NCBI GenBank assembly: GCA_937884725.1
Contig: CAKZYH010000535.1
Span: 1 to 51,452 of the forward strand
DNA: 51,452 nt
Direction of reading: 5' to 3'
Origin: an uncultured Rhodobacteraceae bacterium
Lineage (GTDB): Bacteria; Pseudomonadota; Alphaproteobacteria; Rhizobiales; Amorphaceae
A program made the position numbers and the translations under genes. The notes beneath the pieces are model-generated. The model ran no database searches, was not told where the DNA came from, and was given only the letters and a program-made list of their open reading frames with translations. This document shows positions 1 through 51,452 of the stretch, one piece after another (the first letter of the stretch is position 1; each line of letters begins with the position of its first letter).

Positions 1-542
1 CGGGCGACCTCGGGATCCAACGGGGTTTGGGCGAGGGCGTTGGTGTAGTTGCTCATCACCTTGATGGCGAGGCCGAGGATGACTTCCAGCATTTGTTGGC
101 GGGTGAAGCCTGCTGACAGTGCGGCTTGGAACGCGGCTGGCGGTACAGCGCCTTTGGTCTCGAGTACGGTTTTGGCGAAGGTGCGCAGGGCTTCTAACCG
201 GGGGTCGGCGAGGGGGTGTCCGTCGCGAAGAGCGGTGACGTCATTTGGAGTTATTCCGGCTTGTTTGGACAGCATCGCATGCCACGGGCGGCAGTAGCTG
301 CAGCCGTTTTCGACGTTCGCGACTTGGTAGACCACCTGGCGTTCGGCCGGGGTGAGGCTGGTGGTATCGAACACGGCCCATGTTTTTACGTAGGCTTCGA
401 GAAGGGCCGGGGCCTCCGCCATCACGCGTTCAAGGTTGGGGACCTTGCCGAGCGCTGCTTCGGCCTCGCGCAGGAGGCTCGCGGATGCGGGCGGTGCGGT
501 GGCGGGGTCGTGGATGGGGAAGCCTGTGGCCGTGTCCGCCAT
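1..542 (-). CDS. Carboxymuconolactone decarboxylase/AhpD-like protein (3' end runs off the window)
   Basis: Not in the ORF track. Hand translation gives MADTATGFPIHDPATAPPASA...LGKVPNL...ERQVVYQVANVENGCSYCRPWH...KVMSNYTN, with the AhpD-type CxYCxxxH motif. Its ATG overlaps the DUF1989 stop (TGATG). Confidence 0.85.
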   Translation of the reverse strand, partial: MADTATGFPIHDPATAPPASASLLREAEAALGKVPNLERVMAEAPALLEAYVKTWAVFDTTSLTPAERQVVYQVANVENGCSYCRPWHAMLSKQAGITPNDVTALRDGHPLADPRLEALRTFAKTVLETKGAVPPAAFQAALSAGFTRQQMLEVILGLAIKVMSNYTNALAQTPLDPEVA

Positions 543-1237
543 CAGTGCACCTCAATGTGCGCGTCGACGATGATGCCTTCGGTGCCGTTGATCGGAATTT
601 GGTCCTGCGGGCATGCCGACATGACAACGATGGTGTCGACCTCGGCGCGGAAGACGACGTAGCTACCGGGGGGCGAGGTGGGGGGAAGCCAGCCGATCTC
701 GCCGGTGCCGCTGACGGGGATGTTCATGAAGAGGTTGAAGGGGGCCGGGACCTCGGGCGCGTCGAGGCCGATGGCCTTCATGGCGAGGCGCAGGTTGTCG
801 GTGCAGTTGTCGTGGTAGCCGGTGATGCCGAAGTCGCGGTAGCGCCAGATATCGCAGGCGGCCATGAGGGTGTCGTGGACGCCGAGGGTGGTGTCCTCGG
901 TGAACTGCATGATGGGGCGGCGCTTGTTGGTGACGAGGGCGTCGCCGGGCTTGGGGAAGATGCCGCCGATGGCTGTGCGCAGGTGCTCCATCGACATGTG
1001 CTCGGTGAGGTCGTCAGCCGAGAATGCCCAGGTGTCGACCACCTGCGTGCCGTGCGTGTTGATGATCTTGATGGACTGGCCGGCGGCGACGCGCACCGCG
1101 ATCCCCTGGCGGGCGGGGATGGTGTAGCGCTTGGCCAGCTCCGGCGTGCCGTCGGGCGTGATGGGGGAGGTGAGCGTGGTGTTGCCGGTTTCGGCGAGTT
1201 CTTCGGCGCTCGGCCAGTAGGGGCCATGGTTCTGCAT
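542..1237 (-). CDS. Urea carboxylase-associated family protein (DUF1989)
   Basis: IPARQG..GQSIKIINTHGTQVVDTWAF, HDTLMAAC..HDNCTDNL, PFNLFMNIP, SACPQD; the three Cys typical of Zn-binding DUF1989 are present. Confidence 0.88.
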   Translation of the reverse strand: MQNHGPYWPSAEELAETGNTTLTSPITPDGTPELAKRYTIPARQGIAVRVAAGQSIKIINTHGTQVVDTWAFSADDLTEHMSMEHLRTAIGGIFPKPGDALVTNKRRPIMQFTEDTTLGVHDTLMAACDIWRYRDFGITGYHDNCTDNLRLAMKAIGLDAPEVPAPFNLFMNIPVSGTGEIGWLPPTSPPGSYVVFRAEVDTIVVMSACPQDQIPINGTEGIIVDAHIEVH

Positions 1238-1246
1238 GTTGTTGCC

Positions 1247-1990
1247 TCAGGCTTGGAGTTCGCCGCGGTCGACGTTGATCGCCTGGCCGGTAATGTTGGC
1301 GGCGAGCGGGCTGGCGAGGAAGAGGTAGAGGCTAGCGACATCGGCCGGGGTCATGAGGCCGGGGATGTCTTGCGTCGCTTCGATTTCGGATTGGACGGCG
1401 GCTTCCGGGACGCCGCGCTCGGTGGCCATGGCGGTGAGTGAGCGCAGCGCCGCCTTGGTGCCGACCCAGCCGGGGCAGACGGCGTTGACGCGGATGCGGC
1501 GGGGGCTGAGTTCGCGTGACCAAGAGCGGGTGAGGCCGATGACGGCGTGTTTGGTGGCGGCGTAGCCGGAAAAGCCTGCCGGGGCGGTGCGGCCCCAAAC
1601 GGAGGCGGTGTTGACGATGGCGCCTCCGTCCGTGAGGTGCGGCAAGAGATGCTGGGCGAGGCGAAACATGCCGCCGACATTGAGGGCGAGCATGTGGTCC
1701 ACCCGGTCGGCGGCGGTGGGATCCAACAGGCGGGTTTCGAATTCTAGGCCCGCGTTGTTGATGAGGATGTCGAGCGGGCCGGTGTCGAGCGCTGCGATGG
1801 CGACTGGGTCGGTAAGGTCGCAGCGGTAGGCGGTGCCGATGCCCTTGGCGGCCTCGATTACTGCGCCGGATTCGGCGAGTAGGGCGACCTTGGCGCCGGC
1901 TTCGGCGAAGGCTTTGGCTACGCCCAGGCCGATGCCGCGGGAGGCGCCGGTAACGAGGACGCGTTTGTTTTGAAGACCGTAGCTTTCCAT
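1247..1990 (-). CDS. SDR family NAD(P)-dependent oxidoreductase
   Basis: TGASRGIG, NNAG, YAATK, VNAVCPG motifs. Confidence 0.92.
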   Translation of the reverse strand: MESYGLQNKRVLVTGASRGIGLGVAKAFAEAGAKVALLAESGAVIEAAKGIGTAYRCDLTDPVAIAALDTGPLDILINNAGLEFETRLLDPTAADRVDHMLALNVGGMFRLAQHLLPHLTDGGAIVNTASVWGRTAPAGFSGYAATKHAVIGLTRSWSRELSPRRIRVNAVCPGWVGTKAALRSLTAMATERGVPEAAVQSEIEATQDIPGLMTPADVASLYLFLASPLAANITGQAINVDRGELQA

Positions 1991-2700
1991 CAGTACATCG
2001 CCGCGCCGCCGTTTACGTCGAGGACGCTGCCGGTGATGAAGTTGGCGTCGGACGAGGCGAGGAAGGCGACCGCGCCGGCGATGTCGGTGGGGTGGCCCAA
2101 GCGGCGCAGTGCGATGCCATCGCCGGTGGCTTTGAGGGTGTGGTACTGGCGTTCGGACTGCAGCATTTCGGTGTCGGTGGGGCCTGGGGCGACGGCGTTG
2201 ACGAGGACGATGGGGGCGAGCTCGTGGGCGAGGCTGCGGGTGAGCGAGATGACGCCGCCCTTGGACGCGCAGTAGGGCGCGTAGTCGGCCCGGCCGAGGT
2301 GGGCGAGCTCGGACGCGATGTTGATGATTTTGCCCGGCGTTTGCCGCGGCGCGCTCAGGAAATGGCGGGCGGCTTCACGGGCGATCAAGAACGTGCCGCG
2401 TAGGTTGACGGCGATAATCCGGTCGAAGTCGGCGGCGCTGGTGTGAATGAACGGCTGCTCCAGCATGATGCCGGCGTTGTTCACCACCACGTCGAGGCCG
2501 CCGAGCTTGGCGATGGATTGGGCGACGGCGCGCTCGACGGCGCTTTCGTCGGAGACGTCGCACACCATCATGTCGTCGCTGGGCTGGGTGTCGAAGCCGA
2601 TTGCCGATGCTCCGCCTTCGCGCAGGCGCTTCAGGATGCCCGCGCCGATGCCTTTGCCGGCGCCTGTGACGATGGCCTTGAGGCCTGCGAGCGTTGTCAT
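1990..2700 (-). CDS. SDR family NAD(P)-dependent oxidoreductase
   Basis: TGAGKGIG, NNAG, YCASK, VNAVAPG motifs; translationally coupled to both neighbours. Confidence 0.92.
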   Translation of the reverse strand: MTTLAGLKAIVTGAGKGIGAGILKRLREGGASAIGFDTQPSDDMMVCDVSDESAVERAVAQSIAKLGGLDVVVNNAGIMLEQPFIHTSAADFDRIIAVNLRGTFLIAREAARHFLSAPRQTPGKIINIASELAHLGRADYAPYCASKGGVISLTRSLAHELAPIVLVNAVAPGPTDTEMLQSERQYHTLKATGDGIALRRLGHPTDIAGAVAFLASSDANFITGSVLDVNGGAAMY

Positions 2701-3560
2701 GCGCTGGCGCGTTCTTCGGGCTTGTCAGAGGCGCGGTCGACGAGGCAGTCGCTGGCGCGCTCGCGATACTGGTTGAAGATCGCTTGCATTGTTGAGGCTT
2801 CGTCTTCGCCCTCTTCGACCACGCGCAGCTGCGGCTTTTTCGATGGATCCAACCGGATGTCTTGGGTGATCGTGGAGCCGTAGGCCTGCGGTGCTTGGGG
2901 ATCGCGGCGGGCTTTGTCGACCATCAGGATGCGGGTGCCGAGCGTAAAAGCTTCGCCGATGTCGTGGGTGACCATGACGATGGGCATCTCATTGCGCTGC
3001 CACAGGTCGAGGATGAGGCGGTGCATGGCCTTCTTTGTCGACTGGTCGAGGGCGCCGAAGGGTTCGTCGAGCAGCAGGACCTTTGGCTCCATGATGAGCG
3101 CTTGGGCGATGGCGAGGCGCTGCTGCATGCCGCCTGAGAGTTGGGTGGGGTATTTTTTGACGTGGTCGATGAGGCCGACTTCGGCGAGGAGGGTTTTGGC
3201 TTTGTCGGCGAGGGCGCGGCGGCGGGCGCCCCAGAGGCGGCCCGTGAAGGGGGCGGCCGCGAGTTGGGGGCCCATCATGACGTTGTCGAGGACAGTGCGA
3301 TGGGGGAAGACGGAGTAGCGCTGGAAGACGACGCCGCGGTCGGGTTGGGGTTCGGGGTCGATGGGGACGCCGTCGATCAGGATTTGGCCGCGGGTTGGGA
3401 TCTCCTGGGAGAGCAGGAGGCGCAAGAGAGTCGTCTTTCCGGCGCCGGATGGGCCGAGGATGACCGCGAATTCGTGGTCGGGCAGGGTCGCGTTGACGTT
3501 CTCGAGGACGACGCAGTCGCCGTAGTTTTTGCCGAGGCCCTCGATGGCGATTTCGGTCAT
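2697..3560 (-). CDS. ABC transporter ATP-binding protein (NitT/TauT type, urea-carboxylase-associated transporter)
   Basis: Walker A GPSGAGKT, LSGGM, LLLDEPF, VTHD; VVFQRYSVFPH and C-terminal DPQAPQAYGSTITQD are typical of this subfamily. Confidence 0.9.
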   Translation of the reverse strand: MTEIAIEGLGKNYGDCVVLENVNATLPDHEFAVILGPSGAGKTTLLRLLLSQEIPTRGQILIDGVPIDPEPQPDRGVVFQRYSVFPHRTVLDNVMMGPQLAAAPFTGRLWGARRRALADKAKTLLAEVGLIDHVKKYPTQLSGGMQQRLAIAQALIMEPKVLLLDEPFGALDQSTKKAMHRLILDLWQRNEMPIVMVTHDIGEAFTLGTRILMVDKARRDPQAPQAYGSTITQDIRLDPSKKPQLRVVEEGEDEASTMQAIFNQYRERASDCLVDRASDKPEERASA

Positions 3561-4387
3561 GCGGCGCGGTCCAGATAATACCAGCGGGATGTGGTGCGGG
3601 CGGCTTTTGAGAAGGCGTAATCCATGAGGAAGGCGAGGAGCGTGATCCAGGCGACGTAGGGTAGGATGACGTCCATGGACAGGAACCGGCGGACGAGGAA
3701 GATGCGGTAGCCAAGGCCGCCTTCGGACGCGATGGCCTCAGCCGCGATGAGGAAGAGCCATGTGGCGCCCAGCGACAGGCGCAGCGAATCGAACAGGCGC
3801 GGGATGACCTGCGGGAACACCACGTGGACAATCATTTGCCAGGTGGAGGCGCCCAAGGTTTGCGCCTTGATGAGCTGTTCGCGTGGGATGGCGATCACTT
3901 CCAGCATGATATCGCGCGTGAGGAACGGCGCGATGCCGAAGACGATGAGGACGATTTTGGAGGTTTCGCCGAGGCCAAAGATGATGAAGAGGATCGGCAG
4001 AACCGCCAGCGGCGGGATGAGGGCGAAGGCCGCGATGAAGGGGCCGAAGAGGGCGCGAAAGGTCGGCAGGAAGGCGACCGGGATGCCGATGACGAGGCCG
4101 ATCACGGCCGAAATGGAGAGGCCGATGAAGATGCGCTGAAGGCTGATCAGCGTGTCGGTCCAGAAGACATATTCGCCGGTGCGGCGGTTTTCCGTGAAGG
4201 CGAGTGCGTGGATGGCGTCGGCGAAGGAGCCGAACGAGGGCATCAACTTGTCCTGCGGGTTTTCCGTCAGGCGGATGTCTGAGCCGATGGCGTAGATGAC
4301 CAGGCACAGGCCGAACGGCAGGAGCGCCAGCAGGATTGCGGACGGGCGGCTCGGCGAATAGTTGATGGCGCGTTTCATTCGGCCCAT
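3557..4387 (-). CDS. ABC transporter permease (NitT/TauT type)
   Basis: Multiple TM segments, EAA-like loop KAQTLGAS, WLFLIAAEAIASEGGLGYRIFLVRR; start could be 4378. Confidence 0.9.
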   Translation of the reverse strand: MGRMKRAINYSPSRPSAILLALLPFGLCLVIYAIGSDIRLTENPQDKLMPSFGSFADAIHALAFTENRRTGEYVFWTDTLISLQRIFIGLSISAVIGLVIGIPVAFLPTFRALFGPFIAAFALIPPLAVLPILFIIFGLGETSKIVLIVFGIAPFLTRDIMLEVIAIPREQLIKAQTLGASTWQMIVHVVFPQVIPRLFDSLRLSLGATWLFLIAAEAIASEGGLGYRIFLVRRFLSMDVILPYVAWITLLAFLMDYAFSKAARTTSRWYYLDRAA

Positions 4388-4392
4388 CCCGC

Positions 4393-4418
4393 AAAACGGG
4401 CGGCCGCATGGGCCGCCC
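4393..4418 (-). terminator. GC-rich stem-loop after the substrate-binding gene (mRNA stabiliser or leaky terminator)
   Basis: Minus strand GGGCGGCC-CATGC-GGCCGCCC followed by GTTTT, between the SBP and permease genes. Confidence 0.55.
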
Positions 4419-4444
4419 TCAGCTTCATCATAGGGCGCAGATGC

Positions 4445-5521
4445 CTAGAGTTGGCCTTCGACGGCCATCTTCGTGAACTCGGCGTTGATGCGCAGTTTCA
4501 CGTTCTCTGGATCGCCCAGGATGGTGCCGTCGGGGAACTCGATGCCGACAAAGTCTTTGCTCGCCGCCATCTCGCCGAAAAGGCCGACGTCGAAGGAGAA
4601 GGTGCGCACGAAGTCCCAGGTGGTTTGGTGGCGCTTGGAGGTGAGGAGCTCGTAGGCCTCCTGCGCTTCGTAGTACATTTTGGTGGAGTCGAGCTGGGCT
4701 TGGTACTCTTCCACCGAGCTGCCGGACATGTCGGCGAGGTCGGCGATCATGGAGGCTTGGGCCTCTTCGCCCTTGGCGCCGGACATGATTTCCATGGTTT
4801 CGTACCAGGCGCCGACGAAGGCTTTGACGAAGTCGGGGTGCGCTTCGACGGTGTCGGTGTGGAACAGCATCACGTCGACGATTTCCTCAGGCGTTGAGGA
4901 GGAATCGAAGATCATCGAGGAGCCTTCGACGCTGTTGTTCATCGTGAGCAGCATCGGGTTCCACGCCACGGCGTGCTGGATTTCGTCGGATCCAACGTAG
5001 GCGGGCGTGATGTCGGCATCAGTGATGTTGACGGTGTTCACATCGCGCAGCGACATGCCGTTTTCTTCCAGCGCGCGGCTGAGGAGGTAGTGCGACACGG
5101 TGAGTTCGAAGAGGTGGATGGTCTCGCCTTCGAAGTCGGCGATGCTTTCCGCGCTCTTGGAGAGGATGCCGTCGTTGCCGTTGGAGAAGTCGCCCGCCAG
5201 CGCGATGGTGGTGTCGACGCCGCCGGCTGCGGGGATCGTGAGGCCGTCCATGGAGGCGACGGACATGCCGTCGAGGTCGCGGGCGACGAACTGGTTGATG
5301 CCGCCGATATAGTCGTTGACCTGGATGACCTCGATGTCGACGTCGTACTTCTCTTCCCACTTGTCGAGGATGCCGTTCTCTTCCATCCAGCCGTAGGGCA
5401 TGAAGCCGACATAGATGTTGTAGCCGATGCGGAAGGTGCGGTCCTCGTCGGCGAGGGCGGCCGGCGCGAGTGGCGCTGTGGCAAGCATGGTCGCGGCGAG
5501 GGCCGCAAGGGTTAGACGCAT
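4445..5521 (-). CDS. Putative urea/guanidine-type ABC transporter substrate-binding protein (TIGR03427-like)
   Basis: Start re-assigned to MRLTLAALAATMLATAPLAPAALA (signal peptide; TGATG overlap with creatininase). IYVGFMPY, MDGLTIPAAGGVDTT, GDFSNGNDG, VSHYLL and LGDPENVKLR are characteristic of the family. Confidence 0.85.
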   Translation of the reverse strand: MRLTLAALAATMLATAPLAPAALADEDRTFRIGYNIYVGFMPYGWMEENGILDKWEEKYDVDIEVIQVNDYIGGINQFVARDLDGMSVASMDGLTIPAAGGVDTTIALAGDFSNGNDGILSKSAESIADFEGETIHLFELTVSHYLLSRALEENGMSLRDVNTVNITDADITPAYVGSDEIQHAVAWNPMLLTMNNSVEGSSMIFDSSSTPEEIVDVMLFHTDTVEAHPDFVKAFVGAWYETMEIMSGAKGEEAQASMIADLADMSGSSVEEYQAQLDSTKMYYEAQEAYELLTSKRHQTTWDFVRTFSFDVGLFGEMAASKDFVGIEFPDGTILGDPENVKLRINAEFTKMAVEGQL

Positions 5522-6306
5522 CAAAGTTGTCCTCTCTCGGGGTGGGTCTGGAGTGAGTTGGCCGGGCCTGGCGGGAGTGTTGGCCAGTCTTCGGCAAGAG
5601 CTTCGGTGAGCCAGGAGGCGAGATCCTCGACGATGGTCTGGGTCATGTGCGCGCCGTCGTCCGCTGAGGCGCGCGAGGGGTGCCCGACGACGCCGGTGGG
5701 GGTGGTAGCGGGCATGGCGTAGGAGAATTTTGCGCCGGGCGTGACGTCGGGGACGTCGTGAGCCTCGGCCATGCGGACCATCTCGGGGCGCAGGTGGAGG
5801 AGGATCGAGGTTTCGCCCTGGTTGGCGTGGATGTCGTCCCCGTCGCGGAAGTAGAGGGCGCCGACGCGGCCTGAGATGTCCCACAGGCCCATGGTGGCGA
5901 AGCGCGCTTCTGGGAACTCAAAGCGCAGCTGGAGGATGGCGCTGCGCAGCGGGGCGTCGTTGGTGCCGTGGCCGGAGAGGAAGAGAAGCTTGGTGAGGCC
6001 GTTGGCGACGGCCCAGCGGCCTAGCTCGACGGCGACTGTGGTGAGCGTCGTCGGGTGGAGCGAGAAGGTGCCGGGCCACTTGGCGGTGTGGCCGAGCGAG
6101 CAGCCGTAGGCGAGGGGCGGCAGGCTGAGGACGTTGGCGCGGTCGGCCGCGAGGTCAGCCAAGGTTGCGGCGCTGATGGTGTCGCAGCCGGTGGCAAGGT
6201 GCGGGCCGTGCTGTTCGGTGGCGCCCACGGGCAGGACGGCGAGATCACGGCCGGCGGCGATTAGTGCGCCGATTTCATCGCTCGTCATCAGGTCCCAACG
6301 GGGCAT
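5521..6306 (-). CDS. Creatininase family amidohydrolase
   Basis: LPVGATEQHGPHL..GCD, SLGH, GHGTN, HANQGETS, TGVVGHP motifs; AGGAGG RBS upstream of ATG 6306. Confidence 0.9.
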   Translation of the reverse strand: MPRWDLMTSDEIGALIAAGRDLAVLPVGATEQHGPHLATGCDTISAATLADLAADRANVLSLPPLAYGCSLGHTAKWPGTFSLHPTTLTTVAVELGRWAVANGLTKLLFLSGHGTNDAPLRSAILQLRFEFPEARFATMGLWDISGRVGALYFRDGDDIHANQGETSILLHLRPEMVRMAEAHDVPDVTPGAKFSYAMPATTPTGVVGHPSRASADDGAHMTQTIVEDLASWLTEALAEDWPTLPPGPANSLQTHPERGQL

Positions 6307-6333
6307 TCGCGTCCTCCTAGAACCGTTTGAAGC

Positions 6334-6350
6334 TGCAACGGGCGTGCCAG
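6334..6350 (-). promoter_or_regulatory. Sigma54 (-24/-12) promoter for the creatininase operon
   Basis: Minus strand CTGGCACGCCCGTTGCA matches TGGCAC-N5-TTGCA exactly, 28 nt upstream of the start codon. Confidence 0.85.
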
Positions 6351-6391
6351 GAGCTTGCGGCGTGGTGGCCTCGGTTCCAGGCTTTGCCTGA

Positions 6392-6407
6392 TGGCCTTGG
6401 GCTTGCA
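6392..6407 (+). promoter_or_regulatory. Sigma54 (-24/-12) promoter for the glutamine-synthetase-like gene
   Basis: TGGCCTTGGGCTTGCA has GG-N10-GC spacing with TTGCA, about 30 nt upstream of ATG 6437 and its GAGGAG RBS. Confidence 0.65.
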
Positions 6408-6436
6408 GCCCAGCGGCCTCAGACGAGGAGCTATCG

Positions 6437-7828
6437 ATGAACGATCCGGAACGGGTGGCGGAGGTGCGGGCAGTGTTGGAGGCCGCTGGGGTGGAGTATT
6501 GTTTTGCCACCTATGTGGATATTCACGGCGTTGCTAAGGCGAAGGCTGTGCCGCTCGCCTCGTTTGAGAAGATGTGCGCTGGATCTGAGCTGTTTACGGT
6601 CGGCGCTATGGAAGGAATGGGGCTCGTTGGGCCGGAAAAGGACGAGTGCGCTGTTGTCCCCGATCTCGGAAGTTTGACTATTTTTCCGTGGGATAGCAGG
6701 TTTGCTTGGTTTGCTGGCGATCTTTATTACCACGGCGAGCCTTATCAGAACTGTAGCCGGGTGATTCTGAAGCGCGCGTTGGCGAAGGCGGCGGACATGG
6801 GGTTTGGCTTCAACCTTGGCGTTGAGACTGAGTTTTATGTCTTCCGCGATGAGGCGGGCAAGCAGCCGCTGGCGGAGCGGCGGCACATGGGCATGGTGCC
6901 GGCATACGATGTTGACCAGACGCTACAGGCGATGCCGTATTTGGAGCGCATGGTGAGCGCGATGAATGCGCTCGGCTGGGATGTCTACTCGTTTGACGCT
7001 GAGGGTGGGCACGGCCAGCACGAGTTTGATTTTGCCTACGCCGATGCGCTGACGATGGCTGATCGGCTGACGTTTTTTCGCTTTATGGCGAAGACCATTG
7101 CGCGGGAGATGGGGCTTTACGCGTCGTTTATGCCCAAGCCCTTTGCGGCCGATTTTCGCTCAGGCGCGCACTTCAACATGTCGCTCTTTGAGGTTGGATC
7201 CGGCGCAAACTTGTTTGCTGATCGGGGCGGGGCGCTGGCTGCAGAGTACGGGATTGATGTGCCGGATCTGGCCTATCATTTCGTCGGTGGGCTGCTTGAG
7301 CATGCCGATGCGGTGACGGCGGTGACTAACCCGACGCACAACTCCTATAAGGGGCTGCTTGCCAAGGGCGAGATGGTGGATGTGAGCTGGGCGCCGGTCC
7401 TTCGCACGTACGGCAAGAATAACCGCTCCGCGATGCTGCGCTTGCCCATGAACAGGCCGTGCGTCGAGAACCGGGCACCTGATATTGCGGCGAATTTTTA
7501 TCTGGGTGCTGCGATGTCGCTCGCGGCGGGGCTCGATGGGATTGAGCGGGCCGTCGATCCCGGTGCGCCGATGAACGACAACCTTTATCTCACGCTGGGC
7601 GGAGCGAGTGCGTCGCGTAAGATTGCGCGGACCGATGGCGGGTATGTGGAGCGGTTGCCGCGCACGATGATCGAGGCGCTGGAGGCGTTTGAGTTGGATC
7701 CTATCGCTGCCGAGGCGCTGGGGCCGGAGATGCGCGACATCTACCTGGGCTGGAAATTGCGCGAATGGGAGCGCGATTTTTATAGCGTGGACGATGGCGA
7801 GCGGGCGCGGGTGCTTCACCTCATTTGA
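6437..7828 (+). CDS. glnT: Type III glutamine synthetase-like / gamma-glutamyl-amine ligase (GlnT/GmaS-like)
   Basis: YVDIHGVAKAKAVP N-terminus, LGVETEFY, GQHEFDF, FMPKPF..SGAHFNMS, NSYK, NNRSAMLR, ENRAPD..ANFYL. Confidence 0.8.
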   Translation: MNDPERVAEVRAVLEAAGVEYCFATYVDIHGVAKAKAVPLASFEKMCAGSELFTVGAMEGMGLVGPEKDECAVVPDLGSLTIFPWDSRFAWFAGDLYYHGEPYQNCSRVILKRALAKAADMGFGFNLGVETEFYVFRDEAGKQPLAERRHMGMVPAYDVDQTLQAMPYLERMVSAMNALGWDVYSFDAEGGHGQHEFDFAYADALTMADRLTFFRFMAKTIAREMGLYASFMPKPFAADFRSGAHFNMSLFEVGSGANLFADRGGALAAEYGIDVPDLAYHFVGGLLEHADAVTAVTNPTHNSYKGLLAKGEMVDVSWAPVLRTYGKNNRSAMLRLPMNRPCVENRAPDIAANFYLGAAMSLAAGLDGIERAVDPGAPMNDNLYLTLGGASASRKIARTDGGYVERLPRTMIEALEAFELDPIAAEALGPEMRDIYLGWKLREWERDFYSVDDGERARVLHLI

Positions 7829-7850
7829 GGCACCCGCCCCCGGGCGTCGG

Positions 7851-8954
7851 TTAGGCGGCGCGGGCGCCGCTGACGGCTTCTGTCACGTAGGCCTGGAACT
7901 CGTGGACGTAGACTTCCAGCCAGTCGTGCAGGTAGCCGGGTTCGGCTGACGCGAAGTTGGCGCCGTCTTGGGCGCGCTCCACCATGTCTTTGTCCTCCTC
8001 CGTCGCGATTTCGATGATCTTTGTCACCTCGGCGATGAAGGCTTTCGGATCGGCTTCGCCCGCCATGGTTTCCGGCGCGAAGGAGAGGCCCCAGCGGGCG
8101 TTGGTCTTGTTGGCGGCCTTTGGCTCCAACGACATCCACCACATGAAATTGGCGTCGATGGCGGCGAGACCGTTGGGGTACAGCCCGATGACGTGGAACT
8201 TGTTGCGGTCTTCCGCCGTCAGCCGCGGGTTGTGCATCGGCGGCAAGTCTTTGGGGCGGTAGGAGTTGGAGTGGATCGAGAAGAACTCGTGGCCAGTGGG
8301 GCCTTGCTCGGCGAGCCGCGTTGGGTTGGTGGGGCCGATGGAGCCCTTGTGCGCGTAGGTGGTGTGGTAGCTTTCGATGAAGTTCTCGATGACGAACTTC
8401 CAGTTGCCGTCCCACTCTTCCTCGTGGACCACGTGGCGGTCCTGCCAGCCATCAAGACCGTAGGGTTCGACGAGTGCGGCGAGGGGGCTAAGGCGCTCTG
8501 AGACGGAGGCGAGCGATTTGTCGCGGGCGACGAAGATGAAGCCGAGATATTCTTCGCACGCGAGCTCTTCGAGATAGAGGCTTTTGGTTTCGACGTTACA
8601 GAAACCCTGGCCGTCGGGGACGCCGACGAGCTGACCGGCCGTGCTGTAGGTCCAGGAGTGATAGGGGCAGACGATGCTGCTCGCGTTGCCTGTGCCGTCG
8701 AGGAGGCGGGCATACCGGTGCAGGCAGAAGTTGGCGAAGGCCTTCAGGCTGCCGTCCTTCTGGCGCACGACCGCGATGGGGCGCAGGCCAAGCCGGGCAG
8801 TCATGTAGTCGCCGGGGTTCGGGACGCAGCCTGAGCGGCCGATGGTGATCCAGCCTTTGTCGAACAGCTCTGTTTGTTCGGCGGTGAAGATCTCAGGATC
8901 GGTGTAGTCGCTCTGCAAGGTGGCGCGCAGGCGGTGTTTTTGACGTTCGAGCAT
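7851..8954 (-). CDS. Rieske non-heme iron oxygenase alpha subunit (choline/carnitine monooxygenase or N-demethylase-like)
   Basis: Rieske ligands CLHR..CPYH, NWKFVIENFIESYH...H, EED; start re-assigned to MLERQKH with GGAG RBS. Confidence 0.9.
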   Translation of the reverse strand: MLERQKHRLRATLQSDYTDPEIFTAEQTELFDKGWITIGRSGCVPNPGDYMTARLGLRPIAVVRQKDGSLKAFANFCLHRYARLLDGTGNASSIVCPYHSWTYSTAGQLVGVPDGQGFCNVETKSLYLEELACEEYLGFIFVARDKSLASVSERLSPLAALVEPYGLDGWQDRHVVHEEEWDGNWKFVIENFIESYHTTYAHKGSIGPTNPTRLAEQGPTGHEFFSIHSNSYRPKDLPPMHNPRLTAEDRNKFHVIGLYPNGLAAIDANFMWWMSLEPKAANKTNARWGLSFAPETMAGEADPKAFIAEVTKIIEIATEEDKDMVERAQDGANFASAEPGYLHDWLEVYVHEFQAYVTEAVSGARAA

Positions 8955-9033
8955 GGCGAGATCTCCATCAGGCGATCTCGGACATTTAATTGGAACAACA
9001 CCAAGGTGATGATGAAATTGCGCGCAGGGCCGC

Positions 9034-9693
9034 TTAATTTTGCGGCTTATTGCTTTGGCGCGCAGGCCGGCCTGCCGTTGGGAAGGTTTTTGTTGGCTCG
9101 TACGTCGCGAAGCTTGTGAGGGTTTGTGCGTCGCACTCGCGCTGCCAGCGGGAGGTTTGGGTGACCGCTGTGGCGACGCGGTAGGCGGCCCGGTAGCGCA
9201 AGGTTTGGGCGTTGGTTTCCATGGCGATGGTTGCCATGGCCGTGACGATGCCGCCTTGGCGCTCCAGGAGGCGGATGGCGCCGTCCATGGTGCCGCCGGT
9301 TTCCACCCACTGGTCGGCGAGGAGGACGCGGGTTCCGGGTGGAAAGGCTGGCGTGCGCATTTCCATGTCTTGGGTGCGGCCACTGTAGTTACTGAACGAA
9401 ACCTTGTCGGTGTCGACGCACAATTTGCCGGCCTTGCGGATGGGCAAGAAGCCCTTTCCGAGGCGCGCTGCGAGGGCGGCGCCGAGCACAAAGCCCATAG
9501 CGTCGAGGCCGGCGACGACGTCGATCTCGGCTGGGTCGAGGTCGGCGGTGAGGTCGTCGAGGAGGTCGTCGAACGCGGCGGCGTTGATATAGATGGACGT
9601 TGGATCCAGCCAGGCGAATTCTGCGCCCTTGGTGTTGGGCGACATGAGGGCGAGGTACCAGCGGTCGTCGCGTGGGCCTTTGGGGTCTGTCAC
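9034..9693 (-). CDS. Adenine phosphoribosyltransferase-like type I PRTase (atypical DQ motif)
   Basis: VVAGLDAMGF, IRKAGKL, PRPP loop VLLADQWVETGGT; GTG start overlaps the BtpA stop (GTGA). Confidence 0.85.
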   Translation of the reverse strand: MTDPKGPRDDRWYLALMSPNTKGAEFAWLDPTSIYINAAAFDDLLDDLTADLDPAEIDVVAGLDAMGFVLGAALAARLGKGFLPIRKAGKLCVDTDKVSFSNYSGRTQDMEMRTPAFPPGTRVLLADQWVETGGTMDGAIRLLERQGGIVTAMATIAMETNAQTLRYRAAYRVATAVTQTSRWQRECDAQTLTSFATYEPTKTFPTAGRPARQSNKPQN

Positions 9694-10421
9694 GGCGTTT
9701 CGATGGCGGCGTTGAGGGCGGCGAGGCGGGTAGGGTCGATCTCGTAAAAGTCGCCGGCGAAGTTGATCCCGGTGGCGACGAGGATGCAATCCAGCAGCGG
9801 CGCGAAGTCCTTCGCGTTCTGAGGCGTGATGCCGGATGCGACGGCGAGCGGGGTTGATGGCAGAGCGTTGCGGAAGGTTTGGATTTTTGCGGTGTCGGCG
9901 GCCTCGCCGGTCGCGCGGCCGGATGTGGTGACGACGTCCATGAAGGGTGCGGCGCGGCGGGCGGCGGTGGCGAAATCGGCGGGGTCGATGGGGCGCTGCT
10001 TTTTGAAGGCGACGCCGGCGAAGTAGAGGCCCTGCCAGCCACTCTCGCGGCGGGTGCGGGCGATCTCCTCGGCCTCGGGTTGAGCCTCGGTGCGCTCATC
10101 AACGCGCGCGTCATCGGCCCAGAAGGCGTAGAAGGGGGCGCCTTCTGCGGCGAGTTCGGCGAGGACAGGGAAGGCGCTGGCGCCGGACTGGGCGAGGAAG
10201 TTGACGCCGAGCCAAGGGGTGGGGCGGGCCGCGCGGATATCGCGCAGGATCGGCACAAAGTCGGCCATCGGGAAATCGTGGTTGATGAGGAAGATGCCAT
10301 GGCAGCCGGCGGTGGTGGCCTTGTCGATGTTGCGCACCGCCTGCTCTGCGTTTTGCACGTGAATGACGGGCGTGATCAGCGGGCGGGGGGCGGTGCGCAA
10401 AAGGTCAAGAGTGATCGTCAA
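9690..10421 (-). CDS. BtpA/SgcQ family TIM-barrel protein
   Basis: PVIHV, GIFLINH, WLGVNFL, GVAFKKQ, VVTTSGRATG, AVASGITPQN, ILVATG; TTG start uncertain. Confidence 0.78.
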   Translation of the reverse strand: MTITLDLLRTAPRPLITPVIHVQNAEQAVRNIDKATTAGCHGIFLINHDFPMADFVPILRDIRAARPTPWLGVNFLAQSGASAFPVLAELAAEGAPFYAFWADDARVDERTEAQPEAEEIARTRRESGWQGLYFAGVAFKKQRPIDPADFATAARRAAPFMDVVTTSGRATGEAADTAKIQTFRNALPSTPLAVASGITPQNAKDFAPLLDCILVATGINFAGDFYEIDPTRLAALNAAIETP

Positions 10422-10581
10422 TGGCTTGCTCGCGCTCTGGTGGCTGTTGGCCCAGCGCTTGCCTCCAAAGCGCAATGATTGCAACGGCGTTTGACGGCGC
10501 CGGGCGCTGCTGTGACGGTGATTTCCGCGCCGCGCGGCCAGCGCTAGACAGTGCACATAGATGAAAGAGCGAGGATCAGAG

Positions 10582-11703
10582 TTGACCCACACCAAATTCA
10601 CGCGCCGGACACTGCTCGCGGGGACGGCCGGCGTTGCGCTTGCGGCGCCGATGATCAACCGCGCCTGGGCACAGGACCCTGTCGAGATCAACATGCTCGC
10701 CTGGTACGGCCACGCCGAGCCGGACATGGTGGAAGAGTTCGAGGCGGAGAATAACGTCAAGTTCGTGCCGAAATATTATGCCGGCGGCGACAACATGTTG
10801 GCGCTGATCGCGCAGTCGCCGGTGGGCACCTACGACGTCATTCTGTCGGACGCTGAGTTTGTGCAGCAGCTGAATGCGGCCGGCTACATCGAGCCGATGG
10901 ACTCCTCGCTGTTCCCGTTCGATGACTTTTGGCCTGAGTACCAGAACTTTCCGGGGCACTGGACGGGCGATCAGCTGTGGTCGGTGATGGTGCGCTTTGG
11001 TCTGCTCGGCGTAGCGTACAACACCGATGCGCTGACCCGCGATGAGGCGATGAGCTACAACGCTTATTGGAACGACAAGGTGGCCGGCAAAGTGGGCCAC
11101 TTTGATTGGCACCTGCCGAGCCTTGGGCAGATGTCGCTGCTGAATGGCAACCGCAGTCCCTCGCCGTACGACATTGACGAAGCGGCCTGGAAGGCGGTGC
11201 AGGAGAAGACGCTGACGCTGAAGCCGCAGGTGGGCGGATACTTCGACTATGGCGGCACGTTTGCCTCGCTGAAGAATGGCGAGATGCTGGCGATGGCTGG
11301 GATTGGCGACTGGATCACCGCGGTGCTGCGCAAGGACGGCGCGCCGGTGGACAGCGTTATTCCTGAAGAGGGCGGCATTCAGTGGACCGAGAGCTATTCC
11401 ATCGGGAAGGGCTCCACGAAGGCTGAGCTCGTGAACAAGTTCATCCAATACATGCTGAGCCCGCGCGGCCAGGTGCGCTCCATTCAGATGGCGGCCTATC
11501 CGGGTCTGTCGCCCACCAAGTCTGGCTGGAAGGCGATCCAGGAGGCGAACCCTGCGGAGGCGGAGCGCTCCGGGTTGATCGAGGGCGCCGAGCAAAGCCC
11601 GATCAAGCTGTTGTCGGAAAACCGGGTGTTCCTGCGCGATATTCCGCGTCAGCAGTCGTTGGAAGACTGGAACGACTTCTGGTCGGAATACAAAACGGCC
11701 TAA
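10582..11703 (+). CDS. Polyamine-type (PotD/PotF-like) ABC substrate-binding protein with Tat signal
   Basis: TRRTLL twin-arginine signal, EEFEAENNVK, YDVILSD, IPEEGG..W; TTG start after GAGGA RBS (alternative ATG 10561). Confidence 0.85.
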   Translation: MTHTKFTRRTLLAGTAGVALAAPMINRAWAQDPVEINMLAWYGHAEPDMVEEFEAENNVKFVPKYYAGGDNMLALIAQSPVGTYDVILSDAEFVQQLNAAGYIEPMDSSLFPFDDFWPEYQNFPGHWTGDQLWSVMVRFGLLGVAYNTDALTRDEAMSYNAYWNDKVAGKVGHFDWHLPSLGQMSLLNGNRSPSPYDIDEAAWKAVQEKTLTLKPQVGGYFDYGGTFASLKNGEMLAMAGIGDWITAVLRKDGAPVDSVIPEEGGIQWTESYSIGKGSTKAELVNKFIQYMLSPRGQVRSIQMAAYPGLSPTKSGWKAIQEANPAEAERSGLIEGAEQSPIKLLSENRVFLRDIPRQQSLEDWNDFWSEYKTA

Positions 11704-11760
11704 TTGATCGCCGCGCAGGGATTCGGCGCGGCGTCCCTTTGCGGAGTATTGCTGCAGCTT

Positions 11761-12600
11761 ATGCGCATTGACGGCTACCGATACACCTGGCGTTTGCCGC
11801 TGATTGTTTGGCAGGCGCTGTTCTTTATCGGGCCGCTGATGCTGATGGTCGCGATGTCGTTTTGGCTTGTGCGCAACTACCGCATGACGCCGGACTTCGT
11901 GTTCGACAACTGGGACAGGATGATGTCCCGAAGCTTTTTCTGGGACGCCTATGAAGTGACTTTGGTCCGCGCATGTGTGGCGGCGGTGCTGGCGACGTTG
12001 ATTGCGTTTCCGGCGTCCTATGCACTGGCATTTAAGGTGTCTGATACTGTGCGGCGATGGGCGATCTTCTTGCTCGTTGTGCCGTTTTTTACGTCGTACT
12101 TGGTGCGTATCTATGCCTGGCAGGTGCTGCTTGCTGAAAGTGGGCCGATCAATGCTGTGCTGGGGTTCGGCGGGATCGGGCCGTTCTCGATGCTGAATTC
12201 GGGCTTTGGCACCATGGTCGGCTACATGACGCTGGTGCTGCCGCTGGTGATCATCTTGCAGACGACGAGCCTTGCGGGGATCGACCGGAACCTCATTGAA
12301 GCGGCGTGGAACCTTGGGGCGAGCCCTGTGCGCACGCTGTTTCGGGTGATTATTCCGGCGGCGAAGGTGGGGCTCATTATTGGCGCGGTGTTCGCGTTTA
12401 TCCTGTCGTTTGGTGACTTTGTGAGCCCGTTTTATTTGGGTGGATCCAAACCGCCGACGCTCTCGATCCTGATCATCGATACGACCAAGTCTGGGCAGCA
12501 GTGGCCGCTGGCTGCGGTGGTGGCGATCATGATGATCGTGACGCTGTTTGTGGTGGCGGTTGCGGCCGTCGGTGCGGCGTACGGGCGGCGCAGAAGCTGA
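11761..12600 (+). CDS. Polyamine-type ABC transporter permease (PotB-like)
   Basis: PFFTSYLVRIYAW, IDRNLIEAAWNLGAS, FILSFGDF. Confidence 0.88.
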   Translation: MRIDGYRYTWRLPLIVWQALFFIGPLMLMVAMSFWLVRNYRMTPDFVFDNWDRMMSRSFFWDAYEVTLVRACVAAVLATLIAFPASYALAFKVSDTVRRWAIFLLVVPFFTSYLVRIYAWQVLLAESGPINAVLGFGGIGPFSMLNSGFGTMVGYMTLVLPLVIILQTTSLAGIDRNLIEAAWNLGASPVRTLFRVIIPAAKVGLIIGAVFAFILSFGDFVSPFYLGGSKPPTLSILIIDTTKSGQQWPLAAVVAIMMIVTLFVVAVAAVGAAYGRRRS

Positions 12601-13378
12601 TGGCGCGGGCAGGGGCGGCGTCTTGCTTTATCTTGCCATCGTGTTTGCATTCGTGTTCGCGCCGATCATCACGAGCATGATTTTCTCGTTCAACTCGGAC
12701 CGGTTTCCGACCGTGCCGCTCGGCGAGTTCACCACCCATTGGTATGAGACCGCGTTTTCCCGGCCCGAGGTGTGGGAGGCGATGCAAAACTCGCTGATCG
12801 TGGCGCTGACGGCGGCGACGCTGTCGACCGCGCTCGGATTTGCGACGGCCTACACCGACTATCGCTACAACTTCCGTTTCAAGAGCGCGTACATCGCGCT
12901 GGCATTGCTGCCGCCAACGATACCGCTGGTGATCATGGGGCTTGCGATGCTCGCCTGGCTCGCGCGGCTTGGGATTTCGGGAACGCTGACGGGGATCATT
13001 ATTGCGCACACCGTGATGGCGGCGCCGTTCGCGATGGCGATCTGCCGGCTGCGTTTGTCGCAGATGGATCCGGCCCTGGAGGCTGCGGCGTGGAACCTTG
13101 GCGCGTCGCAGTGGCGGGCGATGCGCTCTGTTGTGGTGCCGTTTTGCTTGCCGGCGATTGTCTCGGCGTTCTGCCTCACCGCGGCGGTGAGCTTTGATGA
13201 GTTCGTGGTGGCTTGGTTCGTGTCTGGCCTCAACAAGACTGTGCCGGTGGTCATTCTGGAAATCTTGCAGGGCAATGTGGATCCGCAGATCAATGCGATT
13301 GGGACCTTTGTGTTTTTGACGTCGATGACGCTGGTTGTCGTGGCGCAGCTCCTCATTACGCGGCGAAGAAAGGCTTGA
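12572..13378 (+). CDS. Polyamine-type ABC transporter permease (PotC-like); start uncertain
   Basis: IFSFN, TTHWY, MDPALEAAAWNLGAS, SFDEF, PQINAI. Confidence 0.85.
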   Translation: MRRTGGAEADGAGRGGVLLYLAIVFAFVFAPIITSMIFSFNSDRFPTVPLGEFTTHWYETAFSRPEVWEAMQNSLIVALTAATLSTALGFATAYTDYRYNFRFKSAYIALALLPPTIPLVIMGLAMLAWLARLGISGTLTGIIIAHTVMAAPFAMAICRLRLSQMDPALEAAAWNLGASQWRAMRSVVVPFCLPAIVSAFCLTAAVSFDEFVVAWFVSGLNKTVPVVILEILQGNVDPQINAIGTFVFLTSMTLVVVAQLLITRRRKA

Positions 13379-13380
13379 GC

Positions 13381-14436
13381 GTGGCGGAACCTTTGGTTCG
13401 GCTGACGGACCTTAAGAAATCCTACGGCAACTTCGAGGCGGTGAAGGGCATCGACCTTGAGATTGCGGCCGGTGAGTTCATCGCGATCATGGGGCCGTCG
13501 GGCTGCGGGAAGACGACGACGCTCAGAATGCTCGCGGGGCTTGAGGCGCCGAGCGGCGGGGAGATTTTCATCGGCGGCGAGCGGATGAACGATGTGCCGG
13601 CGCACGAGCGCGATACACCGATGGTGTGGCAAAGCCTGGCGCTGTTTCCGTTCTTGAGCGTGCGGGAGAACGTTGAGTTTGGGCTGAAGATGCGCGGCCT
13701 GCCTAAGCGGGAGCGGCGGGAACGCGTGGCGGTGTGGCTCGAGCGGCTGGGGCTTGAGGGGTTTGAAAAGCGGCGCGTCGATGCGCTCTCAGGGGGGCAG
13801 CGGCAGAGGGTGGCGCTGGCGCGTTCGCTGGTGACTGAGCCCAAGATGCTGTTTTTGGATGAACCGCTGTCGGCGCTTGATGCGCACCTCGTGATCCGCA
13901 TGCAGGGCGTTTTGTCCAAGCTGCAAAAGGACCTTGGGATCACGTTTGTTTACGTGACGCACTCACAGTCTGAGGCGTTTGCCATGGCCGACCGGGTGGT
14001 CATCATGGGGCATGGCGAGATTGTTCAAACCGGCCGGCCGAAGGACATCTTTCGCGCGCCGCGAAACCGGTTTGTGGCGGAGTTTGTGGGGCGGAACAAC
14101 ATCTTTGCCGGCACCGTGGCGGGTGGTGTGATCAACGTGGATGGCACGCAGCTGCCGTTGCCCGGGGCGGCGGATGGACCCGCCGAGATCGTGGTCGCCG
14201 CAGACCGGATGACGGTGAGTTTGGAGCGGCCCAATACAGCGGCGCTTGAAGCTGAGTTCGTGTCGGAGGAGTTCGTGGGCACCGCGATCATTTGTTACTT
14301 CGAGGGACCGGGCGGGGAGGAACTGAAAGCCCAGGTGACTGAGCGCGAGCTTGAGCTTCTCGCCCCCGAGCCTGGCAAACACTTCTTCCTCAGTTGGGAG
14401 CCGGATGCGCCGCATGTCATGGCGGTGACGAGCTGA
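13381..14436 (+). CDS. Polyamine-type ABC transporter ATP-binding protein (PotA-like)
   Basis: [26 protein letters not shown]-terminal TOBE-like region; GTG start. Confidence 0.9.
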   Translation: MAEPLVRLTDLKKSYGNFEAVKGIDLEIAAGEFIAIMGPSGCGKTTTLRMLAGLEAPSGGEIFIGGERMNDVPAHERDTPMVWQSLALFPFLSVRENVEFGLKMRGLPKRERRERVAVWLERLGLEGFEKRRVDALSGGQRQRVALARSLVTEPKMLFLDEPLSALDAHLVIRMQGVLSKLQKDLGITFVYVTHSQSEAFAMADRVVIMGHGEIVQTGRPKDIFRAPRNRFVAEFVGRNNIFAGTVAGGVINVDGTQLPLPGAADGPAEIVVAADRMTVSLERPNTAALEAEFVSEEFVGTAIICYFEGPGGEELKAQVTERELELLAPEPGKHFFLSWEPDAPHVMAVTS

Positions 14437-15677
14437 TGGCTTTCGACATCATCGTTAAAGGCGGGGTCATGCCGGACGGGACCCGGGCCGACATCGCGAT
14501 CAAGGATGGGGTCATCGCTGCTGTGGATCGCGACATTGCGGCTGAGGCGGCAGAGGTGATCGACGCGGCCGGGAAGCTTGTGAGCCCGCCATTTGTGGAC
14601 GGTCATTTCCACATGGACGCGACGCTCAGCTACGGGCGCCCGCGCGTGAACGCCTCAGGCACGCTGCTGGAGGGCATCGCGTTGTGGGGTGAGCTGAAGC
14701 GCATCCAGACGCGCGATGAGATTGTCGCCCGCGCGCTCGATTATTGTCACATGGCGGTCGGGAACGGGATTCTTGCGATCCGCAGCCATGTGGATGTCAC
14801 CGATCCGACCTTCGCCACAGTGGAAGCACTGCTGGAAGTGCGGGAGCGGGTGAGGGGCACGCTCGACCTTCAACTCGTCGCGTTTCCGCAGGACGGATGG
14901 TACCGCGCTGCGGGCGGAGAGGCTGGGGTCATCCGAGCGCTCGACGCAGGCGTTGATGTGGTGGGCGGCATTCCGCACCACGAGCGGACCATGGCCGATG
15001 GCGCACAATCGGTTCGCGCCGCGTGCCGGATCGCGGCGGACCGCGGTCTGATGGTGGACCTGCACTGTGACGAGACGGACGACCCGTCGAGCCGCCATAT
15101 CGAGACGCTGGTGACTGAGACCGTGAATTGCGGCCTGGAGGGACGCACTGTCGGCTCGCACCTCACATCAATGCACTCGATGGACAACAACTACGCCTCA
15201 AAGCTTACAGCGTTGATTGCCGAGGCGGAGGTTGCGGCCATCCCCAACCCGCTCGTCAACATCACCCTCCAGGGCCGGCACGACACCTACCCGAAGCGCC
15301 GTGGTCTGACGCGCGTGCCGGAGCTGCGTGCAGCTGGCGTGACTGTCGCGTTTGGCCAAGACTGTATCCAGGACCCCTGGTACTCGCTGGGGACCGGCGA
15401 CATGCTGGACGCCGCCCATATGGGCCTTCATGTGGCCCACATGACCGATCCCGCCGGGATGCGTGACGCCTTTGACATGGTCACAGCGACGCCGGCGCAG
15501 ATCCTGGGCCTTCAGTTTGGCCTGGAGCCCGGAAAGCGCGGCAGCCTTGTGGTGCTTGATGCGCCAGACCCCGTCTCGGCCGTGCGCGACCGGCCCGCGC
15601 GGATTGCGGTGGTGTCGGATGGGCGCGTTGTTGCCCGCACCGTTCCGGCACAAACCACAGTCATTGCCGCCTTCTAG
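14436..15677 (+). CDS. Cytosine deaminase-like amidohydrolase (CodA/creatinine deaminase family)
   Basis: HFHMD, SGTLLEGIALW, IRSHVD, AFPQDG, GGIPH, LHCDETDDP, SHLTSMHSMD, FGQDC..DPWY. Confidence 0.88.
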   Translation: MAFDIIVKGGVMPDGTRADIAIKDGVIAAVDRDIAAEAAEVIDAAGKLVSPPFVDGHFHMDATLSYGRPRVNASGTLLEGIALWGELKRIQTRDEIVARALDYCHMAVGNGILAIRSHVDVTDPTFATVEALLEVRERVRGTLDLQLVAFPQDGWYRAAGGEAGVIRALDAGVDVVGGIPHHERTMADGAQSVRAACRIAADRGLMVDLHCDETDDPSSRHIETLVTETVNCGLEGRTVGSHLTSMHSMDNNYASKLTALIAEAEVAAIPNPLVNITLQGRHDTYPKRRGLTRVPELRAAGVTVAFGQDCIQDPWYSLGTGDMLDAAHMGLHVAHMTDPAGMRDAFDMVTATPAQILGLQFGLEPGKRGSLVVLDAPDPVSAVRDRPARIAVVSDGRVVARTVPAQTTVIAAF

Positions 15678-15700
15678 CCACGCCGTTTCCTGGAGGACCC

Positions 15701-16564
15701 ATGCTGCTTCACCCGCTCACCTGGCCGGATGGCAAGCGCGTTGCCGCGTCGATCACGTTCGACATTGATGCCGATAGCCTGATCCGCAATGCGTGCCCGC
15801 AGGATGGGCATTTGCGACTGCCGCAGGTGACGCAGGGGCGGTATGGGCCGACCGTGGCGGTGCCGCGGATTTTGGAGACGTGGCGACGGTTTGGCGTTCG
15901 CCAGACCTTTTTCATTCCGGCCTGGACGATGGAGGCTTATCCCGCGACCGCTGAGGCGAGTTTGAAGGCGGGGCACGAGATCGGGCACCACTCTTGGCGG
16001 CACGAAGACCCGATGGGGCTGACGGACGAACAAGAGGGCGAGCTTTTTGAGCGCGCGCTGGAAACGCACGTGCGCATGACGGGGCGCAAGCCGCGCGGGT
16101 ATCGTGCGCCGGTGTACAACGCGACGCCTGGGGTGATTGCGCGGCTGATCGGGCATGAGTTTTTGTACGACAGCTCGCTGCAGGCCGATGAGATGCCGTA
16201 TCTGATCAAGGCGCCGCAGGGCGAGATCATTGAGCTGCCGCCGCACTGGGGGGCGGATGATTGGCCGCCGTTCGCCCACTTTGAGGAGATCGGCTACCTG
16301 ATGCCGGTGCGTGCGCCGTCCGATGGCATTCGCAACTTCATCGAAGAGTTTGAGGCCGCGCACACTCACGGCGGGTTTTATATGCCTGTGCTGCATCCGT
16401 TTCTAACCGGGCGGCTGGCGCGCTGGATGGTGATGGAGCGGTGGCTGGAGACCATCTTTGAGGCGGGCGATGTGTGGTTTGCGCCGCTGGAGGAGATCGC
16501 GGAGTTTGCCAAGGCGCGGCGCGATGAGCTGCGTGTCGACACCATCGAGGAGCCAGGCGCGTGA
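15701..16564 (+). CDS. Polysaccharide deacetylase family hydrolase (PuuE/HpPgdA-like)
   Basis: TFDID, YGPTVAVPRIL, TFFIP, GHEIGHHSWRHE, GYRAP, YDSS, DDWP, LHPF; no signal peptide. Confidence 0.85.
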   Translation: MLLHPLTWPDGKRVAASITFDIDADSLIRNACPQDGHLRLPQVTQGRYGPTVAVPRILETWRRFGVRQTFFIPAWTMEAYPATAEASLKAGHEIGHHSWRHEDPMGLTDEQEGELFERALETHVRMTGRKPRGYRAPVYNATPGVIARLIGHEFLYDSSLQADEMPYLIKAPQGEIIELPPHWGADDWPPFAHFEEIGYLMPVRAPSDGIRNFIEEFEAAHTHGGFYMPVLHPFLTGRLARWMVMERWLETIFEAGDVWFAPLEEIAEFAKARRDELRVDTIEEPGA

Positions 16565-17580
16565 CCCCCATCGATCCTGACTATTTGCCGATTTCTGGGC
16601 TCGACGTTCCGCGCTTTGCGGGGCTCGCGACGGCGATGCGGCTGCCGGTGCGCTCCGCTGCCGAGCCGCAGGGCGCTGAGATTGGGATTTTGGGCGTTCC
16701 TTATGATGGGGGGACCACCAATCGGCCGGGCACGCGCCATGGGCCGCGGGGGCGCCGGGAAGCGTCGTCGATGATCCGCATGGTCAACCAGGCGACACGG
16801 GTGGCGCCGTTTCACACCGCGCGGGTTGCTGACTTTGGCGATGCGGCTGTGGATCTGACCGACGTGATGACGACGCTGACGCTGATCGAAGATCAGGTGA
16901 CGGCGATGATGAGCGCCGGCGTGACGCCGCTGGTGATGGGGGGCGATCACCTCATCAGTCTACCGGTGCTTCGGGCGGTGGCGAAGGATGAACCGCTTGG
17001 GTTTGTGCACTTTGATGCGCACACCGACCTTAGCTCAGGCTATTTCGGTAAGAGCCAGTATAACCACGGGACGCCGTTTCGGCGGGCCGTGGAGGAGGGG
17101 CTGCTCGATCCTGCGCGGATGATCCAGATTGGGATTCGGGGCACCAGCTATGGCGGTGCTGACCGGGCTTTTGCGGTCGAGCAGGGCATTCGTATCGTCA
17201 CCATCGAGGAGTTTCGCGCGCGGGGGCTTGCCGATGTGATGGCGGAGGCGCGGCAGATTTTGGGGTCGAAGCCGACTTACCTCACGTTCGATATCGATGC
17301 GTTGGATCCCTCGGTGGCGCCGGGGACGGGGACGCCGGAGATTGGCGGCTTTTCCTCCTTTGAGGGGCAGATGATGGTTCGTGCGCTTGACGGGGTCGAT
17401 ATTGTTGCGGCGGACCTTGTGGAGGTGTCGCCACCGTTCGATCCGGCCGGGATCACCTCGTGGACCGGGATTTCAATGCTGTTTGAGATTTTGTGTGTGA
17501 CCGTGACGGCGCTTGCGCGGCGCAAGGGGCGGGACGTGGTGATCTGCGAGGACATTCCTGCGCCGACTTGGGGCGGCTAA
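16561..17580 (+). CDS. Agmatinase-family ureohydrolase (guanidinobutyrase/guanidinopropionase-like)
   Basis: RFAG, GVPYDGGTTNRPG, GGDH, DAHTD, HGTPFRRA, DIDALDP..APGTGTP, EVSPPFD. Confidence 0.9.
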   Translation: MTPIDPDYLPISGLDVPRFAGLATAMRLPVRSAAEPQGAEIGILGVPYDGGTTNRPGTRHGPRGRREASSMIRMVNQATRVAPFHTARVADFGDAAVDLTDVMTTLTLIEDQVTAMMSAGVTPLVMGGDHLISLPVLRAVAKDEPLGFVHFDAHTDLSSGYFGKSQYNHGTPFRRAVEEGLLDPARMIQIGIRGTSYGGADRAFAVEQGIRIVTIEEFRARGLADVMAEARQILGSKPTYLTFDIDALDPSVAPGTGTPEIGGFSSFEGQMMVRALDGVDIVAADLVEVSPPFDPAGITSWTGISMLFEILCVTVTALARRKGRDVVICEDIPAPTWGG

Positions 17581-17792
17581 GCGCGACTTTTGGGCAATGG
17601 CACATCCTTTATGCCGATTGCCTGAATGCGAGGCGTCGGGCGATGGCGGTGGCTGATTTTTTGATCACCCTATCAGCTTGACACTTTTCTAAAAAAGAAC
17701 GACGCATGTTCTTCAGGTGTGCAGTGCAACACTTGCAGTGCCGAGGCCGAATTCTTTCGGGCGTCGGCGCAGCTCAATCGAGTGGTTTCTTC

Positions 17793-17842
17793 GGCAACGG
17801 TGCCAGCGCTTTATCGGCGCGCGTCCGGCCGATTGCGCTTGG
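17793..17842 (+). promoter_or_regulatory. Putative NasT (ANTAR) target hairpin plus adjacent inhibitory stem in the nirA leader
   Basis: GGC-AACGGT-GCC hexaloop with A1/G4, followed by an AGCGC..ATCGGC..GCCGAT.GCGCT stem just before the GGAGGG RBS. Confidence 0.55.
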
Positions 17843-17860
17843 GTCCCATGGAGGGTCTGA

Positions 17861-19597
17861 ATGCATGGCCGCATCGTGAAACGGGGTTTTACGCCCGAAC
17901 AGATCGAGTGCCTGATGGGGGCGCTCTCCAAGCTGGAGCTTACCGCACCGGCAGGGCCGGCGGAGGCGCCGGTGGGTGAGCACGTCTATGGCACGCCGCT
18001 GGAAGACCTCTGCAAAGAAGAAATCGCAAAGTATAAGCTTCATCCGCTCGATCTTTGGGATCGGCTGGAAAAGTGGACGGCGAAGAACGAGATCGCCACT
18101 GGGCTTGATCAGTTCTTGTTGCGGCACTTGGGCTTTTTCAATGTGGAGCCGACCAGTCCCGGCTACATGGTCCGGCTGCGGTTGCCGGCGTGTGATTTGC
18201 GCGGCGATCAGATGATTGCGCTTGCTGATATCGCCGGGACTTATGGCGGCGGTTATGCGCACGTGACGACTCGCGGCAATATTCAGATCCGCGAGATTGA
18301 GCCGCGCCATGTGCTTGATATGATGGACGCCCTGACGCGGGCGGGGCTGTCGTGCCAAGGGTCGGGCGCGGATTCGGCGCGCAATATGACGGGATCGCCG
18401 ACGGCTGGGTTTGATCGCAGCGAGCTTATCGATCTGACGCCCTATACGCGGCGGCTGTCCAATTTGGTGCTGAATACGCGTGAGCTTCGGGCGCTGCCGC
18501 GTAAGTTTAACATTTCGTTCGACAATGGCGGGCGGATTTCGGCTGTCAGCGACAGTAACGACATCGCGTTTCAGGCTGTGGAGATCGGCGTGGTGGCCGC
18601 TGTTGAGCCCGGGATTTATTGCCGGATCGGGCTCGGCGGGATTTCTGGGCACCGGGACCTGACGCGCGAAACAGGGATGGTGTGCACGCCGCAGCAGTCG
18701 GTGATGGCCGGCTTCGCGATGCTTTACGTTTTTGTCGAGCACGCTGATCGCACCAACCGGAAGAAGGCGCGGCTGAAGTATGTGCTCGATAAGCATGGGG
18801 TCGATTGGTTTATCGCGCGCACTCAAGAAAAGCTCGCCGAGTTGGACGCTGGGTTTGAGCGTGTCGCCTGCTGGCCTGAGCATGATTTGCCACGCCCGAC
18901 CATCGACCGGCAGGGTCATGTGGGGGTGCATCCGCAGATCCAGGATGGGCTGAACTATGTGGGGCTCGCGCTCGAGATGGGCCGCTTGTCGTGCGCGCAG
19001 ATGCGGGCCGTTGGGCGCGCGGCCATGGTTCATGGGCGCAATGATCTGCGGCTGACGGTTTGGCAAAATCTGCTGATCCCGCATGTGGCGGACCATGAGG
19101 TACCGGCGTTGGAGGCAGCGTTGGGTAAGGTGGGGATTGGGACGTCCGCCACAGCGTTTGCCGCTGGTGCTGTGGCGTGCACTGGCAAGGCGGGGTGCAA
19201 GCTGGCGCTGGCCTACACCAAAGAAAACGGGACCGACTTGGTGCGCCACTTAGAGACGCGGTTTGCGCTCGACCGGCCGATCAACATCCATCTGACGGGC
19301 TGCCCGAACTCGTGCGCGCAGCACTACATCGCCGACATTGGGCTGGTGGGCGCGACCATGAAGGATGGTGGCGAAGGTTACTTCGTGGTGCTCGGTGGCG
19401 GGAGCGACCACGACAAAGGGATTGCGCGGCCGCTGTGTGGGCCTTTGCCGGCGGGGGAGGTGAACACCACCGTCGAGACGGTCATCGGGAGCTATCTTGA
19501 GCGCCGCGCCGACGGGCAGAGCTTTTTAGAATTCGTCCGCGCGTTGCCTGACGCTGAGCTGCCCTCGCTGCTTGGCACGACGGCTGCTGCGGCGTGA
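17861..19597 (+). CDS. nirA: Ferredoxin-type assimilatory nitrite reductase (NirA family, siroheme/4Fe-4S)
   Basis: MVRLRLP, HVTTRGNIQIR, DSARN, LPRKFN, RKKARLK, ACTGKAGC and GCPNSC siroheme-cluster ligands; lies in a nitrate cluster. Confidence 0.88.
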   Translation: MHGRIVKRGFTPEQIECLMGALSKLELTAPAGPAEAPVGEHVYGTPLEDLCKEEIAKYKLHPLDLWDRLEKWTAKNEIATGLDQFLLRHLGFFNVEPTSPGYMVRLRLPACDLRGDQMIALADIAGTYGGGYAHVTTRGNIQIREIEPRHVLDMMDALTRAGLSCQGSGADSARNMTGSPTAGFDRSELIDLTPYTRRLSNLVLNTRELRALPRKFNISFDNGGRISAVSDSNDIAFQAVEIGVVAAVEPGIYCRIGLGGISGHRDLTRETGMVCTPQQSVMAGFAMLYVFVEHADRTNRKKARLKYVLDKHGVDWFIARTQEKLAELDAGFERVACWPEHDLPRPTIDRQGHVGVHPQIQDGLNYVGLALEMGRLSCAQMRAVGRAAMVHGRNDLRLTVWQNLLIPHVADHEVPALEAALGKVGIGTSATAFAAGAVACTGKAGCKLALAYTKENGTDLVRHLETRFALDRPINIHLTGCPNSCAQHYIADIGLVGATMKDGGEGYFVVLGGGSDHDKGIARPLCGPLPAGEVNTTVETVIGSYLERRADGQSFLEFVRALPDAELPSLLGTTAAAA

Positions 19598-19613
19598 TTG
19601 TGGGAGATTGTTG

Positions 19614-21365
19614 ATGAGCGACCACGACGCAGCCTTGATGCGCAACGTGCTGAATGGGGCGGTTCCTGCCCCGTCCGCTGATGTGCCGGACTTCATTCCC
19701 GCCGATGGGCCGTTTGATGAGGAGCAGCGGGCGTTCTTGAACGGGCTGTTTTCCGCGCTTTACGCGCTGAACCAGGGGCAGAACGGGGAGGCGGTTGAGG
19801 CGAAAACGCCGCTGACGATCCTGTTTGGCTCTCAGTCCGGGACGGCGGAGGCGCTGTGCAAAGATCTTCGCAAATTTTCTGCGACGCAAGGTTTCGAGGC
19901 GTCAATTGCTGAGCTTGATAGTGTTGTGCCGGGCGATCTTGCGGCAGCGAACCATGTTTTGATTGTTGCCGCGACTTATGGTGAAGGTGAGCCGACCGAC
20001 AATGCCCAGGCGTTCCACAAGGCGCTGATGGCGGCCGATGCGGCGGCGCTGCCGGCGAGCACACACTTTAGCGTTTTGGGGCTGGGGGACACCAGCTATC
20101 CGCACTTTAACCGCGTGGCGCGGCAGATCGACGAGCGGTTGGCGCAGCTTGGCGCGACGCGGGCGGCGCCGCTCATTGCCTGCGATGTGGATTATGACGC
20201 CGACTATGCCGCCTGGCGGGGCGAGGTGTTTGCCGCCGCAGCATTCGCGCAGGCTGCTGGGGCGGCTGCGCCGGCGCCGGTGGACGATGAGCCCGCGCCC
20301 GACTTTGACAAGAACCATCCCTTTATCGCTCAGCTGATCGAGGCGCGGTGCTTGAACGCTGAAGGGTCGGCGAAGCGGGTCAATCATATCGAGATTTCGC
20401 TGACCGGTGGCGGACCTGACCTTGAGTATGAGGTGGGGGACGCGCTGGGTGTTTGGCCGCTGAACGACTTTACTGAGGTGCGGGCGATCTTGGATGCGGC
20501 CGGGTTCTCGGGCAAAGAAGTTGTCGAGGTGAAGGGGGGGCGGACGTCGCTCCGGCAGGCGCTGTTTAGTGCGCTTGATCTGATGACCGTATCACCGAAG
20601 ACTTCTGAAGCATGGGGCGTTACGGCGGGGAGCGACATTCATCTCATCGATGTTTTGCGCGCCGGTGTGCCGGGTCTCACACCGCAGATGCTGGCTGAGG
20701 GGCTGCGCCCGATTCAGCCGCGGCTTTACTCCATTTCGTCGAGCCCGAAGATGCATCCTGGCGAGGTGCATCTGACTGTTGGCGAGGTTCATTATTCGCT
20801 GCACGGGACGGAGCGGCAGGGCGTTGCGTCGACCTTTTTGGGAGAGCGGCTGAGTGAAGGCGGGTCGGTTGGCGTTTATGTCCATAAGTCGAGCCACTTT
20901 TACTTGCCGCAGGACGATGACGTTCCGCTGATCATGATTGGACCTGGTACCGGGATCGCGCCGTTTCGCGCGTTCTTGGAGGAGCGGGAGGTGCGCGGAG
21001 CCGGCGGCGATAACTGGCTCTTCTTTGGCGATCAGCACGAGGCGACCGACTTTTTGTATCGCGACCAGGTTTTGGGTTGGCAGGAGAGCGGGCTCATTGC
21101 CAAGCTGAGCCTCGCCTGGTCGCGCGATGGGGCGCAGAAAGTCTACGTGCAGCACCTTATTGAGGAGGATGGCGCTGAGCTTTTTGCATGGCTGGAGCGC
21201 GGTGCGGCGATCTATATCTGTGGCGATGCGAGCCGGATGGCGGTCGATGTGGAACGCGCATTGCTTGGGGTGATTGCAAAACATGGTGTTCGCGATGAAG
21301 CGGCGGCCGAGGCGTACTTGGATGACTTGCGCAAGGCGCACCGTTATCAGCGCGACGTGTACTGA
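19614..21365 (+). CDS. CysJ-like diflavin (FMN/FAD) NADPH reductase, probable electron donor to NirA
   Basis: FGSQSGTAE, ATYGEGEP, GLGDTSY, RLYSISSS, MIGPGTGIAPF, YICGDA, C-terminal RYQRDVY. Confidence 0.88.
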   Translation: MSDHDAALMRNVLNGAVPAPSADVPDFIPADGPFDEEQRAFLNGLFSALYALNQGQNGEAVEAKTPLTILFGSQSGTAEALCKDLRKFSATQGFEASIAELDSVVPGDLAAANHVLIVAATYGEGEPTDNAQAFHKALMAADAAALPASTHFSVLGLGDTSYPHFNRVARQIDERLAQLGATRAAPLIACDVDYDADYAAWRGEVFAAAAFAQAAGAAAPAPVDDEPAPDFDKNHPFIAQLIEARCLNAEGSAKRVNHIEISLTGGGPDLEYEVGDALGVWPLNDFTEVRAILDAAGFSGKEVVEVKGGRTSLRQALFSALDLMTVSPKTSEAWGVTAGSDIHLIDVLRAGVPGLTPQMLAEGLRPIQPRLYSISSSPKMHPGEVHLTVGEVHYSLHGTERQGVASTFLGERLSEGGSVGVYVHKSSHFYLPQDDDVPLIMIGPGTGIAPFRAFLEEREVRGAGGDNWLFFGDQHEATDFLYRDQVLGWQESGLIAKLSLAWSRDGAQKVYVQHLIEEDGAELFAWLERGAAIYICGDASRMAVDVERALLGVIAKHGVRDEAAAEAYLDDLRKAHRYQRDVY

Positions 21366-21384
21366 GCGGGGCTGACGGGCTGGT

Positions 21385-21966
21385 TTGCGCATACTGGTGA
21401 TTGATCAAAGCGCTGCCCGTGCGTCGGTGATCGAAGAAGGCTTGCGCGAATCTGGACTGACGGACGTTGTTATTTTGCTGGATACAGAACTCTTGATGCG
21501 CCGGATTGTGGAGATCGATCCCGACGTCATCTTGATTGATCTGGAAAACCCCAGCCGCGATGTTCTTGACGCGATGTTTCAGGTGTCGCGGACCGTTGAA
21601 CGGCCGATTGGCATGTTTGTCGACCGGTCCGAGGCGGGGATGATTGAGCAGGCGGTGGAGGCGGGGGTGTCCACCTATGTGGTCGACGGGCTGCGCAAGG
21701 AACGGGTGAGCGCCATCGTTGAGACGACAGTGTCGCGGTTCAACGCGTTCGACCGGCTGAAGCGCGAACTTGCTGATACCAAGAAGGCTTTGGAGGACAG
21801 GACGTCCGTCGATAAGGCGAAACTGTTCTTGATGAAGCGGCACGAGGTGGATGAGCCGACCGCGTATGGGATGTTGCGGCGGGCGGCGATGGATCAAAAC
21901 CGCACAGTGGCGGAGGTGGCGCGGGCGTTGGTATCGGCGGCGGCCTTGTTGGACAAAAAGCCATGA
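21385..21966 (+). CDS. nasT: ANTAR-domain antiterminator NasT
   Basis: REC-like N-terminus (PDVILIDLENPSRD), AGVSTYVVDG, ANTAR KAKLFLM..AYGMLRRAAM. Confidence 0.9.
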   Translation: MRILVIDQSAARASVIEEGLRESGLTDVVILLDTELLMRRIVEIDPDVILIDLENPSRDVLDAMFQVSRTVERPIGMFVDRSEAGMIEQAVEAGVSTYVVDGLRKERVSAIVETTVSRFNAFDRLKRELADTKKALEDRTSVDKAKLFLMKRHEVDEPTAYGMLRRAAMDQNRTVAEVARALVSAAALLDKKP

Positions 21967-23186
21967 TCGCGGTGAGGGCGGGCTTCATCCCGTTGGTGGA
22001 CAGCGCGGGGCTGGTTCTGGCGGCCGAGCTTGGTTTTGCTGAGGCTGAGGGGCTTGATTTATCGCTGACGCGGGAAGCGTCGTGGGCCGCGCTGGCCGAT
22101 AAGTTAGCGGTGGGGGCGATTGACGCGGCGCATTTGTTGGCGCCGATGGCGGTGGCATCGAAGCTCGGCATCGGGAACGCGAAACCTGCCATTTCCGCGC
22201 TGATGAGCATGTCCACCAACGGCAACGCGATTTCGCTATCCCATTCGCTGTATGAAGAGATGCTGGCGGTTTCGCCGTTGGCGCCAGGGGCCGGCGTTGC
22301 GGACAAGGCGAGGGCGCTGGGGGCGACCATTCGTGCGCGTGAAGCGGCGGGCGGGCCGCGGCTTACATTTGCGGTTGTGCATCCGTTTTCGCCGCATAAC
22401 TATGAGCTTCGCTATATTTTGGCGACTGGTGGTGTTGACCCCGATCTTGATGTGGATCTTGTTGTTGTGCCGCCGCCTTATATTGTTGAACACTTGGAAA
22501 AGGGGCTGATCGACGGGTTTTGTGTTGGTGCGCCTTGGACTTTGGTGGGGTTGCGTGAGGGCGTGAGCCGCGTGCTGATGACGAAATCGCAGATTTGGCG
22601 ATTTGGTCCGGAAAAGGTGCTTGGCATGCGCGAGAGCGATGTCGAGGCAGGACACGAGACCGCTGTGCGGCTGGTGCGCGCGGTGAAGCAGGCGTTGGAA
22701 TTTGCTGATGAACCTGCAAACCGGGCTAAGGTAGCCTCAATATTGGCCGCTGAAGACTATTTGGATCTTGATCCAGGCGTGATTGGCCGTGCTTTGGAAG
22801 GTGGGGTGCCCGTTGATGAGGCATCGGACCGACCTGTAGAGGACTTTATTGTCTTCGATCGGTTTGGATCGAGTTTTCCGTGGCGGTCCCATGCCCTTTG
22901 GTTTTATTCGCAAATGGTGAGGTGGCGGCAAATCGAGCATTCGCCAGCAGCGGCGAGGCTTGCGGCCGATGCGTATCGCCCCGACATCTATCGCAAGGCG
23001 TTTGAGAACAGCGGTGTGACGCTGCCATCCGCCAACTCAAAGCTTGAGGGTGCGCTAGGCGCGGCTGCGCCTGCGGGCTCGACAACAGGTCGGCTGACGT
23101 TGGCGGGCGATGGCTTTTTCGATGGGCGGGTTTTCGACCCCAACGACGTGCCTGGTTATTTGGCGGGCTTTTCGCGTTCCGTGTGA
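21963..23186 (+). CDS. nasS: Cytoplasmic nitrate sensor NasS (CmpA/NrtA fold)
   Basis: GFIPLVD, EASWA, HPFSPHNYELRY, FCVGAPW, PEKVLG; no signal peptide; ATGA-coupled to nasT. Confidence 0.85.
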   Translation: MIAVRAGFIPLVDSAGLVLAAELGFAEAEGLDLSLTREASWAALADKLAVGAIDAAHLLAPMAVASKLGIGNAKPAISALMSMSTNGNAISLSHSLYEEMLAVSPLAPGAGVADKARALGATIRAREAAGGPRLTFAVVHPFSPHNYELRYILATGGVDPDLDVDLVVVPPPYIVEHLEKGLIDGFCVGAPWTLVGLREGVSRVLMTKSQIWRFGPEKVLGMRESDVEAGHETAVRLVRAVKQALEFADEPANRAKVASILAAEDYLDLDPGVIGRALEGGVPVDEASDRPVEDFIVFDRFGSSFPWRSHALWFYSQMVRWRQIEHSPAAARLAADAYRPDIYRKAFENSGVTLPSANSKLEGALGAAAPAGSTTGRLTLAGDGFFDGRVFDPNDVPGYLAGFSRSV

Positions 23187-23356
23187 ACGGTGCGGATGCC
23201 CAATCGGGCAGCCATTTCGCAAGTGCACACAAATTGAGCTTGGAATTGTTCGATATTTGAACTTTCGCTTTGGGAGCGGCTCATTTATCGATTTTGTATG
23301 AGCTAGACGAGTTTAGCTCAACAGATTTGCCCCGCCTGAGAATGGCGTGAAGGTTT

Positions 23357-23424
23357 CGGCAGCGTCGCCGGCACGAATTCGTCTTTTGACGAATTTTATG
23401 GCCGGCGGCGCTTTTTGTTTTGTT
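23357..23424 (+). terminator. NasT-controlled attenuator: ANTAR hairpin overlapping an intrinsic terminator in the nrtA leader
   Basis: CGGC-AGCGTC-GCCG (A1/G4 hexaloop) overlaps the 5' arm of a long stem AGCGTCGCCGGC..AATTCGTC-TTTT-GACGAATT..GCCGGCGGCGCT followed by a U-rich tail (TTTTGTTTTGTT). Confidence 0.8.
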
Positions 23425-23456
23425 CTCCAGTCTGATCGCGGAAGGATATCGGTCCG

Positions 23457-24851
23457 ATGACAAGCCTCAAAATGACAAGGCGGATATTTGCTGCCGCGCT
23501 GCTCGCCACGACGGCTGCGGTGTCGCCGCTGTCGGCGCAAGAAACTGTCTGGCTCGACGTTGAAAAGGACGAGCTCACATTTGGTTTTATCAAGCTTACC
23601 GATATGGCGCCGCTCGCGGTTGCTTATGAGCTTGGCTATTTTGAAGATGAGGGGTTGTTCGTCACGCTGGAGGCGCAGGCGAACTGGAAAGTGCTTCTGG
23701 ATGGCGTGATTACCGGGACGCTGGATGGCGCGCATATGCTGGCGGGTCAGCCGCTCGCTGCCACCATCGGATTCGGGACCGAGGCGCACATCATCACCCC
23801 GTTCTCCATGGACCTAAACGGCAATGGCATCACCGTGTCCAACGAAGTGTGGGAGCTGATGAAGCCGAATGTTCCGTTGATGGAAGACGGGCGCCCGCAG
23901 CATCCAATATCCGCTGCCGCGATGAAACCTGTTGTGGAGGAGTTCAATGCAAGCGGTCGGCCGTTCAATATGGGCATGGTCTTCCCGGTATCGACGCACA
24001 ACTATGAGCTTCGGTACTGGCTGGCCGCGGGTGATATTCATCCAGGTTTTTACTCGCCTTCCGATGTTTCAGGGCAGATTATGGCTGAGGCCTTCCTGTC
24101 CGTGACGCCGCCGCCGCAGATGCCTGCGACGCTGGAGGCCGGCACTATTCACGGGTACTGCGTTGGGGAGCCTTGGAACCAGCAGGCGGTGTTTAAGGGG
24201 ATTGGCGTTCCGGTGATCACCGATTACCAGATCTGGAAAAACAACCCTGAGAAAGTGTTCGGGATTACCAAAGAGTTCGCTGAAGAGAATCCGAATACGA
24301 CGCTGGCGATTGTAAAGGCGCTGATCCGGGCGGCGAAGTGGCTCGATGAGAACGATAATGCCAACCGGATGGATGCGGTGGAGATCCTAGCCCGCCCTGA
24401 GTATGTGGGGGCGGATGCTGAAGTGATCGCCAACTCGATGACGGGTACGTTCGAGTTTGAAAAGGGCGACAAGCGCGAGATTCCGGACTTTAACGTGTTC
24501 TACCGCTACTACGCGACGTACCCTTACTATTCGGATGCTGTTTGGTACCTGACGCAGATGCGCCGCTGGGGGCAGATTCCTGAGCAGAAGTCTGACTCTT
24601 GGTATGATGAAGTTGCGCGGTCTGTGTACCGCCCCGACATCTATCTCCAGGCGGCGCGGTTGCTCGTGGACGAAGGTTTTGTTGATGAGGCTGACTTCCC
24701 GTTCGAAACTGACGGTTACCGTGAGCCCCAGGCTGAGTTTATTGACGGTGTGACCTTTGATGGTCGTCAGCCCAACAAGTACCTGAACGACTTCCCCATT
24801 GGCCTGAAAGGTGACCAGCGGGTCGAGGGCTCCGGGGTCGTCGGCGGCTAA
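23457..24851 (+). CDS. nrtA: Nitrate ABC transporter substrate-binding protein
   Basis: Signal peptide, [43 protein letters not shown]. Confidence 0.9.
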
Positions 24852-24868
24852 CCCAACTCAATCCATCA

Positions 24869-24895
24869 CCGCGCCCCTCACAGTTTGGGGCGCGG
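24869..24895 (+). other. Intercistronic stem-loop after nrtA
   Basis: CCGCGCCCC-N9-GGGGCGCGG with no U-tract; likely an mRNA-stabilising hairpin. Confidence 0.5.
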
Positions 24896-24919
24896 CCTGC
24901 GCTCTAGTTTGGAGATTTT

Positions 24920-26011
24920 GTGATGGCCGTTACCAACGTGGGGCAAGATCCGGATGTCTTGCGCGCCAAAGAAGAGCGGCGTGAAAAGCGGTTTGCTTTG
25001 ATCAACCGCACCTCTGGCTGGTTCGCAGTGCTGGGGCTTGGGTTTGTCACGCCGCTTTTGAAGATGGCGGCGGGTGACAACGTGAAAGTCCAGATGCGGG
25101 AGCTGTCGCACAGTCTGGTCATTCCGCTAGTTGGTATTGGGCTCTTCATTGCGGTGTGGGCTGCGCTGGCGCCGCAAGTGCAGACGTCGCTTGGGGCGAT
25201 CCCTGGTCCGGCGGCTGTTTGGTATCAGGCCGGAAATCTTCTGGAAGATCATGCGCGTCAGCGTGAGAAAGCGGCTGCGTTTTATGAGCGGCAAGAGGAG
25301 CGAAACGCTAAGCTTGTCGAACAAGGGCGTGGCGACCGCGTGAAGTGGCGGACCTTTACGGGTGCGCCGACTTATATTGATCAGATCTATACCTCACTGA
25401 CGACTGTTATCTTGGGGTTCTTGATTGCAACTGTGATTGCTGTGCCGCTGGGGATTGCGGCGGGGCTGTCGCGGGCGGTCAATGGGGCAATCAATCCGCT
25501 CATACAGATTTTTAAGCCGGTTTCGCCGCTGGCGTGGCTGCCCATTGTGACGATGGTTGTGTCGGCAACGTACGTGAATGCGTCTGAGGCGCTGCCGAAG
25601 TCTATGCTCATCTCAGCGATTGTTGTGACCCTGTGTTCGCTATGGCCGACGCTCATCAATACATCATTGGGGGTGTCTTCCGTGGACAAAGACCTGACCA
25701 ATGTTGGCCGGGTTTTGAAGCTGCCGACTTGGAAGATGGTCACAAAGATTGTGTTGCCGTCGTCGTTGCCGTTGATCTTTACCGGGCTTCGTTTGTCGCT
25801 GGGTGTGGGCTGGATGGTGTTGATCGCGGCGGAAATGCTGTCGCAAAACCCGGGGCTCGGTAAGTTCGTTTGGGATGAGTTTCAGAATGGGTCTTCGCAG
25901 TCCCTCGCGAAGATTATTGTGGCAGTGCTCACCATCGGTTTGATCGGCTTCTTGCTCGACCGAGTGATGTATGCGCTGCAGGCAGCATTCACCTTCTCTG
26001 GCAAGCGGTAG
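24920..26011 (+). CDS. nrtB: Nitrate ABC transporter permease
   Basis: PLIQIFKPVSPLAWLP, WPTLINT, GWMVLIAAEML, GLGKFVWDEF. Confidence 0.9.
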   Translation: MMAVTNVGQDPDVLRAKEERREKRFALINRTSGWFAVLGLGFVTPLLKMAAGDNVKVQMRELSHSLVIPLVGIGLFIAVWAALAPQVQTSLGAIPGPAAVWYQAGNLLEDHARQREKAAAFYERQEERNAKLVEQGRGDRVKWRTFTGAPTYIDQIYTSLTTVILGFLIATVIAVPLGIAAGLSRAVNGAINPLIQIFKPVSPLAWLPIVTMVVSATYVNASEALPKSMLISAIVVTLCSLWPTLINTSLGVSSVDKDLTNVGRVLKLPTWKMVTKIVLPSSLPLIFTGLRLSLGVGWMVLIAAEMLSQNPGLGKFVWDEFQNGSSQSLAKIIVAVLTIGLIGFLLDRVMYALQAAFTFSGKR

Positions 26012-26020
26012 GGGGCGACG

Positions 26021-27775
26021 ATGTCTTACCTGGAGCTGACAAACGTCTCGAAACACTATGGTGAGGGGTCAGATCGGGCCGATGTGCTCGACAACATCAC
26101 CCTCAGCGTCGAAGAGGGCGAATTTGTTGCCATTGTGGGCTTCTCTGGCTCCGGCAAGACGACGCTGATTTCCGCCATCGCCGGCCTGATTGAACCGGAC
26201 GCTGGGTCCATCACCCTGCGCGGCGAGCCGGTGAAGGGGCCGGGGCCTGATCGCGGCGTGGTGTTCCAGTCCTACTCGCTGATGCCGTGGCTGTCGGTGA
26301 AGCAGAATGTTGGCCTGTCGGTGGACCAGGTGTTTCCTGGCGAAAGCGCCAAAGCGCGCCGCAAGCGGGTGAGCGATGCGGTGGAGATGGTGGGGCTTGG
26401 GCATGCCCGAGATCGAAAGCCCGCTGAACTTTCCGGGGGGATGCGGCAGCGGGTGGCGGTGGCGCGCGCGCTGGCGATGAGCCCGGAAATGCTGCTGCTC
26501 GATGAGCCATTGTCGGCGCTTGATGCACTGACCCGGGCTAAGCTTCAGGACGAAATCGAGGCGATTTGGGAGGCGGACCGCAAGACCGTTATTCTGATCA
26601 CCAACGATGTCGATGAAGCAATTTTGCTTGCTGACCGGATTATTCCGCTAACGCCTGCGCCGTCGGCGACGTTGGGACCGGAGTTTAAGGTCGACATTCC
26701 GCGGCCGCGCGATCGCTCGGCGATGAACTCCGACCCTGCCTTTACGAAGCTGCGCGGGGAGATCACCGAATACCTGATGAAGGTGGGGCTAGAGCGGGGG
26801 AGTGCTGACGATGGCGCCCTGACCCATCCGAATGTGACGCCGATCCATCAGTTGCCGGATGCTTATAAGAAAGCGGCGAAGAGCATCACGGACACGCGTT
26901 ACTTGGAGTTCTCGCAGGTCAAGAAGGTTTACCCGACACCGACGGGGCCGCTGACAGTGGTCGATGGTTTCGACCTGAAGATGGACAAAGGCGAGTTCAT
27001 TACGCTGATCGGCCATTCGGGCTGCGGCAAGTCGACTGTGCTGTCGATGACGGCGGGGCTCAATGAGATTTCCGGCGGCGGCGTTGTGCTCGACAACAAG
27101 GAAGTGGACGGCGCCGGACCGGAACGCGCCGTGGTGTTTCAAGCTCCATCGCTGATGCCGTGGATGAGCGCCTACGACAACGTGGCGCTGGGCGTCGACG
27201 AGGTGTATCCGCGGGCATCGCGCAAGGAAAAGCGCGAGATCGTTGAGTACTATCTCAGTCGTGTCGGGCTTGCTGACAGTGCTAAGCGGCGTGCGAGTGA
27301 CCTGTCCAACGGTATGAAGCAGCGGGTTGGGATTGCGCGGGCGTTTGCGTTGTCGCCGAAGCTTCTTCTGCTTGATGAGCCGTTTGGCATGCTGGATTCG
27401 CTGACCCGGTGGGAGCTGCAAGAGGTGCTAATGGATGTGTGGAAGCGCACGCGGGTGACCGCGATTTGCGTCACCCACGACGTCGACGAGGCGATTTTGC
27501 TGGCCGATAAGGTGGTCATGATGACCAACGGGCCGAACGCTAAAATCGGTCACATCATGAAGGTCGATCTGCCACGCCCGCGGTCGCGACAGGCGCTGCT
27601 CGCGCACCCTGATTACTATCGTTATCGGCAAACGTTGCTTGATTTCCTCGAGGCCTATGAGGGCGGGGCGACGCCACAGCCGGCGCGGCTTGAGCAACTG
27701 CATGCAACAGCAGCGTCCATCGGCCAAACCAAAGAAACCGCTGCGAAGGAAGATGCGCCGCAGGTGGCAGCATGA
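26021..27775 (+). CDS. nrtC: Nitrate ABC transporter ATP-binding protein with two fused NBDs (NrtC/NrtD-like)
   Basis: Two Walker A motifs ([16 protein letters not shown]) and two LLLDEP Walker B motifs. Confidence 0.88.
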
Positions 27776-28731
27776 GGGCGGTGGTAGAGACAGTCGCCGA
27801 CGATGCGCTGCCGATGTACAAAACGCCGTTCATTCGAGTGACGGAGATTTGGGTGCCCAATGAGGAGGGCACGCATTTGGTGCTCGCGGATGGCTTGTTC
27901 TCCGGGCTTGACGAGTTTGAGCGCGTCGCGCGGGAGACGCGCTTTGCCCCCGATGAAGGTCTGCCGGGCAAAGCGTGGGCGGCGCAGCGGCCGATCGTGT
28001 TGAAAGATCTCGTGAACTCGTACTTTAGGCGCGGCGCAGCTGCGGCTGCGGCTGGGCTGACGTGCGCCGTTGCGATCCCGGTATTTGGTGACACACTGAA
28101 GGGCGTTTTGGTGCTCTTTTGCGGCGACGATCCGGACCACGTGGGGGCCATCGAGCTGTGGCATGCCTCGCAGGGGTCTTACGAAATGTCGTTCGTCGAC
28201 GGCTATTTCGGCACGGCCGACTCGCTGGAGTGGGCGGCCAAACACATGCTCTTCATGAAGGGCACTGGCCTGCCGGGGGAGACATGGCAGCGGGGGCAAC
28301 CGGTGGTGTTTGCCGGACTTCGCGGCACTCGGTTCTTAAGGTTTGAGAAGGCCGAGGAGGTCGGGATCACCCGGACGATTGGCATTCCGGTCCACACGCC
28401 TGCGCCCGGCGACTTTGTGCTGACGCTTTTGTCGGCGCAGTCGACACCCATTGCGCGGCGGGTCGAGATTTGGATGCCGGACGGTGCCGGCGGGCTGACG
28501 CTGACCGATGGCTTTTGCGAGAGGGCGGGGTCGCTTGCCGGGGCTTCGCGCCGTGTCGCGCTGGGCGAAGGCACGATCGGGACGGCGGCGGCGACCGGCG
28601 TGCCGGCGGTCAGCGGCGACTTGGAACGCGACGATCCTTCGCAGGCGGCGCCGAGTGGGCTTGAGACGCTGGTGGCACTCCCGGTTCACACCGATGGATT
28701 TGGGGTCACACTGGCGGTCTGGTACCTTTGA
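27772..28731 (+). CDS. Tandem GAF-domain protein
   Basis: Repeated GAF-like cores ([34 protein letters not shown]), each preceded by an EI/LW motif; no output domain seen. Confidence 0.75.
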
Positions 28732-28769
28732 CCGCTCCTCCGTCGTTGTCGTGATGTTTGGAGGCTCCA

Positions 28770-30092
28770 TTGAGTAAGTGCCAAAGATTAGTGGTCATCG
28801 GGAACGGAATGGCACCCGGCCGTGCGCTTGAGCGCTTATTCGACGTCGCACCTCACGATTATAATATTACAGTTTTTAATGCAGAGCCTCGGGTCAACTA
28901 TGATCGCATTATGCTTTCAGCGGTTTTGGCTGGCGAGAAGAGTTTTGATGACATCATCATCCATGACCAAGATTGGTATCGCGCTCGCGGAGTAATGTTG
29001 TATCAGGGCAAGCCGGTGGCGCGCATCGACCGCGAGGCGCGGATGGTCATTGCGGCTGATGGGACGAGCGCGCGGTACGACAAGCTGATCATCGCGACGG
29101 GCTCGACGCCGTTCATCATTCCAGTGCCCGGGCACGATCTGCCGGGCGTGATCACCTACCGCGATCTTGATGATGTGGAGCGGATGGTTGCCGCCGCGTC
29201 GGGCGATGGGCGTCGGGCTGTGGTGATCGGAGGCGGCTTGTTGGGTCTGGAGGCGGCCGCGGGTCTCGCAATGCGGGGGATGGCGGTGAGTGTCGTCCAT
29301 CTCATGGACACGCTGATGGAGCGGCAGCTCGATCCGGCAGCGGGCGAGCTTTTGAAGAACGAGTTCGTTCGGCGCGGGATCAGGGTGCTGACGGGCGCCA
29401 ACACTGCCGAGATTTATGGCGATGGCCGGGTGGCGGGTGTGGCGCTGACCGATGGCCGGCGGATCGATGCAGAGCTTGTGGTGATGGCGGTGGGAATCCG
29501 CCCGTCTGTGGCGTTGGCGCAGGACGCGGGGCTTGAGGTTGGCCGTGGGGTTGTCGTTGGCGATACGATGGAAACGTCGGATCCAACGATTTTCGCGGTT
29601 GGCGAGTGCGTTGAGCATCGCGGCGTTTGCTACGGGTTGGTGGCGCCACTCTACGAGATGGCTGAGGTGCTGGCCGATCAGCTGGCCGGTGGCAGGCGCG
29701 AGTTCACCGGTGCGGTGACATCGACCAAGCTGAAAGTGACCGGGATCGACTTGTTTTCAGCGGGCGATTTTGCGGCTGGGGTGGATCGGGAAGACATCGT
29801 TCTGAGCGATGTTAGCGCCGGCGTTTACAAGCGCTTGGTGCTGAAGGATGGACGCATTCATGGCGTTGTTCTTTATGGCGATACTGCCGATGGCGCTTGG
29901 TATTTCAAGATGATGCGCGAAGGGACTGCGGTCGACGAGCATCGTGACATGCTGGTGTTCGGGCCTCAGTTCGCGGAGGCGATACCATTGGACCCTACGG
30001 TGGCCGCTGTGGCCTCGCTGGTTAAGCCGGCGGGCCGCAGCGGCCAACCCGGTAACGACAACACGCCCATCGCGCGTGTGGGTGCTGCCTGA
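28770..30092 (+). CDS. NirB-derived NAD(P)H/FAD oxidoreductase lacking the BFD and siroheme domains (diaphorase-like)
   Basis: LVVIGNGMA, NYDRIMLS, IATGS, VIGGGLLGLEAA, GECVEHRG, TKLKVTG; only about 440 aa; TTG start after GGAGG. Confidence 0.82.
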   Translation: MSKCQRLVVIGNGMAPGRALERLFDVAPHDYNITVFNAEPRVNYDRIMLSAVLAGEKSFDDIIIHDQDWYRARGVMLYQGKPVARIDREARMVIAADGTSARYDKLIIATGSTPFIIPVPGHDLPGVITYRDLDDVERMVAAASGDGRRAVVIGGGLLGLEAAAGLAMRGMAVSVVHLMDTLMERQLDPAAGELLKNEFVRRGIRVLTGANTAEIYGDGRVAGVALTDGRRIDAELVVMAVGIRPSVALAQDAGLEVGRGVVVGDTMETSDPTIFAVGECVEHRGVCYGLVAPLYEMAEVLADQLAGGRREFTGAVTSTKLKVTGIDLFSAGDFAAGVDREDIVLSDVSAGVYKRLVLKDGRIHGVVLYGDTADGAWYFKMMREGTAVDEHRDMLVFGPQFAEAIPLDPTVAAVASLVKPAGRSGQPGNDNTPIARVGAA

Positions 30093-32755
30093 TGGACGTT
30101 GGTGCGCGCCCGTCCGTCGCAACGACTTGCCCTTACTGCGGGGTCGGATGCGGGGTGCTTGCGCGCGCTGAGCCGGATGGGACTGCCTCCATAGTGGGGG
30201 ACAAAAGCCATCCGGCGAACCTTGGCCGGCTCTGCTCTAAGGGGAGCAGCCTTGGCGAGACGGTGTCGCTGGACGAGCGGCTGCTTTACCCGGTGGTGGA
30301 TGGGCAACGTGCGTCTTGGGACAGCGCGATTGAGCGCGTTGCGGGTGCGTTTGGCGAGGCGATTGCGACGCACGGCCCGGGTTCGGTGGCGTTTTACGTC
30401 TCCGGTCAGCTTCTGACCGAAGACTATTACATCGCCAATAAGCTGATGAAGGGGTACATCGGCACCGCCAACATCGACACCAACTCGCGGCTGTGCATGG
30501 CGTCCTCGGTGGCTGGCCATAAACGCGCCTTTGGGGCCGATACTGTTCCCGGGACGTATGAGGATTTGGAAGCTGCGGATCTGCTGGTCCTGGTAGGATC
30601 CAATCTTGCCTGGTGCCATCCGGTGCTGTTCCAGAGGGTGATGGCGGCGAAGGCCGAGCGGCCCGATATGCGCATCGTTGTGATCGATCCGCGGCGGACG
30701 GCAACATCGGTCGCCGCGGACCTGCATTTGGCGATCGCGCCGGAGACGGATGTGCCGCTGTTTGCCGGGCTGCTGCGGCACGTGGCGCAGTGTGGGCGGC
30801 TCGATGAGTTTTACCTTGACCGATACACCAGTGGGGCGGACGAGGCGGTTGCCGCGGCGCAGGAGTGGACCATCGGGGGGGTGGCGTCTGCGACGGGGCT
30901 CGCGCCAGTCGAGGTGGCTGCCTTTTACGATTGGGTGGCCGGTACTGAGCGGACTGTGACGGTGTATAGCCAGGGCGTGAACCAGTCCGGGCATGGCACC
31001 GATAAGGTGAATGCGATCATCAACGTGCACCTCGCAACGGGACGCATTGGGCGGCCTGGGATGGGGCCGTTTTCGGTAACAGGACAGCCCAACGCGATGG
31101 GGGGACGGGAGGTCGGCGGGCTAGCCAACATGCTGGCCTGTCACATGGAGCTTGCCAATCCGGCGCACCGTGAGCTTGTGCAGCGCCACTGGGCGTCGCC
31201 GGTGATTGCCGACACGCCGGGGCTGAAGGCGGTCGATATGTTTGAGGCCATCCACGAAGGGCGCATCAAAGCGCTTTGGGTGATGGCGACGAACCCCTCG
31301 GTCTCGCTGCCCGATGCGGGGCGGGTGGATGAGGCGCTCGCGAAAGTGCCGTTTCTTGTGGTGTCGGACGTCATCACCGAGACCGATACGTTGCGTCACG
31401 CTGAAGTTGCGCTGCCTGCGGCGGCTTGGGGGGAGAAGGACGGGACGGTCACCAACTCCGAACGGCGGATTTCGCGGCAGCGCCAGTTTTTGCCGCTTCC
31501 GGGTGAGGTGCGCGCGGATTGGGCGATCATGTGCGACGTCGCCAAGTGCATGGGGTTTGATGGCTTCGACTATGACGGGCCGCATGAGATTTTTGATGAG
31601 TATGCCGCGCTTTCTGCGTTGGAGAATGATGGGTCGCGCGACTTTGATATTGGCGGGCTGACGGGGCTTTCGGCGGCGCAGTATGACATGCTGCGGCCGA
31701 CCATGTGGCCTTTGCCTCGGGATGGGCGGCCGGCGACGCGGTTTTTTGCAAACGGCGGGTTTTATACACCTGATGGCCGGGGGCGATTGCTGGTCACAGA
31801 GTTTGTTGCGCCTGAAAAGCGTGCGGCGCGTTATCCGTTCACGCTGAACACGGGGCGGGTGCGCGACCAGTGGCACACCATGACTCGCACTGGGCGGGCT
31901 GCGACTTTGTCGGCGCACATCGCTGAGCCATACGCGGAGATGCATCCGGACGATGCTGCCGAGCTAGGCGTGGAGGCGGCTGAACTGGTGACGATTGAGA
32001 GCCCGCGGGGGGCGATAATTGTCCGTGCGCTTGTGACGGACCGGCAGCAGTGCGGCAGCGTGTTTGTGCCGTTTCACTGGAACGATGCGACGTCCCGGGG
32101 GGCGCGGGTCGATACGTTGGTGGCGCCGGTGACGGACCCTGTGTCGGGGCAACCGGCGTCGAAGTCGTCACGCGTTGCTGTGCGCCCGTTTGATGCCGCG
32201 TTTTATGGGTTTGCGGTGACTCGGGAAAAGCGTGCGCCGGACTGCGAATACTTTGCGCGGGCGACGTTGAGCGCCGGGCATGCGCTTGAGTTTGCCGGGC
32301 GGACGCTGGGTGATCCGCGGGCGTTGGCGGAGGAGCTGATCGGGACGGACGCGCTGGTCTCTGTCGTTGATGAGGCGGCGGGGAGTTTTCGGTTTGCCGC
32401 CTTTGAGGACGGTGTGTTGGTCGGCGCGGTATTCTTTGCGCGGGGGCCTGTTGCGGTGTCTCGCGCTTGGCTGACGGGTGCGCTGGGGCAGGCTTGTGGT
32501 CATGCTGCGGTGCTGGCTGGTCGGCCGCCGCAGGATCAGCCGGACCCTGGGCCGACTGTGTGCGCGTGTTTTAAAGTTGGCGCCAACACCATTCGCGCGG
32601 CCGCTGTGAAGGGGGCGGTGACTGTGGATGCGATTGGCGAGTGCTTGGGGGCCGGGACGAATTGCGGCTCCTGCCGGGCGGAGATTCAGCGGCTCCTCAC
32701 TGTGGCTGAGGTGACGCAAGATCGGGTGAGAGATGACGCTGAAGTCGGTGCGTAG
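30092..32755 (+). CDS. nasA: Assimilatory nitrate reductase catalytic subunit (Mo-bisPGD)
   Basis: CPYCGVGC..LCSKG, NSRLCM, TGQPNAMGGREVG, LNTGRVRDQWH, C-terminal CACF..CGSC BFD-like domain. Confidence 0.93.
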   Translation: MDVGARPSVATTCPYCGVGCGVLARAEPDGTASIVGDKSHPANLGRLCSKGSSLGETVSLDERLLYPVVDGQRASWDSAIERVAGAFGEAIATHGPGSVAFYVSGQLLTEDYYIANKLMKGYIGTANIDTNSRLCMASSVAGHKRAFGADTVPGTYEDLEAADLLVLVGSNLAWCHPVLFQRVMAAKAERPDMRIVVIDPRRTATSVAADLHLAIAPETDVPLFAGLLRHVAQCGRLDEFYLDRYTSGADEAVAAAQEWTIGGVASATGLAPVEVAAFYDWVAGTERTVTVYSQGVNQSGHGTDKVNAIINVHLATGRIGRPGMGPFSVTGQPNAMGGREVGGLANMLACHMELANPAHRELVQRHWASPVIADTPGLKAVDMFEAIHEGRIKALWVMATNPSVSLPDAGRVDEALAKVPFLVVSDVITETDTLRHAEVALPAAAWGEKDGTVTNSERRISRQRQFLPLPGEVRADWAIMCDVAKCMGFDGFDYDGPHEIFDEYAALSALENDGSRDFDIGGLTGLSAAQYDMLRPTMWPLPRDGRPATRFFANGGFYTPDGRGRLLVTEFVAPEKRAARYPFTLNTGRVRDQWHTMTRTGRAATLSAHIAEPYAEMHPDDAAELGVEAAELVTIESPRGAIIVRALVTDRQQCGSVFVPFHWNDATSRGARVDTLVAPVTDPVSGQPASKSSRVAVRPFDAAFYGFAVTREKRAPDCEYFARATLSAGHALEFAGRTLGDPRALAEELIGTDALVSVVDEAAGSFRFAAFEDGVLVGAVFFARGPVAVSRAWLTGALGQACGHAAVLAGRPPQDQPDPGPTVCACFKVGANTIRAAAVKGAVTVDAIGECLGAGTNCGSCRAEIQRLLTVAEVTQDRVRDDAEVGA

Positions 32756-34208
32756 ACCTTCCGAAGCGCCGTCGCGGCGGATGGATCCATTGTCCACGCT
32801 GCCTGTTTTCGTGGCGCTGGAGGGCAAGCGCGCTGTGGTGGCCGGGGGCAGTGAGGCGGCCGCGTGGAAGGCTGAGCTTGTGGCGGCCGCGGGGGCGCAT
32901 GTTGAGGTGTTTGCCGCTGAGCCCGGCGAGGAGATGGTGCGCCTTGAGCGGGATGGGCCGGTGGCTGGCACCGTGCGCATCGTGCGCCGAGAATGGGACG
33001 GGGCGTGTTTGGCCCATGCCGCCATGGCGATTTGCGATGCTGCGAGCGAGGGTGAGGCGCAGGCGTTTAAGTGTGCAGCGCGTGCTGCCGGTGTGCCGGT
33101 GAACGTAGTTGATCGGCCGGCGTTTTGTATGTTTCAGTTTGGATCCATCGTCAATCGCTCGCCACTTGTGGTGGGGATTTCAACGACTGGTGCGGCGCCA
33201 ATCCTTGGTCAGGCCGTTCGGCGCCGGATCGAGACGTTGTTACCGCCTGCGCTCGCGGCGTGGGCTGGGCTTGCGGCGCGTGTGCGGGGGGCGGTGCTTG
33301 CGCGGTTGGATCCCGGGCGACCCCGGCGGGCGTTCTGGGAGCGGTTTGTGGACAACGCGTTTTCTGGGGCGCCGCCCGATGAGGCCGGGGCAGTCAAGTT
33401 GGTTGGGGAAACCGACACCGCGGCTGCTGGCAAGGTGACGTTGGTGGGTGCCGGGCCTGGCGATCCCGGGCTGCTGACGCTAAACGCCATGCGCGCGCTT
33501 CAGGGGTGCGACGTGATCTTGTTCGACGACCTTGTGTCGGACGAAGTGTTGGAGCTGGCGCGGCGGGAGGCGAAGCGGATTTCGGTGGGGAAGCGCGGTG
33601 CGCGTGAATCGTGCCGGCAGGACGATATCACCGCGATGATGATCAAGCTTGCCAAAGCCGGCCGCAGCGTGGTGCGGCTGAAGGCGGGGGATCCCTCGAT
33701 CTTCGGGCGGTCCGGGGAAGAGATTTCCGCGCTGCGGGCGGAGGGGATTGAGATCGACGTTATCGCTGGAGTGACGAGCGCATCGGCGATGGCGGCGCGG
33801 CTTGAGACGTCCCTCACCCACCGCGATCACGCGCAGGTGGTGAGTTTTATGACGGGTCATGCGCGCAATGGCGTGTTTCCGGACGGCATAGATCTTGGCG
33901 CTGCAGTGGGGCCGGGGCGCACGGCGGTGATGTATATGGGCGCGCGAACGGCGCCGCAGTGGGTTGCGCGGGCGATGGACGAGGGGGCGTCGCCGGCGAC
34001 GCCTGCCGTGGCGATGGCCTCTGTCAGTGGCACGAACGAGCGTGTGTGGCGAGGGCCTTTGGCTGCGCTGCCGGACAACGTGGCTGACCTTGGCGGTGGG
34101 CCGATCCTGATCGGGGTTGGCGAGGTGTTTGAGGCGGGTGCGGAGATGGCGGAGCCGCTGCCTCAACCCGTCGCGGTGGAACGGCGTGAGGTGCTAACCG
34201 GCGGTTAG
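32733..34208 (+). CDS. cysG: Siroheme synthase
   Basis: N-terminal dehydrogenase/chelatase (LPVF, VNVVD, GAAP) fused to a methyltransferase (LVGAGPGDP, RLKAGDP, LTHRD). Confidence 0.9.
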   Translation: MTLKSVRRPSEAPSRRMDPLSTLPVFVALEGKRAVVAGGSEAAAWKAELVAAAGAHVEVFAAEPGEEMVRLERDGPVAGTVRIVRREWDGACLAHAAMAICDAASEGEAQAFKCAARAAGVPVNVVDRPAFCMFQFGSIVNRSPLVVGISTTGAAPILGQAVRRRIETLLPPALAAWAGLAARVRGAVLARLDPGRPRRAFWERFVDNAFSGAPPDEAGAVKLVGETDTAAAGKVTLVGAGPGDPGLLTLNAMRALQGCDVILFDDLVSDEVLELARREAKRISVGKRGARESCRQDDITAMMIKLAKAGRSVVRLKAGDPSIFGRSGEEISALRAEGIEIDVIAGVTSASAMAARLETSLTHRDHAQVVSFMTGHARNGVFPDGIDLGAAVGPGRTAVMYMGARTAPQWVARAMDEGASPATPAVAMASVSGTNERVWRGPLAALPDNVADLGGGPILIGVGEVFEAGAEMAEPLPQPVAVERREVLTGG

Positions 34209-35192
34209 GCGCAAGGTTTGTTCGATGGTGCCGAACACGGATTGGCCATTGGCGTCGTTAATCTCCAGGCGGACGGTGTCGCCGTCGGTCATGAACGGGG
34301 TTTTTGGGGCTCCGGTTTCGATCGTTTCGATCATTCTGACTTCGGCGATGCAGGCGTAGCCAGGGCCGCCGCCGGCGATGGGGCGCGCGGGGCGACCGCC
34401 CGGCTTGTTGGATACAGTGCCTGAGCCGATGATGGTGCCTGCGCCGAGCGCGCGGGTTTTGGCGGCGTGCGCGATGAGGCGCGGGAAGTCGAACGTCATG
34501 TCTTGGCCAGCGTTCACGCGGCCGAAGGGGTGGCCGTTGAGATCGACTGTGAGCGTGAGGTGGAGGCGGCCGCCATCCCACGCGTTGCCGAGAGCATCGG
34601 GCGTGACGGCGACGGGCGAGAATGCTGACGCGGGCTTGCCATGGAAGAAGCCGAAGTTTTTGGCGATCTCGCCGGGGATGAGGGCGCGAAGGCTCACATC
34701 GTTGACGAGCAAGATGAGGCGGATGGCAGCGCGGGCGGTGGCTTCGTCGGCGCCCATCGGGACGTCACCGGTGATGACAGCGATTTCGCCTTCGAAGTCG
34801 ACGCCCCAGTCGGCGGCGGCCGGCGGGAAATGGATGGGGTCGCGCGGGCCGAGGAAACCGTCCGAGCCGCCTTGGTACATCAGCGGGTCGGTCCAGAAGG
34901 AGGCCGGGAGTTCGGCGCCGCGGGCGCGGCGGACCAGCTCGACGTGGTTCACATAGGCCGAGCCGTCGGCCCATTGGTAGGCGCGCGGGAGTGGGGAGGC
35001 GCAGCTGGTCTCATCGAACGGCTCTCCTTCGGCATCGACTTTGTCGGCCAATCTGCGCAGGAGGGGTTCGCTGGCGGGCCAATCGTCGAGCGCCATTTGG
35101 AGCGTGCCGCCGGCTGGAAGGTGGCGGGTGAGATCGTTGGATACAACGACGAGCTTGCCGTCCCGGCCGGACTTTAGGGAGGCGAGTTTCAC
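34194..35192 (-). CDS. Fumarylacetoacetate hydrolase family protein
   Basis: [46 protein letters not shown]; GTG start overlaps the hmgA stop. Confidence 0.88.
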
Positions 35193-36574
35193 GCACCGTC
35201 CTCGGACCAGTTGCCCTCGACGGTGCCGTCGAAGCGCTTCCTGAGGCCGGACCAGCACGCGGCGTAGTCGCGCTGGAGGGGGGCCCCTTGGGCGGCGAAG
35301 GGGGTCACCATTTGGGGGAGCCGCGTTTCGAACATGAAGGCGAGCGTGTCGGACAGCTTGTGCGGGGCGAGATCGACCCGGCTTGCTTTTTCGAAGGCGT
35401 CGGTGTCGGGGCCGTGGGGCAGCATTTGGTTGTGCAGGCTGACGGCGCCGGGCGAAAAACCCTCTTCTTTCGCGTCGTAGCGGCCGAGCACGTTGCCCAT
35501 GAATTCGGACATGATGTTGCGGTGGTACCAGGGCGGGCGGAAGGAGTGCTCGGCGACGAGCCAGCGCTCTGGGAAGATCACGAAGTCGATGTTGGCGGTG
35601 CCTTCTTCGCCGGTGGGTGAGGTGAGGACGGTGAAGATGGAGGGGTCGGGGTGGTCGAACAGGATCGCGCCGACGGGAGAGAAGGTGCGCAAGTCGTACT
35701 GGTAAGGCGCGTAGTTGCCGTGCCAGGCGACCACGTCGAGCGGGGAGTGGCCGATCTCGCAGGCGTTGAAGCTGCCGCACCATTTGACGATGACCTCGTG
35801 GGGCTCGTCGATGTCTTCATAGGCGGCGATGGGGGTGCGGAAATCGCGCGGGTTGGCGAGGCAGTTGGCGCCGATGGGGCCGCGGTCAGGCAGGGTGAGT
35901 TTTGCGCCGTAATTTTCGCAGACGTAGGCGCGGACGGGGCCAGACTCGGGCGCGTACTTGGCGGCCATGCCGCGCGGGACGATGGCGATTTCGCCGGGGC
36001 CGATGAGCATCACGCCAAGTTCGGTGCGGATTTCGAGCCGGCCCTCCTGCGCGACGATGAGCATTTCGGCGTCGGCGTTGATGAGGACGGTGCGCTCCAT
36101 CGGCTCGGTGATCAGCGCGATGTGGGCGGCCATGCCGGACTGGTCCGCGGCTGAACCGGCGGTCGTGATGGTGCGCATGCCGGTCACGAACGTCAGTGGT
36201 TCCGACGGCAGTGGGAGTGGGTTCCAGCGATATTGGCCGAGCGCGAAGCCTTCCGCCATGGGCTGTGGCGCTGAGAGCCACTGCGGCACACTGATGGCGC
36301 GGAAGGGGGCGGTGTGCCGGACCGAGGGGCGGATCCGGTAGAGCCAAGAGCGCTCGTTGGTGCCGCGGGGCGCGGTGAAGGGCGAGCCAGAGAGCTGTTC
36401 GGCGTAGAGGCCGTAGGGGGCGCGCTGGGGTGAGTTTTGCCCGATGGGGAGCGCGCCGGGCAGCGCTTCGGTCTCAAAGTCGTTCCCAAAGCCCGGCATG
36501 AAGCCGGGCGGGGTGGCGAGGCTATAGCCCGGGTGATTGCCGCCAAAGTTGCCGGGGCGTTCGGGGCGGTTCAT
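35189..36574 (-). CDS. hmgA: Homogentisate 1,2-dioxygenase
   Basis: [51 protein letters not shown]. Confidence 0.95.
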
Positions 36575-36578
36575 GGCG

Positions 36579-37691
36579 CTACTCCGCCGCGTCGGCTTTC
36601 AGGACGCCGCGTTCGATTTGGTCCTGCTCGATGGCCTCGAAGAGCGCTTTGAAGTTGCCCTCGCCGAACCCGTCGTCGCCCTTGCGCTGGATGAACTCAA
36701 AGAAGATCGGGCCGATCATGGTCTTTGAGAAAATTTGCAGGAGGATGCGGGTTTCGCGCGAGCCGCCGCCCTTTTCGATCACGCCTTCGCCGTCGATGAG
36801 GATGCCGTGTTTGGCGAGGGCTTCGATGGGTTCTTCGTGGCCGGCGACGCGCTCTTTCGACATGGGATAGTAGGTCGGCGGGGGCGGGGGCATGAATTTG
36901 AGGCCGCGCTCGGCGATGGCGTCGACGCTTTGGTAGATGTCGTGGGCGCCGACCGCGATGTGTTGGATCCCTTCGCCGTTGTAGCGTTTCAGGTACTCGA
37001 CGATCTGGCCGGTCTCGCCGCGGTCCTCATTGATGGGGATGCGAATGCGGCCGCACGGGCTGGTAAGCGCGCGAGAGTAGAGACCGGTGTGTCTGCCCTG
37101 GATGTCGAAGAAGCGAATTTCGCGGAAGTTGAACAGGCGGCCGTAAAAATCGAACCACACGTCCATGTTGCCGCGGTGAACGTTGTGGGTGAGGTGGTCG
37201 AGATAATAAAAGCCGACGCCCGAGGGGTGGGCTGTGGTGAGCCAGTCGAACTCGTCGTTGTAGACGGAGTGGTCGCGGTGGCCGTCCACGAAGTAGAGGA
37301 GCGAGCCGCCGATGCCGCGGATGGCGGGCCAGTCCATGGTCTTGCCCTCGGTCACCTCTTCGGCGCCGTTTTTGAGGGCATGGGCGAGGGCGTGATGTGC
37401 GTCGGCGGTGCGCCAGGCCATGGACGGGGCGCAGGGGCCGTGCTCCTCAGCGAACTTCGTCGCGTGGCTGCCGGGCTCGGTGGTGAGGAGGTAGGAGATG
37501 TCGCCTTGCTGCCAAAGCTCGGCGGCTTTGGTTTTGTGAGTCGCGACGCGCGCGTAGCCCATCTTTTGGAACTGGGCGCGGATGGCGTCCGGATCGGGGC
37601 CGGAAAACTCGACGAACTCGAAGCCGTCGGTGCCGGCGGGGTTGTCCGCGGTGATGCCGGTGGCGGGGGCATCGTGGGGGAAGGGGCCCAT
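36579..37691 (-). CDS. hppD: 4-hydroxyphenylpyruvate dioxygenase
   Basis: [49 protein letters not shown]. Confidence 0.95.
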
Positions 37692-37833
37692 GGTGCACTC
37701 CTTGTGCTGGCGGGCGGCGCGATGGTCGGCGCCCGCACATGATCCTCATAACCACACAATAGGTGGGAGTTTTTCGCGCGGTTGCGAATGGGCGGCGGCG
37801 AATTTGCGCGCCGACCACTTGGAGCGGGTGCTG

Positions 37834-39288
37834 TTACCAGACGGTCGAGATGTATTGGGTTTCTTGGAATTCCAGGAGGCCTTCCTTGCCGCCCTCGCGG
37901 CCAAGGCCTGACTGTTTGGTGCCGCCGAACGGGGCTGCCGGGTCGGAGACGAGACCGCGGTTGAGGCCGACCATGCCGAAATCGAGTTCCTCGGAGACGG
38001 CGAGGCCGCGCTTGAGGTCTTCGGTGTAAAGGTACGCGACCAGGCCGTATTCGGTGTCGTTGGCGCGGGCGATGATTTCAGCATCGTCCGAGAAGGTCTG
38101 GATCGCGGCGACGGGGCCGAAAATCTCGTCGTGCAGGAGATCGGCGTTGTCAGGCACATCAGTGAGCACGGTGGCAGGGTAAAAGAAGCCCGGCTGGTTA
38201 GGGCGTTGGCCGCCGAGGCGCACCGTGGCGCCCTTTTCCATGGCGTCGACCACGAAGGCGTGGACCTTGTCGCGGGTTTCGGCGTTGACCAGCGGGCCGA
38301 GGGTGACGCCGTCGTCGAGGCCGGGGCCCATGTTGAGCGCGGCCATGCGCTGGGTGAATTTTTCCACGAACGGGGCTTCAACGTCCTTGTGGACGTAGAT
38401 GCGGTTGGCGGCGGTGCAGGCTTCGCCGCCGTTGCGCATTTTGGCGACCATGAGGCCGTCGGCTGCAGCGTCGAGGTCGGCGTCATCGAAGACGATGAAG
38501 GGGGCGTTACCGCCAAGCTCCATGGCGGGTTTCAGGATGGTGTCGGCGGCGGTGCGCAAGAGCTTGCGGCCCACCTCGGTGGAGCCGGTGAAGGAGATGA
38601 TGCGCACGCGCGGGTCGGCCATCATGGCGGCGACGACGGCGCCGGAGGAGCGGCTCGGCAGCATGTTGACCGCGCCGGCGGGGACGCCTGCCGCTTCCAG
38701 GATGGGGACAAGCTCCAGCATGGTGAGCGGCGTTTCGGAGGCGGGTTTGACGACCATCGTGCAGCCGGCGGCGAGGGCGGGTGCGATTTTGCGCGTCCCC
38801 ATGGCGGCCGGGAAATTCCAGGGCGTGACGAGGACCGCGACGCCGGCGGGCTTTTGATGAACTAGCGTGCGCGCGCCGCTGGCGGGGGCGATCCCGAGGT
38901 GGCCTTCGGAGCGGACAGCCTCTTCGGCGTACCAGCGGAAAAACTCTGCGGCGTAGGCGGCTTCGCCTTTGGCGTCCGGCAGGGCCTTGCCGTTTTCAAG
39001 CTCGATCAGTTCGGCGAAGCGGGCGAGCTTGCCTTTCATCATTTCGTAGGCCGTGCGCAGGACCTCGCCGCGCTCGCGCGGGGGGCGGTTGCGCCACTCC
39101 TCGAACGCGTTGGCGGCGGCGTCCACTGCGGCGTTGGCATCCTCGACCGTGCCGGAGGCGACGGTGGCGAGGACAGTTTCGTCGGCGGGGTTCAGGACAT
39201 CAAAGGTGCTGCCGTCGGACGCATCGCGCCATGCACCTGCGATGTGAAGCTGGGTGGGGGCCGACTTATGGGCTGTTCCGAGGGCCAT
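37834..39288 (-). CDS. gabD: NAD(P)-dependent succinate-semialdehyde dehydrogenase-like aldehyde dehydrogenase
   Basis: PWNFP, FTGSTEVG, ELGGNAP, RNGGEAC, EIFGP, PFGG.KQSGLGREG. Confidence 0.8.
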   Translation of the reverse strand: MALGTAHKSAPTQLHIAGAWRDASDGSTFDVLNPADETVLATVASGTVEDANAAVDAAANAFEEWRNRPPRERGEVLRTAYEMMKGKLARFAELIELENGKALPDAKGEAAYAAEFFRWYAEEAVRSEGHLGIAPASGARTLVHQKPAGVAVLVTPWNFPAAMGTRKIAPALAAGCTMVVKPASETPLTMLELVPILEAAGVPAGAVNMLPSRSSGAVVAAMMADPRVRIISFTGSTEVGRKLLRTAADTILKPAMELGGNAPFIVFDDADLDAAADGLMVAKMRNGGEACTAANRIYVHKDVEAPFVEKFTQRMAALNMGPGLDDGVTLGPLVNAETRDKVHAFVVDAMEKGATVRLGGQRPNQPGFFYPATVLTDVPDNADLLHDEIFGPVAAIQTFSDDAEIIARANDTEYGLVAYLYTEDLKRGLAVSEELDFGMVGLNRGLVSDPAAPFGGTKQSGLGREGGKEGLLEFQETQYISTVW

Positions 39289-39388
39289 GGCGTTCCTCCG
39301 CGCATTGTTTCTTTAAGATGCCGGCTTGGCCGCCAGCGCTGATGGTTATGTGGGTTTGGGCGTCACTTAGACACTTAAGGTGTGGGCG

Positions 39389-40882
39389 TCACTTGGACGC
39401 CGTGCGCAAGGGCAACTCCTCCATGCGCGAGAAAAAGAACAGGCTGATGGCGGCCGATAGGGCGGCGGCGGCGAACACCATGCGGTAGCCTGATAAGATG
39501 CCGTCGAGGTCTTGGGCGACGACGCCAAGCTCCACCGAGCCGACGGTGAGTGCGCCAAAGAGGGCGACCATGAGGGCCGCGCCCAGCTGGCGGAAGAATG
39601 AGGTGGAGGCGGTGGCGACGCCCATTTCGTGCGACGGGACTGCGTTTTGGACCGCGACGGTGATCACGGGGAGCGTGGTGCCGATGCCGAAGCTGATGGC
39701 GCCGAGGAACAGCGAGAAGACAAGGTCGGGGAGCAGCGGGAAGGCGGCGGCCAGGAAGGCGCACATGGCGATGGCGAGCGCGAGGCCGAACATGGGCGGA
39801 CGCTTGTAGTGCCGGATGCGGCCCATGGCTTGGCCGGCGAGCATGGCGCCGACGACGGTGGAGACCATGAGCGGGATGACGGCGATGCCGGACGCGGTCG
39901 GCGAGTAACCGCGGGCAAGCTCGAAATAGAGCGGGGCCATGACGCAAAGGCCAATGAAGGCGCCGAAGCCGAAGAAGCTCGACAAAATGGCGTTGCTGAC
40001 CACTGAGCTTTGCAGGACAGTCATGGGAATGAGCGGGTCGCTGGCGCGGAAGAAGTGTCGGCGTGCGAGCGCGCCGCTGCCGATGCTGAGCGCGAGGAGG
40101 GCAAAGCTTGCCGGTGAGAGCCAGCCGTACTCGGGGCCGCTCCAGCTGAGCATCAGCAGGAAGGATGCTGTGGTGATGCAGACGAGCGCTGCGCCGGGGA
40201 GATCGAGCGGGCTGTTTCGTTGGTTTCGCGGCAGCTTTCCCATCAGTGGGACAGCGATGAAGAGGGCGAGCGCCGCGAGCGGGACGTTGATCCAGAAGAT
40301 GACCGACCAGTGCAGGAAGTCGGCGATGACGCCGCCCAGCGCCGGGCCGGCGAGCGAGGATGTCGCGTAGACGGTGGCGACGTAGCCTTGATATTTGCCC
40401 CTGGCGCGGGGGGAAATCATGTCGCCCATCACCGTCATGGGGATCGCGACGAGCGCGCCCGCGCCGACGCCCTGGAGCGCCCGGGCGGCGATAAGCTGGG
40501 GCATGGTTTGGGCGAGCGCGCAGGCGACGGAGCCGAGCGTGAAGAGGGCGACGCCCAGAAGCAGCGCCGGGCGGCGGCCATGGGTGTCGCTGAAGCGGCC
40601 GTAGAGGAGCGCTGTGGTGGTGGCCGACAAGATGTAGGCCGTCACGATCCAGGAGAGGCCGCCACCGCCAAGCTCTGCGGCGATGGTGGGGAGGGCGGTG
40701 ACGACGATGGTTTGATCGAGCGCTGCCAGGAAAAGGGCGAGCATCACGCCGGTCAGAATGCGCCGGACGTCGGACTTGGTGAGGCCCGGTGCGAAGGGGC
40801 TTTCTGGCGCTCTCCCTGCGGCGTCGGCCACGGCGCCGCCTGGCGTTGCGACACTGTCGGGGGCGCTAGTCGTCTGTCTCAT
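39389..40882 (-). CDS. MFS drug:H+ antiporter (DHA2/EmrB-QacA type)
   Basis: ALDQTIV..ALP, GRFSDTHGRR, GPALGG, WSVIFWINVP; many TM segments. Confidence 0.88.
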   Translation of the reverse strand: MRQTTSAPDSVATPGGAVADAAGRAPESPFAPGLTKSDVRRILTGVMLALFLAALDQTIVVTALPTIAAELGGGGLSWIVTAYILSATTTALLYGRFSDTHGRRPALLLGVALFTLGSVACALAQTMPQLIAARALQGVGAGALVAIPMTVMGDMISPRARGKYQGYVATVYATSSLAGPALGGVIADFLHWSVIFWINVPLAALALFIAVPLMGKLPRNQRNSPLDLPGAALVCITTASFLLMLSWSGPEYGWLSPASFALLALSIGSGALARRHFFRASDPLIPMTVLQSSVVSNAILSSFFGFGAFIGLCVMAPLYFELARGYSPTASGIAVIPLMVSTVVGAMLAGQAMGRIRHYKRPPMFGLALAIAMCAFLAAAFPLLPDLVFSLFLGAISFGIGTTLPVITVAVQNAVPSHEMGVATASTSFFRQLGAALMVALFGALTVGSVELGVVAQDLDGILSGYRMVFAAAALSAAISLFFFSRMEELPLRTASK

Positions 40883-40964
40883 TGCCCATCACGTGGTGCG
40901 ACGGGCCATCTGTTCCACGCTCTCGCTCCTGCACCACGGTCGCAGCAGTGTCCCGCTGCTTGCC

Positions 40965-42311
40965 TCAAGTCTCGCGCCAGGCGCGGCGGAATTGTTCGGT
41001 GAGCGGGCGCATGAGGTAGGACACGACTGTTTGGCCGCCGGTGGAGATGAACACCTCGGCAGGCATGCCTGGCAGGAGCACCAGGTTATCGTCCAGCCGG
41101 TCGAGCTCGCCGTCGTTCAGGCGCACGCGCACGCTGTAGTAGGTGAAGCCGGTTTGTTCGTCACGGCTTGCTTCGGCGGACACGAATGTCACCTCGCCGT
41201 GCAGCTGGGGCGTCGATTTATAGTCGAAGGCTGAGAGTACGACGACGGCCTCCTGGCCGATGGCGACCTGGTCGACGTCGGTGGGCAGCACCTGGCTTTC
41301 GATGAGGAGCCGGTCGGCGGCCGGGACGATTTGCATGATCGTTTCGGCCGGCTGGATGACGCCGCCCTCGGTGAAGGCGGTCAGCTCGAACACCCGGCCG
41401 CTGGCGGGGGCGCGGATGTCCATGCGGTCGAGCTGGAAGTCTGCCGCGACGCGGCGTTCTTTGAGGTTGGCGAGTTCGGGTTTGATCTCCGTGATCTCTT
41501 TGAAGGTGTTTTCGCGGCGGTCTGTGGTGAGCGACAGCACCTCAAGCTCGGTCTCGGTAATGCGGCCCTTGGCGACGGCGATGCGTGAGAGGAGATCGCC
41601 TGCCTCGCCGTCGAGCCGCATTTTCGTTCGGCGCAGATTGACGACGCGGTCGCGGGTTGTGTTGCCCTTGGCGAAGAGGTCTTCGATGACTTCGAGTTCT
41701 TCGTCGATGAGCTCGATCTCGCCCATTTTCGCTTTGTGTTGGGCTTCAAGTCCCACGATCTGCTGCTCGAGCTGACCGGTGCGCTCGTTCAGCCGGTCCA
41801 CCTGCCCATCGATGGTGACGTTGCGCGCCTGAAACATGCTCGTTTCGGAGGCCATGGCCTGCTTCACGAGCGGGTCGTCCATGCGCTTGCTGAGTTCGTC
41901 CGGGACGGGGAGGGTGTCGGCGTCGGTGCGCTCCGCTTCCAGGCGGGCGAGGCGGGCTTCGAGCGCAATGATTTGGCCGTCGAGCAGGGCACGGTTTGCG
42001 GCAACAAGGGTTTCATCGAGCTGAATGAGGAGGTCGCCCTCATCCACGTGCTGTCCGTCGGTGATATTGATTTTGCCGACGATGCCCCCGTCGGCGTGCT
42101 GCACTTGCCGCACGTTGGATGCGACGACGACGACGCCCGATGAAATGACCGCTGAGGCGAGCTGCGCTGTGGCCGCCCAGCCGCCGACGCCGAAGATGAG
42201 GATCACGCAGGCGAGGCTGCCGATCTTTGTGTAGCGGCGGATGGAGGCGGAAAACCGCGGTGTCGATTTGGGGGCCGGATCGGGTGGGGGCGATGTGGAG
42301 AGGGCCATCAA
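40965..42311 (-). CDS. HlyD-family type I secretion membrane fusion protein (PrsE/AprE-like)
   Basis: N-terminal TM, VQHADGGIV, coiled coil, IRAPASG, GGVIQP, PGMPAEVFI..YLMRP. Confidence 0.92.
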   Translation of the reverse strand: MMALSTSPPPDPAPKSTPRFSASIRRYTKIGSLACVILIFGVGGWAATAQLASAVISSGVVVVASNVRQVQHADGGIVGKINITDGQHVDEGDLLIQLDETLVAANRALLDGQIIALEARLARLEAERTDADTLPVPDELSKRMDDPLVKQAMASETSMFQARNVTIDGQVDRLNERTGQLEQQIVGLEAQHKAKMGEIELIDEELEVIEDLFAKGNTTRDRVVNLRRTKMRLDGEAGDLLSRIAVAKGRITETELEVLSLTTDRRENTFKEITEIKPELANLKERRVAADFQLDRMDIRAPASGRVFELTAFTEGGVIQPAETIMQIVPAADRLLIESQVLPTDVDQVAIGQEAVVVLSAFDYKSTPQLHGEVTFVSAEASRDEQTGFTYYSVRVRLNDGELDRLDDNLVLLPGMPAEVFISTGGQTVVSYLMRPLTEQFRRAWRET

Positions 42312-42314
42312 CGC

Positions 42315-44066
42315 TTACTCCGCTGGATTGGCAGTGGTGGCGGGGGGCGTGCCGGCATCGGCCGGTTGGGGCAGCTGGGCGGGGCGGATATTGTCCACCT
42401 TTTCGCGCCGCATGACCTTCTTGAGGACTTCATCGCGATCGCCAAAGTCGGCAAGACGGCCGTTGTCGATGAGGGCGAGCTTATCGGTGGCCGAAAGCGC
42501 CGAGGGGCGGTGGGCTACGACGATGACGATGGCGCCCCGGGCCTTGGTGCTGGAAATGGCCTTGTTGAGCGCGCTGTCGCCGTAGCCGTCGAGGTTGGAG
42601 TTGGGCTCGTCGAGCACGATGAGGAAGGGGTCGCCGAACAGAGCGCGGGCGAGCGCGATTCGCTGACGCTGGCCGGCAGAGAGGCGCGCGCCCTGGTCGC
42701 CGAGCTGGGTGCCGTAGCCTTCTTTGAAGCTGAGGATGAGTTCGTGGCAGCCTGCGGTTTTGGCGGCTGCGATAACGTCCTCGTCCTTCGCACCGGCCCG
42801 GAAGCGCGCGATGTTTTCCGCGATGGTGCCCTCAAACAGCTCCACGTCCTGGGGCAGATAGCCGATGTGCTGGCCAAGCTTGTCGGGGTCCCATTGATGG
42901 AGCGGGGCGTGGTCGAGCGATACGACGCCGCGCAGTGGCGGCCAGACGCCCACCAGCGCGCGGGCGAGCGTGGACTTGCCGCAGCCCGACTGGCCGATGA
43001 TGCCGAGCGCGGTGCCGGCGGCGAGCTGAAAGCGTATGTCGATCAGCGTTGGCGTGCGTGAGCCGGGCGGGACGACAGTGATGTTTTCGACCTGGAGACC
43101 TTGGCTTGGGGACGGCAGGTTGAGCGCCTCTTCGGAGGTCGGCGCGTTGAAGGTTTGCTTGAGCCGCTTGTAGGCCTGCTGCGCCCCCAGCATTTGGCGC
43201 CAGTTCTGGACCGCCATTTCCACGGGCTGGAGGCCGCGGGCCATGATGATGGACGCCGCAATCATCGCGCCTGGGCTGATGACTTCCTGGATCGCGAGGT
43301 AGGCGCCGAGGGCAAGCACCGCGGACTGTAGGAAGAGCCGGAAGGTTTTGGACAGGACCGAGGATAGGCCCACCGCGTCGGCGGCTTTTGCATTGGCGGT
43401 CAAGAAACGCTCGTTGACCCCGTCCCAAACCGAGCCGATGGAGCCCATCATACCCATGCCATGGAGCACTTCGGCATTGCGCCGGCCTGAGGACACGATT
43501 GCGTTGCGCTGGGCTGAGAGGGCCGAGGTATCGCGCATCAGCGGGCGCGCGACACGGTCGACGCCGACGGCGATGATGAAGAGGATGATCGCCCCCACGA
43601 CGGCGAGATAGCCGAGCCACGGGTGGATGAGGAACACGATGCCGATATAGATCGGCATCCACGGCATATCGAACAGTGCGGTAATGCCGGGGGACGCGAA
43701 ATAGGAGCGGATCTGGTCGACATCGCGGACCGGCTCGGTTTTCGCGGCGGTCGGCCCGAGTTTAATGGGCGAGCTGACCTGCGTAACGAACGCTGAGCGG
43801 CCGATGTCTTCGTCGAACTTGTGGCCGATCCGGGTGAGGACGCGGTACCGGACCAGGTCGACGATGCCCATAAAGAGGTACAGGGCGACCACAAGGCCAG
43901 CGAGCGCGATCAGCGTCGGGACGCTGCGGCTAGTCAGCACTCGGTCGTAAATCTGCAGCATGAAGATCGGGCCGGTGAGCATCAAAATGTTGACCACGCA
44001 GCTGAAGCCGCCGACGGCCCAAAAGGTGCGTCTGATTGACGCCATGGCCGACTGCAAAACGTTCAT
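42315..44066 (-). CDS. Type I secretion ABC permease/ATPase (PrsD/AprD-like)
   Basis: FMLQIYDRVL.SRS..TL, DMPWMP, GQSGCGKS, LSAGQRQR, LDEPNSNLD. Confidence 0.92.
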   Translation of the reverse strand: MNVLQSAMASIRRTFWAVGGFSCVVNILMLTGPIFMLQIYDRVLTSRSVPTLIALAGLVVALYLFMGIVDLVRYRVLTRIGHKFDEDIGRSAFVTQVSSPIKLGPTAAKTEPVRDVDQIRSYFASPGITALFDMPWMPIYIGIVFLIHPWLGYLAVVGAIILFIIAVGVDRVARPLMRDTSALSAQRNAIVSSGRRNAEVLHGMGMMGSIGSVWDGVNERFLTANAKAADAVGLSSVLSKTFRLFLQSAVLALGAYLAIQEVISPGAMIAASIIMARGLQPVEMAVQNWRQMLGAQQAYKRLKQTFNAPTSEEALNLPSPSQGLQVENITVVPPGSRTPTLIDIRFQLAAGTALGIIGQSGCGKSTLARALVGVWPPLRGVVSLDHAPLHQWDPDKLGQHIGYLPQDVELFEGTIAENIARFRAGAKDEDVIAAAKTAGCHELILSFKEGYGTQLGDQGARLSAGQRQRIALARALFGDPFLIVLDEPNSNLDGYGDSALNKAISSTKARGAIVIVVAHRPSALSATDKLALIDNGRLADFGDRDEVLKKVMRREKVDNIRPAQLPQPADAGTPPATTANPAE

Positions 44067-44246
44067 CGTCAACGCGCTTACCCCGCAATCCCGAAACATT
44101 GTCGATCAGTGACGCAACATACTTATAGGTTGGGCCGCATTAAGACCACGCGTGGAGTTTAACCATACGGCAACACAACTCACGGGCGCGCCTGGTCGGT
44201 GCAAGGCGGTTAGTGCATACGCAAAGGGCATCAAAGACGTGGTAAT

Positions 44247-46349
44247 GTGATCCGTCTCGCTTCGGAACAGGGTAGAAGGGTGACCGACCTCAGCGACCTT
44301 CAGGCGATGGCGTCGCTCGCGTGCGATGCGACAGGCAGCGTCGGCGCGGCGCTGATCGTCCTGCGCGACGGGCACCTGCAGATGATTTCCCACTTTCCGG
44401 CTGCGTATCAGCCGATCCCGGTCGATGACATCTTGACGTCAGTGCGGGAGTGCACGGCGAACGACCCCGAGCCGACCACCATTTTGCACCTTGAGGGTTG
44501 GTCTTTCTTTGGGACGGCAGATGGTGCCGGTGACGCTCTTATCCTGGCTGTCATGGAGCCGAACAGCGCCGCGCTCCTGGAAAAGCTCCATCACGCCGTG
44601 TCGGCGACGCTGCGCCACTCCGCGGGTGCGATGCTGAGGGTGAAGGCACAAACGGTCCTGTCCAACATCGAGGAGATGGCTGGGATCGGCATCTGGGACG
44701 CGTCGCTGGCCAGCGGTGCGATGAGCTGCAGCCCGATTGTGTATCAGCTGGCGGGCATCGATGCCCAGCATGACGCCTTGTCGCTTGACGATTTGGTTGG
44801 CTTTTTTCGGGCCGACGTGCGCGCTTTGGTGCGCAAGAGCATTGCCAACGCCATCCAAAACGGGACGGGATGCAGCCTTACGTTGCCGTTCCAACGGGCC
44901 GACGGTCGCGAGTGCGTGATGCGGCTGGTGGGCCATGTGGAAGGCACAGGGGATGAGGCCCGCATGTTTGGCATCATGCAGGATGTCACCCAGGAGAAAG
45001 AGGCTGAGAAGCGGCTGTGGTGGACCGCCAACCACGACCCGCTGACCCATCTTCCAAACCGCATGCTGTTCCAGGAAAGGCTCGCGAGCGCTTTGATGTC
45101 GGCCGGCAATAGCGGCGCGAGCGCTGGGCTCATCTTGGTGGACGTGGACAACTTCAAGTCCATCAACGACGTCTATGGGCACGAGGCAGGCGATGATCTC
45201 TTGCGCTTGGTGGCGGCGCGGCTTGGTGCGTGCACGCGCGTCGGCGACACATTGGCCCGGTTGGGCGGGGATGAGTTCGCGATTATCGTGACGGACCTGC
45301 CGACGGAGCTGGAGATCAACGTGATCTTCGGGCGGCTGATCGAAGCGGCGACAATCGACTTCAGCTATCGTGGGGTTTCGATCCCGGTGAAGCTGTCCTT
45401 TGGGGCCGCAGTTTTTCCCAAGGACGCGCGGGACGGGGCCGAACTTTACCGTAACGCTGACCTTGCCATGTTCAGCGCCAAGCCCGACCCCCATGTGCGC
45501 GGGCTTGTTTACCAGCCCCGCCTGGGCGCGGAGCAAGATGGCCGGGAGGCTCAGCTTCAAAGGATCCGCGCGGCAGTGGCCAACAGCGCCGTTGAGCCTT
45601 TCATCATGCCTGTGGTCGATCTCAACACCGGCGCGACGACATCTTTTGATGTGCTGCCGTTCTGGCGTGATGGGGAGACTGTGCACAACGAGACGGCGTT
45701 GGCCCCGGCGCTCGACGACACTGAGCTGGCGCCGGACATCGGCATTACCAGCATCGAGAGGCTTGCTGAGATCCTGGGTTCTATGACGGCGGCGCAAGAA
45801 ACTGCGATGTCGGTAAGCGTCGCGGTGTCCCCGCGCCAGTTGCTAAACCTGCGATTTACGGCCGCGCTACTGGAGCTTTTGGACACCTTTGGTGGGATCG
45901 GCGGGCGATACCGGTTTCAGCTGTTGACCGAAACGCTGCCGTTCGAGCGCGATCTGCCTCAGGGCGCTCAGGTGGTTGATCGTTTGATCGCGCAAGGTCT
46001 CGGGCTCAGCATGAACAATTTTGCCTTCGGGCTCGTCGCCTTGCTGGAACGCTCCTTGTGCCCGGTGCGCGAGATAAAATTTCCCAAGGCGGTTATCCTT
46101 GAGGCGGATCGGCAGGAGCGAACCGGGCCGTTATTGCGTGGTGCGGCGAGTGCCTGCCGGCGGCTTGGCGTTGAGATGGTTGTGACGGGGATTTCAAGTC
46201 AGTGCGAAGTCGATGCGCTGAGGGCAATGGGGTATACGCGCGGTCAGGGACCGTTGCTGTCGCGTGCGCTCGAGCTGCATCATTTGCCGGTGCTGCTCTC
46301 GTCGCCGCCATCATCGCCTCTGATGGGCGCTGAGGTGTCCCCGAACTAG
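44247..46349 (+). CDS. PAS-GGDEF-degenerate EAL diguanylate cyclase
   Basis: GIGIW..QDVT PAS/PAC region, HDPLTHLPNR, DNFKSINDVYGH, RVGD-x5-GGDEF; the EAL region lacks EAL and DDFGTG. Start uncertain. Confidence 0.85.
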   Translation: MIRLASEQGRRVTDLSDLQAMASLACDATGSVGAALIVLRDGHLQMISHFPAAYQPIPVDDILTSVRECTANDPEPTTILHLEGWSFFGTADGAGDALILAVMEPNSAALLEKLHHAVSATLRHSAGAMLRVKAQTVLSNIEEMAGIGIWDASLASGAMSCSPIVYQLAGIDAQHDALSLDDLVGFFRADVRALVRKSIANAIQNGTGCSLTLPFQRADGRECVMRLVGHVEGTGDEARMFGIMQDVTQEKEAEKRLWWTANHDPLTHLPNRMLFQERLASALMSAGNSGASAGLILVDVDNFKSINDVYGHEAGDDLLRLVAARLGACTRVGDTLARLGGDEFAIIVTDLPTELEINVIFGRLIEAATIDFSYRGVSIPVKLSFGAAVFPKDARDGAELYRNADLAMFSAKPDPHVRGLVYQPRLGAEQDGREAQLQRIRAAVANSAVEPFIMPVVDLNTGATTSFDVLPFWRDGETVHNETALAPALDDTELAPDIGITSIERLAEILGSMTAAQETAMSVSVAVSPRQLLNLRFTAALLELLDTFGGIGGRYRFQLLTETLPFERDLPQGAQVVDRLIAQGLGLSMNNFAFGLVALLERSLCPVREIKFPKAVILEADRQERTGPLLRGAASACRRLGVEMVVTGISSQCEVDALRAMGYTRGQGPLLSRALELHHLPVLLSSPPSSPLMGAEVSPN

Positions 46350-46393
46350 GGGCTGTGCCGGCTGCCGCTGCGTTTGCTGGTTGCGTTGCTGGG

Positions 46394-46861
46394 CTAGACG
46401 GAATCGCGGGCGGAGCGGCTGAGTTTGGCCGAGACTGCGCCGGCTTCCTCGCCGATTGCATGAACCCGCGCGGCGATTGTGGTAGCCAAGGTGTTGGCGG
46501 CGTCCGGGTATTCTTCGAGTACTTTCAACATCTCGCTGCGCGAGATGAGCAACAGCTCGCACGTGCTTTGCGCGATGGCCGTTGCCTGGCGCTGACGCGG
46601 GATGATCAACGCGAGGTCGTCGATGAGTTGGCCAACCCCCGCCGTGGCGGGGGCGAGCTGTGGGTTGTCCGGGATAAGCCGAAGCTGGCCGGCGAGCACC
46701 AGGACGGCGCCGTCGGCGTCATCGCCGGCCTCAAACAGCGTCTGCCGCTGACGCAGAGCCACAGGCTCTGCGTTGAACGCCAGAAACTTCAAAGCATCAT
46801 CGTCGAGGGGCTTTAAGAATTCCGCGTTGCGCATCACGGCGAGGCGGCGGGCAACGCTCAC
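46394..46861 (-). CDS. Cyclic nucleotide-binding domain protein
   Basis: LFEAGDDADGAVLVLAGQL, RQATAIA..CELL; no HTH. Confidence 0.8.
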   Translation of the reverse strand: MSVARRLAVMRNAEFLKPLDDDALKFLAFNAEPVALRQRQTLFEAGDDADGAVLVLAGQLRLIPDNPQLAPATAGVGQLIDDLALIIPRQRQATAIAQSTCELLLISRSEMLKVLEEYPDAANTLATTIAARVHAIGEEAGAVSAKLSRSARDSV

Positions 46862-47559
46862 GCTTCGTCCACCGGCCTCGGTACGAGTTTGTAGCCGCCG
46901 CCTTCGGTGACCAACAGCTCCGCCATGGCGGGGTTGCGCTCCATTTTCTGGCGCAGCCGGTAGATGTGCGTCTCCAAAGTGTGGGTGGTGACGCCCGAGT
47001 TGTAGCCCCAGACCTCGTGGAGGAGCACATCGCGCGTCACGGGGCGTTCGTTGGCCCTGTAGAGGTATTTGAGGATGGAGGTCTCTTTCTCGGTGAGCCG
47101 CACGCGCTTGCCGTTGTCCTCCAGGAGGAGTTTGGCGGCCGGCTTGAACGTGTAGTGGCCGATCACGAAGGTGGCGTCTTCGCTCTGGTCGAATTGACGC
47201 AGGTGGGCGCGGATGCGCGCCAGAAGGACCGCGAACCGGAAGGGTTTGGTCACGTAATCGTTGGCGCCGGCTTCCAGGCCGACGATGGCGTCGGCATCGG
47301 TGGTGTGACCGGTCAGCATGATGATTGGGGCCTTGAAGCCCTCGGAGCGCAGTAGGCGGACGGCTTCGCGGCCGTCCAAATCCGGCAGCCCGACGTCGAC
47401 GATCGCGAGCGCAATGTCGTTATCGCGGGCGGCTTTTATGCCTTCTGTGGCGGTCGCCCCGGTGACGACCTCGAACTCTTTGTAAAGGGCGAGCTGATCG
47501 ACCAAGCCTTCGCGCAGGTCTTCATCATCGTCCACGACAAGTATGGTGCGTGTGCTCAC
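46858..47559 (-). CDS. OmpR-family response regulator (no kinase in the window)
   Basis: ILVVDDD, VDVGLPD, IMLT, GANDYVTKPF, winged helix VWGY..THTLETHIYRLRQK. Confidence 0.92.
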   Translation of the reverse strand: MSTRTILVVDDDEDLREGLVDQLALYKEFEVVTGATATEGIKAARDNDIALAIVDVGLPDLDGREAVRLLRSEGFKAPIIMLTGHTTDADAIVGLEAGANDYVTKPFRFAVLLARIRAHLRQFDQSEDATFVIGHYTFKPAAKLLLEDNGKRVRLTEKETSILKYLYRANERPVTRDVLLHEVWGYNSGVTTHTLETHIYRLRQKMERNPAMAELLVTEGGGYKLVPRPVDEA

Positions 47560-47590
47560 GGCTGTCGTCCTCGCATTTCGTCAACGGATG

Positions 47591-47616
47591 CCTAGAGTGG
47601 GGATGTCCACTCTAGG
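47591..47616. repeat. Perfect 10-bp inverted repeat in the divergent promoter region
   Basis: CCTAGAGTGG-GGATGT-CCACTCTAGG. Confidence 0.7.
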
Positions 47617-47621
47617 TTACG

Positions 47622-48230
47622 ATGCGCCCGTCAACACGAATCTGCGCGAGAAACATGAACTCATTGTGTTTGCCAAGTCATCGCCTGAAATCCCATGGGC
47701 GGTCGCGTGCGAAAAGACGGCCCTCTTTGGTGCGGGCCAGCCCGCTGTCGCGCCATCAGGGGCTGGTATCGCGGGAGGGGAAGGTGATGCGGTGTGCGCT
47801 CGGGCGGTCGGGGCTTGCTGCGCTGAAGCGCGAGGGCGATGGGGCGACGCCGCGGGCGCGGGTGGTGCCGGTTTTGATGCTGAGGCGGGGTGCGCCGGGA
47901 CGATACGGCATTGCTGAGCGCCGGATTCGGCCGCGTGACGGATGGTGTGATGATGCGGGGTCGGCGGGTTATAATCTGCCGTGCGCTGCCGGGATCGCTG
48001 CGTCCCACGAGCGGCTGTGGCGCGATGATGCGCTATACGATTTTTGCGTGGTGACCGATCACAACCAGCGGCCGCGGGTGCGCGGTGCGGGGTCGGCGAT
48101 TTTCGTTCACGTGGCGCGTCCGGCGCTGAGCGCGACGGAGGGGTGTTTGGCATTTCCGATGAAAGCCTGGCGCGCGGGCCAGGTGGCGATGGCGCCTTGG
48201 CTGATTGGGTCGGACCCGCGTCCGGTATGA
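47622..48230 (+). CDS. L,D-transpeptidase family (YkuD-like) protein; start uncertain
   Basis: CALGRSG, KREGDGATP, GWCDD, ERLWRDD, GSAIFVH..TEGC. Confidence 0.82.
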   Translation: MRPSTRICARNMNSLCLPSHRLKSHGRSRAKRRPSLVRASPLSRHQGLVSREGKVMRCALGRSGLAALKREGDGATPRARVVPVLMLRRGAPGRYGIAERRIRPRDGWCDDAGSAGYNLPCAAGIAASHERLWRDDALYDFCVVTDHNQRPRVRGAGSAIFVHVARPALSATEGCLAFPMKAWRAGQVAMAPWLIGSDPRPV

Positions 48231-49066
48231 TCGCGTTTCGCAAAATGAATGGGCTCGGCAATGACTTTGCCGTCGTCGATGGGCGTAAGGCGGCGGTGGA
48301 CCTGTCGTCGGAGCGGATTGCCGCCTTGGGGAACCGCCAGACCGGGATTGGGTTTGACCAGTTCATCACGCTTGCGCCCGCCAGGGGCGGCGAAGATGCG
48401 CTGATGGTGATTCACAACTCCGATGGGGGTGAGGTGGAATCGTGTGGCAACGCGGCGCGCTGTGTCGCGGCGCTGTTGCTGGAGGAAACCGGCCGCGAGG
48501 AGGTTCACATTGGCTCTGCCGGGGGCGCGATGCGGGCTTGGCGGAACGGCCATGGCATTTCGGTGGACATGGGCGTGCCGCGCTTCGATGCGGCGAGCAT
48601 TCCCCTCGCCGATCCGGCGGCGGACGCCCAGGCGCTGCTTTTGACCGATCCTGTGTTGCGCGCCTTTGGGCCGGCGGCGTGTGCGAACGTTGGCAATCCC
48701 CATGCGGTGTTTTGGGTGGATGACGTCGAGGCCGTGGACCTTCTGCGGGTGGGACCGTTGGCTGAGGTGGATCCGGTGTTTCCGGAGAAGGCCAACATTT
48801 CGTTTGTCGAGATCGCGGATCCGGCTCGCGTGCGCGCGAGGGTGTGGGAACGCGGTGCTGGGGCGACGCGGGCTTGTGGCACTGCGGCCTGTGCCATCGG
48901 CGCTGTCGGCCACTTTACGGGCCGGCTCGCGGCAACGGTTGAGGTGACTTTGCCCGGCGGGCCGCTGTCCATCGATGTCAGCAGCGGGCGCATTGTGATG
49001 ACGGGCGACTATGCGCTCGACTGGACGGGGACGATCACAGCCGATGGGTACTCGCGCGACGCCTAG
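48227..49066 (+). CDS. dapF: Diaminopimelate epimerase
   Basis: FRKMNGLGNDF, GIGFDQ, ESCGNAARC, NVGNPH, WERGAG.TRACGT; ATGA overlap with the upstream gene. Confidence 0.95.
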   Translation: MIAFRKMNGLGNDFAVVDGRKAAVDLSSERIAALGNRQTGIGFDQFITLAPARGGEDALMVIHNSDGGEVESCGNAARCVAALLLEETGREEVHIGSAGGAMRAWRNGHGISVDMGVPRFDAASIPLADPAADAQALLLTDPVLRAFGPAACANVGNPHAVFWVDDVEAVDLLRVGPLAEVDPVFPEKANISFVEIADPARVRARVWERGAGATRACGTAACAIGAVGHFTGRLAATVEVTLPGGPLSIDVSSGRIVMTGDYALDWTGTITADGYSRDA

Positions 49067-50307
49067 CGGTCGGCGCGGGCGAGGAGGGTGTGGAGGAGGA
49101 CGTTCACCGCGGTGACGGTGGTGTCCTTGTCGCAATGCTCGGCCTCGTTGTGGGTGATGCCGTCGCGGCAAGGGCAGAAGATCATGCCGGCGGGAGCAAC
49201 GCCTGCGACCATGTAGGCGTCGTGGCCGGCCTCGCTGAGGAGATCCATGGTTGGATGGCCGAGGCGCGCTGCGGTGTCGCGGACGAGGTTCACGCACTCG
49301 GCGTCAAAAATGTCGCCGCCAAAGCCCCAACGCTCTTCGATGGTGATCTCGCAGCGCGAGGCGTCGGCGGCCACAGCGACGGCGCGTTCGAACTCGGCGA
49401 GCATGGCGGCCGCGGCCGCTTTGTCGGGGTGGCGCATATCGGCGTAGAGCATCGCTTCGTTGGACAGGATGCCCGGAAGGTTTGGCGAGACGTCGAGCCG
49501 GGTGGAGGTGGACTTGCCGGCGGGGGCGTATCGCCAGCCTATATCGTCGAGGGCGACGATCATGCGCGCTGCGGCGACGAGGGCGTTTTTGCGCTTCAGC
49601 ATCGGTGTGGGGCCAGCGTGGGCGTGCTCGCCGCGAACGCTGAGGCGCAGGCCATGGCTGTGAACGCCGCCTGTGACGACACCGACCGCGATGCCGGCAG
49701 CATCGAGGGCGGGGCCCTGCTCGATGTGGAGTTCAAAATAGGAATCGATCGGGAAGCCCACCGGCGCGTCGCCCGCGTAGCCGATCTTCGCGAGCGCTTC
49801 GCCGAACGTGACCCCGTCCTTGTCGGGGCGGGCGAGGCCCCATGCGGTGTCGTGAACACCGGCAAACACGGACGAGGCGGACATAGGCGGGGCGAAGCGG
49901 GCGCCTTCCTCGTTGGACCAGTTGGCGACGACGATGGGGCGGCGGGGGCGGATGTTGCGGTCGGCGAGGGTTCTGACCGCTTCGAGCGCGCCAAGGACGC
50001 CGACGATGCCGTCGTATTTGCCGCCGGCGATTTGCGTATCGAGGTGGCTGCCGGTGAGGACGGGCGGAAGGTCCTCCTGGCCGTCATATCGGGCGAACAT
50101 GTTGCCCAGGTGATCGACGGTGAGGGTGAGGCCGGCGTCGCTGCACAGCTTGGCGAAGTAGTTGCGGACCTCACCGTCGGCGGCTGAGAGGGCGAGGCGC
50201 GACAAGCCGCCGGCGACGCCGGGGCCGTAGGCGGCCGATGCCATGACGGTGTCCCAAAAGCGGTCGGCGTCGATGGCAAGGTTTTGGGGCGTCTGATGTG
50301 CTGTCAT
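49063..50307 (-). CDS. Zn-dependent N-carbamoyl-amino acid/allantoate amidohydrolase (M20 family)
   Basis: GSHLD, GKYDG, NEEGARF, ELHIEQG, HAGPTPM, AGHDA, GITHN; start re-assigned to MTAHQ. Confidence 0.9.
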   Translation of the reverse strand: MTAHQTPQNLAIDADRFWDTVMASAAYGPGVAGGLSRLALSAADGEVRNYFAKLCSDAGLTLTVDHLGNMFARYDGQEDLPPVLTGSHLDTQIAGGKYDGIVGVLGALEAVRTLADRNIRPRRPIVVANWSNEEGARFAPPMSASSVFAGVHDTAWGLARPDKDGVTFGEALAKIGYAGDAPVGFPIDSYFELHIEQGPALDAAGIAVGVVTGGVHSHGLRLSVRGEHAHAGPTPMLKRKNALVAAARMIVALDDIGWRYAPAGKSTSTRLDVSPNLPGILSNEAMLYADMRHPDKAAAAAMLAEFERAVAVAADASRCEITIEERWGFGGDIFDAECVNLVRDTAARLGHPTMDLLSEAGHDAYMVAGVAPAGMIFCPCRDGITHNEAEHCDKDTTVTAVNVLLHTLLARADR

Positions 50308-50445
50308 TGCTGCAGCTTGTCCGGCTGGGCAGGAGCGCGCAACCCGTGAGGTCGCGCGGTCCAGATCCGCACCCATTGGGGGCGACAGCCGCTGGTCGCG
50401 TGTTAGAAGCGCTGCGACAAGAATACGAAGCGGGGAGGTTTGTCC

Positions 50446-51195
50446 GTGAACAAGTACGACTATGAGGGCCAGGTGGCGGTGGTCACTGGCGGCGCCAATG
50501 GGATTGGCGCGGCGGTGGCGCAGCGCATCATTGAAAGCGGCGGCAAGGTCGCCGTGTGGGACATGGACATCGCGAGCCCCGAACAGCGTGTTGCGCAGTT
50601 TGCACCTGACCGCTGCCGTTTGTTTGCCACCGATGTCAGCGATTTTGACAGCGTCACCTCCGCGCTCGCTGCCACCAACGACGCGTTTGGTGCCGTGAGC
50701 GTTTTGGTGAATAGCGCGGGGATTGCCGGACCGACGCACGATGTTGTCGGCTATCCTGTCGATGCATGGCGCAGGGTTCAGGCGATCAACACCGACGGGA
50801 CCTTCCACTGCTGCAAGGCGGTGGTGCCTGGGATGGTCGCCGCGAACTATGGGCGGATCGTCAACATTGCGTCCATTGCCGGCAAAGAGGGGAACCCCAA
50901 TGCGTCGGCCTACTCTGCGTCTAAGGCGGCGGTGATTGGGCTTACCAAGTCGCTCGGCAAGGAACTCGCGGCGTACAATATTGCGGTCAACACCGTGACG
51001 CCTGCGACGGCGCAGACGCGGATCTTGGAGCAGGTCACCGAAGAGTTCATCGAGTACATGCGCAGCAAGATCCCGCGGGGCCGGTTTGTCACCGTGGAGG
51101 AGATTGCGAGCATGATCATGTTCATCGCGTCGGCCGAAAACTCCTTCACCACCGGCGCTGTGTTCGACCTGTCTGGCGGGCGGGCGACGTACTAG
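50446..51195 (+). CDS. SDR family oxidoreductase
   Basis: TGGANGIG, NSAG, AGKEGNPN, YSASK, C-terminal GGRATY; GGGAGG RBS. Confidence 0.9.
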   Translation: MNKYDYEGQVAVVTGGANGIGAAVAQRIIESGGKVAVWDMDIASPEQRVAQFAPDRCRLFATDVSDFDSVTSALAATNDAFGAVSVLVNSAGIAGPTHDVVGYPVDAWRRVQAINTDGTFHCCKAVVPGMVAANYGRIVNIASIAGKEGNPNASAYSASKAAVIGLTKSLGKELAAYNIAVNTVTPATAQTRILEQVTEEFIEYMRSKIPRGRFVTVEEIASMIMFIASAENSFTTGAVFDLSGGRATY

Positions 51196-51218
51196 CAGCG
51201 TGAGCTGGGGAGGCGACG

Positions 51219-51452
51219 ATGGCTAGGATTACGCTCTGGGGCTTTTCCGGCTCCACCTACGTGCGGACCGTGCGGATGGTGCTGCACGATAAGGGAGTCA
51301 CCGACTACGAGCAGGTGCCGATCAACGTCTTGCAGGGTGAGCCGCGGACGGTGGAGCACCTGCAGCGGCATCCGTTTGGCAAGGTGCCGGTGGTGGATGT
51401 GGATGGGTTTCGCGTTCTGGAGACGCGGGCGATCTGCGGGTACCTTAATGCG
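51219..51452 (+). CDS. Glutathione S-transferase family protein (5' part only)
   Basis: Not in the ORF track. Hand translation gives MARITLWGFSGSTYVRTVRMVL...HLQRHPFGKVPV..DGFRVLETRAI; GGGAGG RBS. Confidence 0.88.
   Translation, partial: MARITLWGFSGSTYVRTVRMVLHDKGVTDYEQVPINVLQGEPRTVEHLQRHPFGKVPVVDVDGFRVLETRAICGYLNA

What the first reader, a model, noticed from the sequence alone, without database searches (positions are those of the whole stretch)
7851..17580. BtpA + atypical PRTase + Rieske oxygenase facing an ABC transporter-deaminase-deacetylase-ureohydrolase operon: candidate modified-nucleobase or guanidino-heterocycle pathway
Seen: a divergent pair of units sharing a short intergenic region. 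Known: CodA-like enzymes deaminate cytosine, isoguanine or creatinine; PuuE-like deacetylases can open cyclic ureides/imides; ureohydrolases release urea; some Rieske enzymes N-demethylate or hydroxylate heterocycles; PRTases ribosylate bases; BtpA/SgcQ has no established reaction that I know of. Inference: uptake, oxidation or demethylation, deamination, ring opening and urea release from a non-canonical base, plus a salvage branch. This could assign a function to BtpA/SgcQ. Methylamine from a methylguanidine-type intermediate could feed the neighbouring GS-like ligase, making 1-17.6 kb one system.
Basis: inference. Interest (0 to 1): 0.72.

Follow-up and report, generated by a model that had tools for sequence, protein, structure and literature searches.

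The report
Ribose-driven creatinine scavenging gene cluster

Summary
The genes are there as described, but they are two modules, not one pathway. The conserved core is BtpA-like barrel + APRT-like PRTase facing a PotD-fold ABC importer, a deaminase (CodA with Cys at D314, or an Fcy1-type enzyme) and often the PuuE-like hydrolase. Barrel and PRTase are neighbours in 100 of 101 loci, often fused, and followed by PRPP synthetase in 4 loci. The importer's sister clade sits with true creatininase and creatinase and has the same predicted pocket, so creatinine is the likeliest cargo (about 0.65), not agmatine or an exotic base. The Rieske enzyme (1 of 80 loci; 0 of 30 core genomes) and the GpuA-like ureohydrolase (4 of 80) are add-ons; in another family the Rieske sits with the left-hand GS-like/uca-ABC block. 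Best mechanism (0.4, untested): the PRTase ribosylates creatinine and the barrel frees creatine plus ribose-5-phosphate for creatinase, replacing creatininase. Rivals: N-methylhydantoin as substrate, or a cytosine-type base (Upp/URC neighbours). The PRTase forms its own clade with hagfish, teleost, lungfish, lizard and hemichordate members. No paper on the pair was found.

The parts
9690..10421 (-). BtpA/SgcQ-related TIM barrel (divergent subfamily), core; predicted to act on a phosphoribosylated substrate
   Evidence: PF03437; AF2 pLDDT 95, eight-strand barrel, best fold matches RPE/TrpA/TrpF/HPS at Z up to 19; invariant N47-H48-D49, D103-D104, K140-K141; fused to the PRTase
9034..9693 (-). 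APRT-derived type I phosphoribosyltransferase with a DQWxE PRPP loop and W28-L-D-P hood, core
   Evidence: Below all APRT cut-offs; DQWxE in 230 of 253 homologues; own clade with animals and protists
10561..11703 (+). PotD-fold solute-binding protein, likely creatinine-binding, core
11704..14436 (+). Two permeases (ORFs 11704-12600 and 12548-13378, true starts probably later) and ATPase (13381-14436), core
14436..15677 (+). CodA-type cytosine/creatinine deaminase, Cys310 at E. coli Asp314; replaced by an Fcy1-type deaminase at other loci
   Evidence: NF005748 675 bits, cut-off 438; alignment; Cys in 20 of 20 motif-matched loci
15701..16564 (+). PuuE/PgdA-like CE4 hydrolase, frequent member; predicted hydantoin ring opener
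   Evidence: at 26 of 57 full loci
16561..17580 (+). GpuA-like guanidino-acid ureohydrolase, accessory
   Evidence: 370 bits to GpuA, 299 GbuA, 179 SpeB; Tyr161 aligns with GpuA Tyr157; 4 of 80 loci
7851..8954 (-). CntA-like Rieske oxygenase, accessory; belongs with the left block
10448..10462 (+). sigma54-type -24/-12 motif in front of the ABC operon, where most homologous loci have a LysR gene
   Evidence: LysR; motif at 1 of 91 and 0 of 42 other loci
6335..6406 (.). Two divergent sigma54-type motifs (6335-6349 minus, 6392-6406 plus) for the left block and the GS-like gene
6437..7828 (+). GS-like ligase (GmaS-related, below cut-off), left block
542..6309 (-). Left block: creatininase-family protein (not true creatininase), TIGR03427 uca ABC system, two SDRs, DUF1989

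Best explanation
The conserved core is an ABC importer, a deaminase and a co-travelling, often fused PRTase plus phosphate-binding barrel; the importer likely carries creatinine, and the PRTase-barrel pair is predicted to open its ring by spending PRPP, in place of creatininase. Steps: (1) The ABC system imports creatinine (inferred, about 0.65; it may also take cytosine). (2) CodA or the Fcy1-type enzyme releases ammonia, giving N-methylhydantoin (family knowledge). The PuuE-like hydrolase would open that ring where present (inferred). (3) In parallel the PRTase would ribosylate creatinine with PRPP. The activated ring would open to creatine ribotide, and the barrel would release creatine and ribose-5-phosphate. 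Creatinase then gives sarcosine and urea, and Prs recycles the sugar (all inferred; about 0.55 given creatinine). The Rieske, GS-like, creatininase-family and uca-ABC genes are a second guanidino-N module; the ureohydrolase is a local add-on. In this lineage the two modules are joined under sigma54-type control (motifs shown, regulation inferred).
For: Pair: adjacent in 34/34, 41/42 and 25/25 loci with room; 119 of 120 listed long homologues of the barrel carry the PRTase domain; prs lies directly behind the PRTase at L099, L151, L152, L173. Cargo: 41 of 80 SBP loci carry creatininase (TIGR04448 360 bits, cut-off 235) and 44 carry creatinase (531 bits to solved creatinase). Predicted pocket residues are invariant across 42 creatininase-type and 68 BtpA-type SBPs, mostly kept in SBPs of textbook creatinine clusters (Azoarcus L175; Ancylobacter L178 with CSHase, HyuAB, creatininase), and changed in an Agrobacterium SBP of another context. 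Both clades share one LysR family. Creatine as product: creatinase follows the PRTase at 7 loci in two lineages and follows a lone barrel gene in Mycoplana; creatinase is in 24/25 PRT-bearing vs 218/326 other genomes of one family (p about 0.001-0.002, kin not independent). Creatininase and BtpA share only 1 of 80 SBP loci. The sister genome (96% complete) shows no match for barrel, PRTase or creatinase. Human cells make creatine riboside from creatinine, with PRPP proposed as donor and the enzyme unknown (PMC9282934, passages). PRTase orthologues occur in deuterostomes, which use creatine (recalled).
Against: No substrate was tested. Exclusion of creatininase at genome level is not significant (0/25 vs 11/326, p=1), and the locus-level split follows the SBP tree, so it is one event. 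G126 has two creatininase homologues and the fused pair in one operon. Three Arenicellales genomes, G472, G644 and G952 (75% complete) have the pair but no creatinase match. Upp or URC uracil genes flank the core in three lineages, and both deaminase types are known to accept 5-methylcytosine (PMC9081823, passage). Creatinine hydrolysis needs no energy input (known), so spending PRPP is unexplained. The Mycoplana genome has the barrel without a PRTase match. Pocket positions rest on a distant alignment to PotD and recalled ligand residues.
Confidence: 0.4

Rival explanations
1. Same creatinine cargo, but the pair acts after the deaminase: the PRTase ribosylates N-methylhydantoin and the barrel (with or without the PuuE-like enzyme) opens and releases it, replacing ATP-dependent HyuAB.
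For: A deaminase is at 47 of 57 full loci, never both types. In G126 the fused pair directly follows the deaminase in an operon that already has creatininases, the slot HyuAB/CSHase fill in Ancylobacter. An Ancylobacter-type HyuA (58% identity or more) is in only 3 of 66 BtpA-clade genomes. N-methylhydantoin is otherwise a harmful dead end (PMC8864220, passage). This step has a known energy need (recalled).
Against: The window's own genome has HyuA (60%), HyuB (65%) and CSHase (85%). HyuA is also rare in controls (7/41 and 0/39). Ten of 57 loci lack a deaminase. The PuuE-like enzyme works with CodA without the pair at L010 and L014. It does not explain the animal orthologues.
Confidence: 0.2
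2. The BtpA-type importer carries cytosine or a modified cytosine (5-methyl, N4-acetyl, 3-methyl). The deaminase feeds uracil to Upp/URC, the CE4 enzyme deacylates, and PRTase plus barrel salvage or strip the modified base as a nucleotide, like OPRT plus ODCase.
For: The Fcy1-type deaminase is close to yeast cytosine deaminase (143 bits), and CodA lacks D314; both types accept 5-methylcytosine. Upp lies directly behind the PRTase at L024 and L147, URC1/URC4/Upp at L026, L030, L033, L035 and L195, and pydB/pydC at L143 and L144. BtpA-type SBPs form their own clade (support 97).
Against: The pocket is unchanged from the creatininase clade. It leaves the creatinase operons and enrichment unexplained. 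The PRTase derives from APRT and has an acid at the HGPRT general-base position (alignment; role recalled), which suits an imidazole-type NH.
Confidence: 0.25
3. One reading: Rieske demethylation or hydroxylation of an N-methyl guanidino heterocycle, then ring opening, urea release and methylamine capture by the GS-like ligase.
For: Same gene order in the sister genome; three conserved sigma54-type motifs; the two Rieske orthologues outside the genus are in genomes that also carry the core elsewhere; GpuA-type active site.
Against: Rieske at 1/80 loci and in 0/30 core genomes; ureohydrolase 4/80; no reductase gene in 1-17.6 kb; GS-like below the GmaS-type cut-off; the sister genome keeps the order without the barrel and PRTase.
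Confidence: 0.1
4. Polyamine or agmatine uptake with an ordinary agmatinase and a spare APRT.
For: PotD fold is the best structural match; TIGR01230 agmatinase cut-off is passed (189 vs 174).
Against: Only 17-23% identity to PotD/PotF; PotD acids replaced; no polyamine genes among recurring neighbours; PRTase outside the APRT clade.
Confidence: 0.05

Closest known systems
Bacterial creatinine catabolism (creatininase-creatinase-sarcosine oxidase; CodA-HyuAB-CSHase)
   Same: Same importer family, LysR and deaminase; creatinase in operon or genome.
   Different: No true creatininase or HyuAB at the locus; a PRTase-barrel pair and a CE4 hydrolase instead.
URC uracil pathway (Urc6/Upp, Urc1, Urc4)
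   Same: A base is phosphoribosylated before breakdown, through ribosylurea (PMC7530994, passage); URC genes flank the core in two lineages.
   Different: Unrelated enzymes (APRT-like PRTase, TIM barrel), and probably another ring.
Adenine phosphoribosyltransferase
   Same: Type I PRT fold, RK..K motif, nearest solved relatives.
   Different: DD-L-x-A loop is DQ-W-x-E, hood FRD is WLD, SRG is AMG, EY loop is NY; separate clade.
BtpA/SgcQ family
   Same: PF03437 hit above cut-off; phosphate-binding barrel.
   Different: 39-42 bits against NCBIfam cut-offs of 153 and 400; own motifs; tied to a PRTase.
GpuA 3-guanidinopropionase (P. aeruginosa)
   Same: 370 bits, metal motifs, Tyr157 equivalent.
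   Different: Context is a creatinine-type operon; substrate untested.

Membership tests
APRT | NCBIfam apt/PRK02304 cut-off | tested here: not met
   93-101 bits vs 125-186
APRT | DD-L-x-ATGGT loop and EY flexible loop | tested here: not met
   DQWVETGGT and NYS
APRT | Adenine + PRPP to AMP | not testable with these tools
   Needs assay
BtpA/SgcQ | Pfam PF03437 gathering score | tested here: met
   38.8 vs 30 bits
BtpA/SgcQ | TIGR00259 / NF045918 cut-off | tested here: not met
   38.7 vs 153; 42.4 vs 400
Ribulose-phosphate-binding barrel superfamily | (beta/alpha)8 fold with Gly-rich loops after strands 6-8 | tested here: met
   no single family stands out (Z 19.0-15.5)
PotD/PotF polyamine SBP | NCBIfam cut-off and amine-binding acids (E36, D168, E171; recalled) | tested here: not met
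   67 vs 582 bits; G50, W183, P186 at those places
Creatininase-linked SBP subfamily | Shared predicted pocket residues | tested here: met
Creatininase-linked SBP subfamily | Creatinine binding | not testable with these tools
   No characterised member found
CodA (AHS cytosine deaminase) | Metal and catalytic residues; NF005748 cut-off | tested here: met
   675 vs 438 bits; HxH, HCDE, H, D kept
CodA lacking D314 (5-methylcytosine-accepting) | No Asp at position 314 | tested here: met
   Cys310; rule from PMC9081823
PuuE allantoinase | TIGR03212 cut-off | tested here: not met
   62 vs 425 bits
Agmatinase SpeB | Closest to SpeB; PRK02190 cut-off | tested here: inconclusive
   Passes TIGR01230, fails PRK02190 (278 vs 302); far closer to GpuA
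GmaS / type III GS (TIGR03105) | Cut-off 469.6 | tested here: not met
   437.8 bits; 35% identical to the GS beside Mgs-type genes at L022
Creatininase (TIGR04448), window 5521-6309 | Cut-off 235 | tested here: not met
   103.7 bits

The most novel reading that the evidence does not exclude
The DQWxE PRTase clade is a creatinine phosphoribosyltransferase. With its barrel partner it forms a PRPP-driven creatinine-to-creatine route in marine bacteria and protists, and the stand-alone 'APRT-like' gene of fish, lungfish, lizards, hagfish and hemichordates does the same first step. That would be the first reaction for a BtpA/SgcQ-type barrel and a dedicated enzyme for the chemistry behind creatine riboside.
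Probability: 0.3. Interest if true: 0.88.

Novelty: new variant of a known kind. Interest (0 to 1): 0.63.

Why it matters
It turns two unassigned families into a cheap, direct test: a barrel family for which I found no reaction in print, and a PRTase that databases call APRT although its active-site loops differ and which is kept in many vertebrates. It also proposes a cargo for an ABC importer found at 549 places in species-level genomes and labelled spermidine/putrescine in the plasmid records read here. If PRPP-driven creatinine or N-methylhydantoin breakdown is real, it is a second case, after URC, of ribosylating a ring in order to destroy it, and it bears on creatinine as a marine nitrogen source.

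Tried and rejected
Rfam: no RNA family at gathering score in the window. Earlier scan notes: nothing by sequence or words. RNA runs: no RNA holder listed, so co-expression was not tested. Complex prediction of barrel with PRTase: no verdict. SBP model: only PotD-type folds, no ligand clue. Barrel fold search: many tied barrel families. Genome-level exclusion of creatininase or HyuAB: not significant, because both are rare in controls. sigma54 motif as a general feature of the core: rejected (1/91 and 0/42). Isoguanine as cargo: set aside because the swapped-in Fcy1-type deaminase has a cytosine-size site (pocket size recalled). The Ancylobacter deaminase is only 37% identical over 79 aa to the Fcy1-type one, so it does not show that the latter accepts creatinine. 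Literature: no paper on the pair; none on a 5-methylcytosine deaminase with creatinine; none on the fish gene name I recalled; the primary 5-methylcytosine deaminase paper is not held; one search gave five listings for 'cytosine phosphoribosyltransferase', not read. The library lacks most subscription papers. The L146 SBP row was a wrongly picked ORF with a very long branch and was dropped. First clustering of neighbours was swamped by shadow ORFs and redone.
Full report
Observation. BtpA-like (10421-9690), PRTase (9693-9034) and Rieske (8954-7851) run leftward. SBP, two permeases, ATPase, CodA, a CE4 hydrolase and a ureohydrolase run rightward from 10561 to 17580, across a 139-bp gap. To the left lie a GS-like gene (6437-7828, converging on the Rieske) and a leftward block: creatininase-family protein, TIGR03427 ABC system, two SDRs and DUF1989.

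What travels together. I took the best 80 of 549 SBP relatives in species-level genomes and mapped neighbours. At 40% identity the PRTase is at 34, BtpA at 35, CodA at 23, the CE4 enzyme at 7, the ureohydrolase at 4 and the Rieske at 1. Anchoring on the PRTase instead (55 metagenome loci; 25 genome and plasmid loci) gave the same core. BtpA is adjacent in 100 of 101 loci with room, and the SBP is near in 44 of 48 PRT-anchored loci with room. Of 57 loci long enough to judge, 47 have a deaminase (CodA or Fcy1-type, never both) and 26 the CE4 enzyme. The metagenome loci include near-duplicates. The PRTase is rare overall: 2 of 400 class genomes besides the own, 25 of 351 in one family. Of the 120 listed long homologues of the barrel (262 found), 119 carry the PRTase domain, so the two are often fused. 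PRPP synthetase follows the PRTase directly at four loci.

The Rieske is separate. Orthologues were found in 3 of 200 other order genomes. One, G016, matches L010 by coordinates and size; it has the whole 1-17.6 kb order without barrel and PRTase. In G952 the Rieske sits with the uca ABC system, the creatininase-family gene, the GS-like gene and an allophanate hydrolase. It is not found in any of 30 BtpA-PRT genomes at the same threshold. In its favour, G952 and G909 both carry the core elsewhere. Three TGGC-N7-TTGC motifs sit in the two divergent gaps, correctly oriented, and all three are kept in L010 (8 matches in the window against 3.6 expected). Other loci have a LysR gene there and lack the motif. 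I read this as two N-scavenging modules joined under sigma54-type control in this lineage; the consensus is recalled and regulation is inferred.

The cargo. Half of the SBP loci have true creatininase (41 of 80) and creatinase (44 of 80), some with sarcosine oxidase. BtpA-type SBPs form one clade (68 rows, SH-aLRT 97). Its fixed differences from the creatininase-type SBPs are 15 mostly conservative changes, while W48, Y49, H51, D97, E99, R145, D182, W183, H184, D250, W251, E277 and Y313 are invariant in both (one bad row dropped). These positions map on the PotD pocket (PotD residues recalled), and the PotD amine-binding acids are gone. Of ten plasmid regions read, three carry creatininase beside this SBP: Azoarcus with creatinase and HyuAB, Ancylobacter with CSHase (248 bits to 1NBA), HyuAB and a deaminase, and Microvirga with creatinase and sarcosine oxidase. 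Two pair the SBP with amidase, a CE4 enzyme and DUF1989; three show other or unclear contexts, and the Agrobacterium SBP among them has a changed pocket; two are BtpA-PRT loci. CodA has Cys at D314 here and in 20 of 20 motif-matched loci. A review says enzymes without D314, and yeast Fcy1, accept 5-methylcytosine (PMC9081823, passages). CodA of C. glutamicum degrades creatinine to N-methylhydantoin, a dead end (PMC8864220, passages); that it lacks D314 is recalled. Against a creatinine-only reading, Upp or URC genes flank the core in three lineages and pyd genes in one. An importer and deaminase that accept both cyclic amidines would fit all of this. I put creatinine as the main cargo at about 0.65.

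The pair. The barrel model is confident (pLDDT 95) and matches the phosphate-binding barrels RPE, TrpA, TrpF and HPS with no clear winner. A PRTase feeding such a barrel is the logic of TrpD-TrpF and OPRT-ODCase (known). The PRTase is APRT-derived but has DQWxE in 230 of 253 homologues, a WLDP hood and an NY loop. It forms a clade (96, FastTree) apart from canonical APRT, holding diplonemid members (one fused to the barrel) and a deuterostome subclade (98) with hemichordate, hagfish, lungfish, teleost and lizard proteins. Creatinase follows it at 7 loci in two lineages and is in 24 of 25 PRT-bearing genomes against 218 of 326 others in an even family sample (tallied by hand; Fisher p 0.001-0.002; kin and habitat inflate this). 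In the 43 genomes checked by handle, creatinase was in 38 and a creatininase homologue in 3, but creatininase is rare anyway, so exclusion is not shown. Human cells ribosylate creatinine to creatine riboside, with PRPP proposed as donor and the mechanism unresolved (PMC9282934, passages). The URC pathway is the precedent for ribosylation before breakdown (PMC7530994, passages). I therefore commit, at 0.4 overall, to PRPP-driven conversion of creatinine to creatine. N-methylhydantoin as substrate (0.2) fits the deaminase linkage and G126, but the own genome already has HyuAB and CSHase. A cytosine-type substrate stands at 0.25. Six genomes with the pair lack a creatinase match, which is the main fact against the best reading.

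Other window genes. The ureohydrolase is closest to GpuA and keeps its Tyr157 equivalent, pointing to a short guanidino acid (residue role recalled). At L012 and L021 it comes with two SDRs and an NMT1-type ABC system. The GS-like and creatininase-family proteins miss their family cut-offs.

Papers seen: passages of PMC3141670, PMC9282934, PMC9081823, PMC8864220, PMC12299217 and PMC7530994; listings only for the rest. No supplements were read. Searches found no description of this pair or importer; the library omits most subscription journals.

Verdict. Observation confirmed; interpretation partly supported. This is a new variant of creatinine-type nitrogen scavenging with an unassigned two-enzyme module. 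Interest 0.63; novel case probability 0.3, interest 0.88 if true.

Noticed in passing
L174 (Variovorax plasmid) 4694-11943 and L176 (Leisingera plasmid) 7908-14770: The same SBP family with amidase, a CE4 hydrolase and a single DUF1989 but no deaminase: possibly a third route, with DUF1989 as deiminase.
   Followed up: partly
L012 611-6427 and L021 973-6203; window 1247-2700: A separate module of NMT1/SsuA-type ABC, two SDRs and a GpuA-like ureohydrolase (with or without the CE4 enzyme) that recurs next to the core; substrate unknown.
   Followed up: no
L159 8599-9720 and its homologue at L148: A protein that looks like glycine amidinotransferase (recalled likeness; no Pfam or NCBIfam hit at the thresholds used) lies beside the core in two genomes.
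   Followed up: no
L022 2103-8009; L074 5-814: A GS with glutamate-synthase-like genes (GmaS/Mgs-type methylamine cluster) lies directly beyond the PRTase at L022; a related GS is near L074.
   Followed up: no
L192 275-7390 (G952): uca ABC, creatininase-family gene, GS-like gene, Rieske and allophanate hydrolase form a conserved block of unknown guanidino substrate.
   Followed up: partly
G000 contigs C207/C160, C411, C359, C98, C513: The own genome holds HyuA, HyuB, CSHase, creatinase, Upp-URC1-URC4 and a 42% creatininase homologue beside a ureohydrolase; HyuA occurs in seven family copies.
   Followed up: partly
window 17861-34208: Complete nitrate assimilation cluster: nitrite reductase, flavoprotein, ANTAR regulator with sensor, nitrate ABC system, nitrate reductase, CysG.
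   Followed up: no
window 34194-39288: HPPD, homogentisate dioxygenase and fumarylacetoacetase (tyrosine breakdown) with an aldehyde dehydrogenase.
   Followed up: no
P0406, P0413, P0416 and relatives: A sister group of APRT-like proteins with DEWIE/DDWIE loops, some fused to other domains; function unknown.
   Followed up: no
L144 8604-9869 (and its homologue at L143): A TnpB gene sits directly upstream of a partial PRTase at the head of a pydC-pydB-ABC operon.
   Followed up: no
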